A stretch of 32,000 bases of DNA from Geotalea daltonii FRC-32. GTDB lineage: Bacteria; Desulfobacterota; Desulfuromonadia; Geobacterales; Geobacteraceae. Below the pieces are notes generated by a model. The model was not told where the DNA came from, searched no databases, and saw nothing but the letters and a program-made list of their open reading frames with translations. Positions within the stretch are counted from its first letter, which is position 1. Each line of letters starts with the position of its first letter. A program made the position numbers and the translations under genes. Shown here piece by piece: positions 1-32,000 of this stretch. Where the stretch lies: NCBI RefSeq assembly GCF_000022265.1, contig NC_011979.1, forward strand, positions 3,690,001 to 3,722,000, given 5' to 3'.

Positions 1-142
1 GCCATAAAAAGCAGCAGCCCTACCTGATCACCTGGCAGCTATGCTGTATTTCTGGCCTATCCGATACGACCTTGATTGGCTCAAACCTTGCTAGAACAGT
101 TCCCGGGTGTTAAGCAACAACCACTAAACAGGAGTCCATTTT

Positions 143-1612
143 ATGGCCACAACTGATAGTACAAGTCATCGTCTCACTGAAGAAGTTCTCGGATTTATTC
201 AAGCAGGAGTTGACGCCGAGCTTTCGGATGCCCAATTCAATGACTATTCAATGCAACTGTTCGCATTGCAGTACCAGAACAACGCCATCTTCAGGGAATT
301 CTGCGACGCCAAGAAAGTCAAACCGGGTGATATCAGTCGCTGGCAGGATGTCCCTTTGGTCTACAATGATGTCTTCAAGACACATCTGGTTGCATCTTTT
401 CCTTTGGAACAGTCGGTGATGGCATGTCTGACCGGCGGCACAACCAGCCTCACCCAGCGCGGTCGCATTTTCAGGGATGAGGACGGGAAACGCCTCGTCT
501 TTGGTGCAAACAGGATGATGACCGAATCATACCTGTTCCCCGATTTTGAGGAGGGAAAACGTTGCCGCATCCTCATCCTTGCTCCTAGCCCTGAACTGGC
601 ACCATCCATGGGAATGGCCATCGGCATGGATCAGACAAGACAGGCGTTCGGCACTCCGGACAGCATGTTCCTGCTTGGAAAAACCGGCATTGACGTGAAA
701 AACCTGCTTACAGCACTACACGAAGCTGAGTCAAGCGGGATACCTGTGGCACTGATCGGCGCAACCGCTGCATATGTCTATTTCTTCCAGGCCTGCCGCC
801 GGAAAAAAATGAAATTCAAGCTTCCCCCAGGAAGCCGAGTCTGCGACGGCGGCGGTTATCGTGGGCGCTTCGGCGTAGTTACCCGCGATGATTACTATGA
901 AATGGTCAGAGAGATACTTGACGTTCCGGATACCCACTGTGTAAACGTTCTCGGTGAAGCCGAAACCGCCACCAATTTGTTTGACGATGCATTACGCCGC
1001 CATATGAAAGGTCTTTCGCCCCGCAAACGGGTTCGTCCTGTACCTCCATGGTCACGGGTGCTGGCCATGAATATCGACGATCTCAGCCCTCTGCCCGATG
1101 GCGAAGTCGGCTTGCTCGCCCATTGGGACCTGGCCAATGTACCGACTGTACTGGCCGTCATAACCGACAACCTCGGTTACACAACTGATAACGGTACCGG
1201 CTGTGAAATGGTGGGGCGTGCCAAAATTGAGAACGGCAAGGTATCACCGCTGCCTGATGAGGACCGGACCATGGGTCCCATGGGCGACAATGCCGTTTTC
1301 AGGATGTTGGAAGCGTACACCAACTTTTCCATTGACCTGAAGATGCGCTTTGCCAAAAGCCCCAAGGTCAAACCGAGCATCAGGGAAGAGGTCGAAGCAC
1401 GTCCCGGTTCTCTGCCGTCATGTCCCCAGGTCGTCGATGAGATCCTGGTTTCTCAGGCGAGCAAAGAAGCCGCAGAACTGCGCGACGCAGCCCTTGGGGC
1501 ATTCAAGGATCAAACCGAGCGGCCGCTTGACTGGTACAAGGCCGAAGAGAAAAAACAGGAACTGAAGGATCACCCTGCGGGACTGCAATCGGAAAAACTG
1601 CCAAAAAAATAA
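143..1612 (+). CDS. LuxE-like acyl-protein synthetase / ANL-superfamily adenylate-forming enzyme with a charged C-terminal tail
   Basis: 489-aa ORF with AGGAG 8 nt upstream of the ATG. The N-terminus 'LFALQYQNNAIFREFC...WQDVPLVYNDVFK' resembles the LuxE-family N-terminal signature. 'LTGGTTS' is an adenylation P-loop-like motif. The last ~100 aa are Lys/Glu-rich low complexity. Confidence 0.5.
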   Translation: MATTDSTSHRLTEEVLGFIQAGVDAELSDAQFNDYSMQLFALQYQNNAIFREFCDAKKVKPGDISRWQDVPLVYNDVFKTHLVASFPLEQSVMACLTGGTTSLTQRGRIFRDEDGKRLVFGANRMMTESYLFPDFEEGKRCRILILAPSPELAPSMGMAIGMDQTRQAFGTPDSMFLLGKTGIDVKNLLTALHEAESSGIPVALIGATAAYVYFFQACRRKKMKFKLPPGSRVCDGGGYRGRFGVVTRDDYYEMVREILDVPDTHCVNVLGEAETATNLFDDALRRHMKGLSPRKRVRPVPPWSRVLAMNIDDLSPLPDGEVGLLAHWDLANVPTVLAVITDNLGYTTDNGTGCEMVGRAKIENGKVSPLPDEDRTMGPMGDNAVFRMLEAYTNFSIDLKMRFAKSPKVKPSIREEVEARPGSLPSCPQVVDEILVSQASKEAAELRDAALGAFKDQTERPLDWYKAEEKKQELKDHPAGLQSEKLPKK

Positions 1613-1626
1613 TTACCAATAAAAAT

Positions 1627-1653
1627 GGCGGTCAGGAAAACTTCCCGACCGCC
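1627..1653. terminator. Bidirectional intrinsic terminator hairpin between convergent genes
   Basis: GGCGGTC...GACCGCC stem. On the minus strand it is followed by ATTTTTATT, and on the plus strand by a weaker T-rich tract. It sits between the stop codons at 1612 and 1678. Confidence 0.6.
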
Positions 1654-1677
1654 AGATTATCTTTTAGCTGATTACGC

Positions 1678-3015
1678 TTATCCCATAATCTGTTTATCCC
1701 GGACAGCCCGCTGCTCTTCCTTCCATTTTTCATAGGCGATCTTCATCCCTTTGCGCACCGGCAGCTGATTCATCAGCGACAGGATATGGGCAAACGGAAA
1801 GCCAGACAGCGGCACATGACGCATATGGCTAAAGATCCTCCAGTTACTGAGAATTTCCAGAGATGTTTCGTAAAATGCCTCTTCTCGTGCTGCCGGTGTC
1901 ATTCGCGGATCGGGGTGATCAAAAAGTGCATATGCCCCGGTGTAATACTCCCAGCCAAGATCCTTATAGATGTATGGTTCATACTGACGACGCAACTCGG
2001 TACCCGGGTATGGCACAAGCAGCGAAGGATGCATGCTGACTCCCAGACGGTCCGCCAACTCCACGGAACGCTTGAAATCATCCAAGGAATCATTTCTCCC
2101 CCCCAGCATGTAAAACAATGAGACATCAATGCCATGGTCACGGAGGGTTCTGACGGCTCGTTCGCGGTCGACGCCAATTTTACCGTTTGCTTTGTAGGCG
2201 GTCAGAGAATCATCAGAAATGGCATCCCATCCCACCCAAACAGTCAGCATTCCGCTTTCCCGGGCGGCGTTCAGCATGCGTGAACCGCTGGGTGTCAATA
2301 CCGGGCGCAGGCTGCCGAAGCCCATCCACTTCTTGCCGCTCCCTCTAAGGGCAGTGAACATATCGATTGCACGCTGCTCGAATCCTTCCCACCAGATATT
2401 TTCATCTCCATTGATGTACATCTTCTCCGGAACGGCACAGACGTCACGCACCACATCCTCGATGGGGCGAAAGCGGATGCTTGCTCCATAAAAGGGTTTG
2501 ACTGAGCAGAAGGTGCAGTTATACGGGCAACCGCGGGAAGTATTGATGACACGGAACTGGTGCCCTCCGGAAAGTTTCCCGAAAAAGGGGGTTGGGAGAT
2601 CGTTGAGGGGGAGTTGCTCCCCCCGGTAGAACGGTTGCAGCCGGCCGGCCTTGAAGTCGCGCAGGACCTGCGGCCACGTTGATTCCGCCTCGCCGATGAC
2701 GACCGCATCCCCGTGGGATTTGGCCTCTTCCGGCATGGAGGAGGCATGGATACCGCCGAATACGACTTTTATGCCCTTAGCCCGAAGGGCATCGGCGATC
2801 ATATATCCCGGCACGGCTGTCGGGGTCAGGATGCTGATGGTTGCCAGGTCGCATTGGATTTTGTCGATGGCCTCGGGGGTGGCACTGGCGCTTATCAGCT
2901 CGATCTCGATATTGGGATCTTCCCTGTGCGTTAATGCCGCAAGATACTCAAGGATCGGCGGTGCGACCGGCGTCCAGCCGAAGGGAAGCGGAGGGAAGAT
3001 AATGCAGACTTTCAT
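1678..3015 (-). CDS. B12-binding domain radical SAM protein
   Basis: 445-aa ORF. The N-terminal Rossmann-like cobalamin-binding region is 'MKVCIIFPP...VVFGGIHAS'. The canonical radical SAM motif 'SRGCPYNCTFCS' (CX3CX2C) is present. GAAAGGTG lies upstream of the ATG. Confidence 0.85.
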   Translation of the reverse strand: MKVCIIFPPLPFGWTPVAPPILEYLAALTHREDPNIEIELISASATPEAIDKIQCDLATISILTPTAVPGYMIADALRAKGIKVVFGGIHASSMPEEAKSHGDAVVIGEAESTWPQVLRDFKAGRLQPFYRGEQLPLNDLPTPFFGKLSGGHQFRVINTSRGCPYNCTFCSVKPFYGASIRFRPIEDVVRDVCAVPEKMYINGDENIWWEGFEQRAIDMFTALRGSGKKWMGFGSLRPVLTPSGSRMLNAARESGMLTVWVGWDAISDDSLTAYKANGKIGVDRERAVRTLRDHGIDVSLFYMLGGRNDSLDDFKRSVELADRLGVSMHPSLLVPYPGTELRRQYEPYIYKDLGWEYYTGAYALFDHPDPRMTPAAREEAFYETSLEILSNWRIFSHMRHVPLSGFPFAHILSLMNQLPVRKGMKIAYEKWKEEQRAVRDKQIMG

Positions 3016-3058
3016 TTATAAAGCACCTTTCAAACTGCAACAACAGCGGAAACAAACA

Positions 3059-3592
3059 TCAGAGATCGAGTTTTTGGTTAGCATATATGGCATCGAGTAC
3101 CACCTTTGCATCAGCCCTGGGTGTTCGGTAAATCCTTCCGCCGCTTCGTATTTCGACGTTTGTCATCATCGCCAAACCATAGGCACCATCCGGATAGATG
3201 ACGAACTTTACTTCTATCCCTCTGGCGGTGATACCGGCGCTCCTCTTCTTGAAATCGAAAAGACCGGTGGGAATGTAGCCGACAAAGTCCACGAAGATAT
3301 TACCGTTCGCGGCCCTGGTCTCGCGCCATTCCCTCTTTTTGAAATACCCGTATTTGCCGAAAGCTTCGCCTATGGGCATTTTCGGGTATCCGGGAAGAAT
3401 GGCCTTCTGAATGACACCGGCCATATCCGTGGGACCTGCACTCGAACCGCTGGCGGTAGAGTGCGGAGATTGGTTCATGGCAGGAGTCACGCTTGGGACG
3501 ACGACACCTCGTTTTTCAAGTCCGGGCATGGCGTCAGCAGTGCCTAACAGTCCTACGATGCTGATTGCCGTAATCAATGTCATTGCGCGCAC
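3059..3592 (-). CDS. Secreted hypothetical protein (signal peptide, no recognisable domain)
   Basis: 177-aa ORF with a GTG start preceded by AAGGGG at 7 nt. The N-terminal hydrophobic segment 'MTLITAISIVGLLGTADA' looks like a signal peptide. No Cys or heme motifs. Confidence 0.55.
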   Translation of the reverse strand: MRAMTLITAISIVGLLGTADAMPGLEKRGVVVPSVTPAMNQSPHSTASGSSAGPTDMAGVIQKAILPGYPKMPIGEAFGKYGYFKKREWRETRAANGNIFVDFVGYIPTGLFDFKKRSAGITARGIEVKFVIYPDGAYGLAMMTNVEIRSGGRIYRTPRADAKVVLDAIYANQKLDL

Positions 3593-3611
3593 AGGTCAAC
3601 CCCTTTTCTTA

Positions 3612-4439
3612 CTAATTATGCTCGATGCGGAACCCGGAATGGAAGGTCTCCACACCGAAAGGGATACCCCAGTAACTTACGATCATGAAGATCAAAGCTA
3701 TCAACGCATACCAGGCAAGCCTGGTGCCTCGCCACCCAAAAGTAATGCGCAAGTGGAGATAAATCCCATAGACCAGCCATGAAACGAGCGACCAGACCTC
3801 CACCGGATCCCATCCCCAATAATTACCTTTTACCTGGTTCGACCAGAAGCAGCCTGAAATCATCATCAATCCATACATGATAAAGCCGCCAGAAACAAAG
3901 CGGTAAGACAACAGATCCAGTGCACCAAGGTCAGGCAACTTGTCATAAATCCCGCCCGATTTTCTTTCTTTCAGAAGGTACATCAGCCCTATGCCGGCAG
4001 CCACAAGTACGGAAGCAAATCCTGATGAGGCCCCTACTATGTGGACCCAAATCCACCCACTTTGCAATGCCGGGGAGAGTGACGTGGCTACTTCTTTCAT
4101 CATTGTTCCAGCCCAGCCGAGCAGTACAAAGGCCACCGGGATGACCAGCACCCCCAACGGCCGCAACCTCTTTGTGAACGCCTGAAAAGCGACAAAAATG
4201 AGGACCGCCATAAAGGTCCCAAGGGTAAGCGACTCGGAAATGTCGATAAACGGCGTGATGCCCGTTGCCGACCAGCGAAGGGCAATGGCTATGACATGGG
4301 GAATAAAACCAGCCACTGCGCTGTAGAGGCCAATGGTGAACAACTTCTCCTGTTTGGCAATCATGCCGAAGATATAACTAAAGGTACTCACGCCATACAG
4401 TGAAACAGCTGCCCAGAAAAACATCAGTGCCGGCTTCAT
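3612..4439 (-). CDS. ccsA: Cytochrome c biogenesis protein CcsA/ResC (System II heme lyase subunit)
   Basis: 275-aa polytopic membrane protein with the Trp-rich WWD-type motif 'YWGWDPVEVWSLVSWLVYGIYLH' and flanking conserved His residues. Strong SD AAGGGGGA upstream of the ATG. Confidence 0.85.
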   Translation of the reverse strand: MKPALMFFWAAVSLYGVSTFSYIFGMIAKQEKLFTIGLYSAVAGFIPHVIAIALRWSATGITPFIDISESLTLGTFMAVLIFVAFQAFTKRLRPLGVLVIPVAFVLLGWAGTMMKEVATSLSPALQSGWIWVHIVGASSGFASVLVAAGIGLMYLLKERKSGGIYDKLPDLGALDLLSYRFVSGGFIMYGLMMISGCFWSNQVKGNYWGWDPVEVWSLVSWLVYGIYLHLRITFGWRGTRLAWYALIALIFMIVSYWGIPFGVETFHSGFRIEHN

Positions 4440-4482
4440 TGTTCATCCCCCTTGTATACTAGAAATTCATTGGTAGTCGGCA

Positions 4483-5643
4483 TCACATCCGACTTCGCAT
4501 CATCCGCCCAATGGTTGTAATAAGCATCCCAGCCAGCCCTATCCAGAGGCTTGTCAACACTATCGGCTTGCCCGGTTCGTAACGAACGTTCATAGCCACC
4601 CAATAGCGGACCTCTTTCGGAGTAAGTCGGTAGCCAAAGGCAGAGAATGATTGCCCCACCGCAACCCTACCCTCTTTGATAATAAAGTCTCTGACTTCTT
4701 TATGGTCCTTTCCCAAAGGCATTACCACATAAGACACATCCCCGCCACCATAATTTGTGGAGGAAGGAGAGAAAGCAAGCTGCAATTCCATAAGCGGTCG
4801 CATGGGGTCCTGAGGAAACATAAACGGAGCAGGACCTTCTTTAGTGCCGGTGGTATATAGAAATGACTCGTCCTTTTGCCTTAGGCTCTGCAGAGGAAAA
4901 TGGGCTCCATATATTTCCTTGCCGGTGGAGTCGTTAAGTACCACCAGCAGTGAATATCCCTCCCGGTCCGTATAGTAAGTGAGTCCATGATGGGTCAGAT
5001 TATGGGTAATGTAGATAATGCCGTGACTCTTACGTCCGCTTTCGCCGACCTCGATCTCGTATGCAGCGCGTTTATCTTCTTTACCAACCCGGTACCCACG
5101 GTGCATTTTTATCAAGGATGCCTCACCTTTAAGGCGATCAATGGAAAAAAAACGCCCGTGCTCATACTTATCATAGCTGTTGAAATCGCCGCTGGGTAGA
5201 ATTTCCCCTTCGGTAAGTCTGATGTTTCCTCGAAAATAGAAGAGGCTGTTAAATACAATTCCGCAGAGAATAGCCACAAAGCTGATATGGAAAAGGATCA
5301 TGCCGAAGGAGATGATGGTGAGTTTTCTGTGCCAGATCCTGCCGAAAAAGCAGCAGGCCACATTTACGACAAGCAGCACCAGGATGCTGTTGAACCAGAG
5401 AGTGCTGAAGATCAATTCCCAGGCCCGTATTCCGCGGATTATCGTGACCCCGACAATACTGCATATCAAGATTGTCACAAGGAGCAGCATGGCTAATCTA
5501 GCCGATGCCAGGAAATCGTAGATCAGCCGAATTGTCTTGTGCACCGGGTGAAAGCGCGGCTGAAGAGGATAACTCTCCGGCTGTTCATCGGGACATGTCT
5601 CTGAATGAAGTTCGGTTTTATCTTGTAATTGCGACATTTCCAC
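4483..5643 (-). CDS. Cytochrome c biogenesis protein ResB/CcsB
   Basis: 386-aa ORF. Its ResB-type N-terminus is 'FLASARLAMLLLVTILICSIVGVTII...LWFNSILVLLVVNVACC'. It has a large central soluble domain and a C-terminal TM segment. It lies directly upstream of ccsA. The start is GTG at 5643 or ATG at 5637. Confidence 0.8.
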   Translation of the reverse strand: MEMSQLQDKTELHSETCPDEQPESYPLQPRFHPVHKTIRLIYDFLASARLAMLLLVTILICSIVGVTIIRGIRAWELIFSTLWFNSILVLLVVNVACCFFGRIWHRKLTIISFGMILFHISFVAILCGIVFNSLFYFRGNIRLTEGEILPSGDFNSYDKYEHGRFFSIDRLKGEASLIKMHRGYRVGKEDKRAAYEIEVGESGRKSHGIIYITHNLTHHGLTYYTDREGYSLLVVLNDSTGKEIYGAHFPLQSLRQKDESFLYTTGTKEGPAPFMFPQDPMRPLMELQLAFSPSSTNYGGGDVSYVVMPLGKDHKEVRDFIIKEGRVAVGQSFSAFGYRLTPKEVRYWVAMNVRYEPGKPIVLTSLWIGLAGMLITTIGRMMRSRM

Positions 5644-5779
5644 CTGCCGGCATGGATAATTTGTTCAAGGGAGAAATGATTTTAAAAGTCTGCAACCGCT
5701 GGTTCCCCAGCTCATCGCCACGATAAACCTAGCATAAATAATACAGCCGGTGCAACCAGATCCTGCCTAGAGATGGTTA

Positions 5780-7072
5780 TCAGAATAGGTTATCAACCTT
5801 CCACCAGAGAGTGCGACCGACTTTGGCACCATACCCGACAGTTTTACCGTCAGGAAATACCTGAATGTCCCATACCCCATCGTAATGAGGCAGTTCTCTG
5901 ACAGTATGACCTTGCAGGTCAGCGACAACGGCAAATCGCTCCCCATCCTTACGGGTACGATATACCACATGATTTCCATTCGGAATAAATTGCGGCGTAA
6001 CAACCTTGTCAAAGGCCGGACCATTTGCACCGTTCACCACAATAAAATTCTTAGGGCCGATTGCTGCGCCATAAACGAAATTCGATCCGTTTCGGCTAAA
6101 AGAAGGGAAATTTATGGAGTCATATGTATTGCCGGTATTTTTGCCGTTTAGAAAGGAAACAACTTTCCCGCCAAGAAAGCCAGTGTGGATGGTGTTGCCT
6201 GTTGAAGAAACCACCAGCTCAAAGACAGACTGGAGATTGTCGGTCTTATGCTTTACTCCGTCGACAACCAGGAAGGTTTCCCCCCTCTGACTCGCCAGAA
6301 AGGCAAGATGTTTGCCATTTTCAGAAAGATCCAAGGCAAAGATTTGATCGTACCACTCAGTTTCAACGGGCTTGGGGGCCGAACCATCGAGATCCAGCAT
6401 TATAACGGCACTCTGGCCATTCAAGGTAGCAGAATAAGCCAGATGTGTCTGTAATTCATCAAGGTTAACAAAACTTATGGAGTCATAATTCCTGTCTGTG
6501 ACACAACTTTTAAGCTTTTCACTGCAAATATGCAGAGCACTACCCTTTTGCTCTGCGACAAAGGCTACTTTTTTGGGGGAGGAAAGGAGAAAGGTATCGG
6601 AAATTGTGCCCTTGAAGGGTTCAATCTCCTTCCCATCCGATACCATCAGGGATTGGTCGCCTTGGGTTGCCGAATATATAACACGGCCGCTCCTGCTATA
6701 GGCAAGGTGGTTAATAGTGTCGTAGCTTTTTCCTTCCTTACCGTCCACGACCACAAGTTCTTTGCCCCCCTTTCTTGCGATATAGGCACACTCTGACCCC
6801 GATGGTGAAAATGCCGGACCTCGAACATGCTCGTAAAAGATACCCATCTTGTCGTTGATAACCATCGCTTCCTTACCGTTGGACTTCACGGCATACGCAA
6901 CCTTATTACCATCATCACTGAATAAGGCGTCGTCAAACTCAGCACCTTCAGGAATGTTTGCCAGGAGCGTAGATTTGGTGTTCAAGTCAGGTGATGTGGA
7001 ATGAGAACCTTTCTTGCAAGCGGAAAAAGCGAATATAACGACAATCATAGACAGAAGTATGCGCATTCTCAT
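5780..7072 (-). CDS. Lipoprotein with repeated beta-propeller-like (TolB/PD40-like) units
   Basis: 430-aa ORF with GGAGG 5 nt upstream of the ATG. The lipobox is 'IFAFSAC'. There are about 8-9 degenerate ~40-aa units of the form 'S.dG..vAY.a...gk..vvvdGk....yd.i'. Confidence 0.6.
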   Translation of the reverse strand: MRMRILLSMIVVIFAFSACKKGSHSTSPDLNTKSTLLANIPEGAEFDDALFSDDGNKVAYAVKSNGKEAMVINDKMGIFYEHVRGPAFSPSGSECAYIARKGGKELVVVDGKEGKSYDTINHLAYSRSGRVIYSATQGDQSLMVSDGKEIEPFKGTISDTFLLSSPKKVAFVAEQKGSALHICSEKLKSCVTDRNYDSISFVNLDELQTHLAYSATLNGQSAVIMLDLDGSAPKPVETEWYDQIFALDLSENGKHLAFLASQRGETFLVVDGVKHKTDNLQSVFELVVSSTGNTIHTGFLGGKVVSFLNGKNTGNTYDSINFPSFSRNGSNFVYGAAIGPKNFIVVNGANGPAFDKVVTPQFIPNGNHVVYRTRKDGERFAVVADLQGHTVRELPHYDGVWDIQVFPDGKTVGYGAKVGRTLWWKVDNLF

Positions 7073-7130
7073 GTTAACCTCCGGTTGCAGAAATCATTCT
7101 GGATTTGGTCATGTCGAGCAGTATCAGTTC

Positions 7131-7163
7131 AAAAAAAAAAGCCCCACCCTTATGGGCGGGGCT
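7131..7163 (-). terminator. Rho-independent terminator after the giant cytochrome gene
   Basis: The minus strand reads GCCCCGCCC-ATAA-GGGTGGGGC followed by T10, 26 nt after the stop codon at 7189. Confidence 0.85.
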
Positions 7164-7188
7164 GAAGAACAATTAACTGACCCGGTGG

Positions 7189-10100
7189 CTAATAGGTACC
7201 GCCAACCGTATAGGTCTTGCCGGACTGGTTGGAACATGCGCCTCCGGTATAGGAAACCATGGAACATTGCGGACTGTAGGTACTTGAGCCGATCATCCGC
7301 GGTTGGTGGTTGCTCAGATTCATCCTGTTACGGATAAAGGCATACGGTCTGGTGTTCACCTGAGCAGGGGTGCCTGCCGATCCAAGCCACCGGACAGTTG
7401 CGGTAGCGCCTGTGGTCGGCAAGGCGTTGGTTCCGTGGAAGTTATCCGACCTTGCCGGGCGGGTGCCTGTGTTGGCATCTGCATGACAGTAATGACAGTT
7501 AAGGAAGGTAGTGCCGTTCATATCACCCGAAGTTGTAGTAAAGGCCGAACCGGTTGCGCCGGTATTGTGGCCCGGATAAGTATAGGTGAGGTGACATGAT
7601 GAGCAATGTGTCGGGCTGGACACATAAATAGTACCATTGGTCGTGGCGTTGCCGCCGCGAATCAGAACGTTGGCGTCGCCATGGGCTGAAATGGTGCGGA
7701 GTGTCTTCATTCCGGTAGTCTGGCCGGTGTTGTGACAATCGAAGCAACTCATAATTACACCAGAAGACTTTGTCCCAGAGGTACCGCGGGTGCCGGTCGG
7801 TTTGTAGGGATCGGCAAGTCGGGCAGCGGTTGGGTAGTCAGCCGAGCGGGCGGCACGTACCGGGTGCTTGGATGAGTTGGTCGGGTCGAACTGGCTGAAG
7901 GCATTAAGCACAGTATATCCTCCGCCAAAAGGAGCAGTGGGAGTTGGAGATGTTCCAGCTCTTGCCGTGGTGTTCGCAGCACCTCCAGAATCATGGCAGG
8001 TGAGGCAGAATTTCTGGGTAATTACACTGGCAACTGTATTGTTGATGGCCGAAGACCGGGTTCCTGAAGCAAATGATGTTGAGAAACGCTGGAAGGTGAA
8101 TGCCGCATTGTTATTATCGGTAATGGCAACCTCACCACTGCCATCGGGGTTCCGGAGATCGATATTTCCATCAGCGTGATATTTGGAGGTTTTCTGGGTG
8201 GTGAAGTTGCCCTCCAGGTGGCAGACGATACAGTCAGCATCTGCGACTGCGGTACGAGTTGATTTCTTGTGCCCGTAAGTCTTGCCGAACTCGGCCGTTA
8301 CAGCAGCAAGTTGCTTCCCTGGCCGGCCTTTCGTACGGGTGATGGCCGCTGCATGGCAATCGGTACACTTAAGGGTATTGAGCCCCCAGGTGGTGGTAAT
8401 GTGACAAGCAAGGGTACAGGTGGAGTAGCCGGAATTTGCCGGATGCTTGGCAACGTTGGCCGGGTAGCCCTGGTTCGTAACATCGATGTCTGTGTCGCCA
8501 TGGGCTGCGTTGGCATAGCTCTGGGTTACTGTATTGGAGACGGCGCCGGTATGGCACTCATCACAGATATAACGGCCATAGTTCATGTGAGCCGAATGAC
8601 TGCCGGTGTTGGGACCCTTCTGGTTGGAAGGTGAGGAGTAGGTAATGAAAGCGCCGGCTACGTTGTGGCATGCGCCACAACCTGCGCCCGTGCTGCCCCA
8701 GGCTGGTGTCGAGCCAGCGCCTGAGCCGTAGGGGCTTCCATGACAGGTTGTGCTGCAAGTGCGGTTACTGTAACCATCGTTGGCTGGGTGCTTGGTAACG
8801 TTAGTCTGGTAGCCGACGTTTACTATGTCGATATCACCATCGGTGTGACCATTGGCAACTGACGGTGCGGCGGTTGCCGAAGTCCCTGTCGCGTGGCAGT
8901 TGGTACATGCATAGGCGCTGTGAGTACCATGGCCGCCGGTTGCCGGGCCACTTGCGCCGATAGGATAGGCGGAGTGGCAGGCGGAGCAACCATTGTTGGT
9001 GGTGCCCCATTGTGGCGTGAGTGATGATCCCGTGGTGCTGTAGACATTGCCATGGCAGCTTGCGCTAGAACATTTTGAGGTTGCGCTGCTCCAGCCAAGT
9101 GCCGAGTCAAGATTTACGACAGCAGGGTTGGTGGTGGTGTTACCACTATTTCCGGGCCCGTGATCGGCATTGCCGCCGGAGCCGCCGATATTGTGGCAAG
9201 TGGTACAACCGTTGGTAGCGGCCGGGACGTGGACGGAGTGATTGCCTGCTACATCCGGGTGAACGGTGCCGTTAGGTTCGCCGGTACCGCCTGCAGCACC
9301 ATGGCAGCTGCCGCAGCCGATGTTGGCGGTCAGAGGATCCCCCTTGGTGTGACAGGACTGACAGTTAGGTGGCGTGCCGCCAGTCGCTGGGTAGGTACCA
9401 GCAGGTGTACTGTTGGTATGGCAGCCTATGCCGCTGGAACAATCGGTGTGGCCGGCACTGGTAGCATAAAGTGGAACAGTGTGGCCATTGCCCTTGAAGC
9501 CTTTGTTGTGGGGGTGGCACTTGATGCATTCCGCCCGGTTGTAATGGGTATTGGAAGTCACGGATTTACCGACTGACTTGACGGAAGAGCTATATTGATG
9601 GAAATTTGTCTGGTGGTGGCAGACTTCGCAGATATTGGTCGAACGGTTCAGGGTCGACCGCTGATCGTTACCGAAGAGATCCATGGCATTCGTCACGGTG
9701 GAGGTCATCCGTGAGAAGGTAACGCTTCTTGTGCCTGTTGGGGTGGCAATCTGCTGAGCAACCTGCTTGACGTTATTGGTACCGGCGGTGTGGCACCAGG
9801 TGCAGTCTTTGCCGGCGCCCCAATTGCCGTAGCCTTTGGCGTTGCTTGGATCAAGATTCGCTGCACTGTGCATCAGGGGATTTACGTAGGCAGTAGTGGA
9901 AGTAGACCCGGTCACTATGCCGTTTGCCGGGGTGCGGCCATCAGCGTCAGTGAATGTCGCCTGGAAATAGTAGATAGTTGATTCAGCAAGGTTATTGATG
10001 GTAGCAACATAGGAGCTGCCGGATTTTGCGGAGGTTGCTGTGTTAGGATAGGTCCCATTGACAGTACCCCACTTGATGACACAGCTGTTATTGTTGTTAT

Positions 10101-11772
10101 CGTCACCTGTAAAAGGTGCAGTCACCGTGATCGAGTTGCTGGTAACGCCCGAATAGCTAAGCGCTCCTGCAGTGGTGCCGTTAACAGCAGCGGCACGAGT
10201 GACGGTAACCGTGTAGGTCTTGGTTGTAGTGCCGTCTTGGGCAGTGACGACCGTGGTAATGGTGTTTGACCCGACCACAAGGGCTATGGGAGCGGATGCC
10301 GTACCGCTGGCAACGGTGGTGCCGTTCACTTTAACTGTTGCAGTCGCGTCCTCAACCGTGGGAGTCACTGTAATTGAGGCAACGGGGTTAGCGACCGAGG
10401 CCGTGTAGGATATGGTTCCGCTGGCAAAAGCAGGGCTCAAGGTACCGGAAGACAGCACCAGGTTGCTCAGATTTGCATTTGTTGAAGCAGCGGCCGCACG
10501 TGTAACGACAACGGTGTATGTCTTGGTGGTTGTGCCATCTTGTGCAGTAACGACAGTTGTTATGGTGTTTGCGCCCACACTCAGTGCAATCGGGCCGGAA
10601 GCCGTACCACTGTTGACTGCAGTGCCGTTTACGGTGGTGGTGGCGGTGGTATCAGCCTCGGTGGGTGTTACTGTAATGGAGGAAACGGAGTTTGCTACCG
10701 AGGCGGTGTATGAGGTAGTTGCACTGGAGAAAGCAGGTGACAGCGTACCGCTGGACAGAACAAGATTACTCAGATCTGCATTTGAGGAGCCTGCTCGGGT
10801 AACAACCACTGTGTAGGTTTTGGTCGTAACGCCATCTTGGGCTGTTACGACAGTTGTGATCGTATTGGAGCCGACTGCAAGGGAAATGGGGCCGGAAGCA
10901 GTACCACTGTTGACAGCAACTCCATTAACAGTTGTCGTAGCCGTCGTGTCCGCCTCTGTCGGCGTAACGGTAATAGACGAGACGGAATTGGCGACAGAAG
11001 CGGTATAGGAGGTGGTCGTGCTACTGAAGGTAGGCGTCAATGTCCCAGACGAGAGCACTAAATTGCTAAGGTTGGCATTATTGGAAGCCGCGACAACCTC
11101 ATTAACAATCAAAACACCAGAAGTTCCTGTTCCGGCCGTATCAGCTGTAGATCCCCAGTATACCCGCTTAGCAGTTGATGTACCCGCTGTCGCTCGAACA
11201 CGGATGCCGAGCTTGGCACCGACAGGAACAGTCGCAGATTGTCCTGTCAATGACAGAGTGACTGTTGAATCTCCTACCGATGCCACCGCCGATGTCACTT
11301 CAGTGCCGGTGAAATCTGTTTTTGTCCCGCTCGAAGTCACATAAAATAACCTGACACCGGCAGTCCATCCACCAGACCCACTGTCGCGAAGCCTTACTTT
11401 AAAGGAGGTGCCTGTTACCGTGGTGGCAACAGCATATGCAGAATTAAAATACGCCTCCACAATAGTGCCTGCACCGGAAACAGTATGGACAGCACGCTGA
11501 CTGGCGCAAGCAAAAGCGGATGTATCCATTAGGGTTGTAACAGCCCCGGTATTATTTGTTCCGCATGCACTCGAGTCGGTCAAAACTCCGGTTGCGACCG
11601 TGGTCCCTGAATTGACCTGAAGATTATAGGTCACTGAAGCGGCCATGATTTCATGTGGCTTATACCACCCCTCATACATGAACACCGACAGGGTCAAAGT
11701 AAACAGCACCGTCAATGCCACCTTTGCCCACAGATTCAATCCTCGGATCTTCTTAGCGATAACCTTACCCAT
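7189..11772 (-). CDS. Giant membrane-anchored multiheme c-type cytochrome (~20 heme motifs) fused to three cadherin-like beta-sandwich repeats and an FN3-like segment
   Basis: 1527-aa ORF with SD AAGGGG upstream. The N-terminal basic plus hydrophobic anchor spans aa 1-33. Three ~100-aa repeats of the form '[38 protein letters not shown]...[10 protein letters not shown]' span aa 232-526. There are 16 CXXCH motifs between aa 657 and 1430, plus CX5CH (aa 778), CX4CH (aa 901), CX3CH (aa 1006) and CX3CH (aa 1119). Confidence 0.9.
10195..11079 (-). repeat. Three tandem ~300-bp coding repeats (cadherin-like domains) inside the cytochrome gene
   Basis: The protein repeat period is 99-101 aa (L235, L334, L435). 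The same periodicity shows in the antisense shadow ORFs at 10220, 10412 and 10820, which have near-identical translations. Confidence 0.85.
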
Positions 11773-12322
11773 AATCTCTACCCCTTAGTCAAGTAGTAAT
11801 CAAAATATATTAAAAGAAGCCTTTTCATCCGCGCTTGTCTTTAAATAATAAAATTCTAGGAGCTAATGAATGCAAAAACAGTACCCATAATCTAGACAGT
11901 AACCCTCCCATTAAAGTACAGCACCAAGCAAGGTCTGAAAACGGCTGGTTTAAAACAATAATTTTCTGGCTATCACGAGGTTTGCGTGGATATTTTTTTA
12001 TACGAATATGTGCCCCCGAGTAAATTCAACAGGTTATCCCAATGCCGTATCCACTCCCCCCCTTTCAATTTTGCCGGCAGCGCAAGATCCATTACGTTGT
12101 AAAACGGACGCCGATAGTCATTTGACCATTGATGCAATAGCGAGGAACCAAAGTCGAAATTGCCCGGAACCTTATATACATTATTAGCAATTGTCAAGAT
12201 ACATGTCTTACTGATCTTTTACGCCGCAGTTCAAAAGCATGACCCCGAGCCCAAAATTGTTGTTTAGCGTTGTTTAGTCTGTTAGATTACCTCCATATCC
12301 ATTTTGATTGGAGACCCACTAT

Positions 12323-13246
12323 ATGGTCCACGGAATCTTCAGCAGGCATTATTTATTTCTGCTATTCATCCTGCTAATACTTGCGATGTCTTCGATGGCA
12401 GGCTGCCGGGAGCGGAGCAAGAGGCCGATGATGCGCATCGGCTATATGAATTGCAATAACGAGCAGGAGACAATGGCACGTTTTCAGCCCCTTACCCGTT
12501 ATCTCTCGGAAAAGCTCAATGTTGATTTCGTGGCCGTCCCGGTTGATACCCATGATTTCGAAAAGCGATTCCGCGATGGCGAATTTGCCTTCACCCATAC
12601 GAACTCCCTACTCTATATAATTCTCCGTGAGAACTACCAACTGCAAATTATTGCCTCCGACAAGCGCGGCAATTTCGGCTCCCGTACCGGCGGCGCCATT
12701 ATCGCCCGCAAAGGGAGCGGCATAAACAAGCTGTCCGACATCCGCGGCAAAAGGATGGTCTTTGGGCCGATGCTGGCCCCAACCGGCTACCTTGCCGAGT
12801 ACGACCTGATGCTGCGGTCAGGCATCGACCCGGAGAAAGATCTCGCCTTTTACGCCATCCCTTCAGGTTCATACAAACACGAAAAACTGGTTTACGGGGT
12901 GCTTTTCGGGCAGTATGACGTTGGTGCTGCCCCTCTGCTGGATCTTGAGGTTATGGCACGGGAAGGGAAAATATCCCCCGATGATTTTGTCATTATTGGC
13001 CAGACACCCCTCATCCCATACTGCACTTTCGGAGCAGCAACCAAGACCGATCCTGAGCTTGTCGCAAGGTTCCGCCAAGCGCTACTCGAACTGAAACCGA
13101 CCGATACCGTGGAAATCAACGGCGAGCAGGTCAAGGTGCTGAAGGCTGCCTGGGCCGATGGATATGAGCAGCTGCTTGACAAGGACTATGACACGATTCG
13201 CGACATGGCCCGCCGTGTGAATATGCCCCCCTATCAAAAATACTGA
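12323..13246 (+). CDS. PhnD-family periplasmic substrate-binding protein (phosphonate/phosphite-type fold), lipoprotein-like N-terminus
   Basis: PhnD-like pattern: 'RIGYM...LTRYLSEKLNVDF...' and 'GGAIIARKGSGINKLSDIRGKRMVFGPMLAPTGYL...YDVGAAP'. ATG at 12323 is preferred over TTG at 12308 because GGAG at 12309-12312 then sits ~10 nt upstream. 'SSMAGC' is a lipobox-like signal. Confidence 0.7.
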   Translation: MVHGIFSRHYLFLLFILLILAMSSMAGCRERSKRPMMRIGYMNCNNEQETMARFQPLTRYLSEKLNVDFVAVPVDTHDFEKRFRDGEFAFTHTNSLLYIILRENYQLQIIASDKRGNFGSRTGGAIIARKGSGINKLSDIRGKRMVFGPMLAPTGYLAEYDLMLRSGIDPEKDLAFYAIPSGSYKHEKLVYGVLFGQYDVGAAPLLDLEVMAREGKISPDDFVIIGQTPLIPYCTFGAATKTDPELVARFRQALLELKPTDTVEINGEQVKVLKAAWADGYEQLLDKDYDTIRDMARRVNMPPYQKY

Positions 13247-13253
13247 GGCTCGT

Positions 13254-13796
13254 GTGTTTAAAGACCGATTCGATAAGTTGCTCTGGCTGTTACTGTTCAT
13301 GGTATTTGCGGCCCTGGCCATGCTGATTGGCAGGCATACCTCATCCGGTAAAACAAACGCCCCAGCCGTCGCCACCTCAAAAGCAATGGAAAGGGAGATG
13401 GCTTTCCAGGCACGAGTCACCCTGCTGCAAAAACTATATGCTCCCGTGGAGGACCTGCGCCTGCGTGGTGACATGCAGGGAGCCCTCCTGCGACTGGATG
13501 AGCTCAACCGTTCCTACCCGGGTGAAGCCCACGGTTATATAATGAAAGGTCAGATCCTCCATCAGGCAGGGGCAATAGAAGAAGCCGTTTCCAGTTATGT
13601 CCAGGGCATAAAATTAAGCGGCAACTACATTGACCGTAAAAATCCCCTGTCAAGACGAGATGACGTAAAACGTCTTGTCGAGGAAGGACAGCAGATAATC
13701 AGGAGAGCCAGGGCTAACCCGGACAACATTTCCCTGGCCGCTGCAGTTAAAAATATCAATTACCTTAGAAGCCGCCTTGCAGGGGGATGTGAGTAA
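13254..13796 (+). CDS. Membrane-anchored TPR-like protein
   Basis: 180-aa ORF with a GTG start. N-terminal TM 'LLWLLLFMVFAALAMLI'. TPR-like helix pairs 'AHGYIMKGQILHQAGAIEEAVSSYVQGIKL'. Only 7 nt after the upstream stop. Confidence 0.5.
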   Translation: MFKDRFDKLLWLLLFMVFAALAMLIGRHTSSGKTNAPAVATSKAMEREMAFQARVTLLQKLYAPVEDLRLRGDMQGALLRLDELNRSYPGEAHGYIMKGQILHQAGAIEEAVSSYVQGIKLSGNYIDRKNPLSRRDDVKRLVEEGQQIIRRARANPDNISLAAAVKNINYLRSRLAGGCE

Positions 13797-13798
13797 GA

Positions 13799-14863
13799 AT
13801 GAATCTGAAAGACCGGCATTTCTGGATCATTGTTGTTACCGGTGCTTTGATGGGGACTTTCGGAGTGCTGCTCTCCGTCTGGGGTAATCCCGAAAACTCC
13901 GGCATCTGTGTTTCATGCTTTATCGAGAACAGTGTGGGGGCATTGGGTTTCCACGACAACTCACGCATGCAGTACCTGCGTCCTGAACTGGTCGGTTTTG
14001 TCTTGGGCGCCATGTTGAGCGCCGCCGCTTTCAGGGAGTTTCGTGCCCATGGGGGCAACAATCCGCTGCCACGGTTGATTGCCGGGATATTCCTGATAAT
14101 CGGTTGCGCCGTCTTTATAGGCTGCCCTATCAAGCTGTTTCTCCGTTTGACAGCCGGGGACCTCACTGCTTTGGCTGGAGTTGCCGGCCTGGTTGCAGGT
14201 GTCTGGATCGGTCTCAAGGGATTGGCCAATGGTGTAGAATTGGGGAGTTCCGGAAAGCAAACCGGCAGCAGCGGTCTGCTTATCCCTGCTTTTTTTTGCA
14301 TCTTGCTGCTGTTTATGATATTCCCGCCGGCATTCATCCTCTCTTCAGGCACAGGAAGCGCAGCACAATATGCACCAATGGCCGTTTCCCTTGGCGTCGG
14401 TCTGTTGCTCGGAGCCTTTGCCCAGCGAAGCAGATTCTGCATCACCGGTAGTGTCCGCGACGCTATTCTAATGGGTTTCAGGTCCCATATGCCATGGGGA
14501 TTCTTGGCCTTCGTTGCTGCAGGAACTGTCACCAGCATCAGCTCCGGCAGATTTCATCCCGGTATGTTCGGACAACCGGGAGCCCATCTGGACCATCTAT
14601 GGAGTTTTCTCGGAATGCTCTTGGCAGGCTGGATATCGGTGCTGATCGGCGGCTGCCCGTTCCGACAGCTGATAAAATCAGGTGAAGGAGACGCAGATGC
14701 GGGTCTGGTGGTCGTTGGAATGCTTATCGGCGGTGCCGTCGTACAATCATGGACACTGGCAGGAACCGCCGCCGGTGTTCCTTTTTACGGTAAAGTGGCA
14801 GTTCTCGCCGGCTTCATATTTATTCTGCTGACATGCTTGCTGAGCCGCGAGCGTCAAGACTGA
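13799..14863 (+). CDS. yedE: YedE/YeeE-family sulfur/selenium-compound transporter
   Basis: 354-aa polytopic protein. The N-terminal signature is 'WGNPENSGICVSCF', and the second-half conserved Cys lies in 'SRFCITGS'. The ATG is 2 nt after the upstream stop. Confidence 0.75.
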   Translation: MNLKDRHFWIIVVTGALMGTFGVLLSVWGNPENSGICVSCFIENSVGALGFHDNSRMQYLRPELVGFVLGAMLSAAAFREFRAHGGNNPLPRLIAGIFLIIGCAVFIGCPIKLFLRLTAGDLTALAGVAGLVAGVWIGLKGLANGVELGSSGKQTGSSGLLIPAFFCILLLFMIFPPAFILSSGTGSAAQYAPMAVSLGVGLLLGAFAQRSRFCITGSVRDAILMGFRSHMPWGFLAFVAAGTVTSISSGRFHPGMFGQPGAHLDHLWSFLGMLLAGWISVLIGGCPFRQLIKSGEGDADAGLVVVGMLIGGAVVQSWTLAGTAAGVPFYGKVAVLAGFIFILLTCLLSRERQD

Positions 14864-14874
14864 GCAAAAAACGG

Positions 14875-15762
14875 TTAACGGCAACAGGGATCAGGTTCAT
14901 CCCAGGAACCGCCGGCAAAATATCCCCTGCCACGGCACCCGCCAAAGCAACCCGACAGCTCTAAGCACCCGTCGCACCCTTTGGGCGTCTTCATCAAGTT
15001 CTCCCGCAAGCTTCTTTTTGCCATCGAATGCACAATTGATGACAGTGTCATCTCCTTGAGATTCCCCAAGGCCACGGGAAGAGACGGACAGGGGTAAACA
15101 TCACCGCTGGCCGTGATGCTAAGCATGGTATTGGCTGCCTGGCAACTCCCTTCCGGAAAATGAAGGGTCGGGAAGAACACCCGCCACAAAAAAGGGTCGT
15201 GGATAACAACCTGCATTTTGTCAGGCTTGACCACCTCTTTTATTCCATCGGAGAGTTTCTGCCGCTGTTGCCTGTCCAAGGCAAAATAGCCTCCACCACA
15301 GGAGAGCCGTTGCATGGGCAATACCAGTGATAAACCATGATTGGCGCAGAACGAGTATATCTCCGGCAGCTGATGGTAATTATCAGCTGCAACGGCAAAA
15401 GAGATCCCTGGTACCGGTACGCCGGCAGTTCGGAAATCATGGCGATTCACTCGGGCAAGGTCTGCTGATTCTTCAATAGCCACATAGAGATTTCTAAGGC
15501 GGTAATGGCAGATCTGATCCAGAAGTGCAGGAGTAATGGTCGCCAGGGGAATGGTCAAAGAAAGGGCAATCTGAACCGGGGAAAATAATTCCAGTAATGG
15601 CAGGTAAATGGCGCCGGGAGTGGCCTTCGTAGCGGTGAGATCGAGACTGAGTATCTTCAGCACTATGATCTGCTCACCGACACTGAGACAATCATTATCA
15701 GCAGCGTCGGCAGGCAAATCCCAGTAAATCCTGATGGGAGTTTTCAGCTCACTGAAATTCAT
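14875..15762 (-). CDS. SPASM-domain protein lacking the radical SAM CX3CX2C cluster (GeoRSP-type SPASM partner)
   Basis: A full SPASM cysteine pattern is present: 'C-X17-C' (ending 'GDVYPC') followed by 'CDGCLELSGCFGGC' (CX2CX5CX3C) and a C-terminal 'DPCC'. There is no CX3CX2C anywhere after Met27. The start at 15762 forms an ATGA overlap with the upstream stop. The longer 321-aa ORF-track form overlaps the upstream gene out of frame. Confidence 0.75.
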   Translation of the reverse strand: MNFSELKTPIRIYWDLPADAADNDCLSVGEQIIVLKILSLDLTATKATPGAIYLPLLELFSPVQIALSLTIPLATITPALLDQICHYRLRNLYVAIEESADLARVNRHDFRTAGVPVPGISFAVAADNYHQLPEIYSFCANHGLSLVLPMQRLSCGGGYFALDRQQRQKLSDGIKEVVKPDKMQVVIHDPFLWRVFFPTLHFPEGSCQAANTMLSITASGDVYPCPSLPVALGNLKEMTLSSIVHSMAKRSLRENLMKTPKGCDGCLELSGCFGGCRGRGYFAGGSWDEPDPCCR

Positions 15763-16757
15763 GGCTGCCAGCAGTGGGGATCGGGACTGTTGAAATCGCC
15801 GGTCAACGCAAGGGCACGGGCACTGCAGCCTCCAAGGCATTCATTGTAGTCGCTGCAGCCGACACATTTACCTGTCGCCACTTTGTTGCGCAGCTTTTCC
15901 AGAATCGATGAGCTCTTCCATAGCTCCCGAAGGTCGTCGGCAAGGATATTGCCGATGACGATGGGTATGAAACCGCAGGGGGTAATGTCGCCATTGGACT
16001 TTATGTTCAGGGACAGCTTGCCGCAGACACTCCCCTTGACCATGTTGTTGGTGTCATGCATTCCCAATGAGGCGATTATCGGATCATCCAGGGAGATGTC
16101 CAGCTTACGCCCCCGCTGTTTTTCCATTATCGCCTCTGCGTAAAATGACTGCCATTCCTCAGGTGTCAGGTCCAGATCATCCCTGTTGGAATAACCGAGG
16201 CCCGAACATTTGAAATTGTGGAAGTTGAGCTGCTCCACATGGAGTTTTTCCGCCAAATCTATGAGCGGAGCAACGTCACGGTGGTTCAACTTGCAGATAA
16301 CTGTGGAGATGGAAGTCTTTATTCCTGCCTCCTGCAAGTATGCCAAAGCATTTACGGCACGCCCGTGGCTGCCGGACACACCACGGAAATGGTCATGGAT
16401 GGCAGGAACGTGGCTGTCGATACTGATGCCCACCTTGCTGAACCCGGCCTCTTTCAATTCCAGGGCTTTCTTGCGGTCGATGAGGTAACCATTGCTGTTC
16501 ATGGATACTCGCATGCCGCTTTGGGCAGCACAAGAAGCGATCGTCGCCAAGTCCTGACGCAGCAGCGGCTCGCCACCGCCGAAATTGACCGACATGACAC
16601 CAGCCGTGGCAACTTTCTCAAGACACTGGCATAACATACTGCAGTCTATTTCTTTCATGGCATCATTGCGGCTATAGCAGTGGCGGCAGGCGAAGTTGCA
16701 GTTATTGTTGACAGCCCAGTTTATCGTAAGCGGTGCCTTAAGCTGAATTTCACCCAT
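15759..16757 (-). CDS. Radical SAM/SPASM-domain maturase
   Basis: 'CNFACRHC' is a CX3CX2C motif, followed by 'GGGEPLL'. The SPASM pattern is 'C-X15-C' (ending 'GDITPC') followed by 'CVGCSDYNECLGGC' (CX2CX5CX3C) and 'DPHC'. The start at 16757 (MGEIQL) overlaps the PqqD-like stop as ATGGGTGA. Confidence 0.85.
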   Translation of the reverse strand: MGEIQLKAPLTINWAVNNNCNFACRHCYSRNDAMKEIDCSMLCQCLEKVATAGVMSVNFGGGEPLLRQDLATIASCAAQSGMRVSMNSNGYLIDRKKALELKEAGFSKVGISIDSHVPAIHDHFRGVSGSHGRAVNALAYLQEAGIKTSISTVICKLNHRDVAPLIDLAEKLHVEQLNFHNFKCSGLGYSNRDDLDLTPEEWQSFYAEAIMEKQRGRKLDISLDDPIIASLGMHDTNNMVKGSVCGKLSLNIKSNGDITPCGFIPIVIGNILADDLRELWKSSSILEKLRNKVATGKCVGCSDYNECLGGCSARALALTGDFNSPDPHCWQP

Positions 16758-17106
16758 AGAAGATAAACCCTTTCTGTTCCAGATCCTGCAAAAACGAATG
16801 CACATCCTGAGACAGTACTGCTCGTTCTACCTCAAAGTCAGCCAGTAAGGAATCGATGATCTCCTCGACGGTCCTGCCGTCGCAGATCTTCCATATTTCG
16901 GTGCCCATCAGGTTCAGAGTAATCATGATGCCGTCCGAGAAGAGCAGCGAGGTGCCCACTTCGGTCACGTCATTCCCCTTCTCCAGCCCTGCGCTCGCTT
17001 CCAAAAGAGAGTCCTCTTCCTCGCGCCACATCACATCAGGGTTTCTAAATACCTTTTTCAACAACACGCCCTCCTTTATGGAATGTTGTATCAGCGACCA
17101 ATGCAT
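16750..17106 (-). CDS. PqqD-family protein (RiPP-recognition-element-like chaperone)
   Basis: 'ITLNLMGTEIWKICDGRTVEEIIDSLLADFEV...VLSQDVHSFLQDLEQKGFI' fits the PqqD/RRE pattern. The start is uncertain. ATG 17106 gives 118 aa. The 151-aa form starting at 17205 would overlap the ResB-like gene. Confidence 0.7.
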   Translation of the reverse strand: MHWSLIQHSIKEGVLLKKVFRNPDVMWREEEDSLLEASAGLEKGNDVTEVGTSLLFSDGIMITLNLMGTEIWKICDGRTVEEIIDSLLADFEVERAVLSQDVHSFLQDLEQKGFIFYG

Positions 17107-17131
17107 GAAAGGCAAAGGGCCGACAGGGAAT

Positions 17132-18061
17132 TTATCTTTGTGCAAACCTTCGCCAAAAAGCAAGAACTGCCCCAAGACACATGATTGCGAAGCCGCAGAA
17201 AACAACAGGCCGGCCCGGATCTTTCACTATCTGAATGCCTGCGAAGGAGCGGCCATTTCCGTCGGTTCCAGTCTGTGTATGATAGAAACAGAGTCCCTGC
17301 CAGGAAAACGGTGCGTTGATTTCCGATGTCCCCGAGACAGGGGGCTTGTCATCACTGGATAGCTGAAGATCGACCCACATCCTCTTGAGCTGGGGATTTT
17401 TATAGGAGACAAGCTTGAAAGCATAAGGGAAATCGAGAGGCAGCGTGCTGTTACCGGAGGTGTCGGCTGTGCCGACGATCCCGTCCCCTTTGTGAACCAC
17501 AAGTACCAGCCTGAGATTTTTGGGCTCAAAGTCCGTGACCGAGACACGATAACCGGGCAGTTCAAAACTTTCACCGGTGGCAAGGGTGAACAGGCCGTAT
17601 TTTTCGTTACCCTGCAGGACACCGACGCGGACCGGCACCGGGTAATACTGGCGATTTATCTGCTTTACCCATAGCCGCATGTGGAATGGGGCATCCCTCT
17701 TCAGGTCCCAGCGAAAAGCCTCGTCTACAAAGGTGCCTTCATAAACGTTCACCGTGGCCACATAACCAAAGGAGGTGATCACACAGCCCAAAAGAGTAAC
17801 CAGAACTCCTCCATGAAGAACGAGGGTCGATCCGGCTAACGAGCGCCACCTTTTCATGCTGCAGCATATAAGGTTCAATGCCATCAGGGCCAGCAGACTG
17901 ACAAACAGTGGGCTTGAGTAAATCGCCCGTGATTCGGTGAAGGTTCCTGGTATTGCAACGATGGTCAATATACCGAAAAGGGCAATTGCCAGTTCCGTTG
18001 AGGAGAGACCATTGATAATTCGTGATTTCAGACCCGGTGGCAGCAAGACAGAACCTTTCAT
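17132..18061 (-). CDS. ResB-like cytochrome c biogenesis family protein (short, orphan paralogue)
   Basis: The ResB-type N-terminus is 'LSSTELAIALFGILTIVAIPGTF...SSPLFVSLLALMALNLICCS'. There is a second TM segment, a ~200-aa soluble region and a C-terminal TM. No CcsA partner is adjacent. The start is ATG 18061 or TTG 18067. Confidence 0.7.
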   Translation of the reverse strand: MKGSVLLPPGLKSRIINGLSSTELAIALFGILTIVAIPGTFTESRAIYSSPLFVSLLALMALNLICCSMKRWRSLAGSTLVLHGGVLVTLLGCVITSFGYVATVNVYEGTFVDEAFRWDLKRDAPFHMRLWVKQINRQYYPVPVRVGVLQGNEKYGLFTLATGESFELPGYRVSVTDFEPKNLRLVLVVHKGDGIVGTADTSGNSTLPLDFPYAFKLVSYKNPQLKRMWVDLQLSSDDKPPVSGTSEINAPFSWQGLCFYHTQTGTDGNGRSFAGIQIVKDPGRPVVFCGFAIMCLGAVLAFWRRFAQR

Positions 18062-18080
18062 CCGCAAAGCAGACTGTGCA

Positions 18081-18659
18081 TCAGATTAACTTCTTTGCCT
18101 TGAGATATTCCCGGGCCAGCTTGTTCGGCTTGTCCTCGGCCTTTACCATTTTGACCATTCTGGAATAGTTGTTGTCATTGACAATCCCGGTGAGCTTGTT
18201 GATCAATTTCGGTAGAGCCGGCAGATTGCCTAAAATCTCGAGAGAAATAACCGGTGCAACCAGCTGGCTGGAGCCATTGCCGGTCAAGGTGCCCAGTGGC
18301 TCGAGCCAGACAAGGTTGAATGTCTTGCGATGCTCTCTTTTTACAATCTCGAATGCAGTTTTGGCGTTGGCTTCCCTAGGTCGCTTGACCAGCTCCAGCC
18401 CGTGATCTGTGTTTTCAATGATCAATCCCACCTGGCCGTGCCTGACCGCATTGTATATTTCGGCCCCGGTCTTGAAGGTAAGGATTTTGACGGAGGTGCC
18501 GGTCCTCTCGGTGACAAGGACGGAGATCATTTCAGCAAGCAATTGATCATTGGGGGAGTTGGTGACACCGATATAGAGCACCTTGCCGACGCAAGCCCTG
18601 GCTTGGGTTGCCATAACGGCCAGAAGGGTAAAGATCACCAGCACAACCAACCTCTTCAT
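18081..18659 (-). CDS. Secreted OpuAC-like (glycine-betaine-type) substrate-binding domain protein
   Basis: Signal peptide 'MKRLVVLVIFTLLAVMATQARA'. 'QLLAEMISVLVTERTGTSVKI...EIYNAVRHGQVGLIIE' resembles the ABC glycine-betaine SBP fold. GAGGAGGA lies 6 nt upstream of ATG 18659. Confidence 0.5.
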   Translation of the reverse strand: MKRLVVLVIFTLLAVMATQARACVGKVLYIGVTNSPNDQLLAEMISVLVTERTGTSVKILTFKTGAEIYNAVRHGQVGLIIENTDHGLELVKRPREANAKTAFEIVKREHRKTFNLVWLEPLGTLTGNGSSQLVAPVISLEILGNLPALPKLINKLTGIVNDNNYSRMVKMVKAEDKPNKLAREYLKAKKLI

Positions 18660-18680
18660 AAAACATCCTCCTCGCATCAG

Positions 18681-19379
18681 CTATTTTGCCGTTAATACCA
18701 CGTCGATTGCAATATCCGATTGGGATGATACTGCAGACAGCCGTTTTTCCAGCTTCATTCCAGGACCAGTGGGAAAGGTTACGGCGGCGCCGATAAAATA
18801 TTCGCCGGGAGGCAGATAAAGGGTGTACAGGCCGGTTTCCTCGGTCCAGCCGGAGACATAATCGGGCAGCTGGCTCACCTCCCTCATGGCGTTGACCAGC
18901 ACATACGCCGAGCTGACAGGCGCCCCCTCACCGTCTACCACCCTTCCACGGACCTTGACCATATCCTCTCTGGCTTTTTGTTTGCCCTTCGCCACCTGGC
19001 GTATATCGGCAACGATGAATTGCCGTTCAACGAGCCCTTCATCGGCATCAATGGCCACAGGTTCACCTGAATGCTGGGCCGCAGGTGACAGTGGACCATA
19101 CTTGCCATCCTGGCGCACCCTTGCCACAGCCCAATATCTTTTGCCTGCAGGCAACTGGATGGTGTAGCTGCCCTCCTTATCGGATGGTCCGGTAATGAAA
19201 TCAGCGGGGCGCCTGGTATTGGTACTGTCGTAGATGAAAACCTCGGCACCGCAGACTCCCTTGCCGGCCATATCGACAATTTTCCCGCGGAAGATGAATG
19301 TTTGCGCAGCCATATCTTCACCATAACTGAAAGTGACCATGAACAACAAAAGTAAAATTGCGAGTGCTGATTTTCTCAT
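18681..19379 (-). CDS. Secreted protein with two carboxypeptidase-regulatory-like (prealbumin-fold) domains
   Basis: A signal peptide is present. Two copies of the motif occur: 'FRGKIVDMAGKGVCGAEVFIY...GSYTIQLPAG' and 'VRGRVVDGEGAPVSSAYVLV...GLYTLYLPPGEY'. The start overlaps the upstream stop by 4 nt. Confidence 0.6.
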   Translation of the reverse strand: MRKSALAILLLLFMVTFSYGEDMAAQTFIFRGKIVDMAGKGVCGAEVFIYDSTNTRRPADFITGPSDKEGSYTIQLPAGKRYWAVARVRQDGKYGPLSPAAQHSGEPVAIDADEGLVERQFIVADIRQVAKGKQKAREDMVKVRGRVVDGEGAPVSSAYVLVNAMREVSQLPDYVSGWTEETGLYTLYLPPGEYFIGAAVTFPTGPGMKLEKRLSAVSSQSDIAIDVVLTAK

Positions 19380-21856
19380 TGCACTATATTCCCTGTCTTG
19401 ACCCGCTTTGAGAGAAATGGCTCAAAAATTACCACGCCTATGCCAGGCTCATTACGCCCGTCAAAAATGGTGTTAGCCGGGATACCCTCCCCCCACCAAT
19501 TTCCGGCGGCATCCACATTTTCGTCGTTAAAGTCGCCGATCCTGACGTTGTAGCCGGTGTTGTCAAACAGGTTGCTGCCGTTGATTTTCAGACCACTGCC
19601 TTTTTCTCTGACAAATACACCCGTTTCATTCCTGGTTATGTCGCTCGCCTCAATGCTCCCATTGCCACGATAGGAACGGATACCTATGGAATTATCCCTG
19701 AAAAGGCACCGTTTAATGGATACCGGGCCGCTTCTGAAACGCATGCCGCCATTATTGTTGCGGAAAATGCTGTCGGCAAGGGACAGTTTGGTAAAATGGC
19801 TGTGCAGGCCCCATTGGGCATACTCGAAAACCGCATGGGAGATGACACTGCCGTTTGCATGCTCCAGAAGCACCTCGTCCCACGTACCCGGCAATTTTTT
19901 ACCTGCGGAGGTGAAAATGACTTCGCGGCCTTTTTCACCTCTGGCAACGATTTTACCGTTGACTGTCATTCCTGAACCTTCGGCAAACAAGACTTTAGTT
20001 CCAGCCAAAAGAGTAAGAGTACTCGCCGTGGGAATCTGGAGCCTGCGATTTGCGATAATCTCGCCTTGCCATACGGTCGGAGTAGCCACGCTGGCCAGCG
20101 GCCAGACGAAGGGCACCGGTTGTGTCAATGGATTATCGGAAATGATGCGGCCTCGGGAAGGATGGTTTCTGCGATCAAAGATCACCCTGGCAGGCTCATC
20201 AGTCCCCCACCAGTTGTCCGGTGCTTCCACATCATTTGTACCTTCCTGATCAATTGCCCAGAGTCCGTTGCCCATGAAGCTGTTGCCGGTAAGGGTTCCG
20301 GTAAAGGAGAGCAACCCTAGTCCCCGTTCACCATTGGCGGCAATCTGGTTCCCCTTGATCTCGGCTCTGGTTTCCTGCAGATTCATCCCGTTGAGGCCGT
20401 TGTTCGCCACAAAATTTCCGAAAAGTTCTATATTGTCGGAATTTTTCAGGGATAAGCCTGTTTCAGCATTATTGGAGACAACGTTACGGTTAAACCTGCC
20501 GGAAAAAGTGTCAGCTACCATGAGGCCAAACCTGTTACCGTCAATCAGATTCTCTTCCATGACGGTAACCCCTTCCCTTAGTCTCAGCCCATCCCTCCTG
20601 TTGCCAATGAACTCGTTTTGCCTGACCTGCAGGTTACATCTGAAGAAGTTTCCCCCTATGTAATTGCTGCTGATCAGATTGCCTGACATATCGATAGTAG
20701 AGTTCCTGCCCTGGATGCCACTCTTGTTTTCATACAACCGGTTGCCATGGAGCACAACCAGGGATTCCTGAAATTGAATAGCGCGATAGTTTCCCTTCAG
20801 CACTGAATGCGTCACCGCCACATTGGAAAAATGAAAATGGAGCCCTCGATAGGCGCCCTCTATCTGGCAATACTCGATCAGGTTCTGGACTCCATCGCTG
20901 CCCATGATGTTTATAGCGTCCCAGTCAGTATCTGACCTGCCTTTTTCGGCCGAACGAAAGATAATCGGTTCCTTGGCACTCCCCTTGGCCAAAATACTGC
21001 CTTGTATCATCAGTCCATTTTCGCCAATCCCATCACCATTTGAATCTCTTCTGCTGAATTCGATGACAGTACCCGGAAGTATCGCCAGCCTGGCTCCTTC
21101 AGGCACTCGGATGATCCCTTTGACGATGATGTGCCCTTGCCAGATTGTGCTGCCCAAAAGCACCTCATCCTGGTAGATTCTACTGACAGGCAGGTCTTTT
21201 GTAGTGCTGAGGGGAATCTGAGCTGCCGGCTGCTGGAGATCTGCTGCATGGAAATCCTTTTTCCTGTTGTTGCCAATGGTGCTATTATGCTGCACGATCC
21301 TGGCACCGCTGAAAGCGTAGACCCCGAAATCATTGTCTGCAACAGTAGTGGATTTGAGGACCACAGAACTTTTTGGCCCGATTGCCGATACTCCATACCG
21401 GTTCCCATTGATTTTGCAGCCGTCCACTGTTGCCGTTCCCTCAATGACATGCAAGGCAGTTTCCGCATTGTCTATACTGCATCCACTGAGGAAAGCCCTG
21501 CCTCCATCCACGATCAAACCAGCCCATGAAGCATTTTTGGCTTCGCCAGGCGAAGAAAATTTGACCGGGAAAGTCCTTGTGCCCTCCACTTTCAATGTTC
21601 CACGAACGGTGATCTCGGTTAAGGGAGATATGTATTCAGGATCAGTCTTGGTAGTATCGGCGGGAATTATCCTTACAACAGTGCCTGGTTTGAGGGTCAG
21701 GGAGATACCTGACGGAACAATCACATCTTCGTTGACGGTGACTTCTCCCTGCCATGTGGTATCGGCAGTTAATAGAGTTGCAAACGCAAAAGCAGGAAAT
21801 AGCAGGCACAGGGCAAAGGCAACCAGGAAGGTAGTTTTTTTCATGGGCAGAGTCAT
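19376..21856 (-). CDS. Secreted right-handed parallel beta-helix repeat protein (NosD/CASH-like), three helix modules
   Basis: 826-aa ORF with signal peptide 'MKKTTFLVAFALCLLFPAFAFA'. Three cap modules begin 'TTWQGEV', 'STIWQGHI' and 'PTVWQGEI'. Each is followed by many PbH1-like 'N...G' repeats. Confidence 0.7.
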   Translation of the reverse strand: MTLPMKKTTFLVAFALCLLFPAFAFATLLTADTTWQGEVTVNEDVIVPSGISLTLKPGTVVRIIPADTTKTDPEYISPLTEITVRGTLKVEGTRTFPVKFSSPGEAKNASWAGLIVDGGRAFLSGCSIDNAETALHVIEGTATVDGCKINGNRYGVSAIGPKSSVVLKSTTVADNDFGVYAFSGARIVQHNSTIGNNRKKDFHAADLQQPAAQIPLSTTKDLPVSRIYQDEVLLGSTIWQGHIIVKGIIRVPEGARLAILPGTVIEFSRRDSNGDGIGENGLMIQGSILAKGSAKEPIIFRSAEKGRSDTDWDAINIMGSDGVQNLIEYCQIEGAYRGLHFHFSNVAVTHSVLKGNYRAIQFQESLVVLHGNRLYENKSGIQGRNSTIDMSGNLISSNYIGGNFFRCNLQVRQNEFIGNRRDGLRLREGVTVMEENLIDGNRFGLMVADTFSGRFNRNVVSNNAETGLSLKNSDNIELFGNFVANNGLNGMNLQETRAEIKGNQIAANGERGLGLLSFTGTLTGNSFMGNGLWAIDQEGTNDVEAPDNWWGTDEPARVIFDRRNHPSRGRIISDNPLTQPVPFVWPLASVATPTVWQGEIIANRRLQIPTASTLTLLAGTKVLFAEGSGMTVNGKIVARGEKGREVIFTSAGKKLPGTWDEVLLEHANGSVISHAVFEYAQWGLHSHFTKLSLADSIFRNNNGGMRFRSGPVSIKRCLFRDNSIGIRSYRGNGSIEASDITRNETGVFVREKGSGLKINGSNLFDNTGYNVRIGDFNDENVDAAGNWWGEGIPANTIFDGRNEPGIGVVIFEPFLSKRVKTGNIVQ

Positions 21857-21916
21857 GGCTCTATGAAACTCGAAAAGGATGGGGTTGACCTACTGCAGCA
21901 AAATTAGATGGGCCTC

Positions 21917-21945
21917 AATATACTCCAATCAGAGCACAAAGGCAA
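21917..21945 (-). promoter_or_regulatory. Putative sigma70 promoter for the beta-helix/GeoRSP operon
   Basis: The minus strand reads TTGCCT, 17 nt, TATATT, about 60 nt upstream of ATG 21856 and downstream of the tRNA-Pro terminator. Confidence 0.4.
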
Positions 21946-21982
21946 AAGATGATTGTGATGGGGCACCAACAACTTCTGCGGA

Positions 21983-22022
21983 CAAAGAAAAAGGGTCTCC
22001 GGAAAAATTTTCGGAAACCCTT
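21983..22022 (-). terminator. Rho-independent terminator after tRNA-Pro
   Basis: The minus strand has an 11-bp stem (one G-U pair), AAGGGTTTCCG-(9 nt)-CGGAGACCCTT, followed by TTTCTTTG. Confidence 0.75.
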
Positions 22023-22029
22023 CTCAATA

Positions 22030-22106
22030 TGGTCGGTGCGACTGGATTCGAACCAGCGACCACTAGACCCCCAGTCTAGTGCGCTACCAGGCTGCGCTAC
22101 GCACCG
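22030..22106 (-). tRNA. tRNA-Pro (anticodon GGG)
   Basis: Hand-folded cloverleaf: acceptor CGGTGCG/CGCACCG, anticodon arm CTAGA-CTGGGGG-TCTAG, T-arm GCTGG-TTCGAAT-CCAGT, encoded CCA. It starts 5 nt after the merR-family stop codon. Confidence 0.85.
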
Positions 22107-22111
22107 ATATG

Positions 22112-22453
22112 CTACATTGTGTTTCTCAGATCCTGCAACTGGGCAACCGCATGCTGTATAATCTGCTTAAGCCTCTCGACTTGCCTGCTGTTTTCGTCGC
22201 CCATTGCTTCTAAGTTGTTAATTCTTTCTCCAAGCCTTTTACGGGCTCCATCTATGGTCAGCTTTTCATTATAAAGCAACTGCTTGATTTGCTTAACTAC
22301 TTCAAGATCTTCCTTGGAGTAGAGTCTCTGTCCGCTTTTGCTTTTCTTAGGATTTAAATCGGTGAACGCGGTCTCCCAAAAACGCAGCACAGAGGGCCTC
22401 AAGGCTGTTAGTTCCGAAATCTCTCCGATTTTGTAGAATAGCTTGTCCCGAAT
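22112..22453 (-). CDS. MerR-family transcriptional regulator (start codon unresolved)
   Basis: The HTH '[21 protein letters not shown]' is encoded in frame, but upstream of the only canonical start (TTG 22402). The frame is closed by TAA at 22481-22483. A candidate ATT start at 22453 has AGGGA 7 nt upstream. Confidence 0.6.
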
Positions 22454-22473
22454 TGAAGCATCCCTGAAGAGAA

Positions 22474-22752
22474 CTACTGATTATTGATGGCGGCTTTAAG
22501 AACCTGACTCGGCTTGAAAGTGAGAATCTTCCTTGCAGAGATGGTAATTTCTTCCCCGGTCTGGGGATTTCTACCCCGGCGGTCTGCCTTTTCCTTGACG
22601 ACGAAATTACCGAATCCAGCGATTTTGATTTTATCGCCCTCTTCAAGGGTGCTTTTTATAAGATCAAAGACAGTCTCGACGAGTTCTGCCGATTCTTTTT
22701 TTGAAAAACCAACCTTTTCGTAAATCCTTTCAACAATATCAGCTTTCGTCAT
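22474..22752 (-). CDS. ihfA: Integration host factor subunit alpha
   Basis: 'MTKADIVERIYEKVGFSKKESAELVE...GFGNF...RRGRNPQTGEEI' is the HU/IHF family signature. GAGGGG lies just upstream of ATG 22752. Confidence 0.85.
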   Translation of the reverse strand: MTKADIVERIYEKVGFSKKESAELVETVFDLIKSTLEEGDKIKIAGFGNFVVKEKADRRGRNPQTGEEITISARKILTFKPSQVLKAAINNQ

Positions 22753-22844
22753 AAACCCCTCAACTAAATCAGTAATTCGGTGGGCAGCCAAGTTCGACAG
22801 CGCGTTGGTTTATATCACAGGGGGAATCCATAATCAACCCATTT

Positions 22845-25250
22845 TTAGCGAATGGAGGCATTTAATTTTTGCTGCAGCATCTGAATAACCTGCTGGTGAA
22901 CGGGATTGACTTCCTCATCCGTGAGCGTTTTTTCCTTGGAGCTGTAGCGGACCCTTATGGCGATGCTCTTCTGTCCTGCCGGGATATTACTCCCCTTGTA
23001 CAGGTCAAAGATCTCTATCTGGGCAATCTCTGCAGCCTTAACTTTCCTGGCGCAATTGACGACAGCTTCAGCCGAGACATCATCGTCGACAAGCAATGCA
23101 ATATCCCGGTAAGTATCAGGGAAACGCGAGGGCGCGGAGACGCTATGGTCCTCCCTGCGGCACTCAACCAATTTTTCGAAGTTTAACTCAAAATAGAAGA
23201 GCGGTTTTTCAAGACCGTATGCTTCCTGAACGGTAGGATGCAACTCCCCCAAGGAGCCGATCACATCACCGTTGCAGATTATAAAGGCGGATTTTCCAGG
23301 GTGATAGAACGGCTCAGGTTCCCTTACTTCAAAGGAATAGCCGGATACGTCCAAGGCGGCAAAAATATTTTCCAGGATGCCTTTGACATCGTAAAAATCG
23401 ACCTCTGTCTTTGCCTGGTTCCAGCCTTCAGCACTGCGCAATCCTGTCAACAGACCGGCAACGAACGGAGGTTCCTCGGGCATCTCGTCTGCATGCCTTG
23501 GCAGGTATATGCGCCGCATCTCAAAGATGCGCTGGTTCAGGATGCGGAAGCTGGCATTTCTTGCCGCCGTTTCAAGCAGCCCAGGGAGCAGCGTTGTACG
23601 CATTATGGACTGCTCGTCAGACAGTGGGTTGAGAAGCTGAATTGTGTTGCGCCGGTAGTCATCTCCCGCAAGGAGTATCTTGTCATAGGCATCGGGGGCA
23701 AAAAAGCTGTAGTTGATGACCTCGCTCAAACCCTGACAAACAAGCAGATCTTTAACCGTTTTTGCACTGGTCAAATAGGATGACTTTGTTTCGGAAAAAA
23801 TCCTTGCCTGTGGCATTGTCACCGGAATATTCTCGAAACCATGCAGCCTGGCAACTTCTTCAACCAGGTCGATCTCCCGCTCGATATCCACACGGTAAGA
23901 AGGTACAGTCACCTCCATAATCCCCTGATCACACTTCGTCACCGTGAATTCAAGCCTTTCGAATAGTTCCTTGATATCAGCTGCCGAAAGTTTAATACCG
24001 AGCACCTGGTTGACCCGATCGACACGGACCGGTACCTGCCTTTCCGGAACAGGCTGAGGGTACGCATCGACAACCCCCTTGGCAAGAGTTCCGCCGGCTA
24101 GTTCGACAATCAGGGAAGCTGCACGATCAAGGGCAATAGGCAGAATGTTCACATCGGTGCCGCGCTCGAATCGATGTGAGGATTCGGTATGAAGCCCCAG
24201 ACGCTTTGATGTGCGGCGAATGGCCGAAGGATTGAAGTAGGCGCTCTCTATCAGAATATCGGTGGTGTCATCAGCTATTTCCGAATTCTTTCCTCCCATG
24301 ATCCCGGCCAACGCAACGGCCCTGTCTCCATCGCAGATGGTCAGATCCGAGGACTGAAGGGTTCGTACCTGGCCATCAAGTGTGTCAAACTTCTCCCCCT
24401 CTGCTGCCTGCCTGACAACGATTTTTCCTTTTGACAGGAACTTGAAGTCGAAAGCATGCAGCGGATGCCCATATTCCATCAACACGTAGTTGGTGATGTC
24501 CACCACGTTGTTGATGGATCGCTGCCCGACGGCTTTCAGTCTGTTTACCATCCACTGGGGGGAAGGTCCGATTTTACTGCCTGAAACATAGCGCGCTGTG
24601 TAGCGTGGGCAGAGCTCAGGCGCCTCAATCGTTACCGAGGTGATGTCGGTCACGGCAGTTGCACCTTCCACAGGCCGAAGTTCCGGGTATTTCACCTTTT
24701 TCCCAAGTTTGGCGGCAACTTCCCTGGCAATGCCGATGATGCTGAGACAATCGGCCCGATTCGGGGTAAGGCCGATTTCAAAGATGGTATCCTTCAGACC
24801 GAGGGCTGAAAACACAGGCATGCCGAGCTGCAGATCCGCTGACAGAATCATGATGCCCGCCGACTCTTCGGCGAGACCAAGCTCTTTTTCGGAACAGAGC
24901 ATGCCGCAGGATTCTTCGCCTCTTATCTTCGAGCGCTTGATCTTGAATTCACCGGGGAGAACAGCGCCGATCTGGGCCAGGGCAACCTTGTCACCCGCCT
25001 TGAAGTTCTGGGCGCCGCAGACAATGGTCAATATTTCGGCCCCGTTATTGACCTTGCACAATGACAGCTTGTCCGCGTTGGGATGCTGGTTTTTCTCCAG
25101 AACCTGGGCGACGACAACATCGTCCATCCCTGCGCCCACCGTTTCGACGCGCTCAACCTCCAGGCCGAGCATGGTAAGAAGGTCGGAAAGTTCTGCCACG
25201 GGCAAATCGCAATCGACAAATTCTCTGAGCCAATTATAGGTAACTATCAT
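22845..25250 (-). CDS. pheT: Phenylalanine--tRNA ligase beta subunit
   Basis: 801-aa ORF with the typical PheT N-terminus 'MIVTYNWLREFV' and tRNA-binding, B3/4, B5 and FDX-ACB region order. Confidence 0.95.
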   Translation of the reverse strand: MIVTYNWLREFVDCDLPVAELSDLLTMLGLEVERVETVGAGMDDVVVAQVLEKNQHPNADKLSLCKVNNGAEILTIVCGAQNFKAGDKVALAQIGAVLPGEFKIKRSKIRGEESCGMLCSEKELGLAEESAGIMILSADLQLGMPVFSALGLKDTIFEIGLTPNRADCLSIIGIAREVAAKLGKKVKYPELRPVEGATAVTDITSVTIEAPELCPRYTARYVSGSKIGPSPQWMVNRLKAVGQRSINNVVDITNYVLMEYGHPLHAFDFKFLSKGKIVVRQAAEGEKFDTLDGQVRTLQSSDLTICDGDRAVALAGIMGGKNSEIADDTTDILIESAYFNPSAIRRTSKRLGLHTESSHRFERGTDVNILPIALDRAASLIVELAGGTLAKGVVDAYPQPVPERQVPVRVDRVNQVLGIKLSAADIKELFERLEFTVTKCDQGIMEVTVPSYRVDIEREIDLVEEVARLHGFENIPVTMPQARIFSETKSSYLTSAKTVKDLLVCQGLSEVINYSFFAPDAYDKILLAGDDYRRNTIQLLNPLSDEQSIMRTTLLPGLLETAARNASFRILNQRIFEMRRIYLPRHADEMPEEPPFVAGLLTGLRSAEGWNQAKTEVDFYDVKGILENIFAALDVSGYSFEVREPEPFYHPGKSAFIICNGDVIGSLGELHPTVQEAYGLEKPLFYFELNFEKLVECRREDHSVSAPSRFPDTYRDIALLVDDDVSAEAVVNCARKVKAAEIAQIEIFDLYKGSNIPAGQKSIAIRVRYSSKEKTLTDEEVNPVHQQVIQMLQQKLNASIR

Positions 25251-25279
25251 ATTCTCACACTTTAAGATTTATTGAGAAA

Positions 25280-26296
25280 CTAGAACTGCTTGAGGAACCG
25301 CAGGTCATTTTCGAACAACAGCCGCATGTCGCTGATACCGTACTTGAGCATGGCAATACGCTCGATCCCCATACCGAAGGCAAAACCGGTATATGCTTCA
25401 GCATCGTAATTGACATGCCGATAGACCTCGGGATCAACCATACCAGCACCGAGGATTTCCAGCCAGCCGGTGTTCTTGCATACCCTGCACCCCTTGCCCT
25501 TGCAGATGACACAGGCTATGTCAACCTCGGCACTGGGCTCCGTAAACGGGAAAAAACTGGGCCGCAGTCTTACCCCGGTATCCTTGCCGAACAGCTGGTT
25601 GATGAAGTTGGTCAGGATGCCTTTCAGATCGCCGAAGGTTATCCCCTTGTCGACCATCAGTCCTTCTATCTGGTGGAACATGGGTGAATGGGTGGCATCA
25701 GAGTCGCAACGGTAAACGGTGCCAGGGGCGATGATCCGCACCGGAGGCGGTTGCTTGAGCATGGTGCGTACCTGAACTGGGGACGTATGGGTTCGAAGCA
25801 GCAAGGTATCGCTGATGAAAAAGGTATCCTGCATATCACGGGCAGGGTGATCTTTGGGAAAGTTCAGGGCTTCGAAGTTGTAGAAATCATGCTCTATTTC
25901 TGGTCCTTCTGCGACCAGAAAGCCGAGTCCCGCAAAAATATCGGAGATTTCTTCAGTGATGAGGGTAATGGGATGCCTGGTGCCGACGGGGAGTCTTCTG
26001 CCGGGAAGTGTTACGTCCACGCGCTCCGAGCGAAGCTTTTCAGCCTTGCCGGCCTCTCGTATCTGCAATGCCGCAGCATCGATTCTTGTTTCGAGCTCAG
26101 TCTTGACCTTGTTAACAATCTGTCCGATAAGCGGACGTTCCTCGGAAGAAAGACTGCCAAGTCCCTTCATGACCGCTGTCAGCTCACCCTTCTTGCCGAG
26201 ATATTTTACCCGCAGGTCCTGTAAAGAATCTTCGGTTGCAACATGCGCAAGCTCTGCTGTGGCTGCCGACAAAAGTGCCTCTAGTTTTTCCCTCAT
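25280..26296 (-). CDS. pheS: Phenylalanine--tRNA ligase alpha subunit
   Basis: 338-aa ORF with class II motifs, for example 'FPFTEPSAEVD' and 'GFAFGMGIERIAMLKYGI'. Confidence 0.95.
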   Translation of the reverse strand: MREKLEALLSAATAELAHVATEDSLQDLRVKYLGKKGELTAVMKGLGSLSSEERPLIGQIVNKVKTELETRIDAAALQIREAGKAEKLRSERVDVTLPGRRLPVGTRHPITLITEEISDIFAGLGFLVAEGPEIEHDFYNFEALNFPKDHPARDMQDTFFISDTLLLRTHTSPVQVRTMLKQPPPVRIIAPGTVYRCDSDATHSPMFHQIEGLMVDKGITFGDLKGILTNFINQLFGKDTGVRLRPSFFPFTEPSAEVDIACVICKGKGCRVCKNTGWLEILGAGMVDPEVYRHVNYDAEAYTGFAFGMGIERIAMLKYGISDMRLLFENDLRFLKQF

Positions 26297-26310
26297 AGCA
26301 TTACCTTGTA

Positions 26311-26350
26311 TAAAAAAAGAAATGAGATGACTTCATCCCATTTCTTTTTT
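26311..26350 (-). terminator. Hairpin plus T-run between rplT and pheS (terminator/attenuator)
   Basis: The minus strand reads GAAATGGGATGA-AGTC-ATCTCATTTC followed by TTTTTTTA. The spacer contains no Phe-rich leader ORF, only M-G-stop. Confidence 0.6.
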
Positions 26351-26370
26351 GAAAGTGTTTATTTTATGTG

Positions 26371-26724
26371 CTAAGCGTTGGCCTTGGCCAGCGAAACAAT
26401 CTCGGCAAAGCCACGTGGGTCGGATACAGCCAGATCGGCCATTACTTTCCGATCGACCTCCACCTTGGCCTGTTTAAGACCATGGATAAGTTTGCTGTAG
26501 GAAATTCCGTTTATCCGAGCCGCTGCATTGATCCTGGTGATCCAGAGTGCGCGGAAGTCCCTTTTCTTGACGCGCCGGTCGCGAAAGGCATAATTCAATG
26601 CCCGGTCCACCGCTTCGGTCGCACTCCTGAAAAGTTTACTCCTGGCGCCCCGGTAGCCTTTGGCCAGCTTTAACACTTTGTTCCTTCTCTGTCTCGCTTT
26701 AAAACCTCTTTTAACGCGTGGCAT
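26371..26724 (-). CDS. rplT: 50S ribosomal protein L20
   Basis: '[26 protein letters not shown]' is the canonical L20 N-terminus. Confidence 0.95.
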
Positions 26725-26873
26725 ACATACTCCTTTTGTTGTTTATTTGCCGGATCCGCAAGGGGAGACGTTTCCTCACGGTTCACGGACTTAAATCGGT
26801 CGGCAGGCGATGGACGGTGGTCGCCGGTGTTTTTAAACTATCAACCGCCGACAGCCGACCAGCGACCGCCTTA
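26725..26873 (-). other. Unusually long GC-rich structured spacer between rpmI and rplT
   Basis: 149 nt. The transcript strand contains GTCGGCGGT-(15 nt)-ACCGGCGAC enclosed by GGTCGGC...GCCGACC. GGAG precedes the rplT ATG. Confidence 0.4.
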
Positions 26874-27071
26874 TTACATGTAAGGGATCAGCTTGGCGAT
26901 ATTCTTGTGATCGACAGCCTCGACGATAGCGCCTTTGCGCAGGTTACGCTTGTTTTTCCTGGTTTTGGAGGTAAGAATATGGCTGGTGAATGCATGACTT
27001 CTCTTGATCTTACCTGTTCCGGTCTTGCTGAAGCGTTTGGCAGCGCCTCTGTGGGTCTTGATTTTAGGCAT
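26874..27071 (-). CDS. rpmI: 50S ribosomal protein L35
   Basis: '[24 protein letters not shown]' is the canonical L35 sequence. Confidence 0.95.
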
Positions 27072-27092
27072 GGTCCTTCTCCTTATTTTCCT

Positions 27093-27614
27093 TTATTTCG
27101 TTTTCGTCTTAGGGGCGACAATGATGAACATGCTGCGCCCTTCCATTTTCTGTTTTACCTCTACGATTCCTATATCCTGCAATTCGGAAGCAAAGTTGTC
27201 CAGGGCACTCATGCCCAGTTCCTGGTGGGTAATCTCCCTTCCTCGGAACACGACGGTAATCTTGGCTTTATTGCCCTCTTCGAGAAATCTCCGAACATGT
27301 TTTATCTTGAACTGCAGGTCATGTTCATCGGTCTTTGGTCTTAATTTGACCTCTTTCAATTGAACCTGAACCTGCTTTTTCTTGGCTTCCTGCAGTTTTT
27401 TGCTCTGCTGATACTTGAATTTGCCGTAATCCATGATCCGGCAAACAGGTGGCACGGCAGTAGGTGAGACTTCAACCAGATCCAGCTGCTGGCTCTCGGC
27501 CAGAGCCAATGCTTCACGGAGTGGCAGGATACCAAGCTGCTCGCTCTCAGCCCCCACAACGCGAACTTCTTTTGCCCTTATTGCCTGATTGATGTTGACT
27601 GTCGGTTTAGCTAT
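27093..27614 (-). CDS. infC: Translation initiation factor IF-3, non-AUG (ATA) start
   Basis: The conserved IF-3 N-terminal region 'AKPTVNINQAIRAKEVRVVGAESEQLGI' lies upstream of the ORF-track start. The frame opens after TGA at 27627-27629. There is no ATG, GTG or TTG before 27557. ATA at 27612-27614 lies 5 nt after GGAGGTG. Confidence 0.85.
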   Translation of the reverse strand: MAKPTVNINQAIRAKEVRVVGAESEQLGILPLREALALAESQQLDLVEVSPTAVPPVCRIMDYGKFKYQQSKKLQEAKKKQVQVQLKEVKLRPKTDEHDLQFKIKHVRRFLEEGNKAKITVVFRGREITHQELGMSALDNFASELQDIGIVEVKQKMEGRSMFIIVAPKTKTK

Positions 27615-27626
27615 GACGCCACCTCC

Positions 27627-29537
27627 TCAATGAAAGCCTTTGACTTCCTTTTCTATAAATTCAATGAAATCACTACACTTCATGCTGTCAAGATTCTTGC
27701 CGTCCCGGAATCTTGGAGTAACCATGCCCGCTTCGACTTCTTTATCACCAATAACCAACATATAGGGTATTTTCTGCAGTTGAGCTTCACGAATCTTGAA
27801 GCCAAGTTTCTCGTTGCGAAAATCCTGCTGAACCCTGAGGCCAGCTGCACGTAACTCTGCATACACCTGCTGGGCAAAGGACAGTTGATTGTCGGTAACT
27901 GTAAGCACAACCACCTGGACGGGGGAAAGCCAGACAGGAAAACTGCCGGCAAAGTGCTCGATCAACACGCCGATAAAGCGCTCGATGGAGCCGAGAATTA
28001 CCCGATGCACCATGACAGGGCGCTTCTTTTCACCATCTGCGTCGATGTAAGTCAGATCAAAGCGCTCTGGGAGCGTAAAATCGCACTGGATTGTAGCACA
28101 CTGCCACCTTCTGTCAAGGGAGTCGCGCAACTTGATGTCGATTTTAGGGCCATAGAACGCACCGTCGCCCTCGTTGATCTCGAAAGGACGCCCGGAATCC
28201 TTCAGCGCGCCGAGCAGAGCATTGGTGGCACGATCCCAGTCCTCATCAGACCCAATGGATTTCTCCGGACGGGTGGAAAGCTCCATCTCGAACTCGAAAC
28301 CGAAAACTCCCATCACATCCTGCACAAAGGAGATGACCCCCTTGATCTCGCTATCCAGCTGTTCCGGGGTGCAGAGTATATGGGCGTCGTCCTGGGTGAA
28401 GCAACGGACCCGCAGAAGGCCGTGCAGAACGCCGGCTCTTTCATGGCGATGGACTGTTCCCAGCTCGAAAAGCCTCAGGGGAAGGTCACGGTAGCTGCGG
28501 AGGCGGGACTTGTAGATCATCATGTGGGAGAGACAGTTCATCGGCTTGATGCCGAAGGATTGCTCATCCACCTCGGTGAAATACATGTTCTCGCGATAGT
28601 TGTCGTAATGGCCGGAACGCTGCCACAGGTCGGTCTTCAGAATCTGCGGCCCGACAACGATATCGTAGTCCCGCTTCAGGTGTTCCCTGCGCTCGAAGTC
28701 CTCGATGATCGTCCTGAGCATGGCCCCCTTGGGATGCCAAATGACCAGACCGGCCCCGACCTCGTCGGAAAACGAGAAAAGATCCAGCTCCTTGCCCAGC
28801 TTCCGGTGATCGCGCCGTTTCGCCTCTTCTATGCGTGCCAGATAAGCATCAAGCTCTTTTTTGTCGGTAAAAGCTGTTCCGTAAACCCTCTGCAACATCT
28901 TGCGCTTTTCATCGCCTCGCCAATAAGCACCGGCGATTGAAGTAAGTTTGAAGGCTTTGATATGAGAGGTGGAAGGAAGATGCGGTCCCCGACAGAGGTC
29001 GACAAAATCACCCTGCCGGTAAAGGGAAACAGTTGCAGCACCCAAATCCTCAATAAGTTCGACCTTGTAGCTCTCGCCCAGATCACCGAACAACCGAATG
29101 GCATCAGCGCCCGAAAGGACCTGACGTTCAATCTTCAGGTTGGCCTTGGCCAGCTCCTGCATCTTGTTTTCTATTTTTTCCAGGTCTTCGGGAGTAAAGG
29201 GGTGATCCACGTCGAAATCGTAATAAAAGCCGGTCTCGATGGCAGGCCCGATGGTTACTTTTGCCTCTGGAAAAAGAGCCTTAACCGCCTGAGCCATAAG
29301 GTGAGACGTGGAATGCCTGATAATCTCCAACGCCTCGGGACTCTTCTCGGTAATTATTTCAACTTTGGAACCATCCGGCAACACCGTTGCGAGGTCGACC
29401 AGATCACCATCTATCCTGCCGGCAATGGCAGCCTTGGCAAGACCGGTGCCGATAGAAGCAGCGAGATCATAGACCGACGCTCCTCTAGGAAGTGTTCTTT
29501 CAGAACCATCCGGCAGCTTTACTGTAATCTCGCCCAT
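27627..29537 (-). CDS. thrS: Threonine--tRNA ligase
   Basis: The product shows full-length ThrRS similarity (TGS domain 'ITVKLPDGS', class II core, anticodon domain). ATG 29537 (MGEITV) is preferred because AAGGGG lies 6 nt upstream. The alternative ATG 29564 sits inside an upstream hairpin. Confidence 0.9.
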
Positions 29538-29549
29538 AACAGACCCCTT

Positions 29550-29580
29550 AACAGAAAGAGGCATCGAATCTCGATGCCTC
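29550..29580 (-). terminator. Perfect 10-bp hairpin plus T-rich tract between tRNA-Val and thrS (terminator/attenuator-like)
   Basis: The minus strand reads GAGGCATCGA-GAT-TCGATGCCTC followed by TTTCTGTT, immediately upstream of the thrS SD. Confidence 0.4.
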
Positions 29581-29610
29581 CGTAGACCTCAGACCGGCAG
29601 GTTGTTTCAA

Positions 29611-29685
29611 TGGTAGGCGCGGGCGGTTTCGAACCGCCGACCCCTAGCGTGTCGAGCTAGTGCTCTACCCCTGAGCTACGCGCCT
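29611..29685 (-). tRNA. tRNA-Val (anticodon GAC) with C at position 33
   Basis: Hand-folded: acceptor AGGCGCG/CGCGCCT, D-arm GCTC-AGGGGTA-GAGC, anticodon arm CTAGC-TCGACAC-GCTAG, T-arm GGCGG-TTCGAAA-CCGCC, encoded CCA. The body is Val-like. Confidence 0.8.
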
Positions 29686-29703
29686 GCTTGAAAACAGACC
29701 GTA

Positions 29704-29732
29704 TTTTTAACAGGACATTCAGATGATGTCAA
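29704..29732 (-). promoter_or_regulatory. Putative sigma70 promoter for the tRNA-Val-thrS-infC cluster
   Basis: The minus strand reads TTGACA, 17 nt, TAAAAA(T), ending ~18 nt upstream of the mature tRNA-Val 5' end. Confidence 0.5.
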
Positions 29733-29737
29733 GGAAT

Positions 29738-30574
29738 TTATTTGATATCTTTCTTTACCCGCCCTTGAGATTGCGGCCTCTCCAGACGCAGCAAAGGTGG
29801 ATCCCAAATCAAAATGAACCCTTCGGCCATTTGAGGCAATGAGTGGATATAGTGGGGAACAATATCCGAAAGACTACGAGGATCATGCCCTCGCTCCTTT
29901 CGATACAAGTCCAAAGCTGACTGAACCTTCAGCGCATTATTGAAATTTTCAATTCCGCGGCGATAGCGCTTTTTCAGATATTCATCCTTTTCTATAGCTA
30001 GCATTACCTGAAGCATATTTCGCCCTGCGACCAAATTACCACCACGTCCCATAAGCATTCCGGCCATATGACCAAACCAGGGGAGGGCGTCGGGACGTTT
30101 CGACAAAGCATAGAACTCCTCAGCAGCCTTGGCATAGTCTGACATGTAATAGTAATAGTTAACAGCCTTGAAGAAACCTAGATACATGACATCCGGCTTA
30201 GTGGCAATACCGCGATCAAGTATTTTATTGGCACGCTCAGCATAATCGGCGGAAATCGGAGCAAGAAAAGACTCGCAGTAATGATAAGGATCAATAAAAT
30301 CAGGATATAACTCTGTCATCACATCGAAATTCTGAGCCATGCTGTCGGCATAGCTCATTTTATCAACGCCTTTAAGAGGCCCCCCGGTAAAAACGGCAAT
30401 TTTAACAAAAAGACCGAATGCTGCCAGTTGCTGGGCATAACCGGTGGCAACCTTCAGTACTGGAGCTGGTGGAGCAGGCGAAAGATAACTGTCGATCCAT
30501 TCGCCTTTGCCCTTTTGCAGGCTCCACACCACCAGATAAAGCATCAGCAAAATGGTTGCAACAACGCGTTTCAT
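29738..30574 (-). CDS. Membrane-anchored helical-repeat (TPR-like) protein coupled to the ABC-2 transporter
   Basis: 278-aa ORF with N-terminal TM 'VVATILLMLYLVVW'. It is predicted to be helix-rich. The start overlaps the permease stop (ATGA). Confidence 0.45.
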   Translation of the reverse strand: MKRVVATILLMLYLVVWSLQKGKGEWIDSYLSPAPPAPVLKVATGYAQQLAAFGLFVKIAVFTGGPLKGVDKMSYADSMAQNFDVMTELYPDFIDPYHYCESFLAPISADYAERANKILDRGIATKPDVMYLGFFKAVNYYYYMSDYAKAAEEFYALSKRPDALPWFGHMAGMLMGRGGNLVAGRNMLQVMLAIEKDEYLKKRYRRGIENFNNALKVQSALDLYRKERGHDPRSLSDIVPHYIHSLPQMAEGFILIWDPPLLRLERPQSQGRVKKDIK

Positions 30575-31380
30575 TTCAGATCCCGCCGATTATAGATACC
30601 AGCAGCAAACGTCAGCACTAGAGCACAATACAAAATAACGTAGGCAAGATTTAGTGACAAGGTTGAAGCGGGGGGCCATTTACCTGCGGCGACTATAAGC
30701 CCTTTGTAGTCGAATCGGGAAAAATTTGGGAAGATCATGGTTAATCCGATCAAAAGCTTGCGGATCAACTGCGAGTCACCCTTAAAAAATTCAATGGCTA
30801 CTGGAAGACCGTTACAGATGAGATAATAAGAAAGCGTGACCAGCAAAACAGTAAAACTGCCGCGTATCAACCCCGAAATAAGAACGATCGCACTAAGGGC
30901 CATTGCTTCGATACTGAGAACACCGCACCAGGACAGCACGTATTCAGCCCCGCCAAGGCGAGCGAAATATGCTTTACCAACCCAGGATTTTATCAGTACC
31001 AGCACGCCATAACCAGTCAGGCTGAGAAGAACGTTTAGCAGCAACAGGAGAAATAGAAGACCAATAAAAACACCGATAACGTATTCCGTACGGGAAATTG
31101 GATGGGCGAGCAAGGTATGAATGACTCGTCTGTCCTCTCCCCACCCCATCACCTGCACCGCGTGAAAGAAAAGGAAAAGCATTCCGGCACACCATCCAGT
31201 GATCACAACAAAGTCCGTTGTAACTCGGCCGATATCCCGTGGTACAAAGGCAAAGAAAAAAAGGCCGCTCACCTCTATGCCCAAGGCAAGCAGGACTAAG
31301 CCCAAGAGTGCGTTGCGTCGCAGTCCATCAACCAATATGAGTCGAGAAAGTGCAAAAATCCTTTTGAATATCGTTCTCAT
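30571..31380 (-). CDS. ABC-2 type transporter permease
   Basis: 269-aa protein with ~6 hydrophobic segments. It overlaps both neighbouring genes by 4 nt. Confidence 0.65.
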   Translation of the reverse strand: MRTIFKRIFALSRLILVDGLRRNALLGLVLLALGIEVSGLFFFAFVPRDIGRVTTDFVVITGWCAGMLFLFFHAVQVMGWGEDRRVIHTLLAHPISRTEYVIGVFIGLLFLLLLLNVLLSLTGYGVLVLIKSWVGKAYFARLGGAEYVLSWCGVLSIEAMALSAIVLISGLIRGSFTVLLVTLSYYLICNGLPVAIEFFKGDSQLIRKLLIGLTMIFPNFSRFDYKGLIVAAGKWPPASTLSLNLAYVILYCALVLTFAAGIYNRRDLK

Positions 31381-32000
31381 GATTGTGTCACCTCTATGGC
31401 GTGAAGAAAACCGTCTACTATAGAGGTTGTCCCAAAGGCCATTGACAGTTCCGAAGGCGTGCCTTCAAAACGTTTCTCACCTTTGTGAAGTATTAGCAGT
31501 CGATCTGCCAGTCGATCCACGTCCTCAAGTATATGGGTACAAAAGAGTATCGTCTTGCCTTGACCTTTGAGGTCCTGGATTAATCTGCCGATGCTCGCCC
31601 GACCTATCGGGTCAAGGCCGCTCATGGGTTCATCAAGGATAAGCAGGGAGGGATCATGAACCAACGCCAGCACAAAGCTGGCACGCTGCTGCATTCCCTT
31701 AGAATAGGTACGGATGGGACGTTTGCGCGCATCCCATAGTTCCAGCGCCCTGAGCCATCTTTCGGATTGCTCTGCGAGAACGGTTTTCGGCAGGTCATGA
31801 GCAGCACCGACAAAACGAAGCATATCGAGGATTGTCAAACTGGCAGGGAAGCTAGCGATCTCAGGAAGATAACCAATATCGTGACGCAGCGAACTCTTAT
31901 CAGGCGAGCGGCCATTCAGTGTGATTACGCCCTGGGATGGGCGTATAAAATCCATGATCAAGCGGATGCAGGTACTCTTGCCTGCGCCGTTGGCACCGAT
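31377..32000 (-). CDS. ABC transporter ATP-binding protein (5' end runs off the window)
   Basis: Walker A 'GANGAGKST' is encoded at 31966-31992, upstream of the ORF-track Met. Signature-like 'YSKGMQQR', Walker B 'LLILDEP' and H-loop 'CTHIL' are present. Confidence 0.85.
   Translation of the reverse strand: MGANGAGKSTCIRLIMDFIRPSQGVITLNGRSPDKSSLRHDIGYLPEIASFPASLTILDMLRFVGAAHDLPKTVLAEQSERWLRALELWDARKRPIRTYSKGMQQRASFVLALVHDPSLLILDEPMSGLDPIGRASIGRLIQDLKGQGKTILFCTHILEDVDRLADRLLILHKGEKRFEGTPSELSMAFGTTSIVDGFLHAIEVTQS

Follow-up and report, generated by a model that had tools for sequence, protein, structure and literature searches.

Our analysis suggests, on balance, that genes located beside a giant multiheme cytochrome gene of Geotalea daltonii FRC-32 encode an accessory cytochrome c synthase that serves giant cytochromes and is coupled to a tailoring unit. 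This reading draws on the observed gene content, on conserved catalytic residues, and on linkage and conservation across phyla, and five genes of the window (the whole stretch of 32,000 nucleotides that was analysed) would be its share of a conserved module for accessory maturation of cytochrome c.

The minus strand of the window holds five ORFs of 430, 386, 275, 177, and 445 aa, whose listed coordinates leave, in this order, intergenic gaps of 136, 43, 19, and 43 nt, in agreement with the five co-directional genes described in the first-pass annotation of this DNA. Because homologues of all five recur in similar gene orders of other genomes, these ORFs are real genes and not chance ones. The two terminators said to bound this set were also found, as minus-strand terminator-like hairpins at 7163-7140 and 1654-1626. 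The former (7140..7163, minus strand) is a strong intrinsic-terminator-like hairpin with a 10-bp stem containing 8 G-C pairs, followed by 10 T, and it sits between the giant cytochrome gene and the maturation genes. With this strong terminator between them, co-transcription of the cytochrome gene and the module is no more than putative, and we infer the operon structure of the maturation module. The maturation genes, located 3′ of this hairpin, are probably expressed by read-through or from a promoter inside the spacer of about 67 nt; a GGAGG ribosome-binding site precedes the ATG at 7072 of the first of them. The other hairpin (1626..1654, 13-bp stem) is located between the convergent rSAM-A and LuxE-like genes, and it forms a clear minus-strand terminator with a T-run, the plus-strand T-run being weaker. 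The five genes thus stood as drawn, but the set was incomplete, because it omitted the convergent LuxE-like gene (143-1612, plus strand), which shares the 1626-1654 hairpin and is a further member of this conserved module; in other genomes it almost invariably adjoins the rSAM gene. Two more module members, a small membrane protein and a BchE-like B12-rSAM, are located just past the left edge of the window. The reported absence of CcdA/ResA genes agrees with the lack of any Pfam or NCBIfam match to these families among the ORFs of the first 22 kb; the remaining large ORFs of the window resemble by translation what we take to be pheST, infC, and thrS.

The presumed substrate is a giant multiheme cytochrome c of 1527 aa (7189..11772, minus strand), which was identified from Pfam and NCBIfam matches and a list of its motifs. 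Its 20 heme motifs comprise 16 CXXCH, two CX3CH, one CX4CH, and one CX5CH, so that the unusual CX3-5CH motifs claimed for it in the first-pass annotation are present. The N-terminal ~600 residues contain three cadherin-like beta-sandwich repeats without a heme motif, and all the heme motifs are C-terminal. Pfam detected Cadherin-like (212 bits), Cytochrome_C7, and MtrC/MtrF domains, and the NCBIfam CxxxxCH/CxxCH domain TIGR01904 was matched at 35.5 bits, which exceeds its cut-off of 27. Nearly all the linked cytochromes in other loci combine CX3-5CH with CXXCH motifs. They range from ~500 to >2700 residues, differ among related genomes in their number and size beside the synthase, and are 28-78% identical to the window protein (28-49% in most loci).

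The ResB/CcsB-like System II subunit (386 aa; 4483..5643, minus strand; PF05140, 40 bits) has by inspection three TM helices at its N-terminus and one at its C-terminus, along with a periplasmic domain of ~215 aa. In an alignment with residues 10-113 of H. hepaticus CcsBA 7S9Y (E 0.004), its H119, which is invariant (100% of 41 sequences), faces the histidine of the CcsBA LLLHASF motif as the counterpart of TM-His1. The CcsA/ResC heme-handling subunit (275 aa; 3612..4439, minus strand; PF01578, 111 bits) contains the previously noted WWD motif in the form WGWD (W208-G-W210-D211). This domain is flanked by H133 and H229, and H267 is near the C-terminus; these histidines are kept in 100%, 99%, and 97% of 78 sequences, respectively, as is the WWD motif. 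CcsA aligns to residues 669-898 of 7S9Y with the WWD region included (E 6.7e-15), and each of the three histidines faces a CcsBA histidine in this alignment. Because CcsA and ResB retain every heme-handling histidine, the pair is likely, as judged from its sequence, an active System II synthase.

We consider it probable that this pair is a cytochrome-dedicated System II paralogue, and its dedication would be to the giant cytochromes. Comparison of gene order, by which the first-pass annotation had suggested checking its proposal of a specialised lyase, showed that, both in relatives and in two further phyla, the pair adjoins giant CX3-5CH cytochromes, an outcome in favour of that proposal. Specialisation for the unusual motifs as such, and not for the giant cytochromes as entire substrates, would be a further assumption: CX4CH sites of Desulfovibrio c3 cytochromes mature without a special lyase, and ordinary systems in other bacteria mature both CX3CH and CX4CH sites, so that neither calls for a special lyase. 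Alternatively, ResB and CcsA could be the general System II synthase of the organism, placed beside the giant cytochrome incidentally, which would agree with their intact catalytic residues and with the lack of any further CcsA within the 32-kb window. This explanation appears very improbable, because CcsA scores under the cut-off of the TIGR03144 equivalog (166.8 against 187.6 bits), the pair together with rSAM and LuxE adjoins giant cytochromes in three phyla, and four pairs are described in related Geobacter species (PMC2700814), by analogy with which the number of System II pairs in G. daltonii would be judged. A second CcsA, of 55-61% identity, is present in some related loci.

Two further proteins of the minus-strand set may act in the periplasm. 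The product of the first gene (430 aa; 5780..7072, minus strand) is, from NCBIfam and PDB matches, a probable lipoprotein with PD40/TolB-like beta-propeller repeats, in which inspection located a probable lipobox, FSAC, with Cys19. The NCBIfam matches were partial (TmcD_fam, 74.7 bits; TolB), and PDB TolB chains were matched with an E of ~6e-7. The propeller gene was found near rSAM in 28 of 52 evaluable loci, and in 14 of 26 it came directly 3′ of the gene for a multiheme cytochrome; its orthologues are fast-evolving, only 28-41% identical. The small secreted protein p177 (177 aa; 3059..3592, minus strand) has a signal peptide of the Sec type, as judged by inspection, and also a disordered linker and a compact alpha+beta domain at residues 57-177, where the AlphaFold model has pLDDT >90. 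It is without cysteine and gave no Pfam or NCBIfam match, and its fold gave no PDB match with E of 0.001 or lower. It is also fast-evolving, with just 12 homologues found and an identity of 26-65% to the window protein, and it was detected in 29 of 71 loci, being often undetectable in other genomes; such poor conservation speaks against p177 as an obligate substrate of a modifying enzyme. The propeller lipoprotein is presumed to be a periplasmic helper, and both proteins would serve as fast-evolving helpers of this kind.

The last gene of the set encodes rSAM-A, a cobalamin-dependent (class B) radical SAM enzyme (445 aa; 1678..3015, minus strand), in which Pfam recognised B12-binding (38 bits) and Radical_SAM (44 bits) domains. 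All three cysteines of its C163-x3-C167-x2-C170 motif are 100% conserved, and the protein is 71-90% identical across three phyla. MgmA (9CCB) was the best PDB match, with E 1.5e-14 in the sequence comparison and E 1e-11 in the fold comparison, followed by OxsB, AprD4, CysS, TsrM, and TokK, and no NCBIfam model reached its own cut-off. A tetrapyrrole-specific signature was not found in rSAM-A, which scored 32 bits against the BchE model. The convergent gene encodes a LuxE-like acyl-adenylate-forming enzyme (489 aa; 143..1612, plus strand; PF04443 LuxE, 57 bits), which matched PDB LuxE 7XC6_E with E 9.6e-12 and contains eight cysteines, each kept in at least 95% of orthologues. It is co-directional with rSAM-A in some loci and inverted in others. 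The second B12-rSAM (502 aa) was seen in a locus that shares 99.9% identity with the window across 10.3 kb. It scored 403 bits against the full-length BchE model, under the cut-off of 481; its next best family gave 163 bits, and generic B12-rSAMs score ~90-100 bits against BchE. This gene was found in 45 of 59 evaluable loci, is absent from G. pickeringii, and was not seen in the G. sulfurreducens column of Table S5 (PMC2700814). The adjoining membrane protein of 117 aa has two invariant histidines, and it is these two proteins, both encoded outside the window, that hint at a tetrapyrrole.

To describe the linkage of these genes, 76 genome loci found via rSAM were sampled, of which subsets were evaluable for each partner gene. 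A CcsA orthologue was located near rSAM in 68 of 71 loci, mostly no more than 1.2 kb away, and the LuxE-like gene in 62 of 71. Of 62 evaluable loci, 42 had ResB near rSAM, and 31 of 50 had within 10 kb a cytochrome with eight or more heme motifs. Many loci are without ResB, propeller, or large cytochrome in their 10-kb flanks, which is partly an effect of flank length and partly of inserted genes. In the reverse test, all three loci picked by CcsA similarity carried rSAM-A, LuxE, and the small membrane protein. The order cytochrome-propeller-ResB-CcsA-rSAM-LuxE was found in G. pickeringii and in a Thermodesulfovibrionia MAG, and the linkage of rSAM and LuxE to CcsA persists where LuxE is inverted, where glycosyltransferase or toxin-antitoxin genes have been inserted, and where the propeller gene has moved. 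Identities between phyla are 76-78% for LuxE, 72-77% for rSAM-A, 65-74% for CcsA, and 47-57% for ResB. rSAM-A, CcsA, and LuxE form a core that Desulfobacterota, Nitrospirota, and Myxococcota have in common, and the rSAM gene, which the first-pass annotation had called unusual at the end of a cytochrome-maturation operon, is among the most tightly linked and best conserved genes of the cluster. No mention of the rSAM conservation, of the cross-phylum rSAM/CcsA/LuxE core, or of the BchE-like and two-histidine partners was found in the literature searched. The near-constant linkage of rSAM and LuxE to this extra ResB/CcsA heme-attachment machinery in metal-reducing bacteria of three phyla suggests an undescribed modification step in the making of these cytochromes.

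The rSAM and LuxE enzymes are reasonably likely to share one process with CcsA. The two genes could instead be part of a pathway for envelope lipids or glycoconjugates that only travels with the cytochrome island and has no direct role in maturation. Canonically, LuxE acts on fatty acids, whose activation is the role given by the family description and by general knowledge; among the weak NCBIfam matches of rSAM-A are TIGR04072, a B12-rSAM of lipid biosynthesis (56 bits), and HpnR and HpnJ, which are hopanoid enzymes; and several clusters have GT-C (PMT_2), GT2, and methyltransferase genes interspersed, glycosyltransferases being listed in the G. metallireducens cluster too. However, every lipid-family score is far under its cut-off, the window is without any glycosyltransferase, the tightest rSAM neighbour is CcsA and not a glycosyltransferase, and the linkage outlasts many rearrangements in three phyla, which makes this pathway an unlikely explanation.

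A slightly less improbable, though still unlikely, explanation is that rSAM, the LuxE-like enzyme, the small membrane protein, and the BchE-like enzyme modify protein and not heme, with ResB/CcsA still the dedicated synthase. These enzymes would act on the apocytochrome ahead of Sec export, for example by C-methylation and acylation, or on CcsA or ResB themselves. Apocytochromes are exported unfolded and could therefore be within reach of cytoplasmic enzymes. Pfam names LuxE an acyl-protein synthetase, PMT_2/TPR and GT2 glycosyltransferases in related clusters point to other protein modifications of cytochromes, and MgmA, the nearest solved relative of rSAM-A, C-methylates a glutamine of methyl-coenzyme M reductase (PMC11796369). 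On the other hand, no RRE/PqqD-like recognition domain was detected in rSAM-A with Pfam or NCBIfam, and the cytochromes are 28-49% identical in most loci against 72-78% for the enzymes between phyla, which is unusual for pairs of enzyme and protein substrate. Where the enzymes are under strong constraint and the adjacent cytochrome is weakly conserved, a small molecule is a better-fitting substrate than a protein, and heme would be the leading, if tentative, candidate for the substrate of the rSAM and LuxE enzymes.

In the accessory maturation module that we favour, CcsA would carry heme b across the membrane to the periplasmic WWD site and, together with ResB, attach it to the unfolded, Sec-exported giant cytochrome encoded directly upstream. 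rSAM-A, the LuxE-like enzyme, and, in most genomes, the two-histidine membrane protein and the BchE-like rSAM would form a tailoring unit, both cytoplasmic and in the membrane, with a functional tie to CcsA. This unit would most likely act before export on the cargo of CcsA, heme or a close tetrapyrrole derivative, and modification of the apocytochrome would be its second most likely action.

Among known enzymes, the cobalamin-dependent Mg-protoporphyrin IX monomethyl ester cyclase BchE aligns over its full length with the second rSAM of the module, whereas rSAM-A is only 23% identical to this second rSAM. On a tetrapyrrole, BchE oxidises an activated propionate side chain and closes it into a ring (PMC13598231). 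In place of a BchM-type methyl-esterase partner, which was not seen, the module contains the LuxE-like adenylating enzyme. Members of the lineages carrying the module are not known to be phototrophs. MgmA, an MCR glutamine C-methyltransferase, shares with rSAM-A the N-terminal cobalamin-binding domain and the CX3CX2C radical SAM core, but the identity in the fold alignment is ~18%, the genomic context is unrelated, and rSAM-A scores 55.5 bits against the MgmA model TIGR04014, which has a cut-off of 360.

Extra System II paralogues are also present in Wolinella succinogenes, where NrfI serves CXXCK, CcsA1 CX15CH, and CcsA2 CXXCH. We know of no radical SAM or adenylating partner associated with these lyases, which are fused CcsBA proteins, whereas the ResB and CcsA of the window are separate. 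According to a review, nrfI is located within the nrfHAIJ operon and serves a non-standard CXXCK site; a comparable CX3-5CH specificity of the window pair may not be needed.

The closest comparison is with G. sulfurreducens and G. metallireducens, each of which has four ResB/ResC pairs beside multiheme cytochrome genes (PMC2700814). Aklujkar et al. (2009) proposed that each pair serves the cytochromes encoded nearby (PMC2700814). The dedicated-pair reading is partly supported, by the working-synthase features and the synteny, but is not new, as the dedicated-lyase idea was published in 2009 as a proposal. The ppcA-adjacent pair GSU0613/0614, which was also detected in proteomes, is conserved as orthologues in the two species (PMC2700814, PMC7894505), a further point against the window pair being the general synthase. 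Only one pair, GSU2893-2888/Gmet_0592-0597, is listed together with a radical SAM gene and one for an acyl-protein synthetase; it is the "cytochrome c biogenesis gene cluster #3" of Table S5 (PMC2700814). The portion of the source considered lists this rSAM and synthetase without discussion and does not mention conservation beyond Geobacter. Like the window, cluster #3 has the order ResB-like, ResC/HemX-like, conserved hypothetical, and radical SAM; its acyl-protein synthetase is "rearranged" between the species, and it adjoins 23- to 27-heme cytochromes (PMC2700814). By gene order and annotation, the window cluster matches GSU2888-GSU2893/Gmet_0592-0597 as their counterpart, and direct comparison of the window with the Geobacter species G. 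pickeringii gave 61-78% identity for ResB, CcsA, rSAM, and LuxE.

ORF calling reproduced the five co-directional minus-strand genes described in the first-pass annotation, with intergenic gaps of 136, 43, 19 and 43 nt. The first gene (7072-5780) encodes a 430-aa propeller-type protein, with PD40/TolB-like repeats detected by Pfam, NCBIfam and a PDB sequence match; as judged by eye, Cys19 probably belongs to a lipobox. It is followed by the genes for ResB (5643-4483, 386 aa; PF05140, 40 bits against a cut-off of 24.6), CcsA (4439-3612, 275 aa; PF01578, 111 bits), the secreted 177-aa protein p177 (3592-3059), in which a Sec signal peptide was recognized by inspection, and the B12-dependent radical SAM protein rSAM-A (3015-1678, 445 aa; PF02310 B12-binding domain, 38 bits, and PF04055 Radical_SAM domain, 44 bits). 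The earlier assignments of ResB, CcsA, the B12-rSAM and the propeller were backed by both Pfam and NCBIfam, and p177 had no family match in either. The start of CcsA is probably placed later in the models of other gene callers, giving 270 aa. Both minus-strand hairpins proposed to bound the run were recovered by a terminator scan; in the one at 7163-7140, ten T follow a 10-bp stem of which 8 pairs are G-C, and the one at 1654-1626 has a 13-bp stem and is common to rSAM-A and the convergent LuxE-like gene on the plus strand (143-1612). Because a terminator-like hairpin lies between the giant cytochrome gene (11772-7189, minus strand, 1527 aa) and the module, their co-transcription is only putative. 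A promoter scan gave 13 matches, compared with 11.2 expected from shuffled sequence, and so did not exceed the chance level. As the first-pass annotation had also stated, no CcdA or ResA homologue was found among the window ORFs scanned with Pfam and NCBIfam.

ResB and CcsA form an intact System II pair that is predicted to work as a synthase, with the ResB gene located 43 nt upstream of ccsA. Among 78 CcsA sequences from related loci, the motif W208-G-W210-D211-P212 was at least 97% conserved, and H133, H229 and H267 were conserved in 100%, 99% and 97%, respectively, while H119 of ResB was 100% conserved in 41 ResB sequences from related loci. In sequence alignments the WWD region of CcsA matched that of H. 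hepaticus CcsBA (structure 7S9Y), ResB matched the N-terminal transmembrane part of CcsBA, and each of the four histidines was aligned to a histidine of 7S9Y. We take these conserved histidines to be the P-His and TM-His heme ligands of CcsBA. As read from its sequence, ResB has several transmembrane helices at the N-terminus and one at the C-terminus, which enclose a large periplasmic domain; with 386 aa the protein is shorter than B. subtilis ResB. An alternative reading is that ResB and CcsA are a plain housekeeping pair. Against NCBIfam TIGR03144, the housekeeping CcsA equivalog, CcsA scored 166.8 bits, under the cut-off of 187.6, which fits a diverged paralogue and does not contradict the superfamily assignment. 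A previous genome comparison (Aklujkar et al. 2009, PMC2700814) gives four ResB/ResC pairs for each of the two species G. sulfurreducens and G. metallireducens. The related species and the TIGR03144 score are consistent with the pair being a paralogue.

The other two enzymes encoded next to this pair are predicted to be cytoplasmic. rSAM-A is assigned by its sequence to the class B (cobalamin-dependent) radical SAM enzymes, its N-terminal Rossmann-type domain for cobalamin binding lying ahead of the radical SAM core; C163, C167 and C170 of its CX3CX2C motif were 100% conserved, and its top matches in sequence and fold were MgmA, OxsB, AprD4, CysS, TsrM and TokK, all of them B12-dependent members of the superfamily or near relatives of such enzymes. 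The structure model was of moderate quality (pLDDT 67.6), and the fold search supports the enzyme class, not the substrate. The NCBIfam scores lay far below the cut-offs, the best being 75.8 bits against 251 for TIGR04013, and placed rSAM-A in none of the characterised subfamilies (MgmA, HpnR, HpnJ, BchE, TIGR04072 and others). Its nearest 50%-identity clusters were likewise unnamed, and a search of a representative library put it within a large unnamed B12-rSAM family at about 35% identity, none of whose 10 members scanned reached a named NCBIfam model. The LuxE-like protein matched PF04443 over residues 31-358 (57 bits; cut-off, 24.9) and LuxE in the PDB (7XC6_E, E 9.6e-12). It scored 60 bits against the bioluminescence LuxE equivalog NF052244, for which the cut-off is 550, and no luxC or luxD families were found among the window ORFs scanned. 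Many genomes contain an extra rSAM-A paralogue, 47-52% identical and often in tandem, and in several Desulfuromonadales a second CcsA, 55-61% identical, lies beside LuxE without a second ResB; one or the other was seen in loci L021, L023, L026, L027, L037, L045, L051, L052, L055, L061, L072 and L082.

To compare the neighborhoods, genome contigs were searched with the rSAM as query, and the ORFs called in the resulting 76 loci were compared with the window proteins. More than 100 close homologues of rSAM-A were found at 76-85% identity; besides Geobacteraceae, their hosts unexpectedly included Thermodesulfovibrionia and other Nitrospirota. In the homologue searches the best 120 matches were listed, all of them orthologues at 75% identity or more, and Geotalea toluenoxydans was the nearest named relative among the matches listed (CcsA 94%, p177 65% identical). 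The 76 loci came from Geobacteraceae and other Desulfuromonadales, from Nitrospirota including Thermodesulfovibrionia, and from Anaeromyxobacter and other Myxococcota. Counted over loci with enough flanking sequence, a CcsA orthologue of at least 62% identity was near the rSAM in 68/71 loci, mostly at most 1.2 kb upstream, LuxE in 62/71, ResB in 42/62 and the propeller gene in 28/52. Some of the apparent ResB absences are an effect of flank length: in several Desulfuromonadales, a stretch of 7-8 kb with genes for PMT_2/TPR proteins, GT2 enzymes and methyltransferases separates ResB from CcsA. In the reverse test, in which loci were chosen by CcsA similarity alone, the rSAM, LuxE and a 116-131-aa protein were present in 3/3, and the set was still together in one locus with inserted toxin-antitoxin genes. 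LuxE is flipped relative to the loci of G. pickeringii and Nitrospirota, with its adjacency to the rSAM retained.

An alternative reading is that the enzymes belong to an unrelated lipid or glycan pathway. Mean identity between phyla was 76-78% for LuxE, 72-77% for the rSAM, 65-74% for CcsA and 47-57% for ResB, and identity to the window proteins was 28-78% for the cytochrome and 28-41% for the propeller protein. This ranking is the opposite of that expected for a stray rSAM neighbor, and it points to CcsA, the rSAM and LuxE as the core of the module. The rSAM and LuxE are, as judged from these comparisons, core and highly constrained partners of this CcsA subfamily in three phyla, and the two enzymes probably act in the same process as CcsA. 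We found no description of a linkage of LuxE/acyl-protein synthetase, B12-rSAM, CcsA and multiheme genes in the literature searched, in which the partnership of the rSAM and LuxE with CcsA appears to be new. A separate candidate, p177 as a RiPP-like rSAM substrate, was rejected in view of its Sec signal, its identity of 26-65% to the window protein, and its detection in only 29/71 loci. The p177 model was confident at residues 57-177, and no PDB match to its fold reached E 0.001, which left no clue to its function.

The region directly left of window coordinate 1 was read from the contig L080, which shares 99.9% identity with the window across 10.3 kb (another, L081, was 100% identical over 13 kb). 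Beyond LuxE, at L080 10705-15361, it contains two further genes that recur beside the module. A 117-aa membrane protein, in which H16 and H97 are invariant, was present in 49/59 evaluable loci; it has a weak CopD-like match. A second rSAM of 502 aa was present in 45/59 evaluable loci. Its residues 5-457 cover positions 1-457 of 497 of the BchE model TIGR02026, with a score of 403.1 bits, under the cut-off of 481.35; the next best family reached 163 bits, and generic B12-rSAMs score about 90-100 bits against TIGR02026. The protein is thus predicted to be BchE-like, not BchE. The tetrapyrrole side chain that BchE itself oxidises and cyclises is an esterified propionate (PMC13598231). The same part of L080 also holds a CarboxypepD_reg protein and the T component of a cobalt-type ECF transporter, CbiQ (TIGR02454, 141 bits), accompanied by an ABC ATPase. 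A cobalt transporter was found near the module in only about 5 loci, and its position beside two cobalamin enzymes may reflect cofactor supply.

Giant cytochromes with 20 to 70 hemes are frequent in metal-reducing and electroactive bacteria, and their maturation, export and purpose are unexplained (PMC11492766; bioRxiv 10.1101/2022.05.22.492868). The cytochrome encoded upstream of the propeller gene has 20 heme motifs, which comprise 16 CXXCH, two CX3CH, one CX4CH and one CX5CH, and the linked cytochromes of related loci have CXXCH and, nearly always, also CX3-5CH motifs. In 31/50 evaluable loci, a gene within 10 kb of the rSAM encoded a cytochrome with 8 or more heme motifs, and linkage was seen also in loci L082 and L084. 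The order giant cytochrome, propeller, ResB, CcsA, small protein, rSAM and LuxE was found in both G. pickeringii and a Thermodesulfovibrionia MAG. The linkage of CcsA to its two cytoplasmic enzymes is tighter than that of the ResB/CcsA pair to giant cytochromes. The first-pass annotation proposed that this pair may be the specialised lyase for the neighboring CX3-5CH motifs, and named a lack of synteny in relatives beforehand as one of three results that would refute the proposal; the loci proved to be syntenic in three phyla. We infer that the pair probably serves the neighboring cytochromes. The dedicated-lyase reading, which has already been published, is a reasonable one, and the cross-phylum synteny now strengthens its support, whereas specificity for the CX3-5CH motifs is no more than putative. 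As for the cytochrome of the window, residues 1 to about 600 are without heme motif, its three cadherin-like beta-sandwich repeats are very similar to each other and Thr/Ser/Ala-rich, and its gene has a positive GC skew (+0.16 to +0.19 on the plus strand).

Several other genes adjoin the module in the window or in related loci. A second maturation-like set on the minus strand (14875-21856) encodes an 826-aa NosD-like beta-helix protein (19376-21856), a CarboxypepD_reg protein (18681-19379), an OpuAC-like protein (18081-18677), a second ResB-like protein without a CcsA partner (17132-18067), and the GeoRSP proteins PqqD (16750-17205), rSAM/SPASM (15759-16805; TIGR04303, 690 bits, with NirJ2/AhbD next at about 182 bits) and SPASM-only (14875-15840; TIGR04304, 535 bits). 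In G. pickeringii this set is contiguous with the ResB/CcsA/rSAM/LuxE genes. GeoRSP, the NosD-like protein and the second ResB were rejected as core members, as they co-occur in only a few Geobacteraceae loci (L001, L026, L052, L074), and they are treated here as a putative associated set; the literature searched for GeoRSP likewise gave nothing on the linkage of LuxE, B12-rSAM and CcsA. Between the giant cytochrome and GeoRSP, the plus strand (12308-14863) encodes a periplasmic binding protein of PhnD type (PF12974, 164 bits), a TPR protein and a membrane protein resembling the sulfur transporters YeeE/YedE (PF04143, 30.5 bits); homologues of these also adjoin the module in L026 and L074.

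In several Desulfuromonadales and a Thermodesulfovibrionia MAG, the module is interrupted, either after ResB and before CcsA or in the space separating the rSAM from LuxE, by genes for PMT_2/TPR (GT-C) and GT2 glycosyltransferases, a methyltransferase and another B12-rSAM (L012 1051-8501; L084 2830-7763 and 10279-12696; L002 4827-8876); none of them is present in the window. The inserted glycosyltransferases suggest periplasmic glycosylation of the Thr/Ser-rich cytochromes. Secretin, T2SSF and N_methyl pseudopilin genes adjoin the module in the Thermodesulfovibrionia MAG (L002 15058-21347), and a pseudopilin gene adjoins LuxE in L083 (9553-10200); type II secretion may serve to export the giant cytochromes. 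The Rfam scan of the window and L080 detected no cobalamin or other riboswitch, and matched only a Deltaproteobacteria-type L20 leader (26730-26790) and two tRNAs (22033-22106 and 29614-29685). These RNA elements lie in the right half of the window (22033-29685) together with the housekeeping genes pheT (22845-25250), pheS (25280-26296), infC (27093-27557) and thrS (27627-29564), all read from translation, and are followed at 30571-31961 by an ABC-2 permease (weak Pfam match) and an ABC ATPase (by translation).

The substrate of the module enzymes could be a protein or a small molecule. Modification of the apocytochrome would agree with the match of rSAM-A to MgmA, which is a protein methylase. 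On the other hand, a small-molecule substrate is favored by the fact that conservation of the enzymes far exceeds that of every candidate protein substrate, that heme is the ligand of CcsA, and that one partner is specifically BchE-like. A speculative and rather unlikely extension of the small-molecule reading is that the module produces, and also attaches, a heme that has been chemically tailored. In such a pathway the LuxE-like enzyme would activate a heme propionate by turning it into an acyl-adenylate or a thioester, and this adenylation might stand in for the methyl-esterification that precedes BchE. The macrocycle would next undergo oxidation, cyclisation or methylation by the BchE-like enzyme, rSAM-A, or both, at a cytoplasmic or membrane site, and the two-histidine membrane protein may hold an intermediate. 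The co-evolved CcsA would export the tailored heme and, with ResB, attach it to the giant extracellular cytochromes. If true, the product would be the first c-type heme modified by a dedicated pathway coupled to System II. Tailoring of either heme or cytochrome would add an undescribed chemical step to c-type cytochrome biogenesis, with a bearing on how long-range electron transfer is redox-tuned and on heterologous cytochrome expression. If there is no tailoring, the data still define which of the several Geobacter synthase pairs probably serves the giant cytochromes.

The module thus appears to join, in three phyla, a System II synthase paralogue with a pair of cobalamin radical SAM enzymes as well as an adenylating enzyme, and it has counterparts in two Geobacter species. 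In Table S5 of Aklujkar et al. (2009), these are GSU2893 (acyl-protein synthetase), GSU2892, GSU2891 (ResB-like), GSU2890 (ResC-like), GSU2889 (hypothetical), GSU2888 (radical SAM) and GSU2887 (27-heme cytochrome) of G. sulfurreducens, and Gmet_0592-0597 of G. metallireducens (PMC2700814). The match to this cluster means that the central inference of the first-pass annotation corresponds to a published hypothesis. In the literature searched, GSU2888-GSU2893 were mentioned only in listings and in proteome or transcriptome data, and they offer concrete, genetically tractable candidates. By gene order and annotation, the gene set and order of the GSU/Gmet cluster equal those of the window cluster, and in Table S5 no other pair is listed together with genes for both an acyl-protein synthetase and a radical SAM protein.

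Follow-up and report, generated by a model that had tools for sequence, protein, structure and literature searches.

The 24-haem cytochrome Ga0056053_03448 of Geoalkalibacter ferrihydriticus carries N-terminal FN3 domains, which were read as helping the protein to adhere or to recognise a partner during extracellular electron transfer (PMC12016550). For OetF of syntrophic sulfate reducers, likewise a cytochrome with FN3 domains, an interaction with matrix or partner was suggested (PMC10553843). The multicopper protein OmpB of G. sulfurreducens, which also contains FN3, is needed for Fe(III) oxide reduction, and its FN3 was proposed to mediate oxide attachment (PMC5566968). With regard to gene clusters, beta-propeller lipoprotein genes lie beside multihaem cytochrome genes in the OmcE clusters (bioRxiv 10.1101/2025.10.22.684050) and in the outer-membrane cytochrome clusters of Desulfovibrio ferrophilus (PMC5815863). 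Odd haem motifs are served by dedicated system II lyases (PMC12285233), and Geobacter ResB/ResC pairs were proposed to be dedicated to the adjoining multihaem cytochromes (PMC2700814).

The protein analyzed here is encoded within a 32,000-nt window, i.e., the whole stretch of Geotalea daltonii FRC-32 DNA that was studied. It resembles Ga0056053_03448 and OetF in the fusion of adhesion-type beta-sandwich domains to a multihaem module, a likeness of domain layout, and differs from both by a longer arm, PF12733 domains and a distinct tip domain. With OmpB it shares the redox function and, tentatively, an FN3-type domain, whereas the copper chemistry of OmpB is different and the sequences are unrelated. 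The Shewanella surface decahaem cytochromes MtrC, OmcA and MtrF also combine haem and non-haem beta domains, and the C-terminal region of the G. daltonii protein has a weak PF22113 match, but its beta domains differ in type and lie together at one end instead of being interleaved. Like in the OmcE/OmcS and D. ferrophilus clusters, the cytochrome gene adjoins a beta-propeller lipoprotein gene; unlike these clusters, the locus has no large barrel gene and adds ResB/CcsA-like and B12-radical-SAM genes, and in size the protein greatly exceeds a nanowire subunit. With the Geobacter CxxxxCH...CXXCH family (TIGR01904/PF09698), it has in common the CXnCH-led units and, with many members, the leader peptide and the TYTxGGxY end. 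It deviates from this family by about 590 aa of non-haem domains ahead of the haems and by odd motifs spaced CX3, CX4 and CX5 instead of CX4 only. We know of no CxxxxCH/CxxCH family member with a tested function.

Integrity and domain layout of the 1527-aa protein

The protein is 100% identical to ACM21690.1 of G. daltonii FRC-32 (WP_012648418.1, UniProt B9M506), which is named "cytochrome c, 20 heme-binding sites" in GenBank and "cadherin-like beta sandwich domain-containing protein" in RefSeq. The haem half and the cadherin-like half had both been annotated before in these databases, and the type of system is not new. In the literature, no reports on expression or phenotype of this gene were found.

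The 1527-aa ORF codes for a real, intact protein, predicted to be exported, in which an adhesin-style arm is joined to a 20-haem module. Such a fusion of adhesin-type beta-sandwich modules with a 20-haem array had been described in the preceding sequence-only reading and is borne out by the Pfam repeats and the motif count. The arm begins with a tip domain at the N-terminus, continues with three cadherin-like domains and ends in a single FN3-like domain, behind which the haem module follows (Table 1).

Table 1. Features of the cytochrome gene, its flanking regions and the downstream cluster (positions counted from the first nucleotide of the window).
Feature	Position	Strand	Remarks
Whole CDS	7189..11772	(-)	1527 aa + stop, ATG start
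Conserved 44-aa leader, aa 1-44	11641..11772	(-)	homology to leaders of many large family cytochromes
N-terminal tip domain, aa 45-228	11089..11640	(-)	small uncharacterised domain family
Cadherin-like beta-sandwich repeat 1, aa 232-328	10789..11079	(-)	PF12733; AF2 pLDDT about 90; dN/dS 0.033
Cadherin-like beta-sandwich repeat 2, aa 331-427	10492..10782	(-)	PF12733; AF2; dN/dS 0.030
Cadherin-like beta-sandwich repeat 3, aa 432-528	10189..10479	(-)	PF12733; AF2; dN/dS 0.034
FN3-like beta-sandwich, aa 531-632	9877..10182	(-)	sub-threshold Pfam, model, weak profile matches
Haem core, aa 633-1253	8014..9876	(-)	16 motifs; TIGR01904/PF09698-type units
C-terminal domain, aa 1254-1527	7192..8013	(-)	4 CXXCH; weak PF22113 match; end ...TYTxGGxY
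Shine-Dalgarno AAGGGG	11781..11786	(-)	8 nt before ATG; kept in loci L001 and L003
Candidate sigma54-type promoter element, GG-N10-GC, GGGTACTGTTTTTGCAT	11870..11886	(-)	position kept in three orthologous upstream regions
Intrinsic terminator AGCCCCGCCC-ATAA-GGGTGGGGCT, then T10	7130..7163	(-)	7163->7140: 10-bp stem, 8 GC pairs
Beta-propeller lipoprotein, 430 aa, lipobox AFSA↓C	5780..7072	(-)	homologue directly downstream in 54/79 loci
ResB-like (CcsB-type) membrane protein, 386 aa	4483..5643	(-)	Pfam ResB; 4-5 hydrophobic segments; 51/79 loci
CcsA/ResC-like haem-handling protein, 275 aa	3612..4439	(-)	Pfam Cytochrom_C_asm E 1e-31; 33/79 loci
Predicted secreted 177-aa protein (h177)	3059..3592	(-)	co-conserved in 18/79 loci
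B12-binding radical SAM protein, cluster end	1678..3015	(-)	Pfam, NCBIfam; 38/79 loci

Three alike repeats might in principle fool an assembler, and the G. toluenoxydans copy is split into several ORFs in a draft assembly. Either observation could point to an artefact, i.e., a chimera misassembled across the repeat region, as the sequence-only reading had itself considered, or a decaying pseudogene. However, the repeats share only 67-72% DNA identity and TRF found no tandem repeat, the ORF runs without interruption in a source contig of 4.30 Mb, the domain order recurs in independent assemblies (a 189-kb JGI contig, a Logan contig and G. toluenoxydans), and dN/dS is 0.03-0.13 over the arm. An artefact is thus extremely improbable, and an assembly chimera was rejected for practical purposes due to the divergence of the repeats, the unbroken ORF and the independently assembled architecture.

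The composition of aa 45-228 (T 17.8%, A 13.6%, V 13.1%, S 11.5%, G 11.5%) agrees with the Thr/Ser/Gly-rich region of about 190 aa noted earlier. For this tip domain, no match was obtained in Pfam and NCBIfam, and the fold is not readable from the AlphaFold2 (AF2) model (pLDDT <45). Among 1.84 billion proteins searched, its family comprises 53 cluster representatives. The members mostly sit straight behind an ordinary signal peptide and thereby open the mature chain of secreted, adhesin-like proteins, in which MBG, YDG, fn3 and Cadherin-like domains also occur.

The three cadherin-like repeats, likewise proposed from the sequence, were confirmed by a Pfam search (E 1.6e-63, 211.6 bits at a cutoff of 24.2, three stretches) with PF12733, a bacterial 'cadherin-like' family, and by all-beta AF2 models with pLDDT values of 85-96. 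By fold, the beta-sandwich models are closest to Ig, FN3 and cadherin ectodomains arranged in strings and to an S-layer protein. According to precomputed Pfam lists, about half of the 120 best repeat relatives have T9SS, SLH or autotransporter sorting domains. Judged by their relatives, the repeat and tip module types belong to extracytoplasmic, mostly surface, proteins.

In comparison with the syntenic orthologue, the arm shows 91-94% aa identity, a dN/dS of about 0.03 and a dS of at least 1, and the tip domain is swapped for an unrelated domain. Purifying selection on the arm is strong, and the cadherin repeats are the most constrained part (dN/dS about 0.03). This version of the cadherin-like arm was found in only four proteins, all from Geotalea or Geotalea-like. 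A paralogue with seven cadherin-like repeats is present in the G. daltonii genome.

For aa 531-632, the AF2 model is a seven-stranded sandwich (pLDDT 70-84). Searched against the PDB, the family profile hits the FN3 domains of titin, FN3con and neogenin (E 2.7e-4 for the best to 0.7); it also aligns with an Fn(III)-type region in P0251 (hhalign E 1e-4, probability only 57%). In Pfam, no match above threshold was obtained and PF00041 gave none; the best match was Pur_ac_phosph_N (E 1.8e-4, 22.4 bits where 30 are required). The FN3-like segment claimed for this region fits the fold model and the weak profile matches, and the FN3 assignment is weakly suggested. Among the sequences collected, the domain family consists of 16 distinct segments, and in several relatives this domain type is located immediately N-terminal of the haem module.

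Haem module and conserved gene cluster

The motif count yielded 16 CXXCH, two CX3CH (aa 1006 and 1119), one CX4CH (aa 901) and one CX5CH (aa 778), which matches the 16 CXXCH and four CX3-5CH motifs reported before; all 20 fall in aa 657-1430. By chance, <0.01 CXXCH per 1527 aa would be expected, assuming typical proteome frequencies (Cys about 1%, His about 2%). In an alignment with 19 relatives, the Cys, Cys and His positions of the four non-canonical motifs do not vary, or hardly do. The core starts with three CXXCH, followed by four CXnCH...CXXCH(...CXXCH) units, in which the CXnCH and the next CXXCH are found at aa 778/804, 901/929, 1006/1032 and 1119/1136, with Cys and His columns that the 19 relatives keep unchanged or nearly so. 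In addition, the haem part contains 28 non-motif His, enough for bis-His ligation of 20 haems. With 20 predicted attachment motifs and a leader with a hydrophobic core, the protein has the sequence features of a c-type multihaem cytochrome.

TIGR01904.2 matches aa 890-951 with 35.5 bits (cutoff 27), and 115 homologues of the haem module were found, many of which are named CxxxxCH/CxxCH. Cytochrome_C7, c3_2 and CIII are above the Pfam cutoffs; PF09698 is not among the Pfam matches of the query, though precomputed for many homologues. Based on these similarities, the haem module is assigned to the Geobacter CxxxxCH/CxxCH multihaem cytochrome family (TIGR01904). In its relatives, the segment that separates leader and haems ranges from 0 to >1400 aa and is made up of diverse beta-sandwich domains, and in many members without an arm the first haem is located at aa 40-70. 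The cadherin fusion is a rare variant of this family-wide habit of beta-sandwich domain insertion.

The C-terminal domain, with invariant columns and the TYTxGGxY end, marks cluster-leading cytochromes and is present in 64 of the 79 loci compared. PF22113 (MtrC/MtrF domain II/IV) matches the whole protein with E 5.9e-12 and 45.9 bits (cutoff 30), and the C-terminal domain alone with 28.6 bits, i.e., under the cutoff. Membership in the MtrC/OmcA family was rejected: the partial PF22113 match is restricted to the last domain, MtrC was not retrieved from the PDB by the family profile at E<=1, the NCBIfam MtrC/OmcA models do not match the query, and no genes for an MtrAB-type porin or an MtrA-like periplasmic partner are found among the neighbours. 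A nanowire subunit was also rejected, as neither the protein nor the family profile has a PDB sequence match to OmcS, OmcE or OmcZ; the fold search of the haem module gave no match either, which says little given the unreliable model (mean pLDDT 50).

The gene is the first of a cluster in the order cytochrome, beta-propeller lipoprotein, ResB-like, CcsA-like, small 177-aa protein and B12-radical-SAM, which was found in about 50 loci, distributed over Geobacterales, Nitrospirota and Myxococcota. For the lipoprotein, the propeller matches are weak, with TmcD_fam (E 6e-21) far under its cutoff. The ResB-like and CcsA-like genes are both above the cutoffs of Pfam ResB and Cytochrom_C_asm, respectively. 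The CcsA/ResC-like protein reaches 166.8 with the NCBIfam equivalog TIGR03144, below the cutoff of 187.6, and has a shortened W-rich motif, WGWDP...W...W...YLH, with His 229. The 177-aa protein has no family match in Pfam or NCBIfam. In 20 related loci, the family cytochromes adjoin an NHL-propeller protein, whose C-terminal sequence is dockerin-like by eye only.

Leader peptide, location and proposed function

The leader has a basic N-terminus and a hydrophobic core (aa 12-30), and had been interpreted as an anchor with no obvious AXA cleavage site. Both points had to be revised, since its end, IMA↓A, aligns with VQA↓A, AQA↓A or EAA in relatives. The leader is common to 42 multihaem ORFs and ends in AXA-type sites, and in tip-domain relatives with ordinary signal peptides the domain begins 1-3 aa past the AXA site. 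It is probably a long Sec signal peptide with a predicted cut after IMA rather than an anchor.

The proposed explanation, which has about an even chance of being correct, is a Sec-exported CxxxxCH/CxxCH cytochrome for extracellular electron transfer, with an adhesin-style arm inserted between leader and haem core. The 44-aa leader would drive export and be cut after IMA, as the homology of the site suggests. The 20 haems would then be attached in the periplasm, where the ResB-like/CcsA-like pair encoded two genes downstream possibly serves the four CX3-5CH sites; this role is suggested by the conservation of the gene order and by the dedicated system II lyases described elsewhere. Cleavage would leave a mature protein, about 1480 aa long and presumably rod-like in shape, that comprises the tip, the three cadherin-like and the FN3-like domains, then a modular haem chain of three haems, four CXnCH-led units and the four-haem C-terminal domain. 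Synteny and the similar lipoproteins in the OmcE and D. ferrophilus clusters suggest that the beta-propeller lipoprotein is a functional partner of the C-terminal domain, either at the outer membrane or on the cell surface. The beta-sandwich arm would hold or tether the haem chain to an outside partner (mineral, matrix polymer or other cell), and the exchangeable tip domain may set the binding target. Overall, the protein would serve extracellular electron transfer as a cytochrome that carries its own tether. Surface display, suggested in the sequence-only reading, is a plausible prediction, and the binding of minerals or cells suggested with it is putative.

The Sec-type leader is the only export signal evident, and neither the window nor the set of neighbours shared by most loci was found to contain a gene for an outer-membrane barrel or for secretion. 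Furthermore, an unusually long stretch of 11 aa separates the hydrophobic core from the putative cleavage point, the query has no perfect AXA, the propeller lipoprotein could be periplasm-facing, and the armless members indicate that the haem core works without an arm. These points are consistent with a periplasmic resident, free or held by an uncleaved leader, that would act as an electron relay or store, with the arm as a spacer or as a binder of peptidoglycan or of a periplasmic or outer-membrane partner, e.g., the propeller lipoprotein. Against this, the repeat type and the tip-domain family come overwhelmingly from surface or secreted proteins, and strong constraint on the arm combined with tip swapping is more typical of outward-facing binding modules. 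A periplasmic location is considered rather unlikely.

In another reading, a matrix or cell-cell scaffold, the protein would be exported and its arm would mainly self-associate or bind exopolysaccharide, thereby building a conductive biofilm matrix or aggregate instead of binding minerals. The domain types match those of cell-adhesion and S-layer proteins, and the seven-repeat paralogue, the dockerin-like C-terminus (by eye) of the adjoining NHL-propeller protein in the 20 related loci and the matrix or partner contact suggested for the FN3 of OetF (PMC10553843) would fit such a scaffold. It overlaps, however, with the tethered extracellular cytochrome proposed above, from which it differs solely in the target, and the evidence favours neither polymer, cell nor mineral. 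The scaffold reading is considered improbable.

A further, rather doubtful reading is an 'electro-adhesin', a secreted cytochrome in which the exchangeable tip and a rigid cadherin-like stalk would recognise a specific target (mineral face, matrix polymer or partner cell) and wire the 20-haem chain to it, with tips and stalks being shuffled between paralogues. If so, shuffling would retarget the wire. Leader, propeller lipoprotein, ResB/CcsA-like pair and B12-radical-SAM protein would then constitute a pathway for maturation and display that is dedicated to this cytochrome class and common to Geobacterales, Nitrospirota and Myxococcota.

Transcription and translation signals

The gene had been described as monocistronic, on account of its own strong terminator and the upstream gap of 535 bp (11773-12307). 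Both features are present, but the gene heads a widely conserved cluster; co-expression with the downstream genes is only putative because the terminator lies between. The candidate sigma54-type promoter element is regarded as a lead only; taken alone, it is no better than chance. In the orthologue, a different hairpin is found at the equivalent terminator position.

Identity of the gene and reality of the ORF

The cytochrome gene is an uninterrupted ORF preceded by a ribosome-binding site; its coordinates and those of the features discussed here are collected in the table. The protein is 100% identical to ACM21690.1 / WP_012648418.1 / UniProt B9M506 of Geotalea (formerly Geobacter) daltonii FRC-32, encoded on a 4.30-Mb contig. 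GenBank names it 'cytochrome c, 20 heme-binding sites' and RefSeq 'cadherin-like beta sandwich domain-containing protein'. As each name covers one half, both halves of the fusion are already publicly annotated. By motif count, the 20 haem sites of the sequence-only reading could be confirmed (16 CXXCH, two CX3CH at aa 1006 and 1119, one CX4CH at aa 901 and one CX5CH at aa 778), all of them located within aa 657-1430. Its cadherin-like repeats were likewise recovered as three Pfam PF12733 domains (E 1.6e-63) and are bona fide members of this family.

An assembly chimera across the repeats, or a pseudogene, could be ruled out. The three repeats (aa 232-328, 331-427 and 432-528) share 78-90% protein identity with each other but just 67-72% DNA identity, and Tandem Repeats Finder reported nothing. 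The domain order recurs in the orthologue P0010, which is present in independent assemblies (a 189-kb JGI contig and a Logan contig) with a neighbourhood syntenic to the window, as well as in Geotalea toluenoxydans (protein P0006, locus L004). Between the query and P0010, the repeats are 91-94% identical at the protein level with a dN/dS of about 0.03, while dS is 1.0-1.9 and synonymous sites are near saturation. The haem core and the C-terminal domain are 64% and 47% identical, respectively. The arm is therefore old and under strong constraint, above that of the haem part.

Literature searches found no paper in which 'cadherin-like', 'multiheme cytochrome' and 'Geobacter' occur together and no mention of the accessions, and a survey of the Desulfuromonadia cytochromome is silent on cadherin and on the cluster genes described below. 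In the literature found, the cadherin-like/haem fusion itself is thus undescribed. The gene is annotated, its family is known and comparable fusions of FN3 domains to cytochromes are on record, so that the gain is a refinement and not a discovery.

Features of the cytochrome locus (positions within the window)
Feature	Position	Strand	Remarks
Cytochrome gene	7189..11772	minus	1527 aa, ATG start
Ribosome-binding site	8 nt upstream of ATG	minus	AAGGGG
Leader	11641-11772	minus	aa 1-44
Tip domain	11089-11640	minus	aa 45-228, 184 aa
Sigma54-like element, GG-N10-GC	11870-11886	minus	GGGTACTGTTTTTGCAT, ~100 nt 5′ of start codon
TTGACA box	12192-12197		conserved with L001
Terminator	7163->7140		10-bp stem with 8 GC pairs, then T10
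Conserved downstream cluster	1678-7072	minus	
Beta-propeller lipoprotein	5780-7072	minus	homologue in 54/79 loci
ResB-like	4483-5643	minus	homologue in 51/79 loci
CcsA-like	3612-4439	minus	homologue in 33/79 loci
177-aa predicted secreted protein	3059-3592	minus	homologue in 18/79 loci
B12-radical-SAM	1678-3015	minus	homologue in 38/79 loci
Second cluster	14875-21856	minus	syntenic in L001:1-4822

Leader, tip and beta-sandwich arm

The N-terminus had been read as an anchor without an obvious AXA cleavage site. Comparison with relatives speaks against this, as the 44-aa leader is common to dozens of giant cytochromes of the family, whose leaders end in the textbook signal peptidase sites VQA|A, AQA|A or EAA at the position where the query reads IMA|A. 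The leader is an export leader, and cleavage would probably occur at IMA|A. Independent support for cleavage before ASVTYNLQ in the query comes from the tip relatives, in most of which the domain begins 1-3 residues past the AXA of an ordinary signal peptide (e.g., ...INA|AAVTYNFQ). Among the sequences retrieved here, all 42 ORFs with the leader (loci L001-L079) encode multihaem proteins, and haem-free relatives of the tip carry ordinary signal peptides in its place. It may be a class-specific export signal. A homologue search with the leader alone yielded a single candidate. This conserved leader, exceptionally long at about 44 aa, also opens P0010, the paralogue P0094 and the proteins P0123, P0141, P0150, P0155, P0178 and P0205, and many of its carriers are giant cytochromes with multiple haems from Geobacterales and Nitrospirota. 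A type IV pilin-like leader was rejected by eye due to the missing G|F-T-L-I-E motif, and a lipoprotein due to the missing Cys in the leader.

The 535-bp upstream gap is as described before. No Rfam family matched the 5′ region of the gene. Upstream of the orthologous genes in loci L001 and L003, the sigma54-like element is conserved in position; taken alone, it is not above chance. A TTGACA box is located further upstream.

For the tip domain, no match to Pfam or NCBIfam was found. An exhaustive HMMER search revealed a small uncharacterized family (P0237-P0288) with 53 cluster representatives and the opening motif VTY(N/R)(F/W)Q..G..VATGV.T. Nearly always, the domain forms the mature N-terminus of a secreted protein with several domains. 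Most of the relatives have no haems and carry MBG, YDG, fn3, Cadherin-like or CarboxypepD_reg domains, i.e., architectures of the surface-adhesin type. The AF2 model of the tip, made from a shallow alignment, stayed at pLDDT <45. The three cadherin-like domains were modelled at pLDDT 85-96.

The FN3-like segment is weakly supported. Its model (aa 531-632) is a seven-strand sandwich with pLDDT 70-84 and all sequence signals agree, but each of them is weak: the best Pfam match, Pur_ac_phosph_N (E 1.8e-4), is below the cutoff, the family profile matches FN3 domains of titin, FN3con and neogenin, and hhalign against an Fn(III)-type region gave a probability of 57%. In several relatives, this domain type directly precedes the haem core. 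When the fold of the whole arm was compared with the PDB, tandem Ig, FN3 and cadherin ectodomains and the S-layer protein SbsC came out on top.

Among relatives, the first haem follows the leader at a distance of about 40 to more than 1400 aa. According to Pfam, the inserts contain fn3 (5/41), Qn_am_d_aIII (3), Calx-beta, TIG and Shr-like_HID (2 each), Big_5, Big_12 and Big_13, and, in the query and its orthologue, Cadherin-like (2), so that the insertion of beta-sandwiches is a habit of the family. Among the proteins compared, only four were seen to join cadherin-like repeats to haems, with three repeats each in the query and P0010, seven in P0094 and two plus Big_5 in the G. toluenoxydans protein. 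A metagenome scan with the cadherin/FN3/haem junction was dominated by cadherin-repeat proteins, and haem motifs were absent from all 120 ORFs of this kind in 80 metagenome loci. One metagenome ORF (L080:5428-11535; 2036 aa, 44 haem motifs) has no cadherin-like repeats and contains repeated FN3-like domains of the subtype of query aa 531-632.

P0094 (ACM21054.1; 2104 aa) is encoded elsewhere in the G. daltonii genome and has the same leader, a tip unlike that of the query, its cadherin-like repeats and an FN3-like domain, followed by 20 motifs of a different haem-module subtype ending in ...CASCHF. The tip of P0010 is of the P0094 type and not of the query type, and tips were thus apparently exchanged between paralogues. 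This shared tip type suggests arm exchange. The query is best described as a member of a known cytochrome class that bears a rare cadherin-like arm with an exchangeable tip.

Haem module and conserved downstream cluster

The haem module spans aa 633-1527 and consists of three CXXCH, four CXnCH-led units (aa 778, 901, 1006 and 1119) and a C-terminal domain with four CXXCH, which ends in ...TYTVGGTY. Columns of the odd motifs are invariant or nearly so across 19 relatives, and the number of units differs among them (e.g., 26 CXXCH and 8 CX4CH in homologue P0121). Pfam detected Cytochrome_C7, c3_2 and CIII, with the last domain weakly matching MtrC/MtrF domain II/IV, and part of the haem region scores above the NCBIfam cutoff for TIGR01904 (Geobacter CxxxxCH/CxxCH domain). 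The protein therefore belongs to the CxxxxCH/CxxCH cytochromes; it is neither of the MtrC/OmcA type nor one of the known nanowire subunits. An AF2 model from a 50-sequence alignment reached a mean pLDDT of 50, and a Foldseek search of the PDB with this low-confidence model gave nothing meaningful. A PDB sequence search with the query protein alone gave no match, and the family profile gave motif-level matches only (1sp3 octahaem, E 1e-7; c554; ACIII ActA).

A search with just the haem module gave 115 homologues, many of them named CxxxxCH/CxxCH cytochromes. A scan of species-representative genomes resulted in 77 loci from Geobacterales (Geotalea, Geobacter, Geomonas, Citrifermentans), Nitrospirota/Thermodesulfovibrionales, Myxococcota (Anaeromyxobacter) and Desulfuromonadaceae. 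Proteins neighbouring the gene in the window were compared with all ORFs of 79 loci (the 77 and two P0010 loci), which revealed a conserved cluster downstream of cytochromes with the C-terminal domain. It occurs in more than 50 loci over three phyla (e.g., L006, L016, L018, L019, L030, L034 and L049), where the putative cytochrome synthase pair is accompanied by a B12-binding radical SAM enzyme or by two of them.

The predicted terminator was recovered, and the P0010 gene also has a hairpin past its stop codon. The gene, which had been called monocistronic, may be transcribed alone, but it heads the conserved cluster and is thus not a free-standing unit. Geobacter ResB/ResC pairs were proposed by Aklujkar et al. 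to be dedicated to adjacent multihaem cytochromes (PMC2700814), and Wolinella is an established case of dedicated system II lyases for odd haem motifs (review: PMC12285233). From gene conservation, the downstream genes point to a putative dedicated maturation or display pathway for this cytochrome class in three phyla. If this pathway is needed for haem attachment at CX3-5CH motifs, this would matter for heterologous expression.

Against NCBIfam TmcD_fam, the beta-propeller lipoprotein gave a significant E value (6e-21), but its score of 75 bits is far under the cutoff of 440. The Tmc electron-transfer complex of Desulfovibrio contains TmcD as one of its subunits.

Proposed localization and further neighbouring genes

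Geobacter-type bacteria use minerals, electrodes and partner cells as electron acceptors. To our knowledge, it is poorly understood how their giant uncharacterized cytochromes find and hold these targets. The locus combines strongly constrained adhesin-type modules with a modular 20-haem array from a known family and with conserved partner genes. With moderate confidence, we propose that the protein is a surface tether: the adjacent ResB/CcsA-like pair would help in haem attachment, the C-terminal domain may associate with the propeller lipoprotein, the protein would be displayed outside the outer membrane, and the arm would do the binding. A location outside is favoured by the repeat type, which usually accompanies T9SS, SLH or autotransporter sorting domains, and by the similar company of the tip family. 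Analogies from the literature point in the same direction, namely the FN3 domains of OetF (PMC10553843), of a Geoalkalibacter cytochrome with 24 haems (PMC12016550) and of OmpB (PMC5566968), as well as propeller lipoproteins in OmcE clusters (bioRxiv 10.1101/2025.10.22.684050) and D. ferrophilus clusters (PMC5815863). By analogy, the query would work most like FN3-bearing multihaem cytochromes of Desulfuromonadia and syntrophic sulfate reducers. In the window and among the neighbours conserved across most loci, no gene for secretion or for a barrel was found, which would fit a periplasmic role; given the company of repeats and tip, we consider such a role unlikely. A variant in which the protein is a scaffold in the matrix or between cells appears rather improbable. 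For the surface tether, a constrained arm with a swappable tip, separate from a modular haem chain, would make the idea of distinct targeting and conduction modules testable per domain ('tether plus wire').

Two further gene groups were observed. A protein of about 900 aa, absent from the window, is encoded upstream of the cytochrome in 20 loci (L054:184-3177 and 19 others, e.g., L009, L013, L019, L033, L039 and L060); its sequence, read by eye, suggests NHL-type propeller repeats, Ig-like repeats and, at the C-terminus, a pair of dockerin-like repeats. The second cluster in the window contains genes for a NosD-like beta-helix protein (826 aa), CarboxypepD_reg, OpuAC-like and ResB-like (311 aa) proteins and two radical SAM/SPASM proteins, with an additional PqqD-like gene in L001, and resembles a cluster for peptide maturation to which a ResB-like protein has been joined.

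Follow-up and report, generated by a model that had tools for sequence, protein, structure and literature searches.

Expanded CX3-5CH motifs as predicted haem-attachment sites in a multihaem cytochrome of Geotalea daltonii

The 32,000-nucleotide stretch of the Geotalea daltonii FRC-32 genome analyzed here (hereafter, the window) contains a gene for an exported multihaem c-type cytochrome of 1527 aa (7189..11772, minus strand; open reading frame list and translation), four of whose haem motifs carry an expanded spacer. The cytochrome is a member of the already catalogued Geobacter family TIGR01904, and the expanded motifs are the hallmark of its domain. Judged from their conservation and context, these motifs are almost certainly extra haem-attachment sites. 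The reading that we favor with good confidence is that of a cell-surface or extracellular Geobacteraceae 'CxxxxCH/CxxCH domain' cytochrome, matured by System II, in which all four expanded motifs would bind haem covalently and the chain would carry 20 haems.

Expanded motifs and their canonical partners

A script run on the translated reading frame 7189-11772(-) placed the four expanded motifs exactly where the initial annotation had reported them, namely CSSGIGCH at aa 778, CSSASCH at aa 901, CSTTCH at aa 1006, and CTLACH at aa 1119, and found the downstream CXXCH partner that it had assigned to each (aa 804, 929, 1032, and 1136, respectively). Its choice between 20 and 16 haems is the right question. 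In the cytochrome 16 CXXCH and four CX3-5CH motifs were counted, which gives 20 candidate haem sites. In shuffled versions of the 890-aa haem region the mean number of CX3-5CH motifs was 0.25, and four or more of them occurred in 5 of 50,000 shuffles.

The order of an expanded motif followed by a canonical one is not significant inside this single cytochrome, given that canonical motifs make up 16 of the 20. In the family as a whole this order is the rule: in 88 homologues, 573 of the 576 expanded motifs precede a canonical one, as do 1496 of 1519 in 133 further representatives. The motifs also account for nearly all cysteines: 40 of the 45 in the cytochrome lie inside them, and the other five never precede a histidine. 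The share of cysteines inside C(2-6)CH motifs is 96.8% of 4708 in the 88 homologues and 97.8% of 11,880 in the 133 further representatives, and the presumed disulfide cysteines of the family, an N-terminal and a C-terminal pair, are never followed directly by His.

Domain structure of the cytochrome

The protein consists, in order, of a signal peptide, an N-terminal beta domain, three cadherin-like domains, the haem region (aa 640-1500) with its 20 C(2-5)CH motifs, a C-terminal cysteine pair, and a terminal GGxY. The N-terminus, read by eye, is a hydrophobic signal sequence with an Ala-X-Ala-like site and is common to homologues P0005, P0010, and P0018; the C-terminus is also shared with homologues. 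Pfam searches assigned the cadherin-like domains (211.6 bits) and a C-terminal region with five CXXCH motifs (7483..8232, minus strand; aa 1181, 1256, 1343, 1390, and 1426), which resembles MtrC/MtrF domains II-IV (PF22113, 45.9 bits versus a cut-off of 30, strongest over aa 1254-1433). Three class III models matched the whole cytochrome above their gathering cut-offs (Cytochrome_C7, 59.5 versus 24.8; Cytochrom_c3_2, 28.8 versus 25; Cytochrom_CIII, 23.8 versus 22.9), and a single module scanned alone fell below the class III cut-offs. A tandem-repeat search across the gene found no repeats at the DNA level.

Family membership and triheme modules

The TIGRFAMs family named in the initial annotation proved correct: the whole protein matches NCBIfam TIGR01904.2 (CxxxxCH/CxxCH domain) with 35.5 bits versus a cut-off of 27. 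Membership in the paired-CXXCH family, proposed for checking at the same time, was not borne out (TIGR01905, best score 17.3 versus 25.2 bits). Pfam PF09698 gave no reported match to the whole cytochrome, even at E-values up to 1, or to module C described below; among 90 module instances, 57 match PF09698 and 76 match Cytochrome_C7. The strict arrangement of CX4CH followed by CXXCH within about 20-30 residues is found at aa 901/929, and the other three sites have three or five spacer residues.

A duplicated stretch of ~115 aa had been described around the last two expanded motifs. The duplication is real (aa 940-1050 and 1055-1160 are 43% identical, E 1e-19), but it understates the repetition, since a further match to the module profile lies at aa 839-941 and the CX5CH site is likewise flanked by a CXXCH on either side (aa 749, 778, and 804). 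The real unit is a triheme module, in which CXXCH is followed after ~45 aa by CX(3-6)CH and after a further ~26 aa by a second CXXCH, and it is present in the cytochrome in four copies, not two. Three of these are near-full-length matches to the module and one is divergent, so that the domain is indeed a repeated one.

All four modules lie on the minus strand, and the TIGR01904 scores given here are those of the expanded/canonical pairs alone. Module A (9349..9528) was delineated by the motif script and comprises CIKCH at aa 749, the CX5CH motif CSSGIGCH (9418-9441), and CQSCH at aa 804; its TIGR01904 score is only 12.7 bits, below the cut-off. At least 15 homologues retain its site 'GHTGC.SGIGCH'; at the corresponding alignment position, P0015 and P0069 have CX4CH and P0040 has CXXCH. 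Module B (8974..9207), with CTTCH at aa 856, the CX4CH motif CSSASCH (9052-9072), and CSACH at aa 929, scores 38.8 bits and matches the module profile over aa 839-941 with the spacer pattern 2,4,2. This module represents the family domain in its canonical form, with CX4CH in every aligned homologue. Module C (8665..8907) consists of CTNCH at aa 956, the CX3CH motif CSTTCH (8740-8757), and CGACH at aa 1032 (29.8 bits; module profile, 94.4 bits). Here CX3CH is restricted to the cytochrome and its closest relative P0002, P0015 has CXXCH, and the other homologues have CX4CH. Module D (8353..8565), formed by CDECH at aa 1070, the CX3CH motif CTLACH (8401-8418), and CTDCH at aa 1136, reaches 71.9 bits with the module profile and 14.9 bits with TIGR01904, again below the cut-off; CX3CH is found in most orthologues and CX4CH in P0009 and P0069.

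We counted the spacers of the central site in 1753 module instances detected by the module profile in 221 family proteins. CX4CH dominates (1538 instances, 88%), followed by CX3CH (144, 8%), CXXCH (13, 0.7%), CX6CH (12), and CX5CH (6, 0.3%). Orthologous columns swap CXXCH, CX3CH, CX4CH, and CX5CH, with both cysteines and the histidine fixed. Module-built proteins are numerous: the module profile matches 2160 representative clusters, in some of which the predicted haem number exceeds 100.

The haem region contains 27 histidines outside the motifs, 19 to 21 of which are conserved. Each module has four of them (in G.H..H, H.DG.ID, and KH.A), enough for three haems, and the ~20 conserved non-motif histidines would fit 20 bis-His haems.

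Precedents for haem binding at expanded motifs

The earlier statement that haem attachment at expanded motifs has rarely been demonstrated needs to be divided. It does not apply to CX3CH and CX4CH, both of which PMC11492766 names among the haem-binding motifs already on record, citing two crystal-structure papers on cytochrome c3 (its refs 6 and 7). Moreover, haem 3 in the hydrazine dehydrogenase (HDH) of an anammox bacterium is bound by CX4CH (PMC6469936), and System II is the maturation pathway predicted for anammox bacteria (PMC6469936, PMC4222556). It does apply to the TIGR01904 family, for which structure and literature searches yielded neither a solved structure nor a measured haem count of a module-built protein, and to CX5CH, which was not mentioned in the literature searched.

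Structural relatives were not detected in the PDB by a sequence search with the whole haem region. The family profile gave motif-driven matches only, and the module profile a marginal match to cytochrome c554 (E 0.012). AlphaFold2 models of the 890-aa haem region (25-sequence alignment, pLDDT 35) and of one 107-aa module (90 module instances, pLDDT 54) were unusable, and a Foldseek comparison of the latter low-confidence model with the PDB returned only a meaningless match to DnaJ.

Neighboring genes and the maturation system

The genes next to the cytochrome encode candidate maturation proteins. A terminator-like hairpin (7140..7163, minus strand; 10-bp stem with eight G-C pairs and a T run, identified by a consensus scan only) lies 26 bases past the cytochrome stop codon. 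Beyond it lies a 430-aa lipoprotein-like beta-propeller of the TolB/PD40-like type (5780..7072, minus strand; partial NCBIfam matches to TmcD and TolB), then a 386-aa short ResB/CcsB-like membrane protein (4483..5643, minus strand; Pfam ResB PF05140, 40.1 bits versus 24.6), and a 275-aa CcsA/ResC-like protein in which the WWD domain is intact and three histidines are conserved (3612..4439, minus strand; Cytochrom_C_asm PF01578, 110.8 bits versus 29.9). They are followed by orf177 (3059-3592, minus strand), a B12-binding radical SAM protein (1678-3015, minus strand), and a convergent LuxE-like acyl-protein synthetase (143-1612, plus strand), all three assigned by Pfam, NCBIfam, and synteny; these three genes travel with the CcsA-like gene.

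The N-terminal transmembrane region of the ResB-like protein aligns to the CcsBA structure 7S9Y. Its H119, invariant in seven orthologues and paralogues, pairs in this alignment with a transmembrane histidine of the CcsB half and is probably TM-His1. In the CcsA-like protein the WWD domain is present ('GNYWGWDPVEVW'), and H133, H229, and H267 align to H761, H858, and H897 of 7S9Y. The roles given to these aligned residues reportedly go back to the work of Frawley and Kranz in 2009. PMC6299221 is consistent with them. The CcsA-like protein scores 166.8 bits against the equivalog TIGR03144, below the cut-off of 187.6 for housekeeping CcsB, and is therefore a divergent paralogue.

In Wolinella, two CcsA-family proteins are dedicated to unusual motifs, NrfI serving CXXCK sites and CcsA1 serving the CX15CH motif of MccA. 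By analogy, the ResB-like and CcsA-like pair, together with the propeller, could be a dedicated synthase required specifically for CX3-6CH sites, although we consider this rather unlikely. The pair lies directly downstream of the cytochrome, every System II residue tested is kept, and the score of the CcsA-like protein below the equivalog cut-off points the same way. The order cytochrome, propeller, ResB-like gene is kept in most loci with enough flanking sequence: ResB-like orthologues adjoin the propeller and an expanded-motif cytochrome in the majority of loci whose upstream sequence is long enough (L001, L002, L007, L009, L012, L017, L018, L030, L035, L037, L038, L044, L047, L049, and L051), the propeller gene almost always standing between the two. 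In addition, each Geobacter ResB/ResC pair was proposed by Aklujkar et al. (2009; PMC2700814) to serve the cytochromes encoded nearby; the occurrence of a System II-type set near Geobacter cytochromes was noted in the same study, and in its Table S5 GSU2893 and GSU2888-2891 form the same gene set as the neighbors in the window.

On the other hand, CX3CH and CX4CH are small deviations, carried by cytochrome c3 and HDH, and the motifs of MccA and NrfA are far more deviant. In the same cytochromes CXXCH is three times more numerous than the expanded sites, so synteny cannot separate a synthase serving a giant substrate from one serving the motif. The closer partners of the CcsA-like gene are orf177 and the B12 radical SAM and LuxE-like genes, a block that is present with no nearby ResB or cytochrome in L005, L006, and L008. 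In the ResB-like loci L002, L023, and L049, a CcsA gene is missing within 10 kb. A family cytochrome is found on its own at least once (L056), and the hairpin parts the cytochrome gene from the genes downstream.

Two further loci deserve separate description. In L023 the cytochrome lies directly upstream of the ResB-like gene, with no propeller detected. L019/L020, considered as a ResB-like locus lacking a cytochrome, is not a clear exception, since an opposite-strand insert of ~7 kb leaves the propeller gene at the locus edge.

A still more specific version, to which we give slightly less credence, would make the propeller, the short ResB-like protein, and the CcsA-like protein a specialized System II machine for the central CX3-6CH site, tolerating two to six spacer residues. 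If true, the trio would be the first dedicated lyase for motifs with small expansions, and CX5CH and CX6CH would extend the list of natural haem-attachment motifs.

Alternatives to haem binding

It is very improbable that the expanded motifs are haem-free, being either decayed CXXCH motifs or structural disulfide or metal sites, and that the protein carries 16 haems. The lack of precedent for CX5CH in the literature searched would favor this, and for that motif the earlier caution was fair. However, decaying motifs would not retain both cysteines and the histidine invariantly across more than 1700 central sites, 88% of which are CX4CH, and some orthologues have reverted to CXXCH there. The conserved non-motif histidines number ~20, not 16, and the fact that the presumed disulfide cysteines of the family never precede His speaks against structural disulfides.

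Sequencing or assembly errors in true CX4CH sites can be dismissed as the source of the CX3CH and CX5CH spacings: even though CX4CH is the family norm and most homologues have it at the aa 1006 site, none of the changes disrupts the reading frame, both CX3CH sites and the CX5CH site reappear with identical spacing in P0002, an independent protein from Geotalea toluenoxydans, and both spacings recur in the family as counted above (144 instances of CX3CH, at least 15 homologues sharing the CX5CH site).

Proposed model and comparison with known systems

Under the preferred reading, with all 20 motifs occupied, each expanded motif would form two thioether bonds to haem, with the next histidine as the proximal ligand, and most or all of the haems would be bis-His coordinated. 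The expanded motif is the central site of a ~100-aa triheme module CXXCH/CX(3-5)CH/CXXCH. Small residues (Ser, Thr, Ala, Asn, Gly) make up the extra one to three spacer positions, which presumably protrude as a short loop. Four modules in series, the flanking haems, and the MtrC-like five-haem end may form one continuous haem chain that would carry electrons out of the cell. Maturation would proceed in the periplasm by System II, probably with participation of the neighboring propeller, ResB-like, and CcsA-like genes.

The closest known counterparts are the Geobacter TIGR01904/PF09698 cytochromes such as those of 'gene cluster 3' (GSU2880-2899, Gmet_0571-0601). They are alike in scoring above the HMM cut-off, in the repeated pairing of expanded motifs with CXXCH, in belonging to Geobacteraceae, and in their neighbors (ResB-like, ResC/HemX-like, acyl-protein synthetase, conserved hypothetical, and radical SAM; PMC2700814 Table S5). 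The cytochrome described here differs in that only one of its four expanded sites is CX4CH, two being CX3CH and one CX5CH, in its three N-terminal cadherin-like domains, and in having four modules, whereas up to 44 matched module stretches per protein are found in relatives.

Similarity to tetrahaem cytochrome c3 and triheme c7 lies in densely packed haems with little secondary structure and, for cytochrome c3, in the CX3CH and CX4CH motifs described for it (refs 6 and 7 of PMC11492766). The modules are weakly alike in sequence (Pfam Cytochrome_C7 and Cytochrom_CIII), a marginal similarity with no detectable PDB relative, and, in contrast to cytochromes c3/c7, the expanded motif here is always the middle site of three. 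With MtrC/OmcA-type outer-surface decahaem cytochromes the protein shares a presumed role in extracellular electron transfer, but only its C-terminal five-haem region matches them (PF22113), and the decahaem family models gave no match above their cut-offs. Finally, the Wolinella systems NrfI and CcsA1 resemble the present one in a CcsA-family paralogue encoded beside a cytochrome with non-standard motifs. In contrast to the motifs served by those proteins, the ones considered here retain the histidine and deviate by just one to three spacer residues; the ResB-like and CcsA-like parts are separate proteins, accompanied by a beta-propeller, and the CcsA-like gene is not consistently linked to the cytochrome.

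Published haem counts of Geobacter family members are given as ranges, for example 27-34 for omcN (PMC2700814 Table S5). Doubt about how to count the expanded motifs may partly account for these ranges, although the table gives no explanation. The G. daltonii cytochrome is comparatively small and combines CX3CH, CX4CH, and CX5CH at the same type of site in one chain, which makes it a convenient substrate for studying the spacer tolerance of System II synthase and the need for the ResB/CcsA pair. The practical effect is on the correct counting of haems in genome surveys of extracellular electron transfer.

Multiheme cytochrome and its triheme module

The ORF list and translation place a multiheme cytochrome of 1527 aa at positions 7189-11772 on the minus strand. 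A script run on the translated ORF recovered the four expanded motifs exactly where the initial annotation had put them on this strand: CSSGIGCH (CX5CH; aa 778, 9418-9441), CSSASCH (CX4CH; aa 901, 9052-9072), CSTTCH (CX3CH; aa 1006, 8740-8757), and CTLACH (CX3CH; aa 1119, 8401-8418). Each is followed, as claimed there, by a canonical CXXCH, at aa 804, 929, 1032, and 1136, respectively. Together with these four motifs, the 16 CXXCH of the protein give 20 motifs, which hold 40 of its 45 cysteines; none of the other five (C70, C89, C564, C1503, and C1513) is followed by histidine. Shuffling of the heme region yielded a mean of 0.25 CX3-5CH motifs, with at least four in 5 of 50,000 shuffles.

According to Pfam, the N-terminal half contains three cadherin-like domains, and the C-terminal half matches Cytochrome_C7, Cytochrom_c3_2, Cytochrom_CIII, and MtrC/MtrF domain II/IV. 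The N-terminal signal sequence is conserved and common to the homologs. All close homologs share a His-free Cys-x(7-10)-Cys loop with a terminal GGxY (aa 1503-1527; 7189-7300, minus strand), which could be a disulfide combined with a signal for sorting or for the outer membrane.

The repeating unit of the heme region is a triheme module, CXXCH, ~45 aa, CX(3-6)CH, ~26 aa, CXXCH, with conserved non-motif histidines in G.H..H, H.DG.ID, and KH.A. A profile made from 90 of the 484 modules taken from 88 homologs matched three copies of near full length (aa 839-941, 942-1046, and 1053-1149), and the CX5CH site belongs to a more divergent copy with the same layout (aa 749, 778, and 804). Thus, the duplication noticed initially around the last two motif pairs is real (43% identity, E 1e-19), but was understated, being one part of a four-fold repeat.

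The whole cytochrome scored 35.5 bits against the NCBIfam model TIGR01904.2 'CxxxxCH/CxxCH domain c-type cytochrome' (cut-off 27), and therefore the Geobacter family named in the initial annotation was the correct one. When scored singly, the pairs at aa 901 and 1006 exceeded the cut-off (38.8 and 29.8 bits), and those at aa 778 and 1119 fell below it (12.7 and 14.9). The 'paired CXXCH' family was rejected, its model scoring below its own cut-off. Homologs are proteins of Geobacteraceae and Desulfuromonadaceae, many already named 'CxxxxCH/CxxCH domain', and the best of them is from Geotalea toluenoxydans (69% identity). The members richest in C(2-6)CH motifs have 151 in 5264 residues (P0109), 126 in 4309 (P0122), and 108 in 4091 (P0179).

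Sequence and profile searches of the PDB found no solved structural relative of the TIGR01904 family. AlphaFold2 models were of low confidence (pLDDT 35 for the heme region and 54 for one module), and Foldseek returned no structural relatives of the latter; the resemblance to cytochromes c7 and c3 is thus based only on weak HMM matches.

Gene neighborhood and System II-like genes

Downstream of the cytochrome, the minus strand encodes in succession a TolB-like beta-propeller (5780-7072), a short ResB-like protein (4483-5643), a CcsA-like protein (3612-4439), the 177-aa orf177 (3059-3592), and a B12-binding radical SAM protein (1678-3015), followed by a convergent gene for a LuxE-like acyl-protein synthetase (143-1612). 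The ResB-like protein retains the invariant transmembrane histidine H119. The CcsA-like protein retains the WWD motif, and in an alignment with 7S9Y, the CcsBA structure from Helicobacter hepaticus, its H133, H229, and H267 fall on H761, H858, and H897; against the housekeeping equivalog model the CcsA-like protein scores 166.8, below the cut-off of 187.6. Strong terminator-like hairpins on the minus strand, one 3' of the cytochrome stop codon (7140-7163) and a second after the radical SAM gene (1626-1654), point to two transcription units, one for the cytochrome by itself and one running from the propeller through the radical SAM gene.

The gene set is the 'gene cluster 3' (GSU2880-2899, Gmet_0571-0601) that Aklujkar et al. 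described in 2009 (PMC2700814), with heme counts given as ranges, e.g., 27-34 for omcN. The order from cytochrome(s) to radical SAM gene recurs in metagenome and genome loci (L001, L004, L007, L009, L012, L017, L018, L028, L030, L037, L044, and L051) and is retained at cytochrome identities as low as 29%. With few exceptions, a propeller and a TIGR01904-family cytochrome precede the ResB-like gene, and most such cytochromes have expanded motifs. In relatives (loci L001, L002, L003, and L054) the cytochrome is usually among two to five tandem paralogs, often with an NHL/cadherin-like protein upstream; only one copy is present in the window, and the cadherin-like domains are fused to it. The CcsA-like gene, ~80% identical between taxa, travels with the orf177, radical SAM, and LuxE-like genes, and this block (143-4439) is ~80% identical across Geobacteraceae and Desulfuromonadaceae, compared with ~43% for the cytochrome. 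No ResB or cytochrome gene is near the block in the MAG loci L005, L006, and L008, where it stands amid glycosyltransferase, methyltransferase, and carbamoyltransferase genes and a second CcsA paralog; no CcsA gene lies within 10 kb of the ResB-like gene in L002, L023, and L049; and in L056 a TIGR01904-family cytochrome stands alone. The block may have nothing to do with cytochromes.

Aklujkar et al. raised the possibility that every ResB/ResC pair serves the cytochromes encoded in its vicinity (PMC2700814). The previously voiced hypothesis that the neighboring ResB-like and CcsA-like genes form a dedicated lyase serving specifically the expanded motifs seems rather improbable; the conserved gene order fits equally well a machine for this giant substrate and one for this motif.

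Elsewhere in the window, a complete GeoRSP cassette (14875-17205, minus strand) comprises a SPASM protein (TIGR04304, 534.8 bits), a radical SAM/SPASM protein (TIGR04303, 690.2 bits), and a PqqD-family chaperone (TIGR04302, 190 bits). Directly upstream are four ORFs (17132-21856, minus strand): a second ResB-like ORF (17132-18067), matching only a C-terminal segment of the Pfam model for ResB and adjoined by no CcsA partner, and OpuAC-like, CarboxypepD_reg, and 826-aa NosD/beta-helix proteins. A YedE-family putative selenium transporter (13799-14863, plus strand; TIGR04112, 391 bits) adjoins a phosphonate-binding-like protein (12308-13246) and a 180-aa ORF. The housekeeping block tRNA-Pro(GGG), pheT, pheS, rplT, thrS, tRNA-Val(GAC) (22030-29685, minus strand) includes a Deltaproteobacteria L20 leader of rplT (26730-26790, minus strand; RF03126, 73.7 bits).

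Probable heme attachment at the expanded sites

C(2-6)CH motifs account for 96.8% and 97.8% of all cysteines in the 88 homologs and 133 further representatives, and an expanded motif is followed next by a canonical one in 573 of 576 and 1496 of 1519 cases, respectively. In the alignment of 90 modules, the central site never varies in its two cysteines or its histidine, and only 20 of 1753 module instances lack C(2-6)CH there. The spacing at this site is CX4CH in 1538 instances, CX3CH in 144, CXXCH in 13, CX6CH in 12, and CX5CH in 6. The spacer residues are small, with Ser, Thr, Ala, and Asn predominating. The spacing also differs among orthologs within one alignment column: at aa 778, close relatives have CX5CH, homologs P0015 and P0069 have CX4CH, and P0040 has CXXCH; at aa 1006, CX3CH is confined to this protein and its nearest relative, P0015 has CXXCH, and the others have CX4CH; at aa 1119, most have CX3CH, and P0009 and P0069 have CX4CH. 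The CX5CH site, GHTGC.SGIGCH, is kept in at least 15 homologs. Finally, 19 to 21 of the 27 non-motif histidines of the heme region are conserved, which fits 20 bis-His hemes better than 16.

With reference to two crystal-structure papers on cytochrome c3 (its refs 6 and 7), PMC11492766 counts CX3CH and CX4CH among previously described heme-binding motifs, and in the hydrazine dehydrogenase of an anammox bacterium CX4CH binds heme 3 (PMC6469936); System II use has been predicted for anammox bacteria by comparative genomics (PMC4222556). The initial statement that heme attachment at expanded motifs has rarely been demonstrated is therefore too strong for CX3CH and CX4CH, but fair for the TIGR01904 family and for CX5CH, of which no mention as a heme motif was found in the literature searched.

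The cysteine share, the order of expanded and canonical motifs, the invariant central site, and the histidine count together argue for the expanded motifs as heme sites. Judged from sequence, all four very probably bind heme, and the protein would be a 20-heme extracellular electron-transfer cytochrome. It adds a member to a curated family that is known but biochemically uncharacterized; mildly new are only the conservation of the CX5CH site, the recent change from CX4CH to CX3CH at aa 1006, and the figures on spacer tolerance across the family.

What the first reader, a model, noticed from the sequence alone, without database searches (positions are those of the whole stretch)
14875..17106. 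PqqD-like protein, radical SAM/SPASM enzyme and a SPASM-only paralogue ('GeoRSP'-type cassette) with no visible precursor peptide
Seen in the sequence:
- Three translationally coupled genes, with overlaps ATGGGTGA at 16750-16757 and ATGA at 15759-15762.
- The first encodes a PqqD/RRE-like protein.
- The second is a complete radical SAM/SPASM enzyme with CNFACRHC plus CX2CX5CX3C.
- The third keeps a full SPASM cysteine set (CDGCLELSGCFGGC, GDVYPC, DPCC) but has no CX3CX2C triad at all.

From memory, this trio corresponds to the family set named 'GeoRSP system' in TIGRFAMs/NCBIfam. As far as I know, no substrate or product has been established for it.

The gene gaps in the operon are all 25 nt or less, so there is no room for a short precursor ORF. 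The substrate must therefore be encoded elsewhere, be one of the neighbouring secreted proteins, or not be a peptide at all.

A catalytically 'headless' SPASM protein paired with an active paralogue suggests a heteromeric enzyme or a dedicated Fe-S/substrate carrier.
Basis: partly seen in the sequence, partly recalled or inferred. Interest (0 to 1): 0.8.

Follow-up and report, generated by a model that had tools for sequence, protein, structure and literature searches.

The report
GeoRSP radical SAM peptide-maturation cassette
These three genes are the catalogued but uncharacterised 'GeoRSP' radical-SAM cassette of Geotalea daltonii, and related loci carry a conserved 20-residue peptide ending in His-Pro-Cys that is probably its missing substrate, encoded just outside this window.

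Summary
On the minus strand, 16750-17106, 15759-16757 and 14875-15762 encode a PqqD-type chaperone, a complete radical SAM/SPASM enzyme and a paralogue without the CX3CX2C triad. All three pass NCBIfam's GeoRSP models well above cut-off. RefSeq already names them so in Geotalea daltonii FRC-32 (Geob_3351-3353).

Three corrections:
- The PqqD gene more likely starts at TTG 17061.
- The 'SPASM-only' protein is a full-length, dead radical-SAM fold.
- The trio belongs to a gene set conserved in about 90% of testable loci across two phyla: NosD-like, CarboxypepD_reg, OpuAC-like and ResB-like genes, plus PhnD-like/TPR/YedE.

The main new result is an unannotated ORF of 18-23 codons, consensus MKKxxYVxP(K/R)(I/V)VGSAxVHPC.
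- It lies between the rSAM and dead-paralogue genes in 15 divergent loci, including a candidate-phyla-radiation genome that has nothing else of the cluster.
- It lies upstream of the NosD-like gene in many Geobacterales.
- It is usually found just after genes for giant exported proteins, often multihaem cytochromes.
- The window has no copy. A contig 99.88% identical to the window carries one about 2.6 kb beyond its left edge.

GeoRSP is therefore most likely a peptide-maturation system whose precursor is unlinked here. The chemistry and the product remain unknown.

The parts
16750..17106 (-). PqqD-family peptide chaperone (RRE), Geob_3353. This is the longest ATG ORF; the probable true start is TTG 17061 (103 aa).
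   Evidence: TIGR04302 scores 191 bits against a cut-off of 100, matching residues 16-117. Pfam PqqD scores 67 bits. RefSeq aa. A Shine-Dalgarno sequence precedes 17061. Orthologous loci carry stops in the extension.
15759..16757 (-). Active radical SAM/SPASM enzyme, Geob_3352 (332 aa)
   Evidence: TIGR04303 scores 690 bits against a cut-off of 400. CNFACRHC, GGGEP and CX2CX5CX3C are present. The nearest solved relative by sequence is PqqE 6c8v, 79.7 bits.
14875..15762 (-). Catalytically dead radical-SAM-fold/SPASM paralogue ('GeoRSP SPASM domain protein'), Geob_3351 (295 aa)
   Evidence: TIGR04304 scores 535 bits against a cut-off of 300. Seven Cys are invariant (C207, C225, C263, C266, C272, C276, C294) and there is no CX3CX2C. 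The AF2 model has pLDDT 86 and pTM 0.87 and shows a (beta/alpha)6 barrel plus SPASM. The top Foldseek hits are SuiB, anSME, PqqE, SkfB and CteB.
16750..16757 (-). ATGGGTGA start/stop overlap between the PqqD and rSAM genes
   Evidence: Read. The same 8-nt overlap occurs in 54 of 68 related loci.
15759..15762 (-). ATGA start/stop overlap between the rSAM and paralogue genes
   Evidence: Read. A 4-nt overlap is the commonest arrangement in related loci.
17132..18067 (-). ResB-like membrane protein (311 aa), same operon
   Evidence: Pfam ResB matches the C-terminal segment. Present on the same strand upstream of the trio in 53 of 57 loci with enough flank.
18081..18677 (-). Short OpuAC-like exported protein (198 or 192 aa) with an invariant Cys straight after an AxA-type signal-peptide end
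   Evidence: Pfam OpuAC. The Cys is present in 55 of 55 orthologues. It is the only cluster gene next to the trio in L004 and sits next to the paralogue in L079/L080.
18681..19379 (-). Exported CarboxypepD_reg-domain protein (232 aa)
   Evidence: Pfam PF13620. There is a weak hit to TIGR04134, 'radical SAM-associated putative lipoprotein'. Conserved in 53 of 57 loci.
19376..21856 (-). Exported NosD-like right-handed beta-helix protein (826 aa), first gene of the operon
   Evidence: Pfam Beta_helix and NosD. Conserved in 53 of 57 loci.
21917..21945 (-). Promoter-like site TTGCCT-17-TATATT between tRNA-Pro and the NosD-like gene. In many Geobacterales the small peptide gene sits at this position; here it holds none.
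   Evidence: This is a consensus match only, and the count of such sites in the region is not above chance.
12308..14863 (+). PhnD-like lipoprotein (12308-13246), membrane-anchored TPR protein ending ...RLAGGCE (13254-13796) and YedE-family putative sulfur/selenium transporter (13799-14863). They are convergent with the trio.
   Evidence: TIGR04112 scores 391 bits against a cut-off of 200; Pfam Phosphonate-bd. PhnD-like and YedE are each present within 10 kb in 42 of 46 loci, and TPR in 40 of 46. All three are adjacent to the trio in the sister clade. The TPR tail is conserved.
7189..11772 (-). Cytochrome c annotated with 20 haem-binding sites, with cadherin-like domains (Geob_3347). This is associated context, not part of the cassette.
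   Evidence: Proteins that cluster with it lie near the cassette in 23 of the 74 sequences compared (73 loci plus the window). Multihaem cytochrome genes are the commonest gene just upstream of the small peptide gene.

Best explanation
The three genes are the GeoRSP cassette of Geotalea daltonii FRC-32. I read them as the cytoplasmic core of a peptide-maturation pathway of the PQQ/mycofactocin/RiPP kind. Their substrate would be a small, previously unannotated peptide with consensus MKKxxY(V/I)xP(K/R)(I/V)VG(S/N)AxVHPC.

Shown:
- The family identity of the three proteins.
- The intact radical-SAM and SPASM motifs in the enzyme.
- The stable, family-wide loss of the SAM cluster in the paralogue, with seven SPASM cysteines retained.
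- The existence, protein-level conservation and genomic linkage of the peptide ORF.
- Its absence from this window, and its presence 2.6 kb beyond the window edge in a near-identical contig.

Inferred:
1. PqqD binds the basic N-terminal half of the peptide and presents it to the rSAM enzyme, as PqqD does for PqqE and MftB for MftC.
2. The enzyme cleaves SAM and abstracts a hydrogen from the invariant C-terminal core (V-H-P-C-COOH). The most likely outcomes are a thioether or another cross-link involving the terminal Cys, or an MftC-like oxidative change at the C-terminus.
3. The dead paralogue, which still has two auxiliary-cluster sites, either pairs with the enzyme or holds and processes the peptide's Cys on a cluster.
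4. The product is exported and acts in the envelope. The exporter would be an ArsP-type permease in most loci, and a CbiQ/ABC pair next to the peptide gene in this lineage. The envelope partners would be the NosD-like, CarboxypepD_reg and OpuAC-like proteins and the multihaem cytochromes.
5. The YedE/PhnD-like/TPR module, plus a cysteine-desulfurase-family gene in the sister clade, points to sulfur or selenium supply.
For: Identity:
- The three HMMs score far above cut-off.
- RefSeq uses the GeoRSP names for these exact sequences.

Dead paralogue:
- 0 of 120 homologues have the triad and 118 of 120 keep CX2CX5CX3C.
- The model is a radical-SAM barrel plus SPASM.

Peptide location:
- It lies between the rSAM and paralogue genes in L073 and L075-L078.
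- The same holds in 10 metagenome loci: L093, L117, L128, L142, L148, L162, L167, L173, L191 and L196.
- The rSAM proteins there still pass TIGR04303: 461, 452 and 432 bits against a cut-off of 400.
- L073 is a candidate-phyla-radiation contig where PqqD-rSAM-peptide-paralogue stand alone between ComF and RecG.
- The peptide gene is within 700 nt upstream of the NosD-like gene in 10 of 36 testable Geobacterales loci.

Peptide specificity:
- A profile of the peptide separates hits cleanly. In the window plus 81 loci there are 29 hits of at least 33 bits, and the next best is 9 bits.

Coding evidence:
- There are 140 unique copies, all with an in-frame start 18-23 codons before the stop, and 135 have a Shine-Dalgarno-like motif.
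- Codons 2-8, which were not part of the search pattern, have entropy 0.79/1.04/1.55 bits at positions 1/2/3.

This lineage:
- L202 is 99.88% identical to window 1-10265.
- It carries MKKTYVAPKVVGSAIVHPC, scoring 42 bits, about 17.4 kb from the trio.

Cluster conservation: 53 of 57 loci have each of the four upstream genes, and 42 of 46 have PhnD-like and YedE.
Against: - No copy of the peptide is in the 32-kb window; the best score is 5.9 bits.
- Only 19 of the 73 genome loci have a copy within 10 kb, so linkage in the canonical clade is loose.
- Most copies follow genes for giant exported proteins (multihaem cytochromes, beta-helix or LamG proteins) rather than the trio.
- In the near-identical contig the peptide gene follows a BchE-like B12-binding radical SAM gene, which could be its true or an additional modifier.
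- No binding, modification or expression was tested, and the chemistry is inferred by analogy only.
- L202 is a metagenome contig, not the FRC-32 chromosome.
- The cluster contains no peptidase.
Confidence: 0.6

Rival explanations
1. Protein maturase. The trio would modify one of the co-conserved cluster proteins before export, as anSME does for sulfatases and QhpD for QhpC. Candidate targets are the invariant Cys at the mature N-terminus of the OpuAC-like protein and the conserved C-terminal ...AGGCE tail of the TPR protein.
For: - NosD-like, CarboxypepD_reg, OpuAC-like and ResB-like genes accompany the trio in 53 of 57 loci.
- L004 has only the OpuAC-like gene plus the trio.
- L079/L080 have the paralogue next to OpuAC-like and NosD-like genes.
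- The Cys is invariant in 55 of 55 OpuAC-like proteins.
- The TPR tail is conserved across clades.
Against: - The candidate-phyla-radiation locus L073 has none of these proteins but does have the small peptide.
- L079/L080 also carry the peptide directly upstream of the paralogue.
- From general knowledge of the family, stand-alone PqqD chaperones are known to bind short leader peptides.
- A Cys at that position could simply mark the signal-peptide processing site.
Confidence: 0.12
2. Tetrapyrrole tailoring. The enzyme and its paralogue would be an AhbC/AhbD- or NirJ1/NirJ2-like pair acting on a haem-type cofactor for the neighbouring cytochromes, with PqqD in some other role.
For: - After GeoRSP itself, the best-scoring characterised models are NirJ2 (184 bits) and AhbD (182 bits), rising to 216 bits for AhbD in L073.
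- A ResB-like gene lies in the operon.
- A cytochrome annotated with 20 haem-binding sites, with its own ResB/CcsB pair, lies nearby.
- A BchE-like B12 radical SAM gene sits next to the peptide gene in L202.
Against: - These scores are far below the curated cut-offs (184 against 500).
- MftC and PqqE score in the same range.
- A dedicated PqqD chaperone is translationally coupled to the enzyme in nearly all loci.
- The ResB-like gene is absent from the sister-clade and candidate-phyla-radiation loci that keep the trio and the peptide.
Confidence: 0.08
3. The small ORF is real but is not the trio's substrate. It would be a leader or attenuator peptide, a small subunit, or the substrate of other enzymes tied to the giant exported proteins. 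The trio's substrate would remain unknown, or in this genome the cassette is an orphan remnant.
For: - Peptide genes lie 17-90 nt after multihaem cytochrome (30), beta-helix (19) or LamG (7) genes, and a hairpin follows the stop.
- The window's cluster has lost the permease and cupin genes found in most loci.
- Linkage to the trio is loose in the canonical clade.
Against: - The invariant P...HPC core is conserved at the protein level whatever gene follows.
- The position between the rSAM and paralogue genes recurs in 15 loci, and the four-gene set stands alone in L073.
- All three window proteins are full-length with every motif intact.
Confidence: 0.12

Closest known systems
GeoRSP system (NCBIfam TIGR04302 / TIGR04303 / TIGR04304)
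   Same: It is this system. All three models are passed far above cut-off, the gene order and coupling match, and RefSeq applies these names to the very same sequences.
   Different: The held NCBIfam release has no model that matches the candidate peptide. I found no paper on function, substrate or the wider cluster. The peptide and the conserved surrounding gene set described here are additions.
Mycofactocin maturation (MftA peptide, MftB chaperone, MftC rSAM/SPASM)
   Same: It has a stand-alone PqqD-family chaperone, a SPASM enzyme and a very short precursor with a conserved C-terminal core. MftC is among the best-scoring characterised relatives: 147 bits here and 210 bits in the sister clade.
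   Different: The score is below the MftC cut-off of 265. The peptide ends in HPC rather than GVY. There are no MftD/E/F genes. There is an extra dead paralogue, and the neighbours are envelope and exported proteins.
PQQ biosynthesis (PqqA, PqqD, PqqE)
   Same: PqqE is the nearest solved structure by sequence (6c8v, 79.7 bits) and a top structural match of the paralogue model. The precursor is of similar size, and the logic of chaperone plus SPASM enzyme is the same.
   Different: PqqE scores 126 against a cut-off of 381 and PqqD 40 against 46, both below cut-off. There are no PqqB/C genes. The peptide has no Glu-X3-Tyr core.
AhbC/AhbD and NirJ/NirJ1/NirJ2 (haem and haem d1 radical SAM enzymes)
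   Same: These are the closest characterised HMMs after GeoRSP. They also occur as adjacent paralogue pairs, and the genomic setting here is haem-related.
   Different: Scores are 139-184 bits against cut-offs of 500-650. Those systems, as far as I know, have no PqqD partner and no peptide.
Sactipeptide/ranthipeptide synthases and anSME (CteB, SkfB, SuiB, anSMEcpe)
   Same: They share the fold with the paralogue model (Foldseek TM 0.59-0.69). In several of them the chemistry centres on a substrate Cys. From memory, the substrate Cys of CteA ligates an auxiliary cluster of CteB.
   Different: Sequence identity is only 13-16%. Those enzymes are single active proteins with a fused or absent RRE. 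The dead partner protein has no counterpart among these.

Membership tests
GeoRSP system (NCBIfam) | PqqD-family member passing TIGR04302 | tested here: met
   191 bits against a cut-off of 100, matching profile positions 1-102 of 102.
GeoRSP system (NCBIfam) | Radical SAM/SPASM member passing TIGR04303, with CX3CX2C and the SPASM cysteines | tested here: met
   690 bits against a cut-off of 400. CNFACRHC and CX2CX5CX3C were read in the sequence.
GeoRSP system (NCBIfam) | SPASM-domain member passing TIGR04304 and lacking the radical-SAM cluster motif | tested here: met
   535 bits against a cut-off of 300. 0 of 120 homologues have CX3CX2C.
GeoRSP system (NCBIfam) | The three genes adjacent, on the same strand and in this order | tested here: met
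   The overlaps are 8 nt and 4 nt. The same order holds in the loci that carry all three genes, 68 of which were measured.
RRE-dependent rSAM/SPASM peptide maturation (RiPP or peptide-derived cofactor) | A short precursor peptide gene linked to the maturase genes | tested here: inconclusive
   Not met in the window (best 5.9 bits). Met in 15 divergent loci, where the gene sits inside the cassette, and in 19 of the 73 genome loci within 10 kb. A near-identical contig has one 17.4 kb from the trio.
RRE-dependent rSAM/SPASM peptide maturation (RiPP or peptide-derived cofactor) | The chaperone binds the peptide and the enzyme modifies it | not testable with these tools
   This needs binding assays, co-expression and mass spectrometry. 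No multimer modelling was available.
AhbC/AhbD, NirJ family | Passing the equivalog models TIGR04545/04546/04051/04054/04055 | tested here: not met
   139-184 bits against cut-offs of 500-650.
PQQ biosynthesis | PqqE and PqqD equivalog scores; pqqA/B/C neighbours | tested here: not met
   PqqE scores 126 against 381 and PqqD 40 against 46. No PqqB/C-like genes were found among the neighbours.
Mycofactocin system | MftC equivalog score; MftA-type GVY peptide | tested here: not met
   MftC scores 147 against a cut-off of 265. The linked peptide family ends in HPC.
TIGR04347 pseudo-SAM/SPASM family | Passing TIGR04347 | tested here: not met
   Only the active enzyme hits it, at 152 bits against a cut-off of 525. 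The window's dead paralogue does not hit it.

The most novel reading that the evidence does not exclude
GeoRSP would make a new peptide-derived cofactor or metallophore from the 20-residue ...VHPC peptide. Its three-component machinery would be a chaperone, an active radical SAM enzyme and a dead, cluster-bearing paralogue. The product would be exported to serve the extracellular redox or metal machinery of metal-reducing Geobacterales and Thermodesulfovibrionia: giant multihaem cytochromes, NosD-like beta-helix proteins and YedE-type sulfur/selenium import. It might be a His/Cys metal ligand, or even a haem- or chalcogen-bearing peptide.
Probability: 0.3. Interest if true: 0.85.

Novelty: already known. 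Interest (0 to 1): 0.6.

Why it matters
GeoRSP is a named family whose substrate I could not find reported. A concrete candidate makes the question directly testable with synthetic peptide, three genes and mass spectrometry. The candidate is a 20-aa peptide with an invariant Pro...His-Pro-Cys core, which no model in the held NCBIfam release matches and which I did not find in the literature searched.

The link to giant multihaem cytochromes, NosD-like proteins and a YedE-type transporter holds across Geobacterales, Nitrospirota and a candidate-phyla-radiation genome. This hints at an unrecognised small molecule in extracellular electron transfer or metal/chalcogen handling.

The stably maintained dead radical-SAM paralogue that keeps its auxiliary-cluster cysteines is an unusual partner for a peptide-modifying enzyme.

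The case also shows that 'no precursor' calls made from one locus, or from ORF lists cut at 30 codons, can be wrong.

Tried and rejected
- **ORF clustering at 30 aa or more** across 73 loci found no conserved small gene, because the peptide has 18-23 codons. It surfaced only when I translated the 160-280 nt gaps between the rSAM and paralogue genes in divergent loci.
- **Selenocysteine recoding** in cluster proteins: no in-frame TGA aligned to Cys. The only stops are in N-terminal extensions or in a poor draft assembly.
- **A remnant of the peptide gene in the window.** The stretch ...AEVVGAPSQ... lies between tRNA-Pro and the NosD-like gene at the position where other genomes hold the peptide. 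It has no start codon and no Shine-Dalgarno sequence, and shares only VVG. I judged it chance.
- **A peptide after the window's cytochrome gene.** Only an intrinsic terminator is there.
- **Permease, cupin and FmdE homologues in the window:** absent.
- **Protein-database search with the peptide:** The NCBIfam scan of the peptide found nothing.
- **Literature searches** for GeoRSP, the TIGR numbers, the Geob locus tags and the peptide motifs found nothing relevant.
- **Promoter and terminator scans** of the operon gave counts no higher than in shuffled sequence.
- **Walking outward from both window ends.** The left side yielded the peptide. The right side, a pilin/PilSR region, yielded nothing.
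Full report
**What is in the window.**
- Three minus-strand genes occupy 17106/17061-16750, 16757-15759 and 15762-14875.
- Their junctions are the overlaps ATGGGTGA and ATGA.
- Against NCBIfam they score 191 bits for TIGR04302 (cut-off 100), 690 bits for TIGR04303 (cut-off 400) and 535 bits for TIGR04304 (cut-off 300). All are end-to-end matches.
- Pfam sees PqqD in the first, Radical_SAM plus SPASM in the second, and SPASM only in the third.
- The sequences are exact matches to Geotalea daltonii FRC-32 proteins Geob_3353, Geob_3352 and Geob_3351. RefSeq already names these 'GeoRSP system PqqD family peptide chaperone', 'GeoRSP system radical SAM/SPASM protein' and 'GeoRSP system SPASM domain protein'.
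- I found no paper that mentions GeoRSP, the TIGR numbers or the locus tags.

**Corrections to the observation.**
- The PqqD HMM match starts at residue 16 of the 118-aa ORF.
- RefSeq aa.
- Orthologous loci have stop codons within the first 15 codons.
- AAGGAGG precedes TTG 17061.
- The gene therefore probably starts at 17061, which leaves a 70-nt gap after the ResB-like gene.
- Nothing else about the operon's compactness changes.

**The 'SPASM-only' protein is a dead radical-SAM enzyme.**
- An AlphaFold2 model built on 25 homologues (pLDDT 86, pTM 0.87) has six beta/alpha units followed by the SPASM domain.
- Its best PDB matches are SuiB, anSME, PqqE, SkfB and CteB, aligned over more than 310 columns (TM 0.59-0.69 for those five enzymes).
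- Its N-terminus (ELKTPIRIYWDL) lines up with the enzyme's LKAPLTINWAV strand that precedes CX3CX2C.
- Seven cysteines are invariant, and 0 of 120 full-length homologues have a CX3CX2C.
- The loss is therefore old and the protein is under selection, which fits a cluster-binding, non-radical role.

**The surrounding genes form a conserved set.**
- A genome-collection scan gave 73 loci from Geobacterales, Nitrospirota/Thermodesulfovibrionia and one candidate-phyla-radiation genome.
- In 53 of 57 loci with enough flank, the trio is preceded on the same strand by four genes: NosD-like beta-helix, CarboxypepD_reg, short OpuAC-like and ResB-like. These are the four genes upstream in the window.
- In 42 of 46 loci a PhnD-like lipoprotein gene and a YedE-family transporter gene lie within 10 kb, and a small TPR gene in 40 of 46.
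- Most loci also have an ArsP-type permease of about 635 aa and a 106-aa cupin between the ResB-like gene and PqqD. Several have an FmdE-family protein after the paralogue.
- The window has none of these three.
- A more distant clade includes Desulfuromonas sp. metagenome-assembled genomes. Its rSAM still passes TIGR04303, while its paralogue scores only 88-97 bits on TIGR04304.
- In the long contigs of that clade the order is OpuAC-like, NosD-like x2, PhnD-like, TPR, YedE, PqqD, rSAM, paralogue. A cysteine-desulfurase-family gene follows (TIGR01977, 411 bits), then a small lipoprotein gene.

**The missing precursor.**
- In that clade and in the candidate-phyla-radiation locus, the rSAM and paralogue genes are 160-280 nt apart instead of overlapping.
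- Translating the gaps showed one conserved ORF in all five loci: M(M)KKY(M/V/Q)KP(R/Q)VVGSSNVHPC, and MKIKYIQPKIVGSSSIHPC in the candidate-phyla-radiation locus. Each has a strong Shine-Dalgarno sequence and a hairpin after the stop.
- The same family then turned up in canonical loci. It typically lies 100-250 nt upstream of the NosD-like gene, sometimes with extra copies up to 10 kb away.
- In L079/L080 it lies directly upstream of a paralogue gene that is followed by OpuAC-like and NosD-like genes. No PqqD or rSAM gene is found in the DNA held, about 10 kb upstream and 5 kb downstream.
- A profile of 23 peptides gave 29 hits of at least 33 bits in 25 of 81 loci, and nothing between 33 and 9 bits.
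All of them match the profile.
- Ten of these again show the order rSAM, peptide, paralogue.

**Is the ORF translated?**
- The core positions were fixed by my search pattern, so their conservation proves nothing.
- The N-terminal half was not in the pattern. Across 82 unique 20-aa copies, K2, K3, Y6 and V7 are conserved, and entropy is 0.79/1.04/1.55 bits at codon positions 1/2/3.
- All 140 unique copies have an in-frame start 18-23 codons before the stop, and 135 have a Shine-Dalgarno-like motif.
- The 60 nt downstream fold at -21.8 kcal/mol, against -13.5 for shuffled sequence.
- P9, P19 and C20 are invariant, and Y6, V12, V17 and H18 are nearly so.
- No NCBIfam model matches the peptide.

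**Where the peptide genes sit.**
- Across the metagenome set, the gene just upstream on the same strand is most often a multihaem cytochrome (30). Next come a NosD-like/beta-helix protein (19), a giant LamG/fn3 protein (7) and the rSAM (4).
- The gene just downstream is most often NosD-like (26) or an rSAM/SPASM-family gene, usually the paralogue (6).
- Several loci carry two or three different copies.
- The peptide is thus tied both to the GeoRSP cassette and to genes for large extracellular redox or beta-helix proteins.
- That includes the kind of cytochrome found at 7189-11772 in the window, which is annotated with 20 haem-binding sites.

**This genome.**
- The window has no copy. The spot upstream of the NosD-like gene holds tRNA-Pro, its terminator and a promoter-like site. 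The cytochrome gene is followed directly by a terminator.
- Looking up the window's first gene returned a metagenome contig, L202, that is 99.88% identical to window 1-10265 and extends 8 kb further left.
- L202 encodes MKKTYVAPKVVGSAIVHPC (42 bits) on the same strand as the trio, about 2.6 kb beyond the window edge and 17.4 kb from the trio.
- The peptide gene lies 55 nt after a BchE-like B12-binding radical SAM gene and ahead of CbiQ, ABC and CarboxypepD_reg genes.
- The same order, B12 enzyme then peptide, recurs in another Geobacter genome.
- For this lineage, 'encoded elsewhere' is therefore the supported answer.

**Mechanism.**
- I commit to a peptide-maturation model, as laid out in the best explanation. 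PqqD presents the basic N-terminal half, and the rSAM enzyme acts on the invariant ...VHPC end. The dead paralogue partners the enzyme or handles the peptide's Cys, and the product is exported to work with the envelope proteins.
- Only the gene-level facts are shown. Binding, chemistry, export and function are inferred.
- The YedE (TIGR04112), PhnD-like and Cys-tailed TPR module, together with the sister clade's cysteine-desulfurase-family gene, point to sulfur or selenium supply.
- The NirJ/AhbD-like affinities, the ResB-like gene, the cytochromes and the BchE-like neighbour keep a haem-related reading alive as a minority view.

**Verdict.**
- Interest is moderate to high. The function is unknown, and a specific, testable substrate candidate and a conserved wider system have now been defined.

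Noticed in passing
window 18081-18677 (-), and orthologues in L002-L079: Every OpuAC-like protein of the cluster has a signal peptide ending small-x-small, followed by an invariant Cys (AxA|C[V/I/F]G[K/R/P]). That is 55 of 55 orthologues, plus the sister-clade and AT-rich-genome copies. The -2 residue is often charged. The site therefore looks like a signal peptidase I site that leaves an N-terminal Cys, not a lipobox.
   Followed up: partly
window 13254-13796 (+): The small membrane-anchored TPR protein between the PhnD-like and YedE genes ends in a conserved ...SR(L/I)AG(G/S)C(E/G/A) tail. The tail is present in Geobacterales, Nitrospirota and the sister clade. It may be a sulfur/selenium acceptor Cys for YedE.
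   Followed up: partly
window 1678-11772 (-): This looks like an operon. It runs from a cytochrome annotated with 20 haem-binding sites (three cadherin-like domains) through a TmcD-like beta-propeller protein, a second ResB-like protein, CcsB and a 177-aa unknown to a B12-binding radical SAM protein (445 aa). A strong terminator hairpin lies straight after the cytochrome stop, at about 7135-7180.
   Followed up: partly
between window 17132 and 17061, compared with L026 6630-8924: The window, and G. toluenoxydans (L001), lack the ArsP_1-family permease (about 635 aa, related to SO_0444/SaoE metal efflux proteins) and the 106-aa cupin with an HTHHGxH motif. In most loci these two genes separate the ResB-like gene from PqqD. 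A third arrangement replaces them with a 300-aa protein, a TPR protein and a small NosD-like protein.
   Followed up: partly
L202 5390-7013 (about 2.6-4.2 kb left of window base 1); L052 17886-19615: A BchE-like B12-binding radical SAM gene (403 bits on TIGR02026, below the cut-off of 481) is followed within about 55-155 nt by a copy of the small peptide gene. This occurs in two Geobacterales lineages. In L202, CbiQ, ABC and CarboxypepD_reg genes come next.
   Followed up: partly
L073 8415-10927: A 420-kb contig labelled Candidatus Portnoybacteria carries PqqD, rSAM (TIGR04303, 461 bits), the peptide and the paralogue between ComF and RecG. It has none of the envelope genes. This is a minimal four-gene version in a reduced genome.
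   Followed up: partly
L079 9875-13678; L080: In an AT-rich genome (GC 0.26-0.31) the peptide gene is followed by the dead paralogue, an OpuAC-like gene and two NosD-like genes. No PqqD or active rSAM gene lies within 10 kb upstream or 5 kb downstream.
   Followed up: partly
L075 8962-10428; L076 4012-5455; L078 10981-12458; L191 6007-7179: In the sister clade the paralogue gene is followed by a cysteine-desulfurase-family gene (TIGR01977, related to the selenocysteine lyase SclA). In L075, L076 and L078 a conserved lipoprotein gene of about 90 aa comes next; in L191 only the desulfurase-family gene was identified.
   Followed up: partly
window 21857-26724 (-): Upstream of the operon lie tRNA-Pro (22030-22106), a small MerR-like gene, ihfA, pheT, pheS and rplT. 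This housekeeping block ends abruptly at the NosD-like gene's promoter region.
   Followed up: no
L001 (Geotalea toluenoxydans JCM 15764 draft): The NosD-like, ResB-like and rSAM genes are split by in-frame stops in this draft assembly but are intact in a newer assembly of the species. This looks like sequencing error rather than pseudogenes.
   Followed up: partly
peptide family (alignment A2): From memory, the methanobactin precursor leader (...KKVLPVIGRAAA...) resembles the KPKVVGSA stretch of the peptide. This is an untested lead towards a metal-binding role.
   Followed up: no

What the first reader, a model, noticed from the sequence alone, without database searches (positions are those of the whole stretch)
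14875..21856. Seven-gene operon couples the radical SAM/SPASM cassette to an orphan ResB-like heme-handling protein and three secreted scaffold proteins
Seen in the sequence:
- The operon sits between a terminator plus candidate promoter (21917-22022) and the convergent yedE stop.
- Seven minus-strand genes are packed with 4-nt overlaps or gaps of 25 nt or less.
- In order they encode a triple beta-helix protein, a tandem prealbumin-like-domain protein, an OpuAC-like binding protein, a ResB-like protein, a PqqD-like protein, an rSAM/SPASM enzyme and a SPASM-only protein.

Established knowledge: ResB/CcsB exports and chaperones heme for System II cytochrome c synthesis. Several radical SAM/SPASM-type enzymes act on tetrapyrroles (AhbD, NirJ).

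Inference: the cytoplasmic rSAM pair may modify heme or a heme precursor, or a secreted protein before export. The ResB-like protein would then deliver the product to the periplasmic components. I know of no described system with this composition.

The stop codons of the last gene and of yedE are only 11 bp apart with no terminator hairpin between them.
Basis: inference. Interest (0 to 1): 0.78.

Follow-up and report, generated by a model that had tools for sequence, protein, structure and literature searches.

The report
Extended GeoRSP radical-SAM envelope system
The seven genes are a real, strongly conserved unit, but they are only part of a larger uncharacterised system (10-13 genes in relatives, including the neighbouring selenium/sulfur-type transporter genes), and what it makes is still unknown, most likely a modified short peptide rather than modified haem.

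Summary
Seven tightly packed minus-strand genes encode a NosD-like beta-helix protein, a tandem CarboxypepD_reg protein, a one-lobe OpuAC-like protein, a CcsB/ResB-like protein and the GeoRSP trio (PqqD, rSAM/SPASM, SPASM-only).

Comparison with 77 related loci from Geobacterales and Nitrospirota shows the order is conserved in about 54 of 58 informative loci.

The unit is larger than described. The convergent PhnD-like binding protein, a Cys-terminated TPR protein and YedE (12308-14863) belong to it in 47 of 51 loci. Most relatives also carry an ArsP-type permease plus cupin, or an RcnA-type transporter plus a small NosD-like protein, between the ResB-like and PqqD genes. This window has lost that slot.

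The ResB-like protein is a genuine short CcsB homologue that keeps the transmembrane haem-ligand histidine. It has no CcsA partner in any locus.

Giant multihaem cytochromes often flank the cluster. I also found a widespread, unannotated 19-20-residue peptide gene ending in VHPC. It heads the operon in many relatives and is the best candidate substrate, but it is absent from this window.

The haem-modification reading is only partly supported. The function remains unknown.

The parts
19376..21856 (-). g1: secreted 826-aa protein with three NosD-like right-handed beta-helix modules. Modules 2 and 3 carry an invariant Cys-x9-His-x-His / His-x-His motif (C330, H340, H342; H685, H687).
   Evidence: Pfam Beta_helix 108 bits and NosD 76 bits. 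Conservation over 37 and 18 orthologues. Present in 55 of 58 informative loci. No PDB sequence match, even with a profile.
18681..19379 (-). g2: secreted 232-aa protein with two CarboxypepD_reg (transthyretin-like) domains and a conserved HSG histidine (H103).
   Evidence: Pfam PF13620. Conservation. Present in 54 of 58 loci. Weak similarity to TIGR04134, 'radical SAM-associated putative lipoprotein'.
18081..18659 (-). g3: exported one-lobe OpuBC/OpuCC-like binding protein of about 192 aa. A signal peptide ends in A-x-A and is followed by a nearly invariant Cys (C29 in the long ORF; invariant in the 55 locus orthologues, 90% or more in the homologue alignment). Lobe 2 of the binding-protein fold is missing.
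   Evidence: Pfam OpuAC. A PDB profile matches chain residues 17-132 and 229-289 only. AF2 pLDDT 89.6. Foldseek TMq 0.73-0.78 against TMt about 0.55. It is the only periplasmic partner kept in the minimal locus L004.
17132..18067 (-). g4: short (about 309 aa) CcsB/ResB homologue. It has 3+1 transmembrane helices and a compact periplasmic beta-sandwich. C69 and H85 are invariant, and H85 aligns with the transmembrane histidine of CcsBA (7s9y, 25vk) that I take, from memory of the CcsBA work, to be the haem ligand TM-His1.
   Evidence: Pfam ResB 42 bits. Profile against PDB hits 25vk_A and 7s9y. AF2 pLDDT 92. Foldseek 7s9y E = 3.9e-13. Conservation. Present in 54 of 58 loci but absent in L007, L010 and L043.
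16750..17067 (-). g5: GeoRSP PqqD-family peptide chaperone. The likely start is GTG/TTG at 17061-17067, after AAAGGAGGG.
   Evidence: TIGR04302 190 bits against cut-off 100. Start analysis.
15759..16757 (-). g6: GeoRSP radical SAM/SPASM enzyme with the CxxxCxxC motif CNFACRHC. The likely start is ATG 16757.
   Evidence: TIGR04303 690 bits against 400. The next best hits are NirJ2 at 184, AhbD at 181, MftC at 147 and PqqE at 126.
14875..15762 (-). g7: GeoRSP SPASM-only protein. It has no CxxxCxxC motif but seven invariant C-terminal cysteines. The likely start is ATG 15762.
   Evidence: TIGR04304 535 bits against 300. 318 homologues of about 295 aa. Invariant columns.
13799..14863 (+). YedE-family putative selenium/sulfur transporter with six invariant cysteines. 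It is part of the conserved system, not a boundary.
   Evidence: TIGR04112 391 bits against 200. Present in 47 of 51 informative loci. In Nitrospirota it lies inside the operon, between the ResB-like gene and the permease. Conservation.
13254..13796 (+). Membrane-anchored 180-aa TPR-like protein with an invariant cysteine as the penultimate residue (AG-x-C-x-COOH).
   Evidence: Weak TPR hits. 46 orthologues with C179 invariant. Present in 47 of 51 loci.
12308..13246 (+). PhnD-like (oxyanion-type) periplasmic lipoprotein with invariant C49, C239, H97 and H191.
   Evidence: Pfam Phosphonate-bd 164 bits. Weak similarity to the putative selenate binding-protein model and to the tetrathionate sensor TtrS. 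Conservation. Present in 47 of 51 loci.
21917..22025 (-). Upstream boundary: the intrinsic terminator of tRNA-Pro (about 21985-22025) and a weak sigma-70-like site (21945-21917).
   Evidence: Hairpin -20 kcal/mol, z = -4.1. The promoter-like site matches 9 of 12 positions, no better than shuffled sequence gives. tRNA-Pro lies at 22030-22106.
7189..11772 (-). Possible client: a 1527-aa multihaem cytochrome with 16 CXXCH motifs and three cadherin-like domains, divergent from the binding-protein gene.
   Evidence: Pfam. Cytochromes of 830-1740 aa with 11-38 CXXCH motifs flank the cluster in at least 13 related loci of both phyla. Weak homologues lie beside clusters or peptide genes elsewhere.

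Best explanation
The seven genes are the cytoplasmic and periplasmic halves of one conserved, envelope-spanning system. Here it is in a reduced Geotalea-type form. The system also includes the convergent binding-protein, TPR and YedE genes.

Shown:
- The synteny is conserved in two phyla.
- The trio meets the GeoRSP family definitions.
- g4 is a short CcsB homologue that keeps the transmembrane histidine.
- g3 is a one-lobe binding protein.
- g1 has Cys/His motifs in its NosD-like modules.

Inferred mechanism:
1. In the cytoplasm the PqqD-like protein presents a short peptide to the rSAM/SPASM enzyme and its SPASM-only partner. The best candidate is the 19-20-residue peptide MKK..Y..P(K/R)(I/V)VG.A.VHPC. 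In many relatives it is encoded at the head of the operon, between the CPD and Opu genes, or beside giant cytochromes. It is not encoded in this window.
2. The two enzymes modify the peptide, probably at or near the C-terminal His-Pro-Cys.
3. The product, alone or carrying a thiol-loving ligand (a metal, sulfur/selenium, or possibly haem), crosses the membrane. It would use the cluster's membrane proteins: the CcsB-like protein and YedE here, plus an ArsP-type, RcnA-type or MFS transporter in relatives.
4. In the periplasm it is received by the beta-helix protein, the transthyretin-like protein and the one-lobe binding protein.
5. These serve large outer-surface multihaem cytochromes.
For: - Conserved order BH-CPD-Opu-ResB-[slot]-PqqD-rSAM-SPASM in 54-56 of 58 loci, and the binding protein, TPR and YedE in 47 of 51 loci. 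The rearrangements differ between Geobacterales and Nitrospirota.
- Equivalog-level hits to TIGR04302, TIGR04303 and TIGR04304.
- There is no intergenic room for another precursor gene.
- The peptide family is real. There are 23 copies in 19 of 77 loci and 125 more in 120 metagenome loci. The AAAGGAGG Shine-Dalgarno site is seen upstream in the 23 copies from the 77 loci. Variability by codon position in those copies is 0.22, 0.24 and 0.62, and most copies are followed by a strong hairpin.
- The peptide gene sits directly upstream of BH, or between CPD and Opu, or next to CPD-like genes and giant cytochromes.
- In the slot, interchangeable Cys/His-rich transporters occur: an ArsP-type with CxC motifs plus a five-His cupin, or a NicO/RcnA type plus a small NosD-like protein, or an MFS.
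- g4 is CcsB-like with the histidine retained.
- Cytochromes are adjacent.
- The minimal locus L004 keeps only Opu plus the trio.
Against: - The window has no copy of the peptide, even at up to 3 mismatches. Most related loci show none within 10 kb.
- The peptide lies more often beside cytochromes and CPD-like genes than beside visible GeoRSP genes. Its link to the rSAM trio is therefore by neighbourhood only.
- It could instead be a regulatory leader peptide.
- No experiment, expression data or literature exists for any component.
- This window lacks the slot transporter, so any export route here is guessed.
- ResB is missing in three otherwise complete loci.
- The roles of YedE, the binding protein and the TPR protein are inferred from family names and conserved cysteines only.
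Confidence: 0.4

Rival explanations
1. The rSAM/SPASM pair modifies haem or a tetrapyrrole precursor in the cytoplasm. The ResB-like protein exports the product to the periplasmic proteins.
For: - After its own family, the best hits of the rSAM enzyme are NirJ2 (184 bits), AhbD (181), NirJ and AhbC, ahead of MftC and PqqE.
- g4 is a CcsB homologue with the transmembrane histidine conserved.
- Giant multihaem cytochromes flank many clusters.
- In L166 and L179 the VHPC peptide gene lies directly upstream of an AhbD-like rSAM gene (452 bits). In L179 a HemE gene follows it.
Against: - The scores are far below the AhbD and NirJ cut-offs of 500.
- An equivalog PqqD peptide chaperone is unexplained by a tetrapyrrole substrate.
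- No CcsA/WWD partner is present in any of 197 loci. In System II that partner supplies the second transmembrane histidine and the external haem site (from my knowledge of System II, not tested here).
- ResB is absent in three complete loci.
- The conserved YedE, binding protein and TPR genes, and the metal-type transporters, are unexplained.
Confidence: 0.15
2. A periplasmic metal or chalcogen trafficking and metallocentre-assembly machine on the NosD/NosL model. A thiol-loving metal (Ni, Co, Cu or Zn) is exported by the slot transporter. Sulfur or selenium moves through the binding protein, the TPR protein and YedE. The NosD-like modules act as acceptor or insertase. The rSAM trio matures one of the cluster's own proteins, for example the one-lobe binding protein, rather than a free peptide.
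For: - Invariant CxC, CxC and His motifs in the permease. Five invariant histidines in the cupin. A Cys-x9-HxH motif in the NosD-like modules.
- A NicO/RcnA-type alternative with 138 bits to the nickel/cobalt efflux model.
- NikR lies beside the cluster in 8 loci.
- YedE scores above the TIGR04112 cut-off.
- There are invariant cysteines in the binding protein, at the C-terminal end of the TPR protein, and directly after the g3 signal peptide.
- The logic parallels the SAO system of Haft and Gwadz (bioRxiv 10.1101/2022.07.06.499078).
Against: - The window lacks the metal exporter and the cupin, yet keeps everything else.
- NosD similarity is at domain level only: TIGR04247 scores 29 bits against a cut-off of 300, and there is no PDB match.
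- No NosF, NosY, NosL or NosZ genes are present.
- No metalloprotein client has been identified.
- The metal cannot be named.
Confidence: 0.2
3. The VHPC peptide is a regulatory leader or arrest peptide that controls read-through of the hairpin that follows it. It is unrelated to the GeoRSP substrate, which is encoded elsewhere or is not a peptide.
For: - A strong hairpin begins a few to about 20 nt after the stop. The median free energy is -25 against -14 kcal/mol in controls, and many hairpins are followed by a run of T.
- 116 of 124 copies have a same-strand ORF starting within 450 nt downstream.
- Several copies can lie in one locus, each ahead of a secreted-protein gene.
- The peptide has a conserved Pro-Cys-stop end. 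The stop is TGA in 97 copies, TAA in 48 and TAG in none.
Against: - Conservation spans the whole 20 residues across two phyla.
- The gene also lies at the end of cytochrome operons, with gaps of 16-83 nt.
- RiPP precursor genes are also commonly followed by such hairpins (from my general knowledge, not tested here).
- No alternative antiterminator structure was sought.
Confidence: 0.15
4. Two unrelated modules, periplasmic genes g1-g4 and the GeoRSP trio g5-g7, lie side by side by chance or through shared genomic history, without functional coupling.
For: - In relatives the two halves are separated by 2.3-5.4 kb of other genes.
- L004 has the trio with only one periplasmic gene.
Against: - The linkage persists in two phyla despite different internal rearrangements and three different slot contents.
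- The g4 and g7 families are of equal size in the protein database: 325 and 318 clusters, although counted at different E-value cut-offs (1e-3 for g4, 1e-5 for g7).
Confidence: 0.03

Closest known systems
GeoRSP system (NCBIfam/TIGRFAMs TIGR04302, TIGR04303, TIGR04304)
   Same: g5, g6 and g7 score well above all three equivalog cut-offs and are adjacent in the defining order.
   Different: The family definition covers three genes only and gives no substrate or function. The 7-10 further conserved partners, and the candidate peptide, are not part of any description I could find.
Peptide-derived cofactor pathways with PqqD plus an rSAM/SPASM enzyme: PQQ (PqqA/D/E) and mycofactocin (MftA/B/C)
   Same: A PqqD-type chaperone next to an rSAM/SPASM enzyme. 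MftC and PqqE models hit g6 at 147 and 126 bits. From my knowledge of those pathways, both use short precursors and MftC acts on the C-terminal residues. The candidate substrate here is a 19-20-residue peptide with a conserved C-terminal end.
   Different: No precursor gene lies next to the chaperone. There is an extra SPASM-only paralogue. A large secreted and membrane module is attached, and the peptide ends in His-Pro-Cys. No chemistry has been shown.
System II cytochrome c synthase CcsBA / ResBC
   Same: g4 matches CcsB by sequence profile and by fold, and keeps the transmembrane histidine.
   Different: g4 is about 309 aa, with a shortened periplasmic domain. No CcsA/WWD partner is present in any locus. 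The window has a separate ResB plus CcsA pair at 3612-5643 beside its giant cytochrome.
NosDFY-NosL copper delivery for nitrous oxide reductase
   Same: Secreted right-handed beta-helix modules with the Pfam NosD signature, placed next to metal-type transporters.
   Different: TIGR04247 scores 29 bits against a cut-off of 300. No NosF, NosY, NosL or NosZ genes are present. There are three tandem modules. The protein has no PDB sequence match.
SAO locus of anaerobes (Haft and Gwadz, bioRxiv 10.1101/2022.07.06.499078)
   Same: It is also defined by comparative genomics only. It contains an ArsP-type efflux protein with a Cys-x-Cys motif (the relatives' permease hits SaoE at 87 bits). It also has secreted proteins that end in cysteine, and a proposed trafficking of thiol-loving metals linked to selenium.
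   Different: The SAO locus has no rSAM trio, CcsB-like or NosD-like proteins. Here there are no ABC transporter, MerB-like enzyme or selenocysteine codons.

Membership tests
GeoRSP system | PqqD-family protein above the TIGR04302 cut-off | tested here: met
   190 bits against 100
GeoRSP system | Radical SAM/SPASM protein above the TIGR04303 cut-off, with a CxxxCxxC motif | tested here: met
   690 bits against 400. The motif CNFACRHC is present in the translation
GeoRSP system | SPASM-domain protein without a radical SAM motif, above the TIGR04304 cut-off, adjacent to the other two | tested here: met
   535 bits against 300. There is no CxxxCxxC motif, and seven C-terminal cysteines are invariant. 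The three genes overlap
System II CcsB/ResB | Pfam ResB (PF05140) above the gathering score, and a CcsB fold | tested here: met
   42.1 bits against 24.6. Foldseek to 7s9y E = 3.9e-13
System II CcsB/ResB | Conserved transmembrane histidine (the one called TM-His1 in the CcsBA work) | tested here: met
   H85 is invariant in 53 and 34 orthologues. It aligns with the histidine in the matching transmembrane segment of 7s9y and 25vk. That this histidine is TM-His1 rests on my memory of the CcsBA work
System II CcsB/ResB | Fused or adjacent CcsA/ResC partner with a WWD domain | tested here: not met
   No homologue of the window's CcsA in any of 197 loci. None among the conserved families
System II CcsB/ResB | Full-length periplasmic domain | tested here: not met
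   About 309 aa. The Pfam match covers only the ends of the 486-position model. The periplasmic domain is about 180 residues
Haem-modifying rSAM enzymes (AhbD, NirJ) | Score above the equivalog cut-off | tested here: not met
   AhbD 181 against 500, NirJ2 184 against 500, NirJ 154 against 515
NosD (N2O reductase maturation) | TIGR04247 above the cut-off, with NosF/NosY/NosL/NosZ context | tested here: not met
   29 bits against 300. No such genes lie in the window or in the conserved families
OpuAC-type substrate-binding protein | Two-lobe fold that closes on a ligand, with ABC transporter partners | tested here: not met
   Only the parts matching chain residues 17-132 and 229-289 are present. 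Foldseek TMt is about 0.55. No ABC transporter genes are in the cluster
RiPP / peptide-derived cofactor cluster | Precursor peptide gene in the cluster | tested here: inconclusive
   None in the window. A candidate 19-20-residue peptide gene lies in 19 of 77 related loci, often as the first gene of the operon
RiPP / peptide-derived cofactor cluster | The enzyme modifies the peptide | not testable with these tools
   This needs co-expression and mass spectrometry
YedE family putative selenium transporter (TIGR04112) | Score above the equivalog cut-off | tested here: met
   391 bits against 200

The most novel reading that the evidence does not exclude
The GeoRSP enzymes join a tetrapyrrole or haem to the C-terminal His-Pro-Cys of the 20-residue peptide, or turn that peptide into a new thiol/imidazole redox or metal cofactor. 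The CcsA-less CcsB-like protein would export the conjugate. The beta-helix, transthyretin-like and one-lobe binding proteins would then load it onto giant extracellular multihaem cytochromes. This would be a previously unknown peptide-based cofactor or haem-handling pathway for extracellular electron transfer in Geobacterales and Thermodesulfovibrionia.
Probability: 0.12. Interest if true: 0.92.

Novelty: new variant of a known kind. Interest (0 to 1): 0.72.

Why it matters
- GeoRSP is a named but functionally blank radical SAM system.
- This work shows it is the cytoplasmic part of a 10-13-gene envelope-spanning system conserved in metal-reducing Geobacterales and subsurface Nitrospirota.
- The system contains a CcsA-less CcsB homologue, NosD-like modules and a YedE module, and it is repeatedly placed next to giant multihaem cytochromes.
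- That turns a vague 'hypothetical operon' into a testable problem.
- It also yields a concrete candidate substrate: a widespread, unannotated 20-residue peptide.
- Cultured hosts hold both the peptide gene and the cluster: Geobacter hydrogenophilus, Geobacter sp. AOG1 and Geomobilimonas luticola.
- If the product is a peptide-derived cofactor, a metallophore or a haem conjugate, it would bear on how these organisms build or service their extracellular electron-transfer machinery.

Tried and rejected
- **Literature.** Searches for GeoRSP, the TIGR numbers, YedE with NosD or radical SAM, and YedE with Geobacter found nothing relevant. The 2025 Haft and Tolstoy paper is not held.
- **Precursor gene inside the cluster.** The intergenic gaps are too small, and no families of 60 aa or more are conserved besides those listed.
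- **Selenocysteine reading of the peptide's TGA stop.** Rejected: there is no conserved read-through frame, and 48 of 145 copies end in TAA.
- **Riboswitch or other known RNA in the cluster.** None at Rfam gathering scores.
- **PDB relatives of the beta-helix protein.** None by phmmer or by profile.
- **NCBIfam model for the peptide.** None.
- **The window's own ResB plus CcsA pair, the WD40-like gene and the 177-aa gene as part of the system.** Rejected: no homologues lie in any related locus.
- **Gene-caller artefacts.** Families f11, f12.24 and .27 from my crude gene caller are antisense ORFs over real genes, and I dropped them.
- **Gap scan.** The backward scan for the cytochrome-to-peptide gap undercounts. 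The neighbour counts are the ones to use.

Full report
**1. The observation**

The window holds seven consecutive minus-strand ORFs at 14875-21856. The profile searches gave these assignments.

| Gene | Coordinates | Assignment |
|---|---|---|
| g1 | 19376-21856 | Right-handed beta-helix / NosD domains |
| g2 | 18681-19379 | Two CarboxypepD_reg domains |
| g3 | 18081-18677 | OpuAC-like |
| g4 | 17132-18067 | ResB-like |
| g5 | see text | GeoRSP PqqD, TIGR04302, 190 bits against 100 |
| g6 | see text | GeoRSP rSAM/SPASM, TIGR04303, 690 against 400 |
| g7 | see text | GeoRSP SPASM-only, TIGR04304, 535 against 300 |

The convergent gene at 13799-14863 is a YedE-family putative selenium transporter (TIGR04112, 391 against 200).

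The junctions were read directly:
- g1/g2 and g6/g7 overlap by ATGA, and g5/g6 overlap by 8 nt.
- g2-g3 are 21 nt apart and g3-g4 are 13-19 nt apart.
- The g4-g5 gap is about 65-70 nt if the start supported by a Shine-Dalgarno site and by the family model (17061-17067) is used.
- The longest ORFs of g5, g6 and g7 are over-extended at the 5' end. Homologues of g7 are about 295 aa.

The two convergent stops are 11 bp apart with no significant hairpin, whereas the hairpin after tRNA-Pro is significant, with z = -4.1. The promoter-like site is weak and no better than chance.

**2. Is the unit conserved?**

An alignment of g7 homologues retrieved 77 loci from species-representative genomes. They come from Geobacterales and from Nitrospirota/Thermodesulfovibrionia. 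The closest is Geotalea toluenoxydans at 97% identity, so the window is from a Geotalea-like organism.

I ran phmmer, hmmsearch and all-against-all clustering of the ORFs in these loci. Among 58 loci with at least 9 kb upstream of the SPASM-only gene, the counts were:

| Family | Loci of 58 |
|---|---|
| Beta-helix (BH) | 55 |
| CarboxypepD_reg (CPD) | 54 |
| OpuAC-like (Opu) | 54 |
| ResB-like | 54 |
| PqqD | 56 |
| rSAM | 56 |

The order is always the same. The g4-type ResB subfamily and the g7 family are also the same size in the protein database, 325 and 318 clusters. The two counts were taken at different E-value cut-offs, 1e-3 and 1e-5.

**3. The unit is larger than described**

Three more families are as conserved as the seven. 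They are the PhnD-like lipoprotein (window 12308-13246), a 180-aa membrane-anchored TPR-like protein (13254-13796) and YedE. Each is present in 47 of 51 informative loci.

- In Geobacterales they usually follow the SPASM-only gene on the same strand.
- In Nitrospirota they lie in the middle of the operon, which reads BH-CPD-Opu-ResB-SBP-TPR-YedE-permease-cupin-PqqD-rSAM-SPASM.
- In this window, and in its nearest non-Geotalea relative L002, the module is inverted and converges on g7.

So yedE is not a boundary.

Between the ResB-like and PqqD genes most relatives carry one of several gene sets:
- a 635-aa ArsP_1-type permease (similar to SO_0444 and SaoE) plus a 106-aa cupin, in 47 of 58 loci;
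- a NicO/RcnA-type transporter, a secreted TPR protein and a 329-aa single-module NosD-like protein, in 7-11 loci;
- an MFS transporter, in L002 and L077.

The window and L001 have nothing in this slot, only the gap of about 65-70 nt. An FmdE-like protein (16 loci) and NikR (8 loci) are occasional neighbours.

**4. What the parts look like**

*g4.* It is a true but short CcsB homologue.
- A profile of 34 orthologues hits CcsBA chains 25vk_A and 7s9y.
- The invariant H85 aligns with the histidine in the matching transmembrane segment of both chains. From memory of the CcsBA work I take this to be the haem ligand TM-His1; the residue numbering in 7s9y did not match exactly.
- The AF2 model (pLDDT 92) has 3+1 transmembrane helices and a compact beta-sandwich, and it matches 7s9y with E = 3.9e-13.
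- C69 is also invariant.
- No CcsA homologue occurs in any of the 197 loci examined.
- Three otherwise complete loci lack g4.

*g3.* It matches OpuBC/OpuCC/EgtU-type binding proteins only over the segments that form one lobe. The AF2 model has pLDDT 89.6, and Foldseek gives TMq 0.73-0.78 against TMt of about 0.55. Its signal peptide ends in A-x-A followed by a nearly invariant Cys. It is the only periplasmic partner kept in the minimal locus L004.

*g1.* It has three NosD-like modules. Modules 2 and 3, and the small NosD-like protein of relatives, share an invariant Cys-x9-His-x-His or His-x-His motif. It has no PDB sequence relative.

*Other conserved features*:
- The relatives' permease has two invariant CxC motifs and several histidines.
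- The cupin has five invariant histidines.
- YedE has six invariant cysteines.
- The PhnD-like protein has two invariant cysteines and two histidines.
- The TPR protein has an invariant cysteine as its penultimate residue.

*g6.* It has the canonical CxxxCxxC motif. After its own family its best matches are NirJ2 (184 bits), AhbD (181), MftC (147) and PqqE (126), all far below their cut-offs.

*g7.* It keeps the seven SPASM cysteines but has no radical SAM motif.

**5. Links to cytochromes**

Multihaem cytochromes of 830-1740 aa with 11-38 CXXCH motifs lie next to the cluster in at least 13 loci of both phyla. In Nitrospirota they lie directly downstream of the SPASM-only gene. In the window, a 1527-aa cytochrome with 16 CXXCH motifs is divergent from the PhnD-like gene. 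It is followed by its own ResB plus CcsA pair.

My estimate that this is roughly tenfold more than expected rests on my own rough knowledge of how rare such giant cytochromes are. It is suggestive only.

**6. A candidate substrate found in passing**

The genes are too tightly packed for a precursor gene inside the cluster. A search for conserved small ORFs found a 19-20-residue peptide, MKK..Y..P(K/R)(I/V)VG.A.VHPC, with 23 copies in 19 of the 77 loci.

Evidence that it is a real gene:
- Every one of those 23 copies has an AAAGGAGG Shine-Dalgarno site.
- Mean pairwise difference by codon position in those copies is 0.22, 0.24 and 0.62.
- Most copies are followed by a strong hairpin. The median free energy is -25 against -14 kcal/mol in controls.
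All 125 hits in 120 loci also had the N-terminal MKK..Y part, which was not searched for.

Where it lies:
- immediately upstream of the beta-helix gene, as the first gene of the operon;
- between the CPD and Opu genes inside the cluster (L091, L123, L127, L142);
- upstream of extra CPD-like genes;
- directly downstream of giant cytochromes, in 26 cases.

In L166 and L179 the peptide gene lies just upstream of an AhbD-like rSAM gene (452 bits). In L179 a HemE gene follows it.

Other points:
- No NCBIfam model exists for the peptide.
- It is absent from this window.
- The TGA stop is not a selenocysteine codon. There is no conserved read-through frame, and 48 of 145 copies use TAA.

**7. Interpretation**

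The co-occurrence claim is right, and the 'no described system' claim stands as far as the library shows.

The haem-specific mechanism is only partly supported.
- For it: the CcsB homology with the retained histidine, the AhbD/NirJ-like affinities of g6, and the cytochrome and haem-gene neighbourhoods.
- Against it: the equivalog PqqD chaperone, which in every characterised case known to me serves a peptide substrate; the lack of any CcsA; the dispensability of ResB in three loci; and the conserved YedE module and metal-type transporters, which a haem model leaves unexplained.

My preferred model (confidence about 0.4) has three steps:
- The trio modifies a short peptide, the VHPC peptide being the best candidate.
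- The product, possibly with a thiol-loving ligand, is passed across the membrane.
- It is used by the periplasmic proteins in the service of large multihaem cytochromes.

The rivals are the haem-modification model (0.15), a NosD-style metal or chalcogen assembly machine whose rSAM trio matures a cluster protein (0.2), the peptide being a regulatory leader unrelated to GeoRSP (0.15), and chance juxtaposition (0.03).

The closest comparative-genomics analogue in logic is the SAO locus of Haft and Gwadz, with its ArsP-type exporter and Cys-terminated secreted proteins.

**8. Verdict**

This is a real, conserved and uncharacterised system. Function remains to be shown by experiment.

Noticed in passing
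L003:1063-1122, L005:1422-1484, L023:1708-1770, L028:1597-1659 and 20247-20309, L045 (three copies), L014:5718-5780(-), and others; metagenome loci L078-L197: An unannotated gene family for a 19-20-residue peptide, MKK..Y..P(K/R)(I/V)VG.A.VHPC. The 23 copies in the 77 loci each have a strong Shine-Dalgarno site and show third-position variation typical of coding sequence, and most copies are followed by a hairpin. It lies at the head of GeoRSP-type operons, next to CPD-like genes and directly after giant multihaem cytochromes. It is not present in the window.
   Followed up: yes
L166:11167-11226 and 11277-12461; L179:1459-1515, 1460-2755 and 2896-3918: In two related metagenome contigs the same peptide gene lies immediately upstream of an AhbD-like 'haem b synthase' rSAM gene (452 bits, cut-off 500). 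In L179 a uroporphyrinogen decarboxylase (HemE) gene follows it.
   Followed up: partly
window 3612-11772 (-): A 1527-aa multihaem cytochrome (16 CXXCH motifs, three cadherin-like domains) is followed by a 430-aa WD40-like protein and by a second ResB-like (386 aa) plus CcsA-like (275 aa) pair. This looks like a dedicated System II synthase for that cytochrome. None of the accessory genes is conserved in the related loci.
   Followed up: partly
window 17061-17132; compare L023:6630-8924 and L045:6525-8931: The g4-g5 gap of about 65-70 nt is where relatives carry either an ArsP-type permease plus cupin, or NicO/RcnA plus TPR plus a small NosD-like protein, or an MFS transporter. The Geotalea lineage has lost this slot entirely.
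   Followed up: yes
window 13254-13796 (+): The TPR-like protein has an invariant cysteine as its penultimate residue (AG-x-C-x-COOH) in all 46 orthologues. This recalls the Cys-terminated secreted proteins found next to transporters in other comparative-genomics systems.
   Followed up: partly
L001:3841-8731: In the Geotalea toluenoxydans draft, the BH, CPD and ResB-like genes are each split over two or three frames. These are probably sequencing frameshifts in that assembly rather than pseudogenes.
   Followed up: no
window 143-3015: A LuxE-like acyl-protein synthetase gene and a B12-binding radical SAM gene lie at the left end of the window. B12-rSAM paralogues also occur near the cluster in 6 other loci.
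   Followed up: no
window 26730-26790 (-): Rfam match to the Deltaproteobacteria L20 ribosomal-protein leader (73.7 bits). It fits the infC-rpmI-rplT / pheST / ihfA housekeeping context upstream of the cluster.
   Followed up: no
L007, L030, L031, L040, L068, L069 (downstream of the SPASM-only gene): In several Nitrospirota loci the cluster is followed by one to three genes of 600-770 aa. By eye these look like membrane glycosyltransferases (PMT_2/GT39-like) with TPR repeats. No profile search was run on them. Similar-looking genes also follow some copies of the peptide gene.
   Followed up: no
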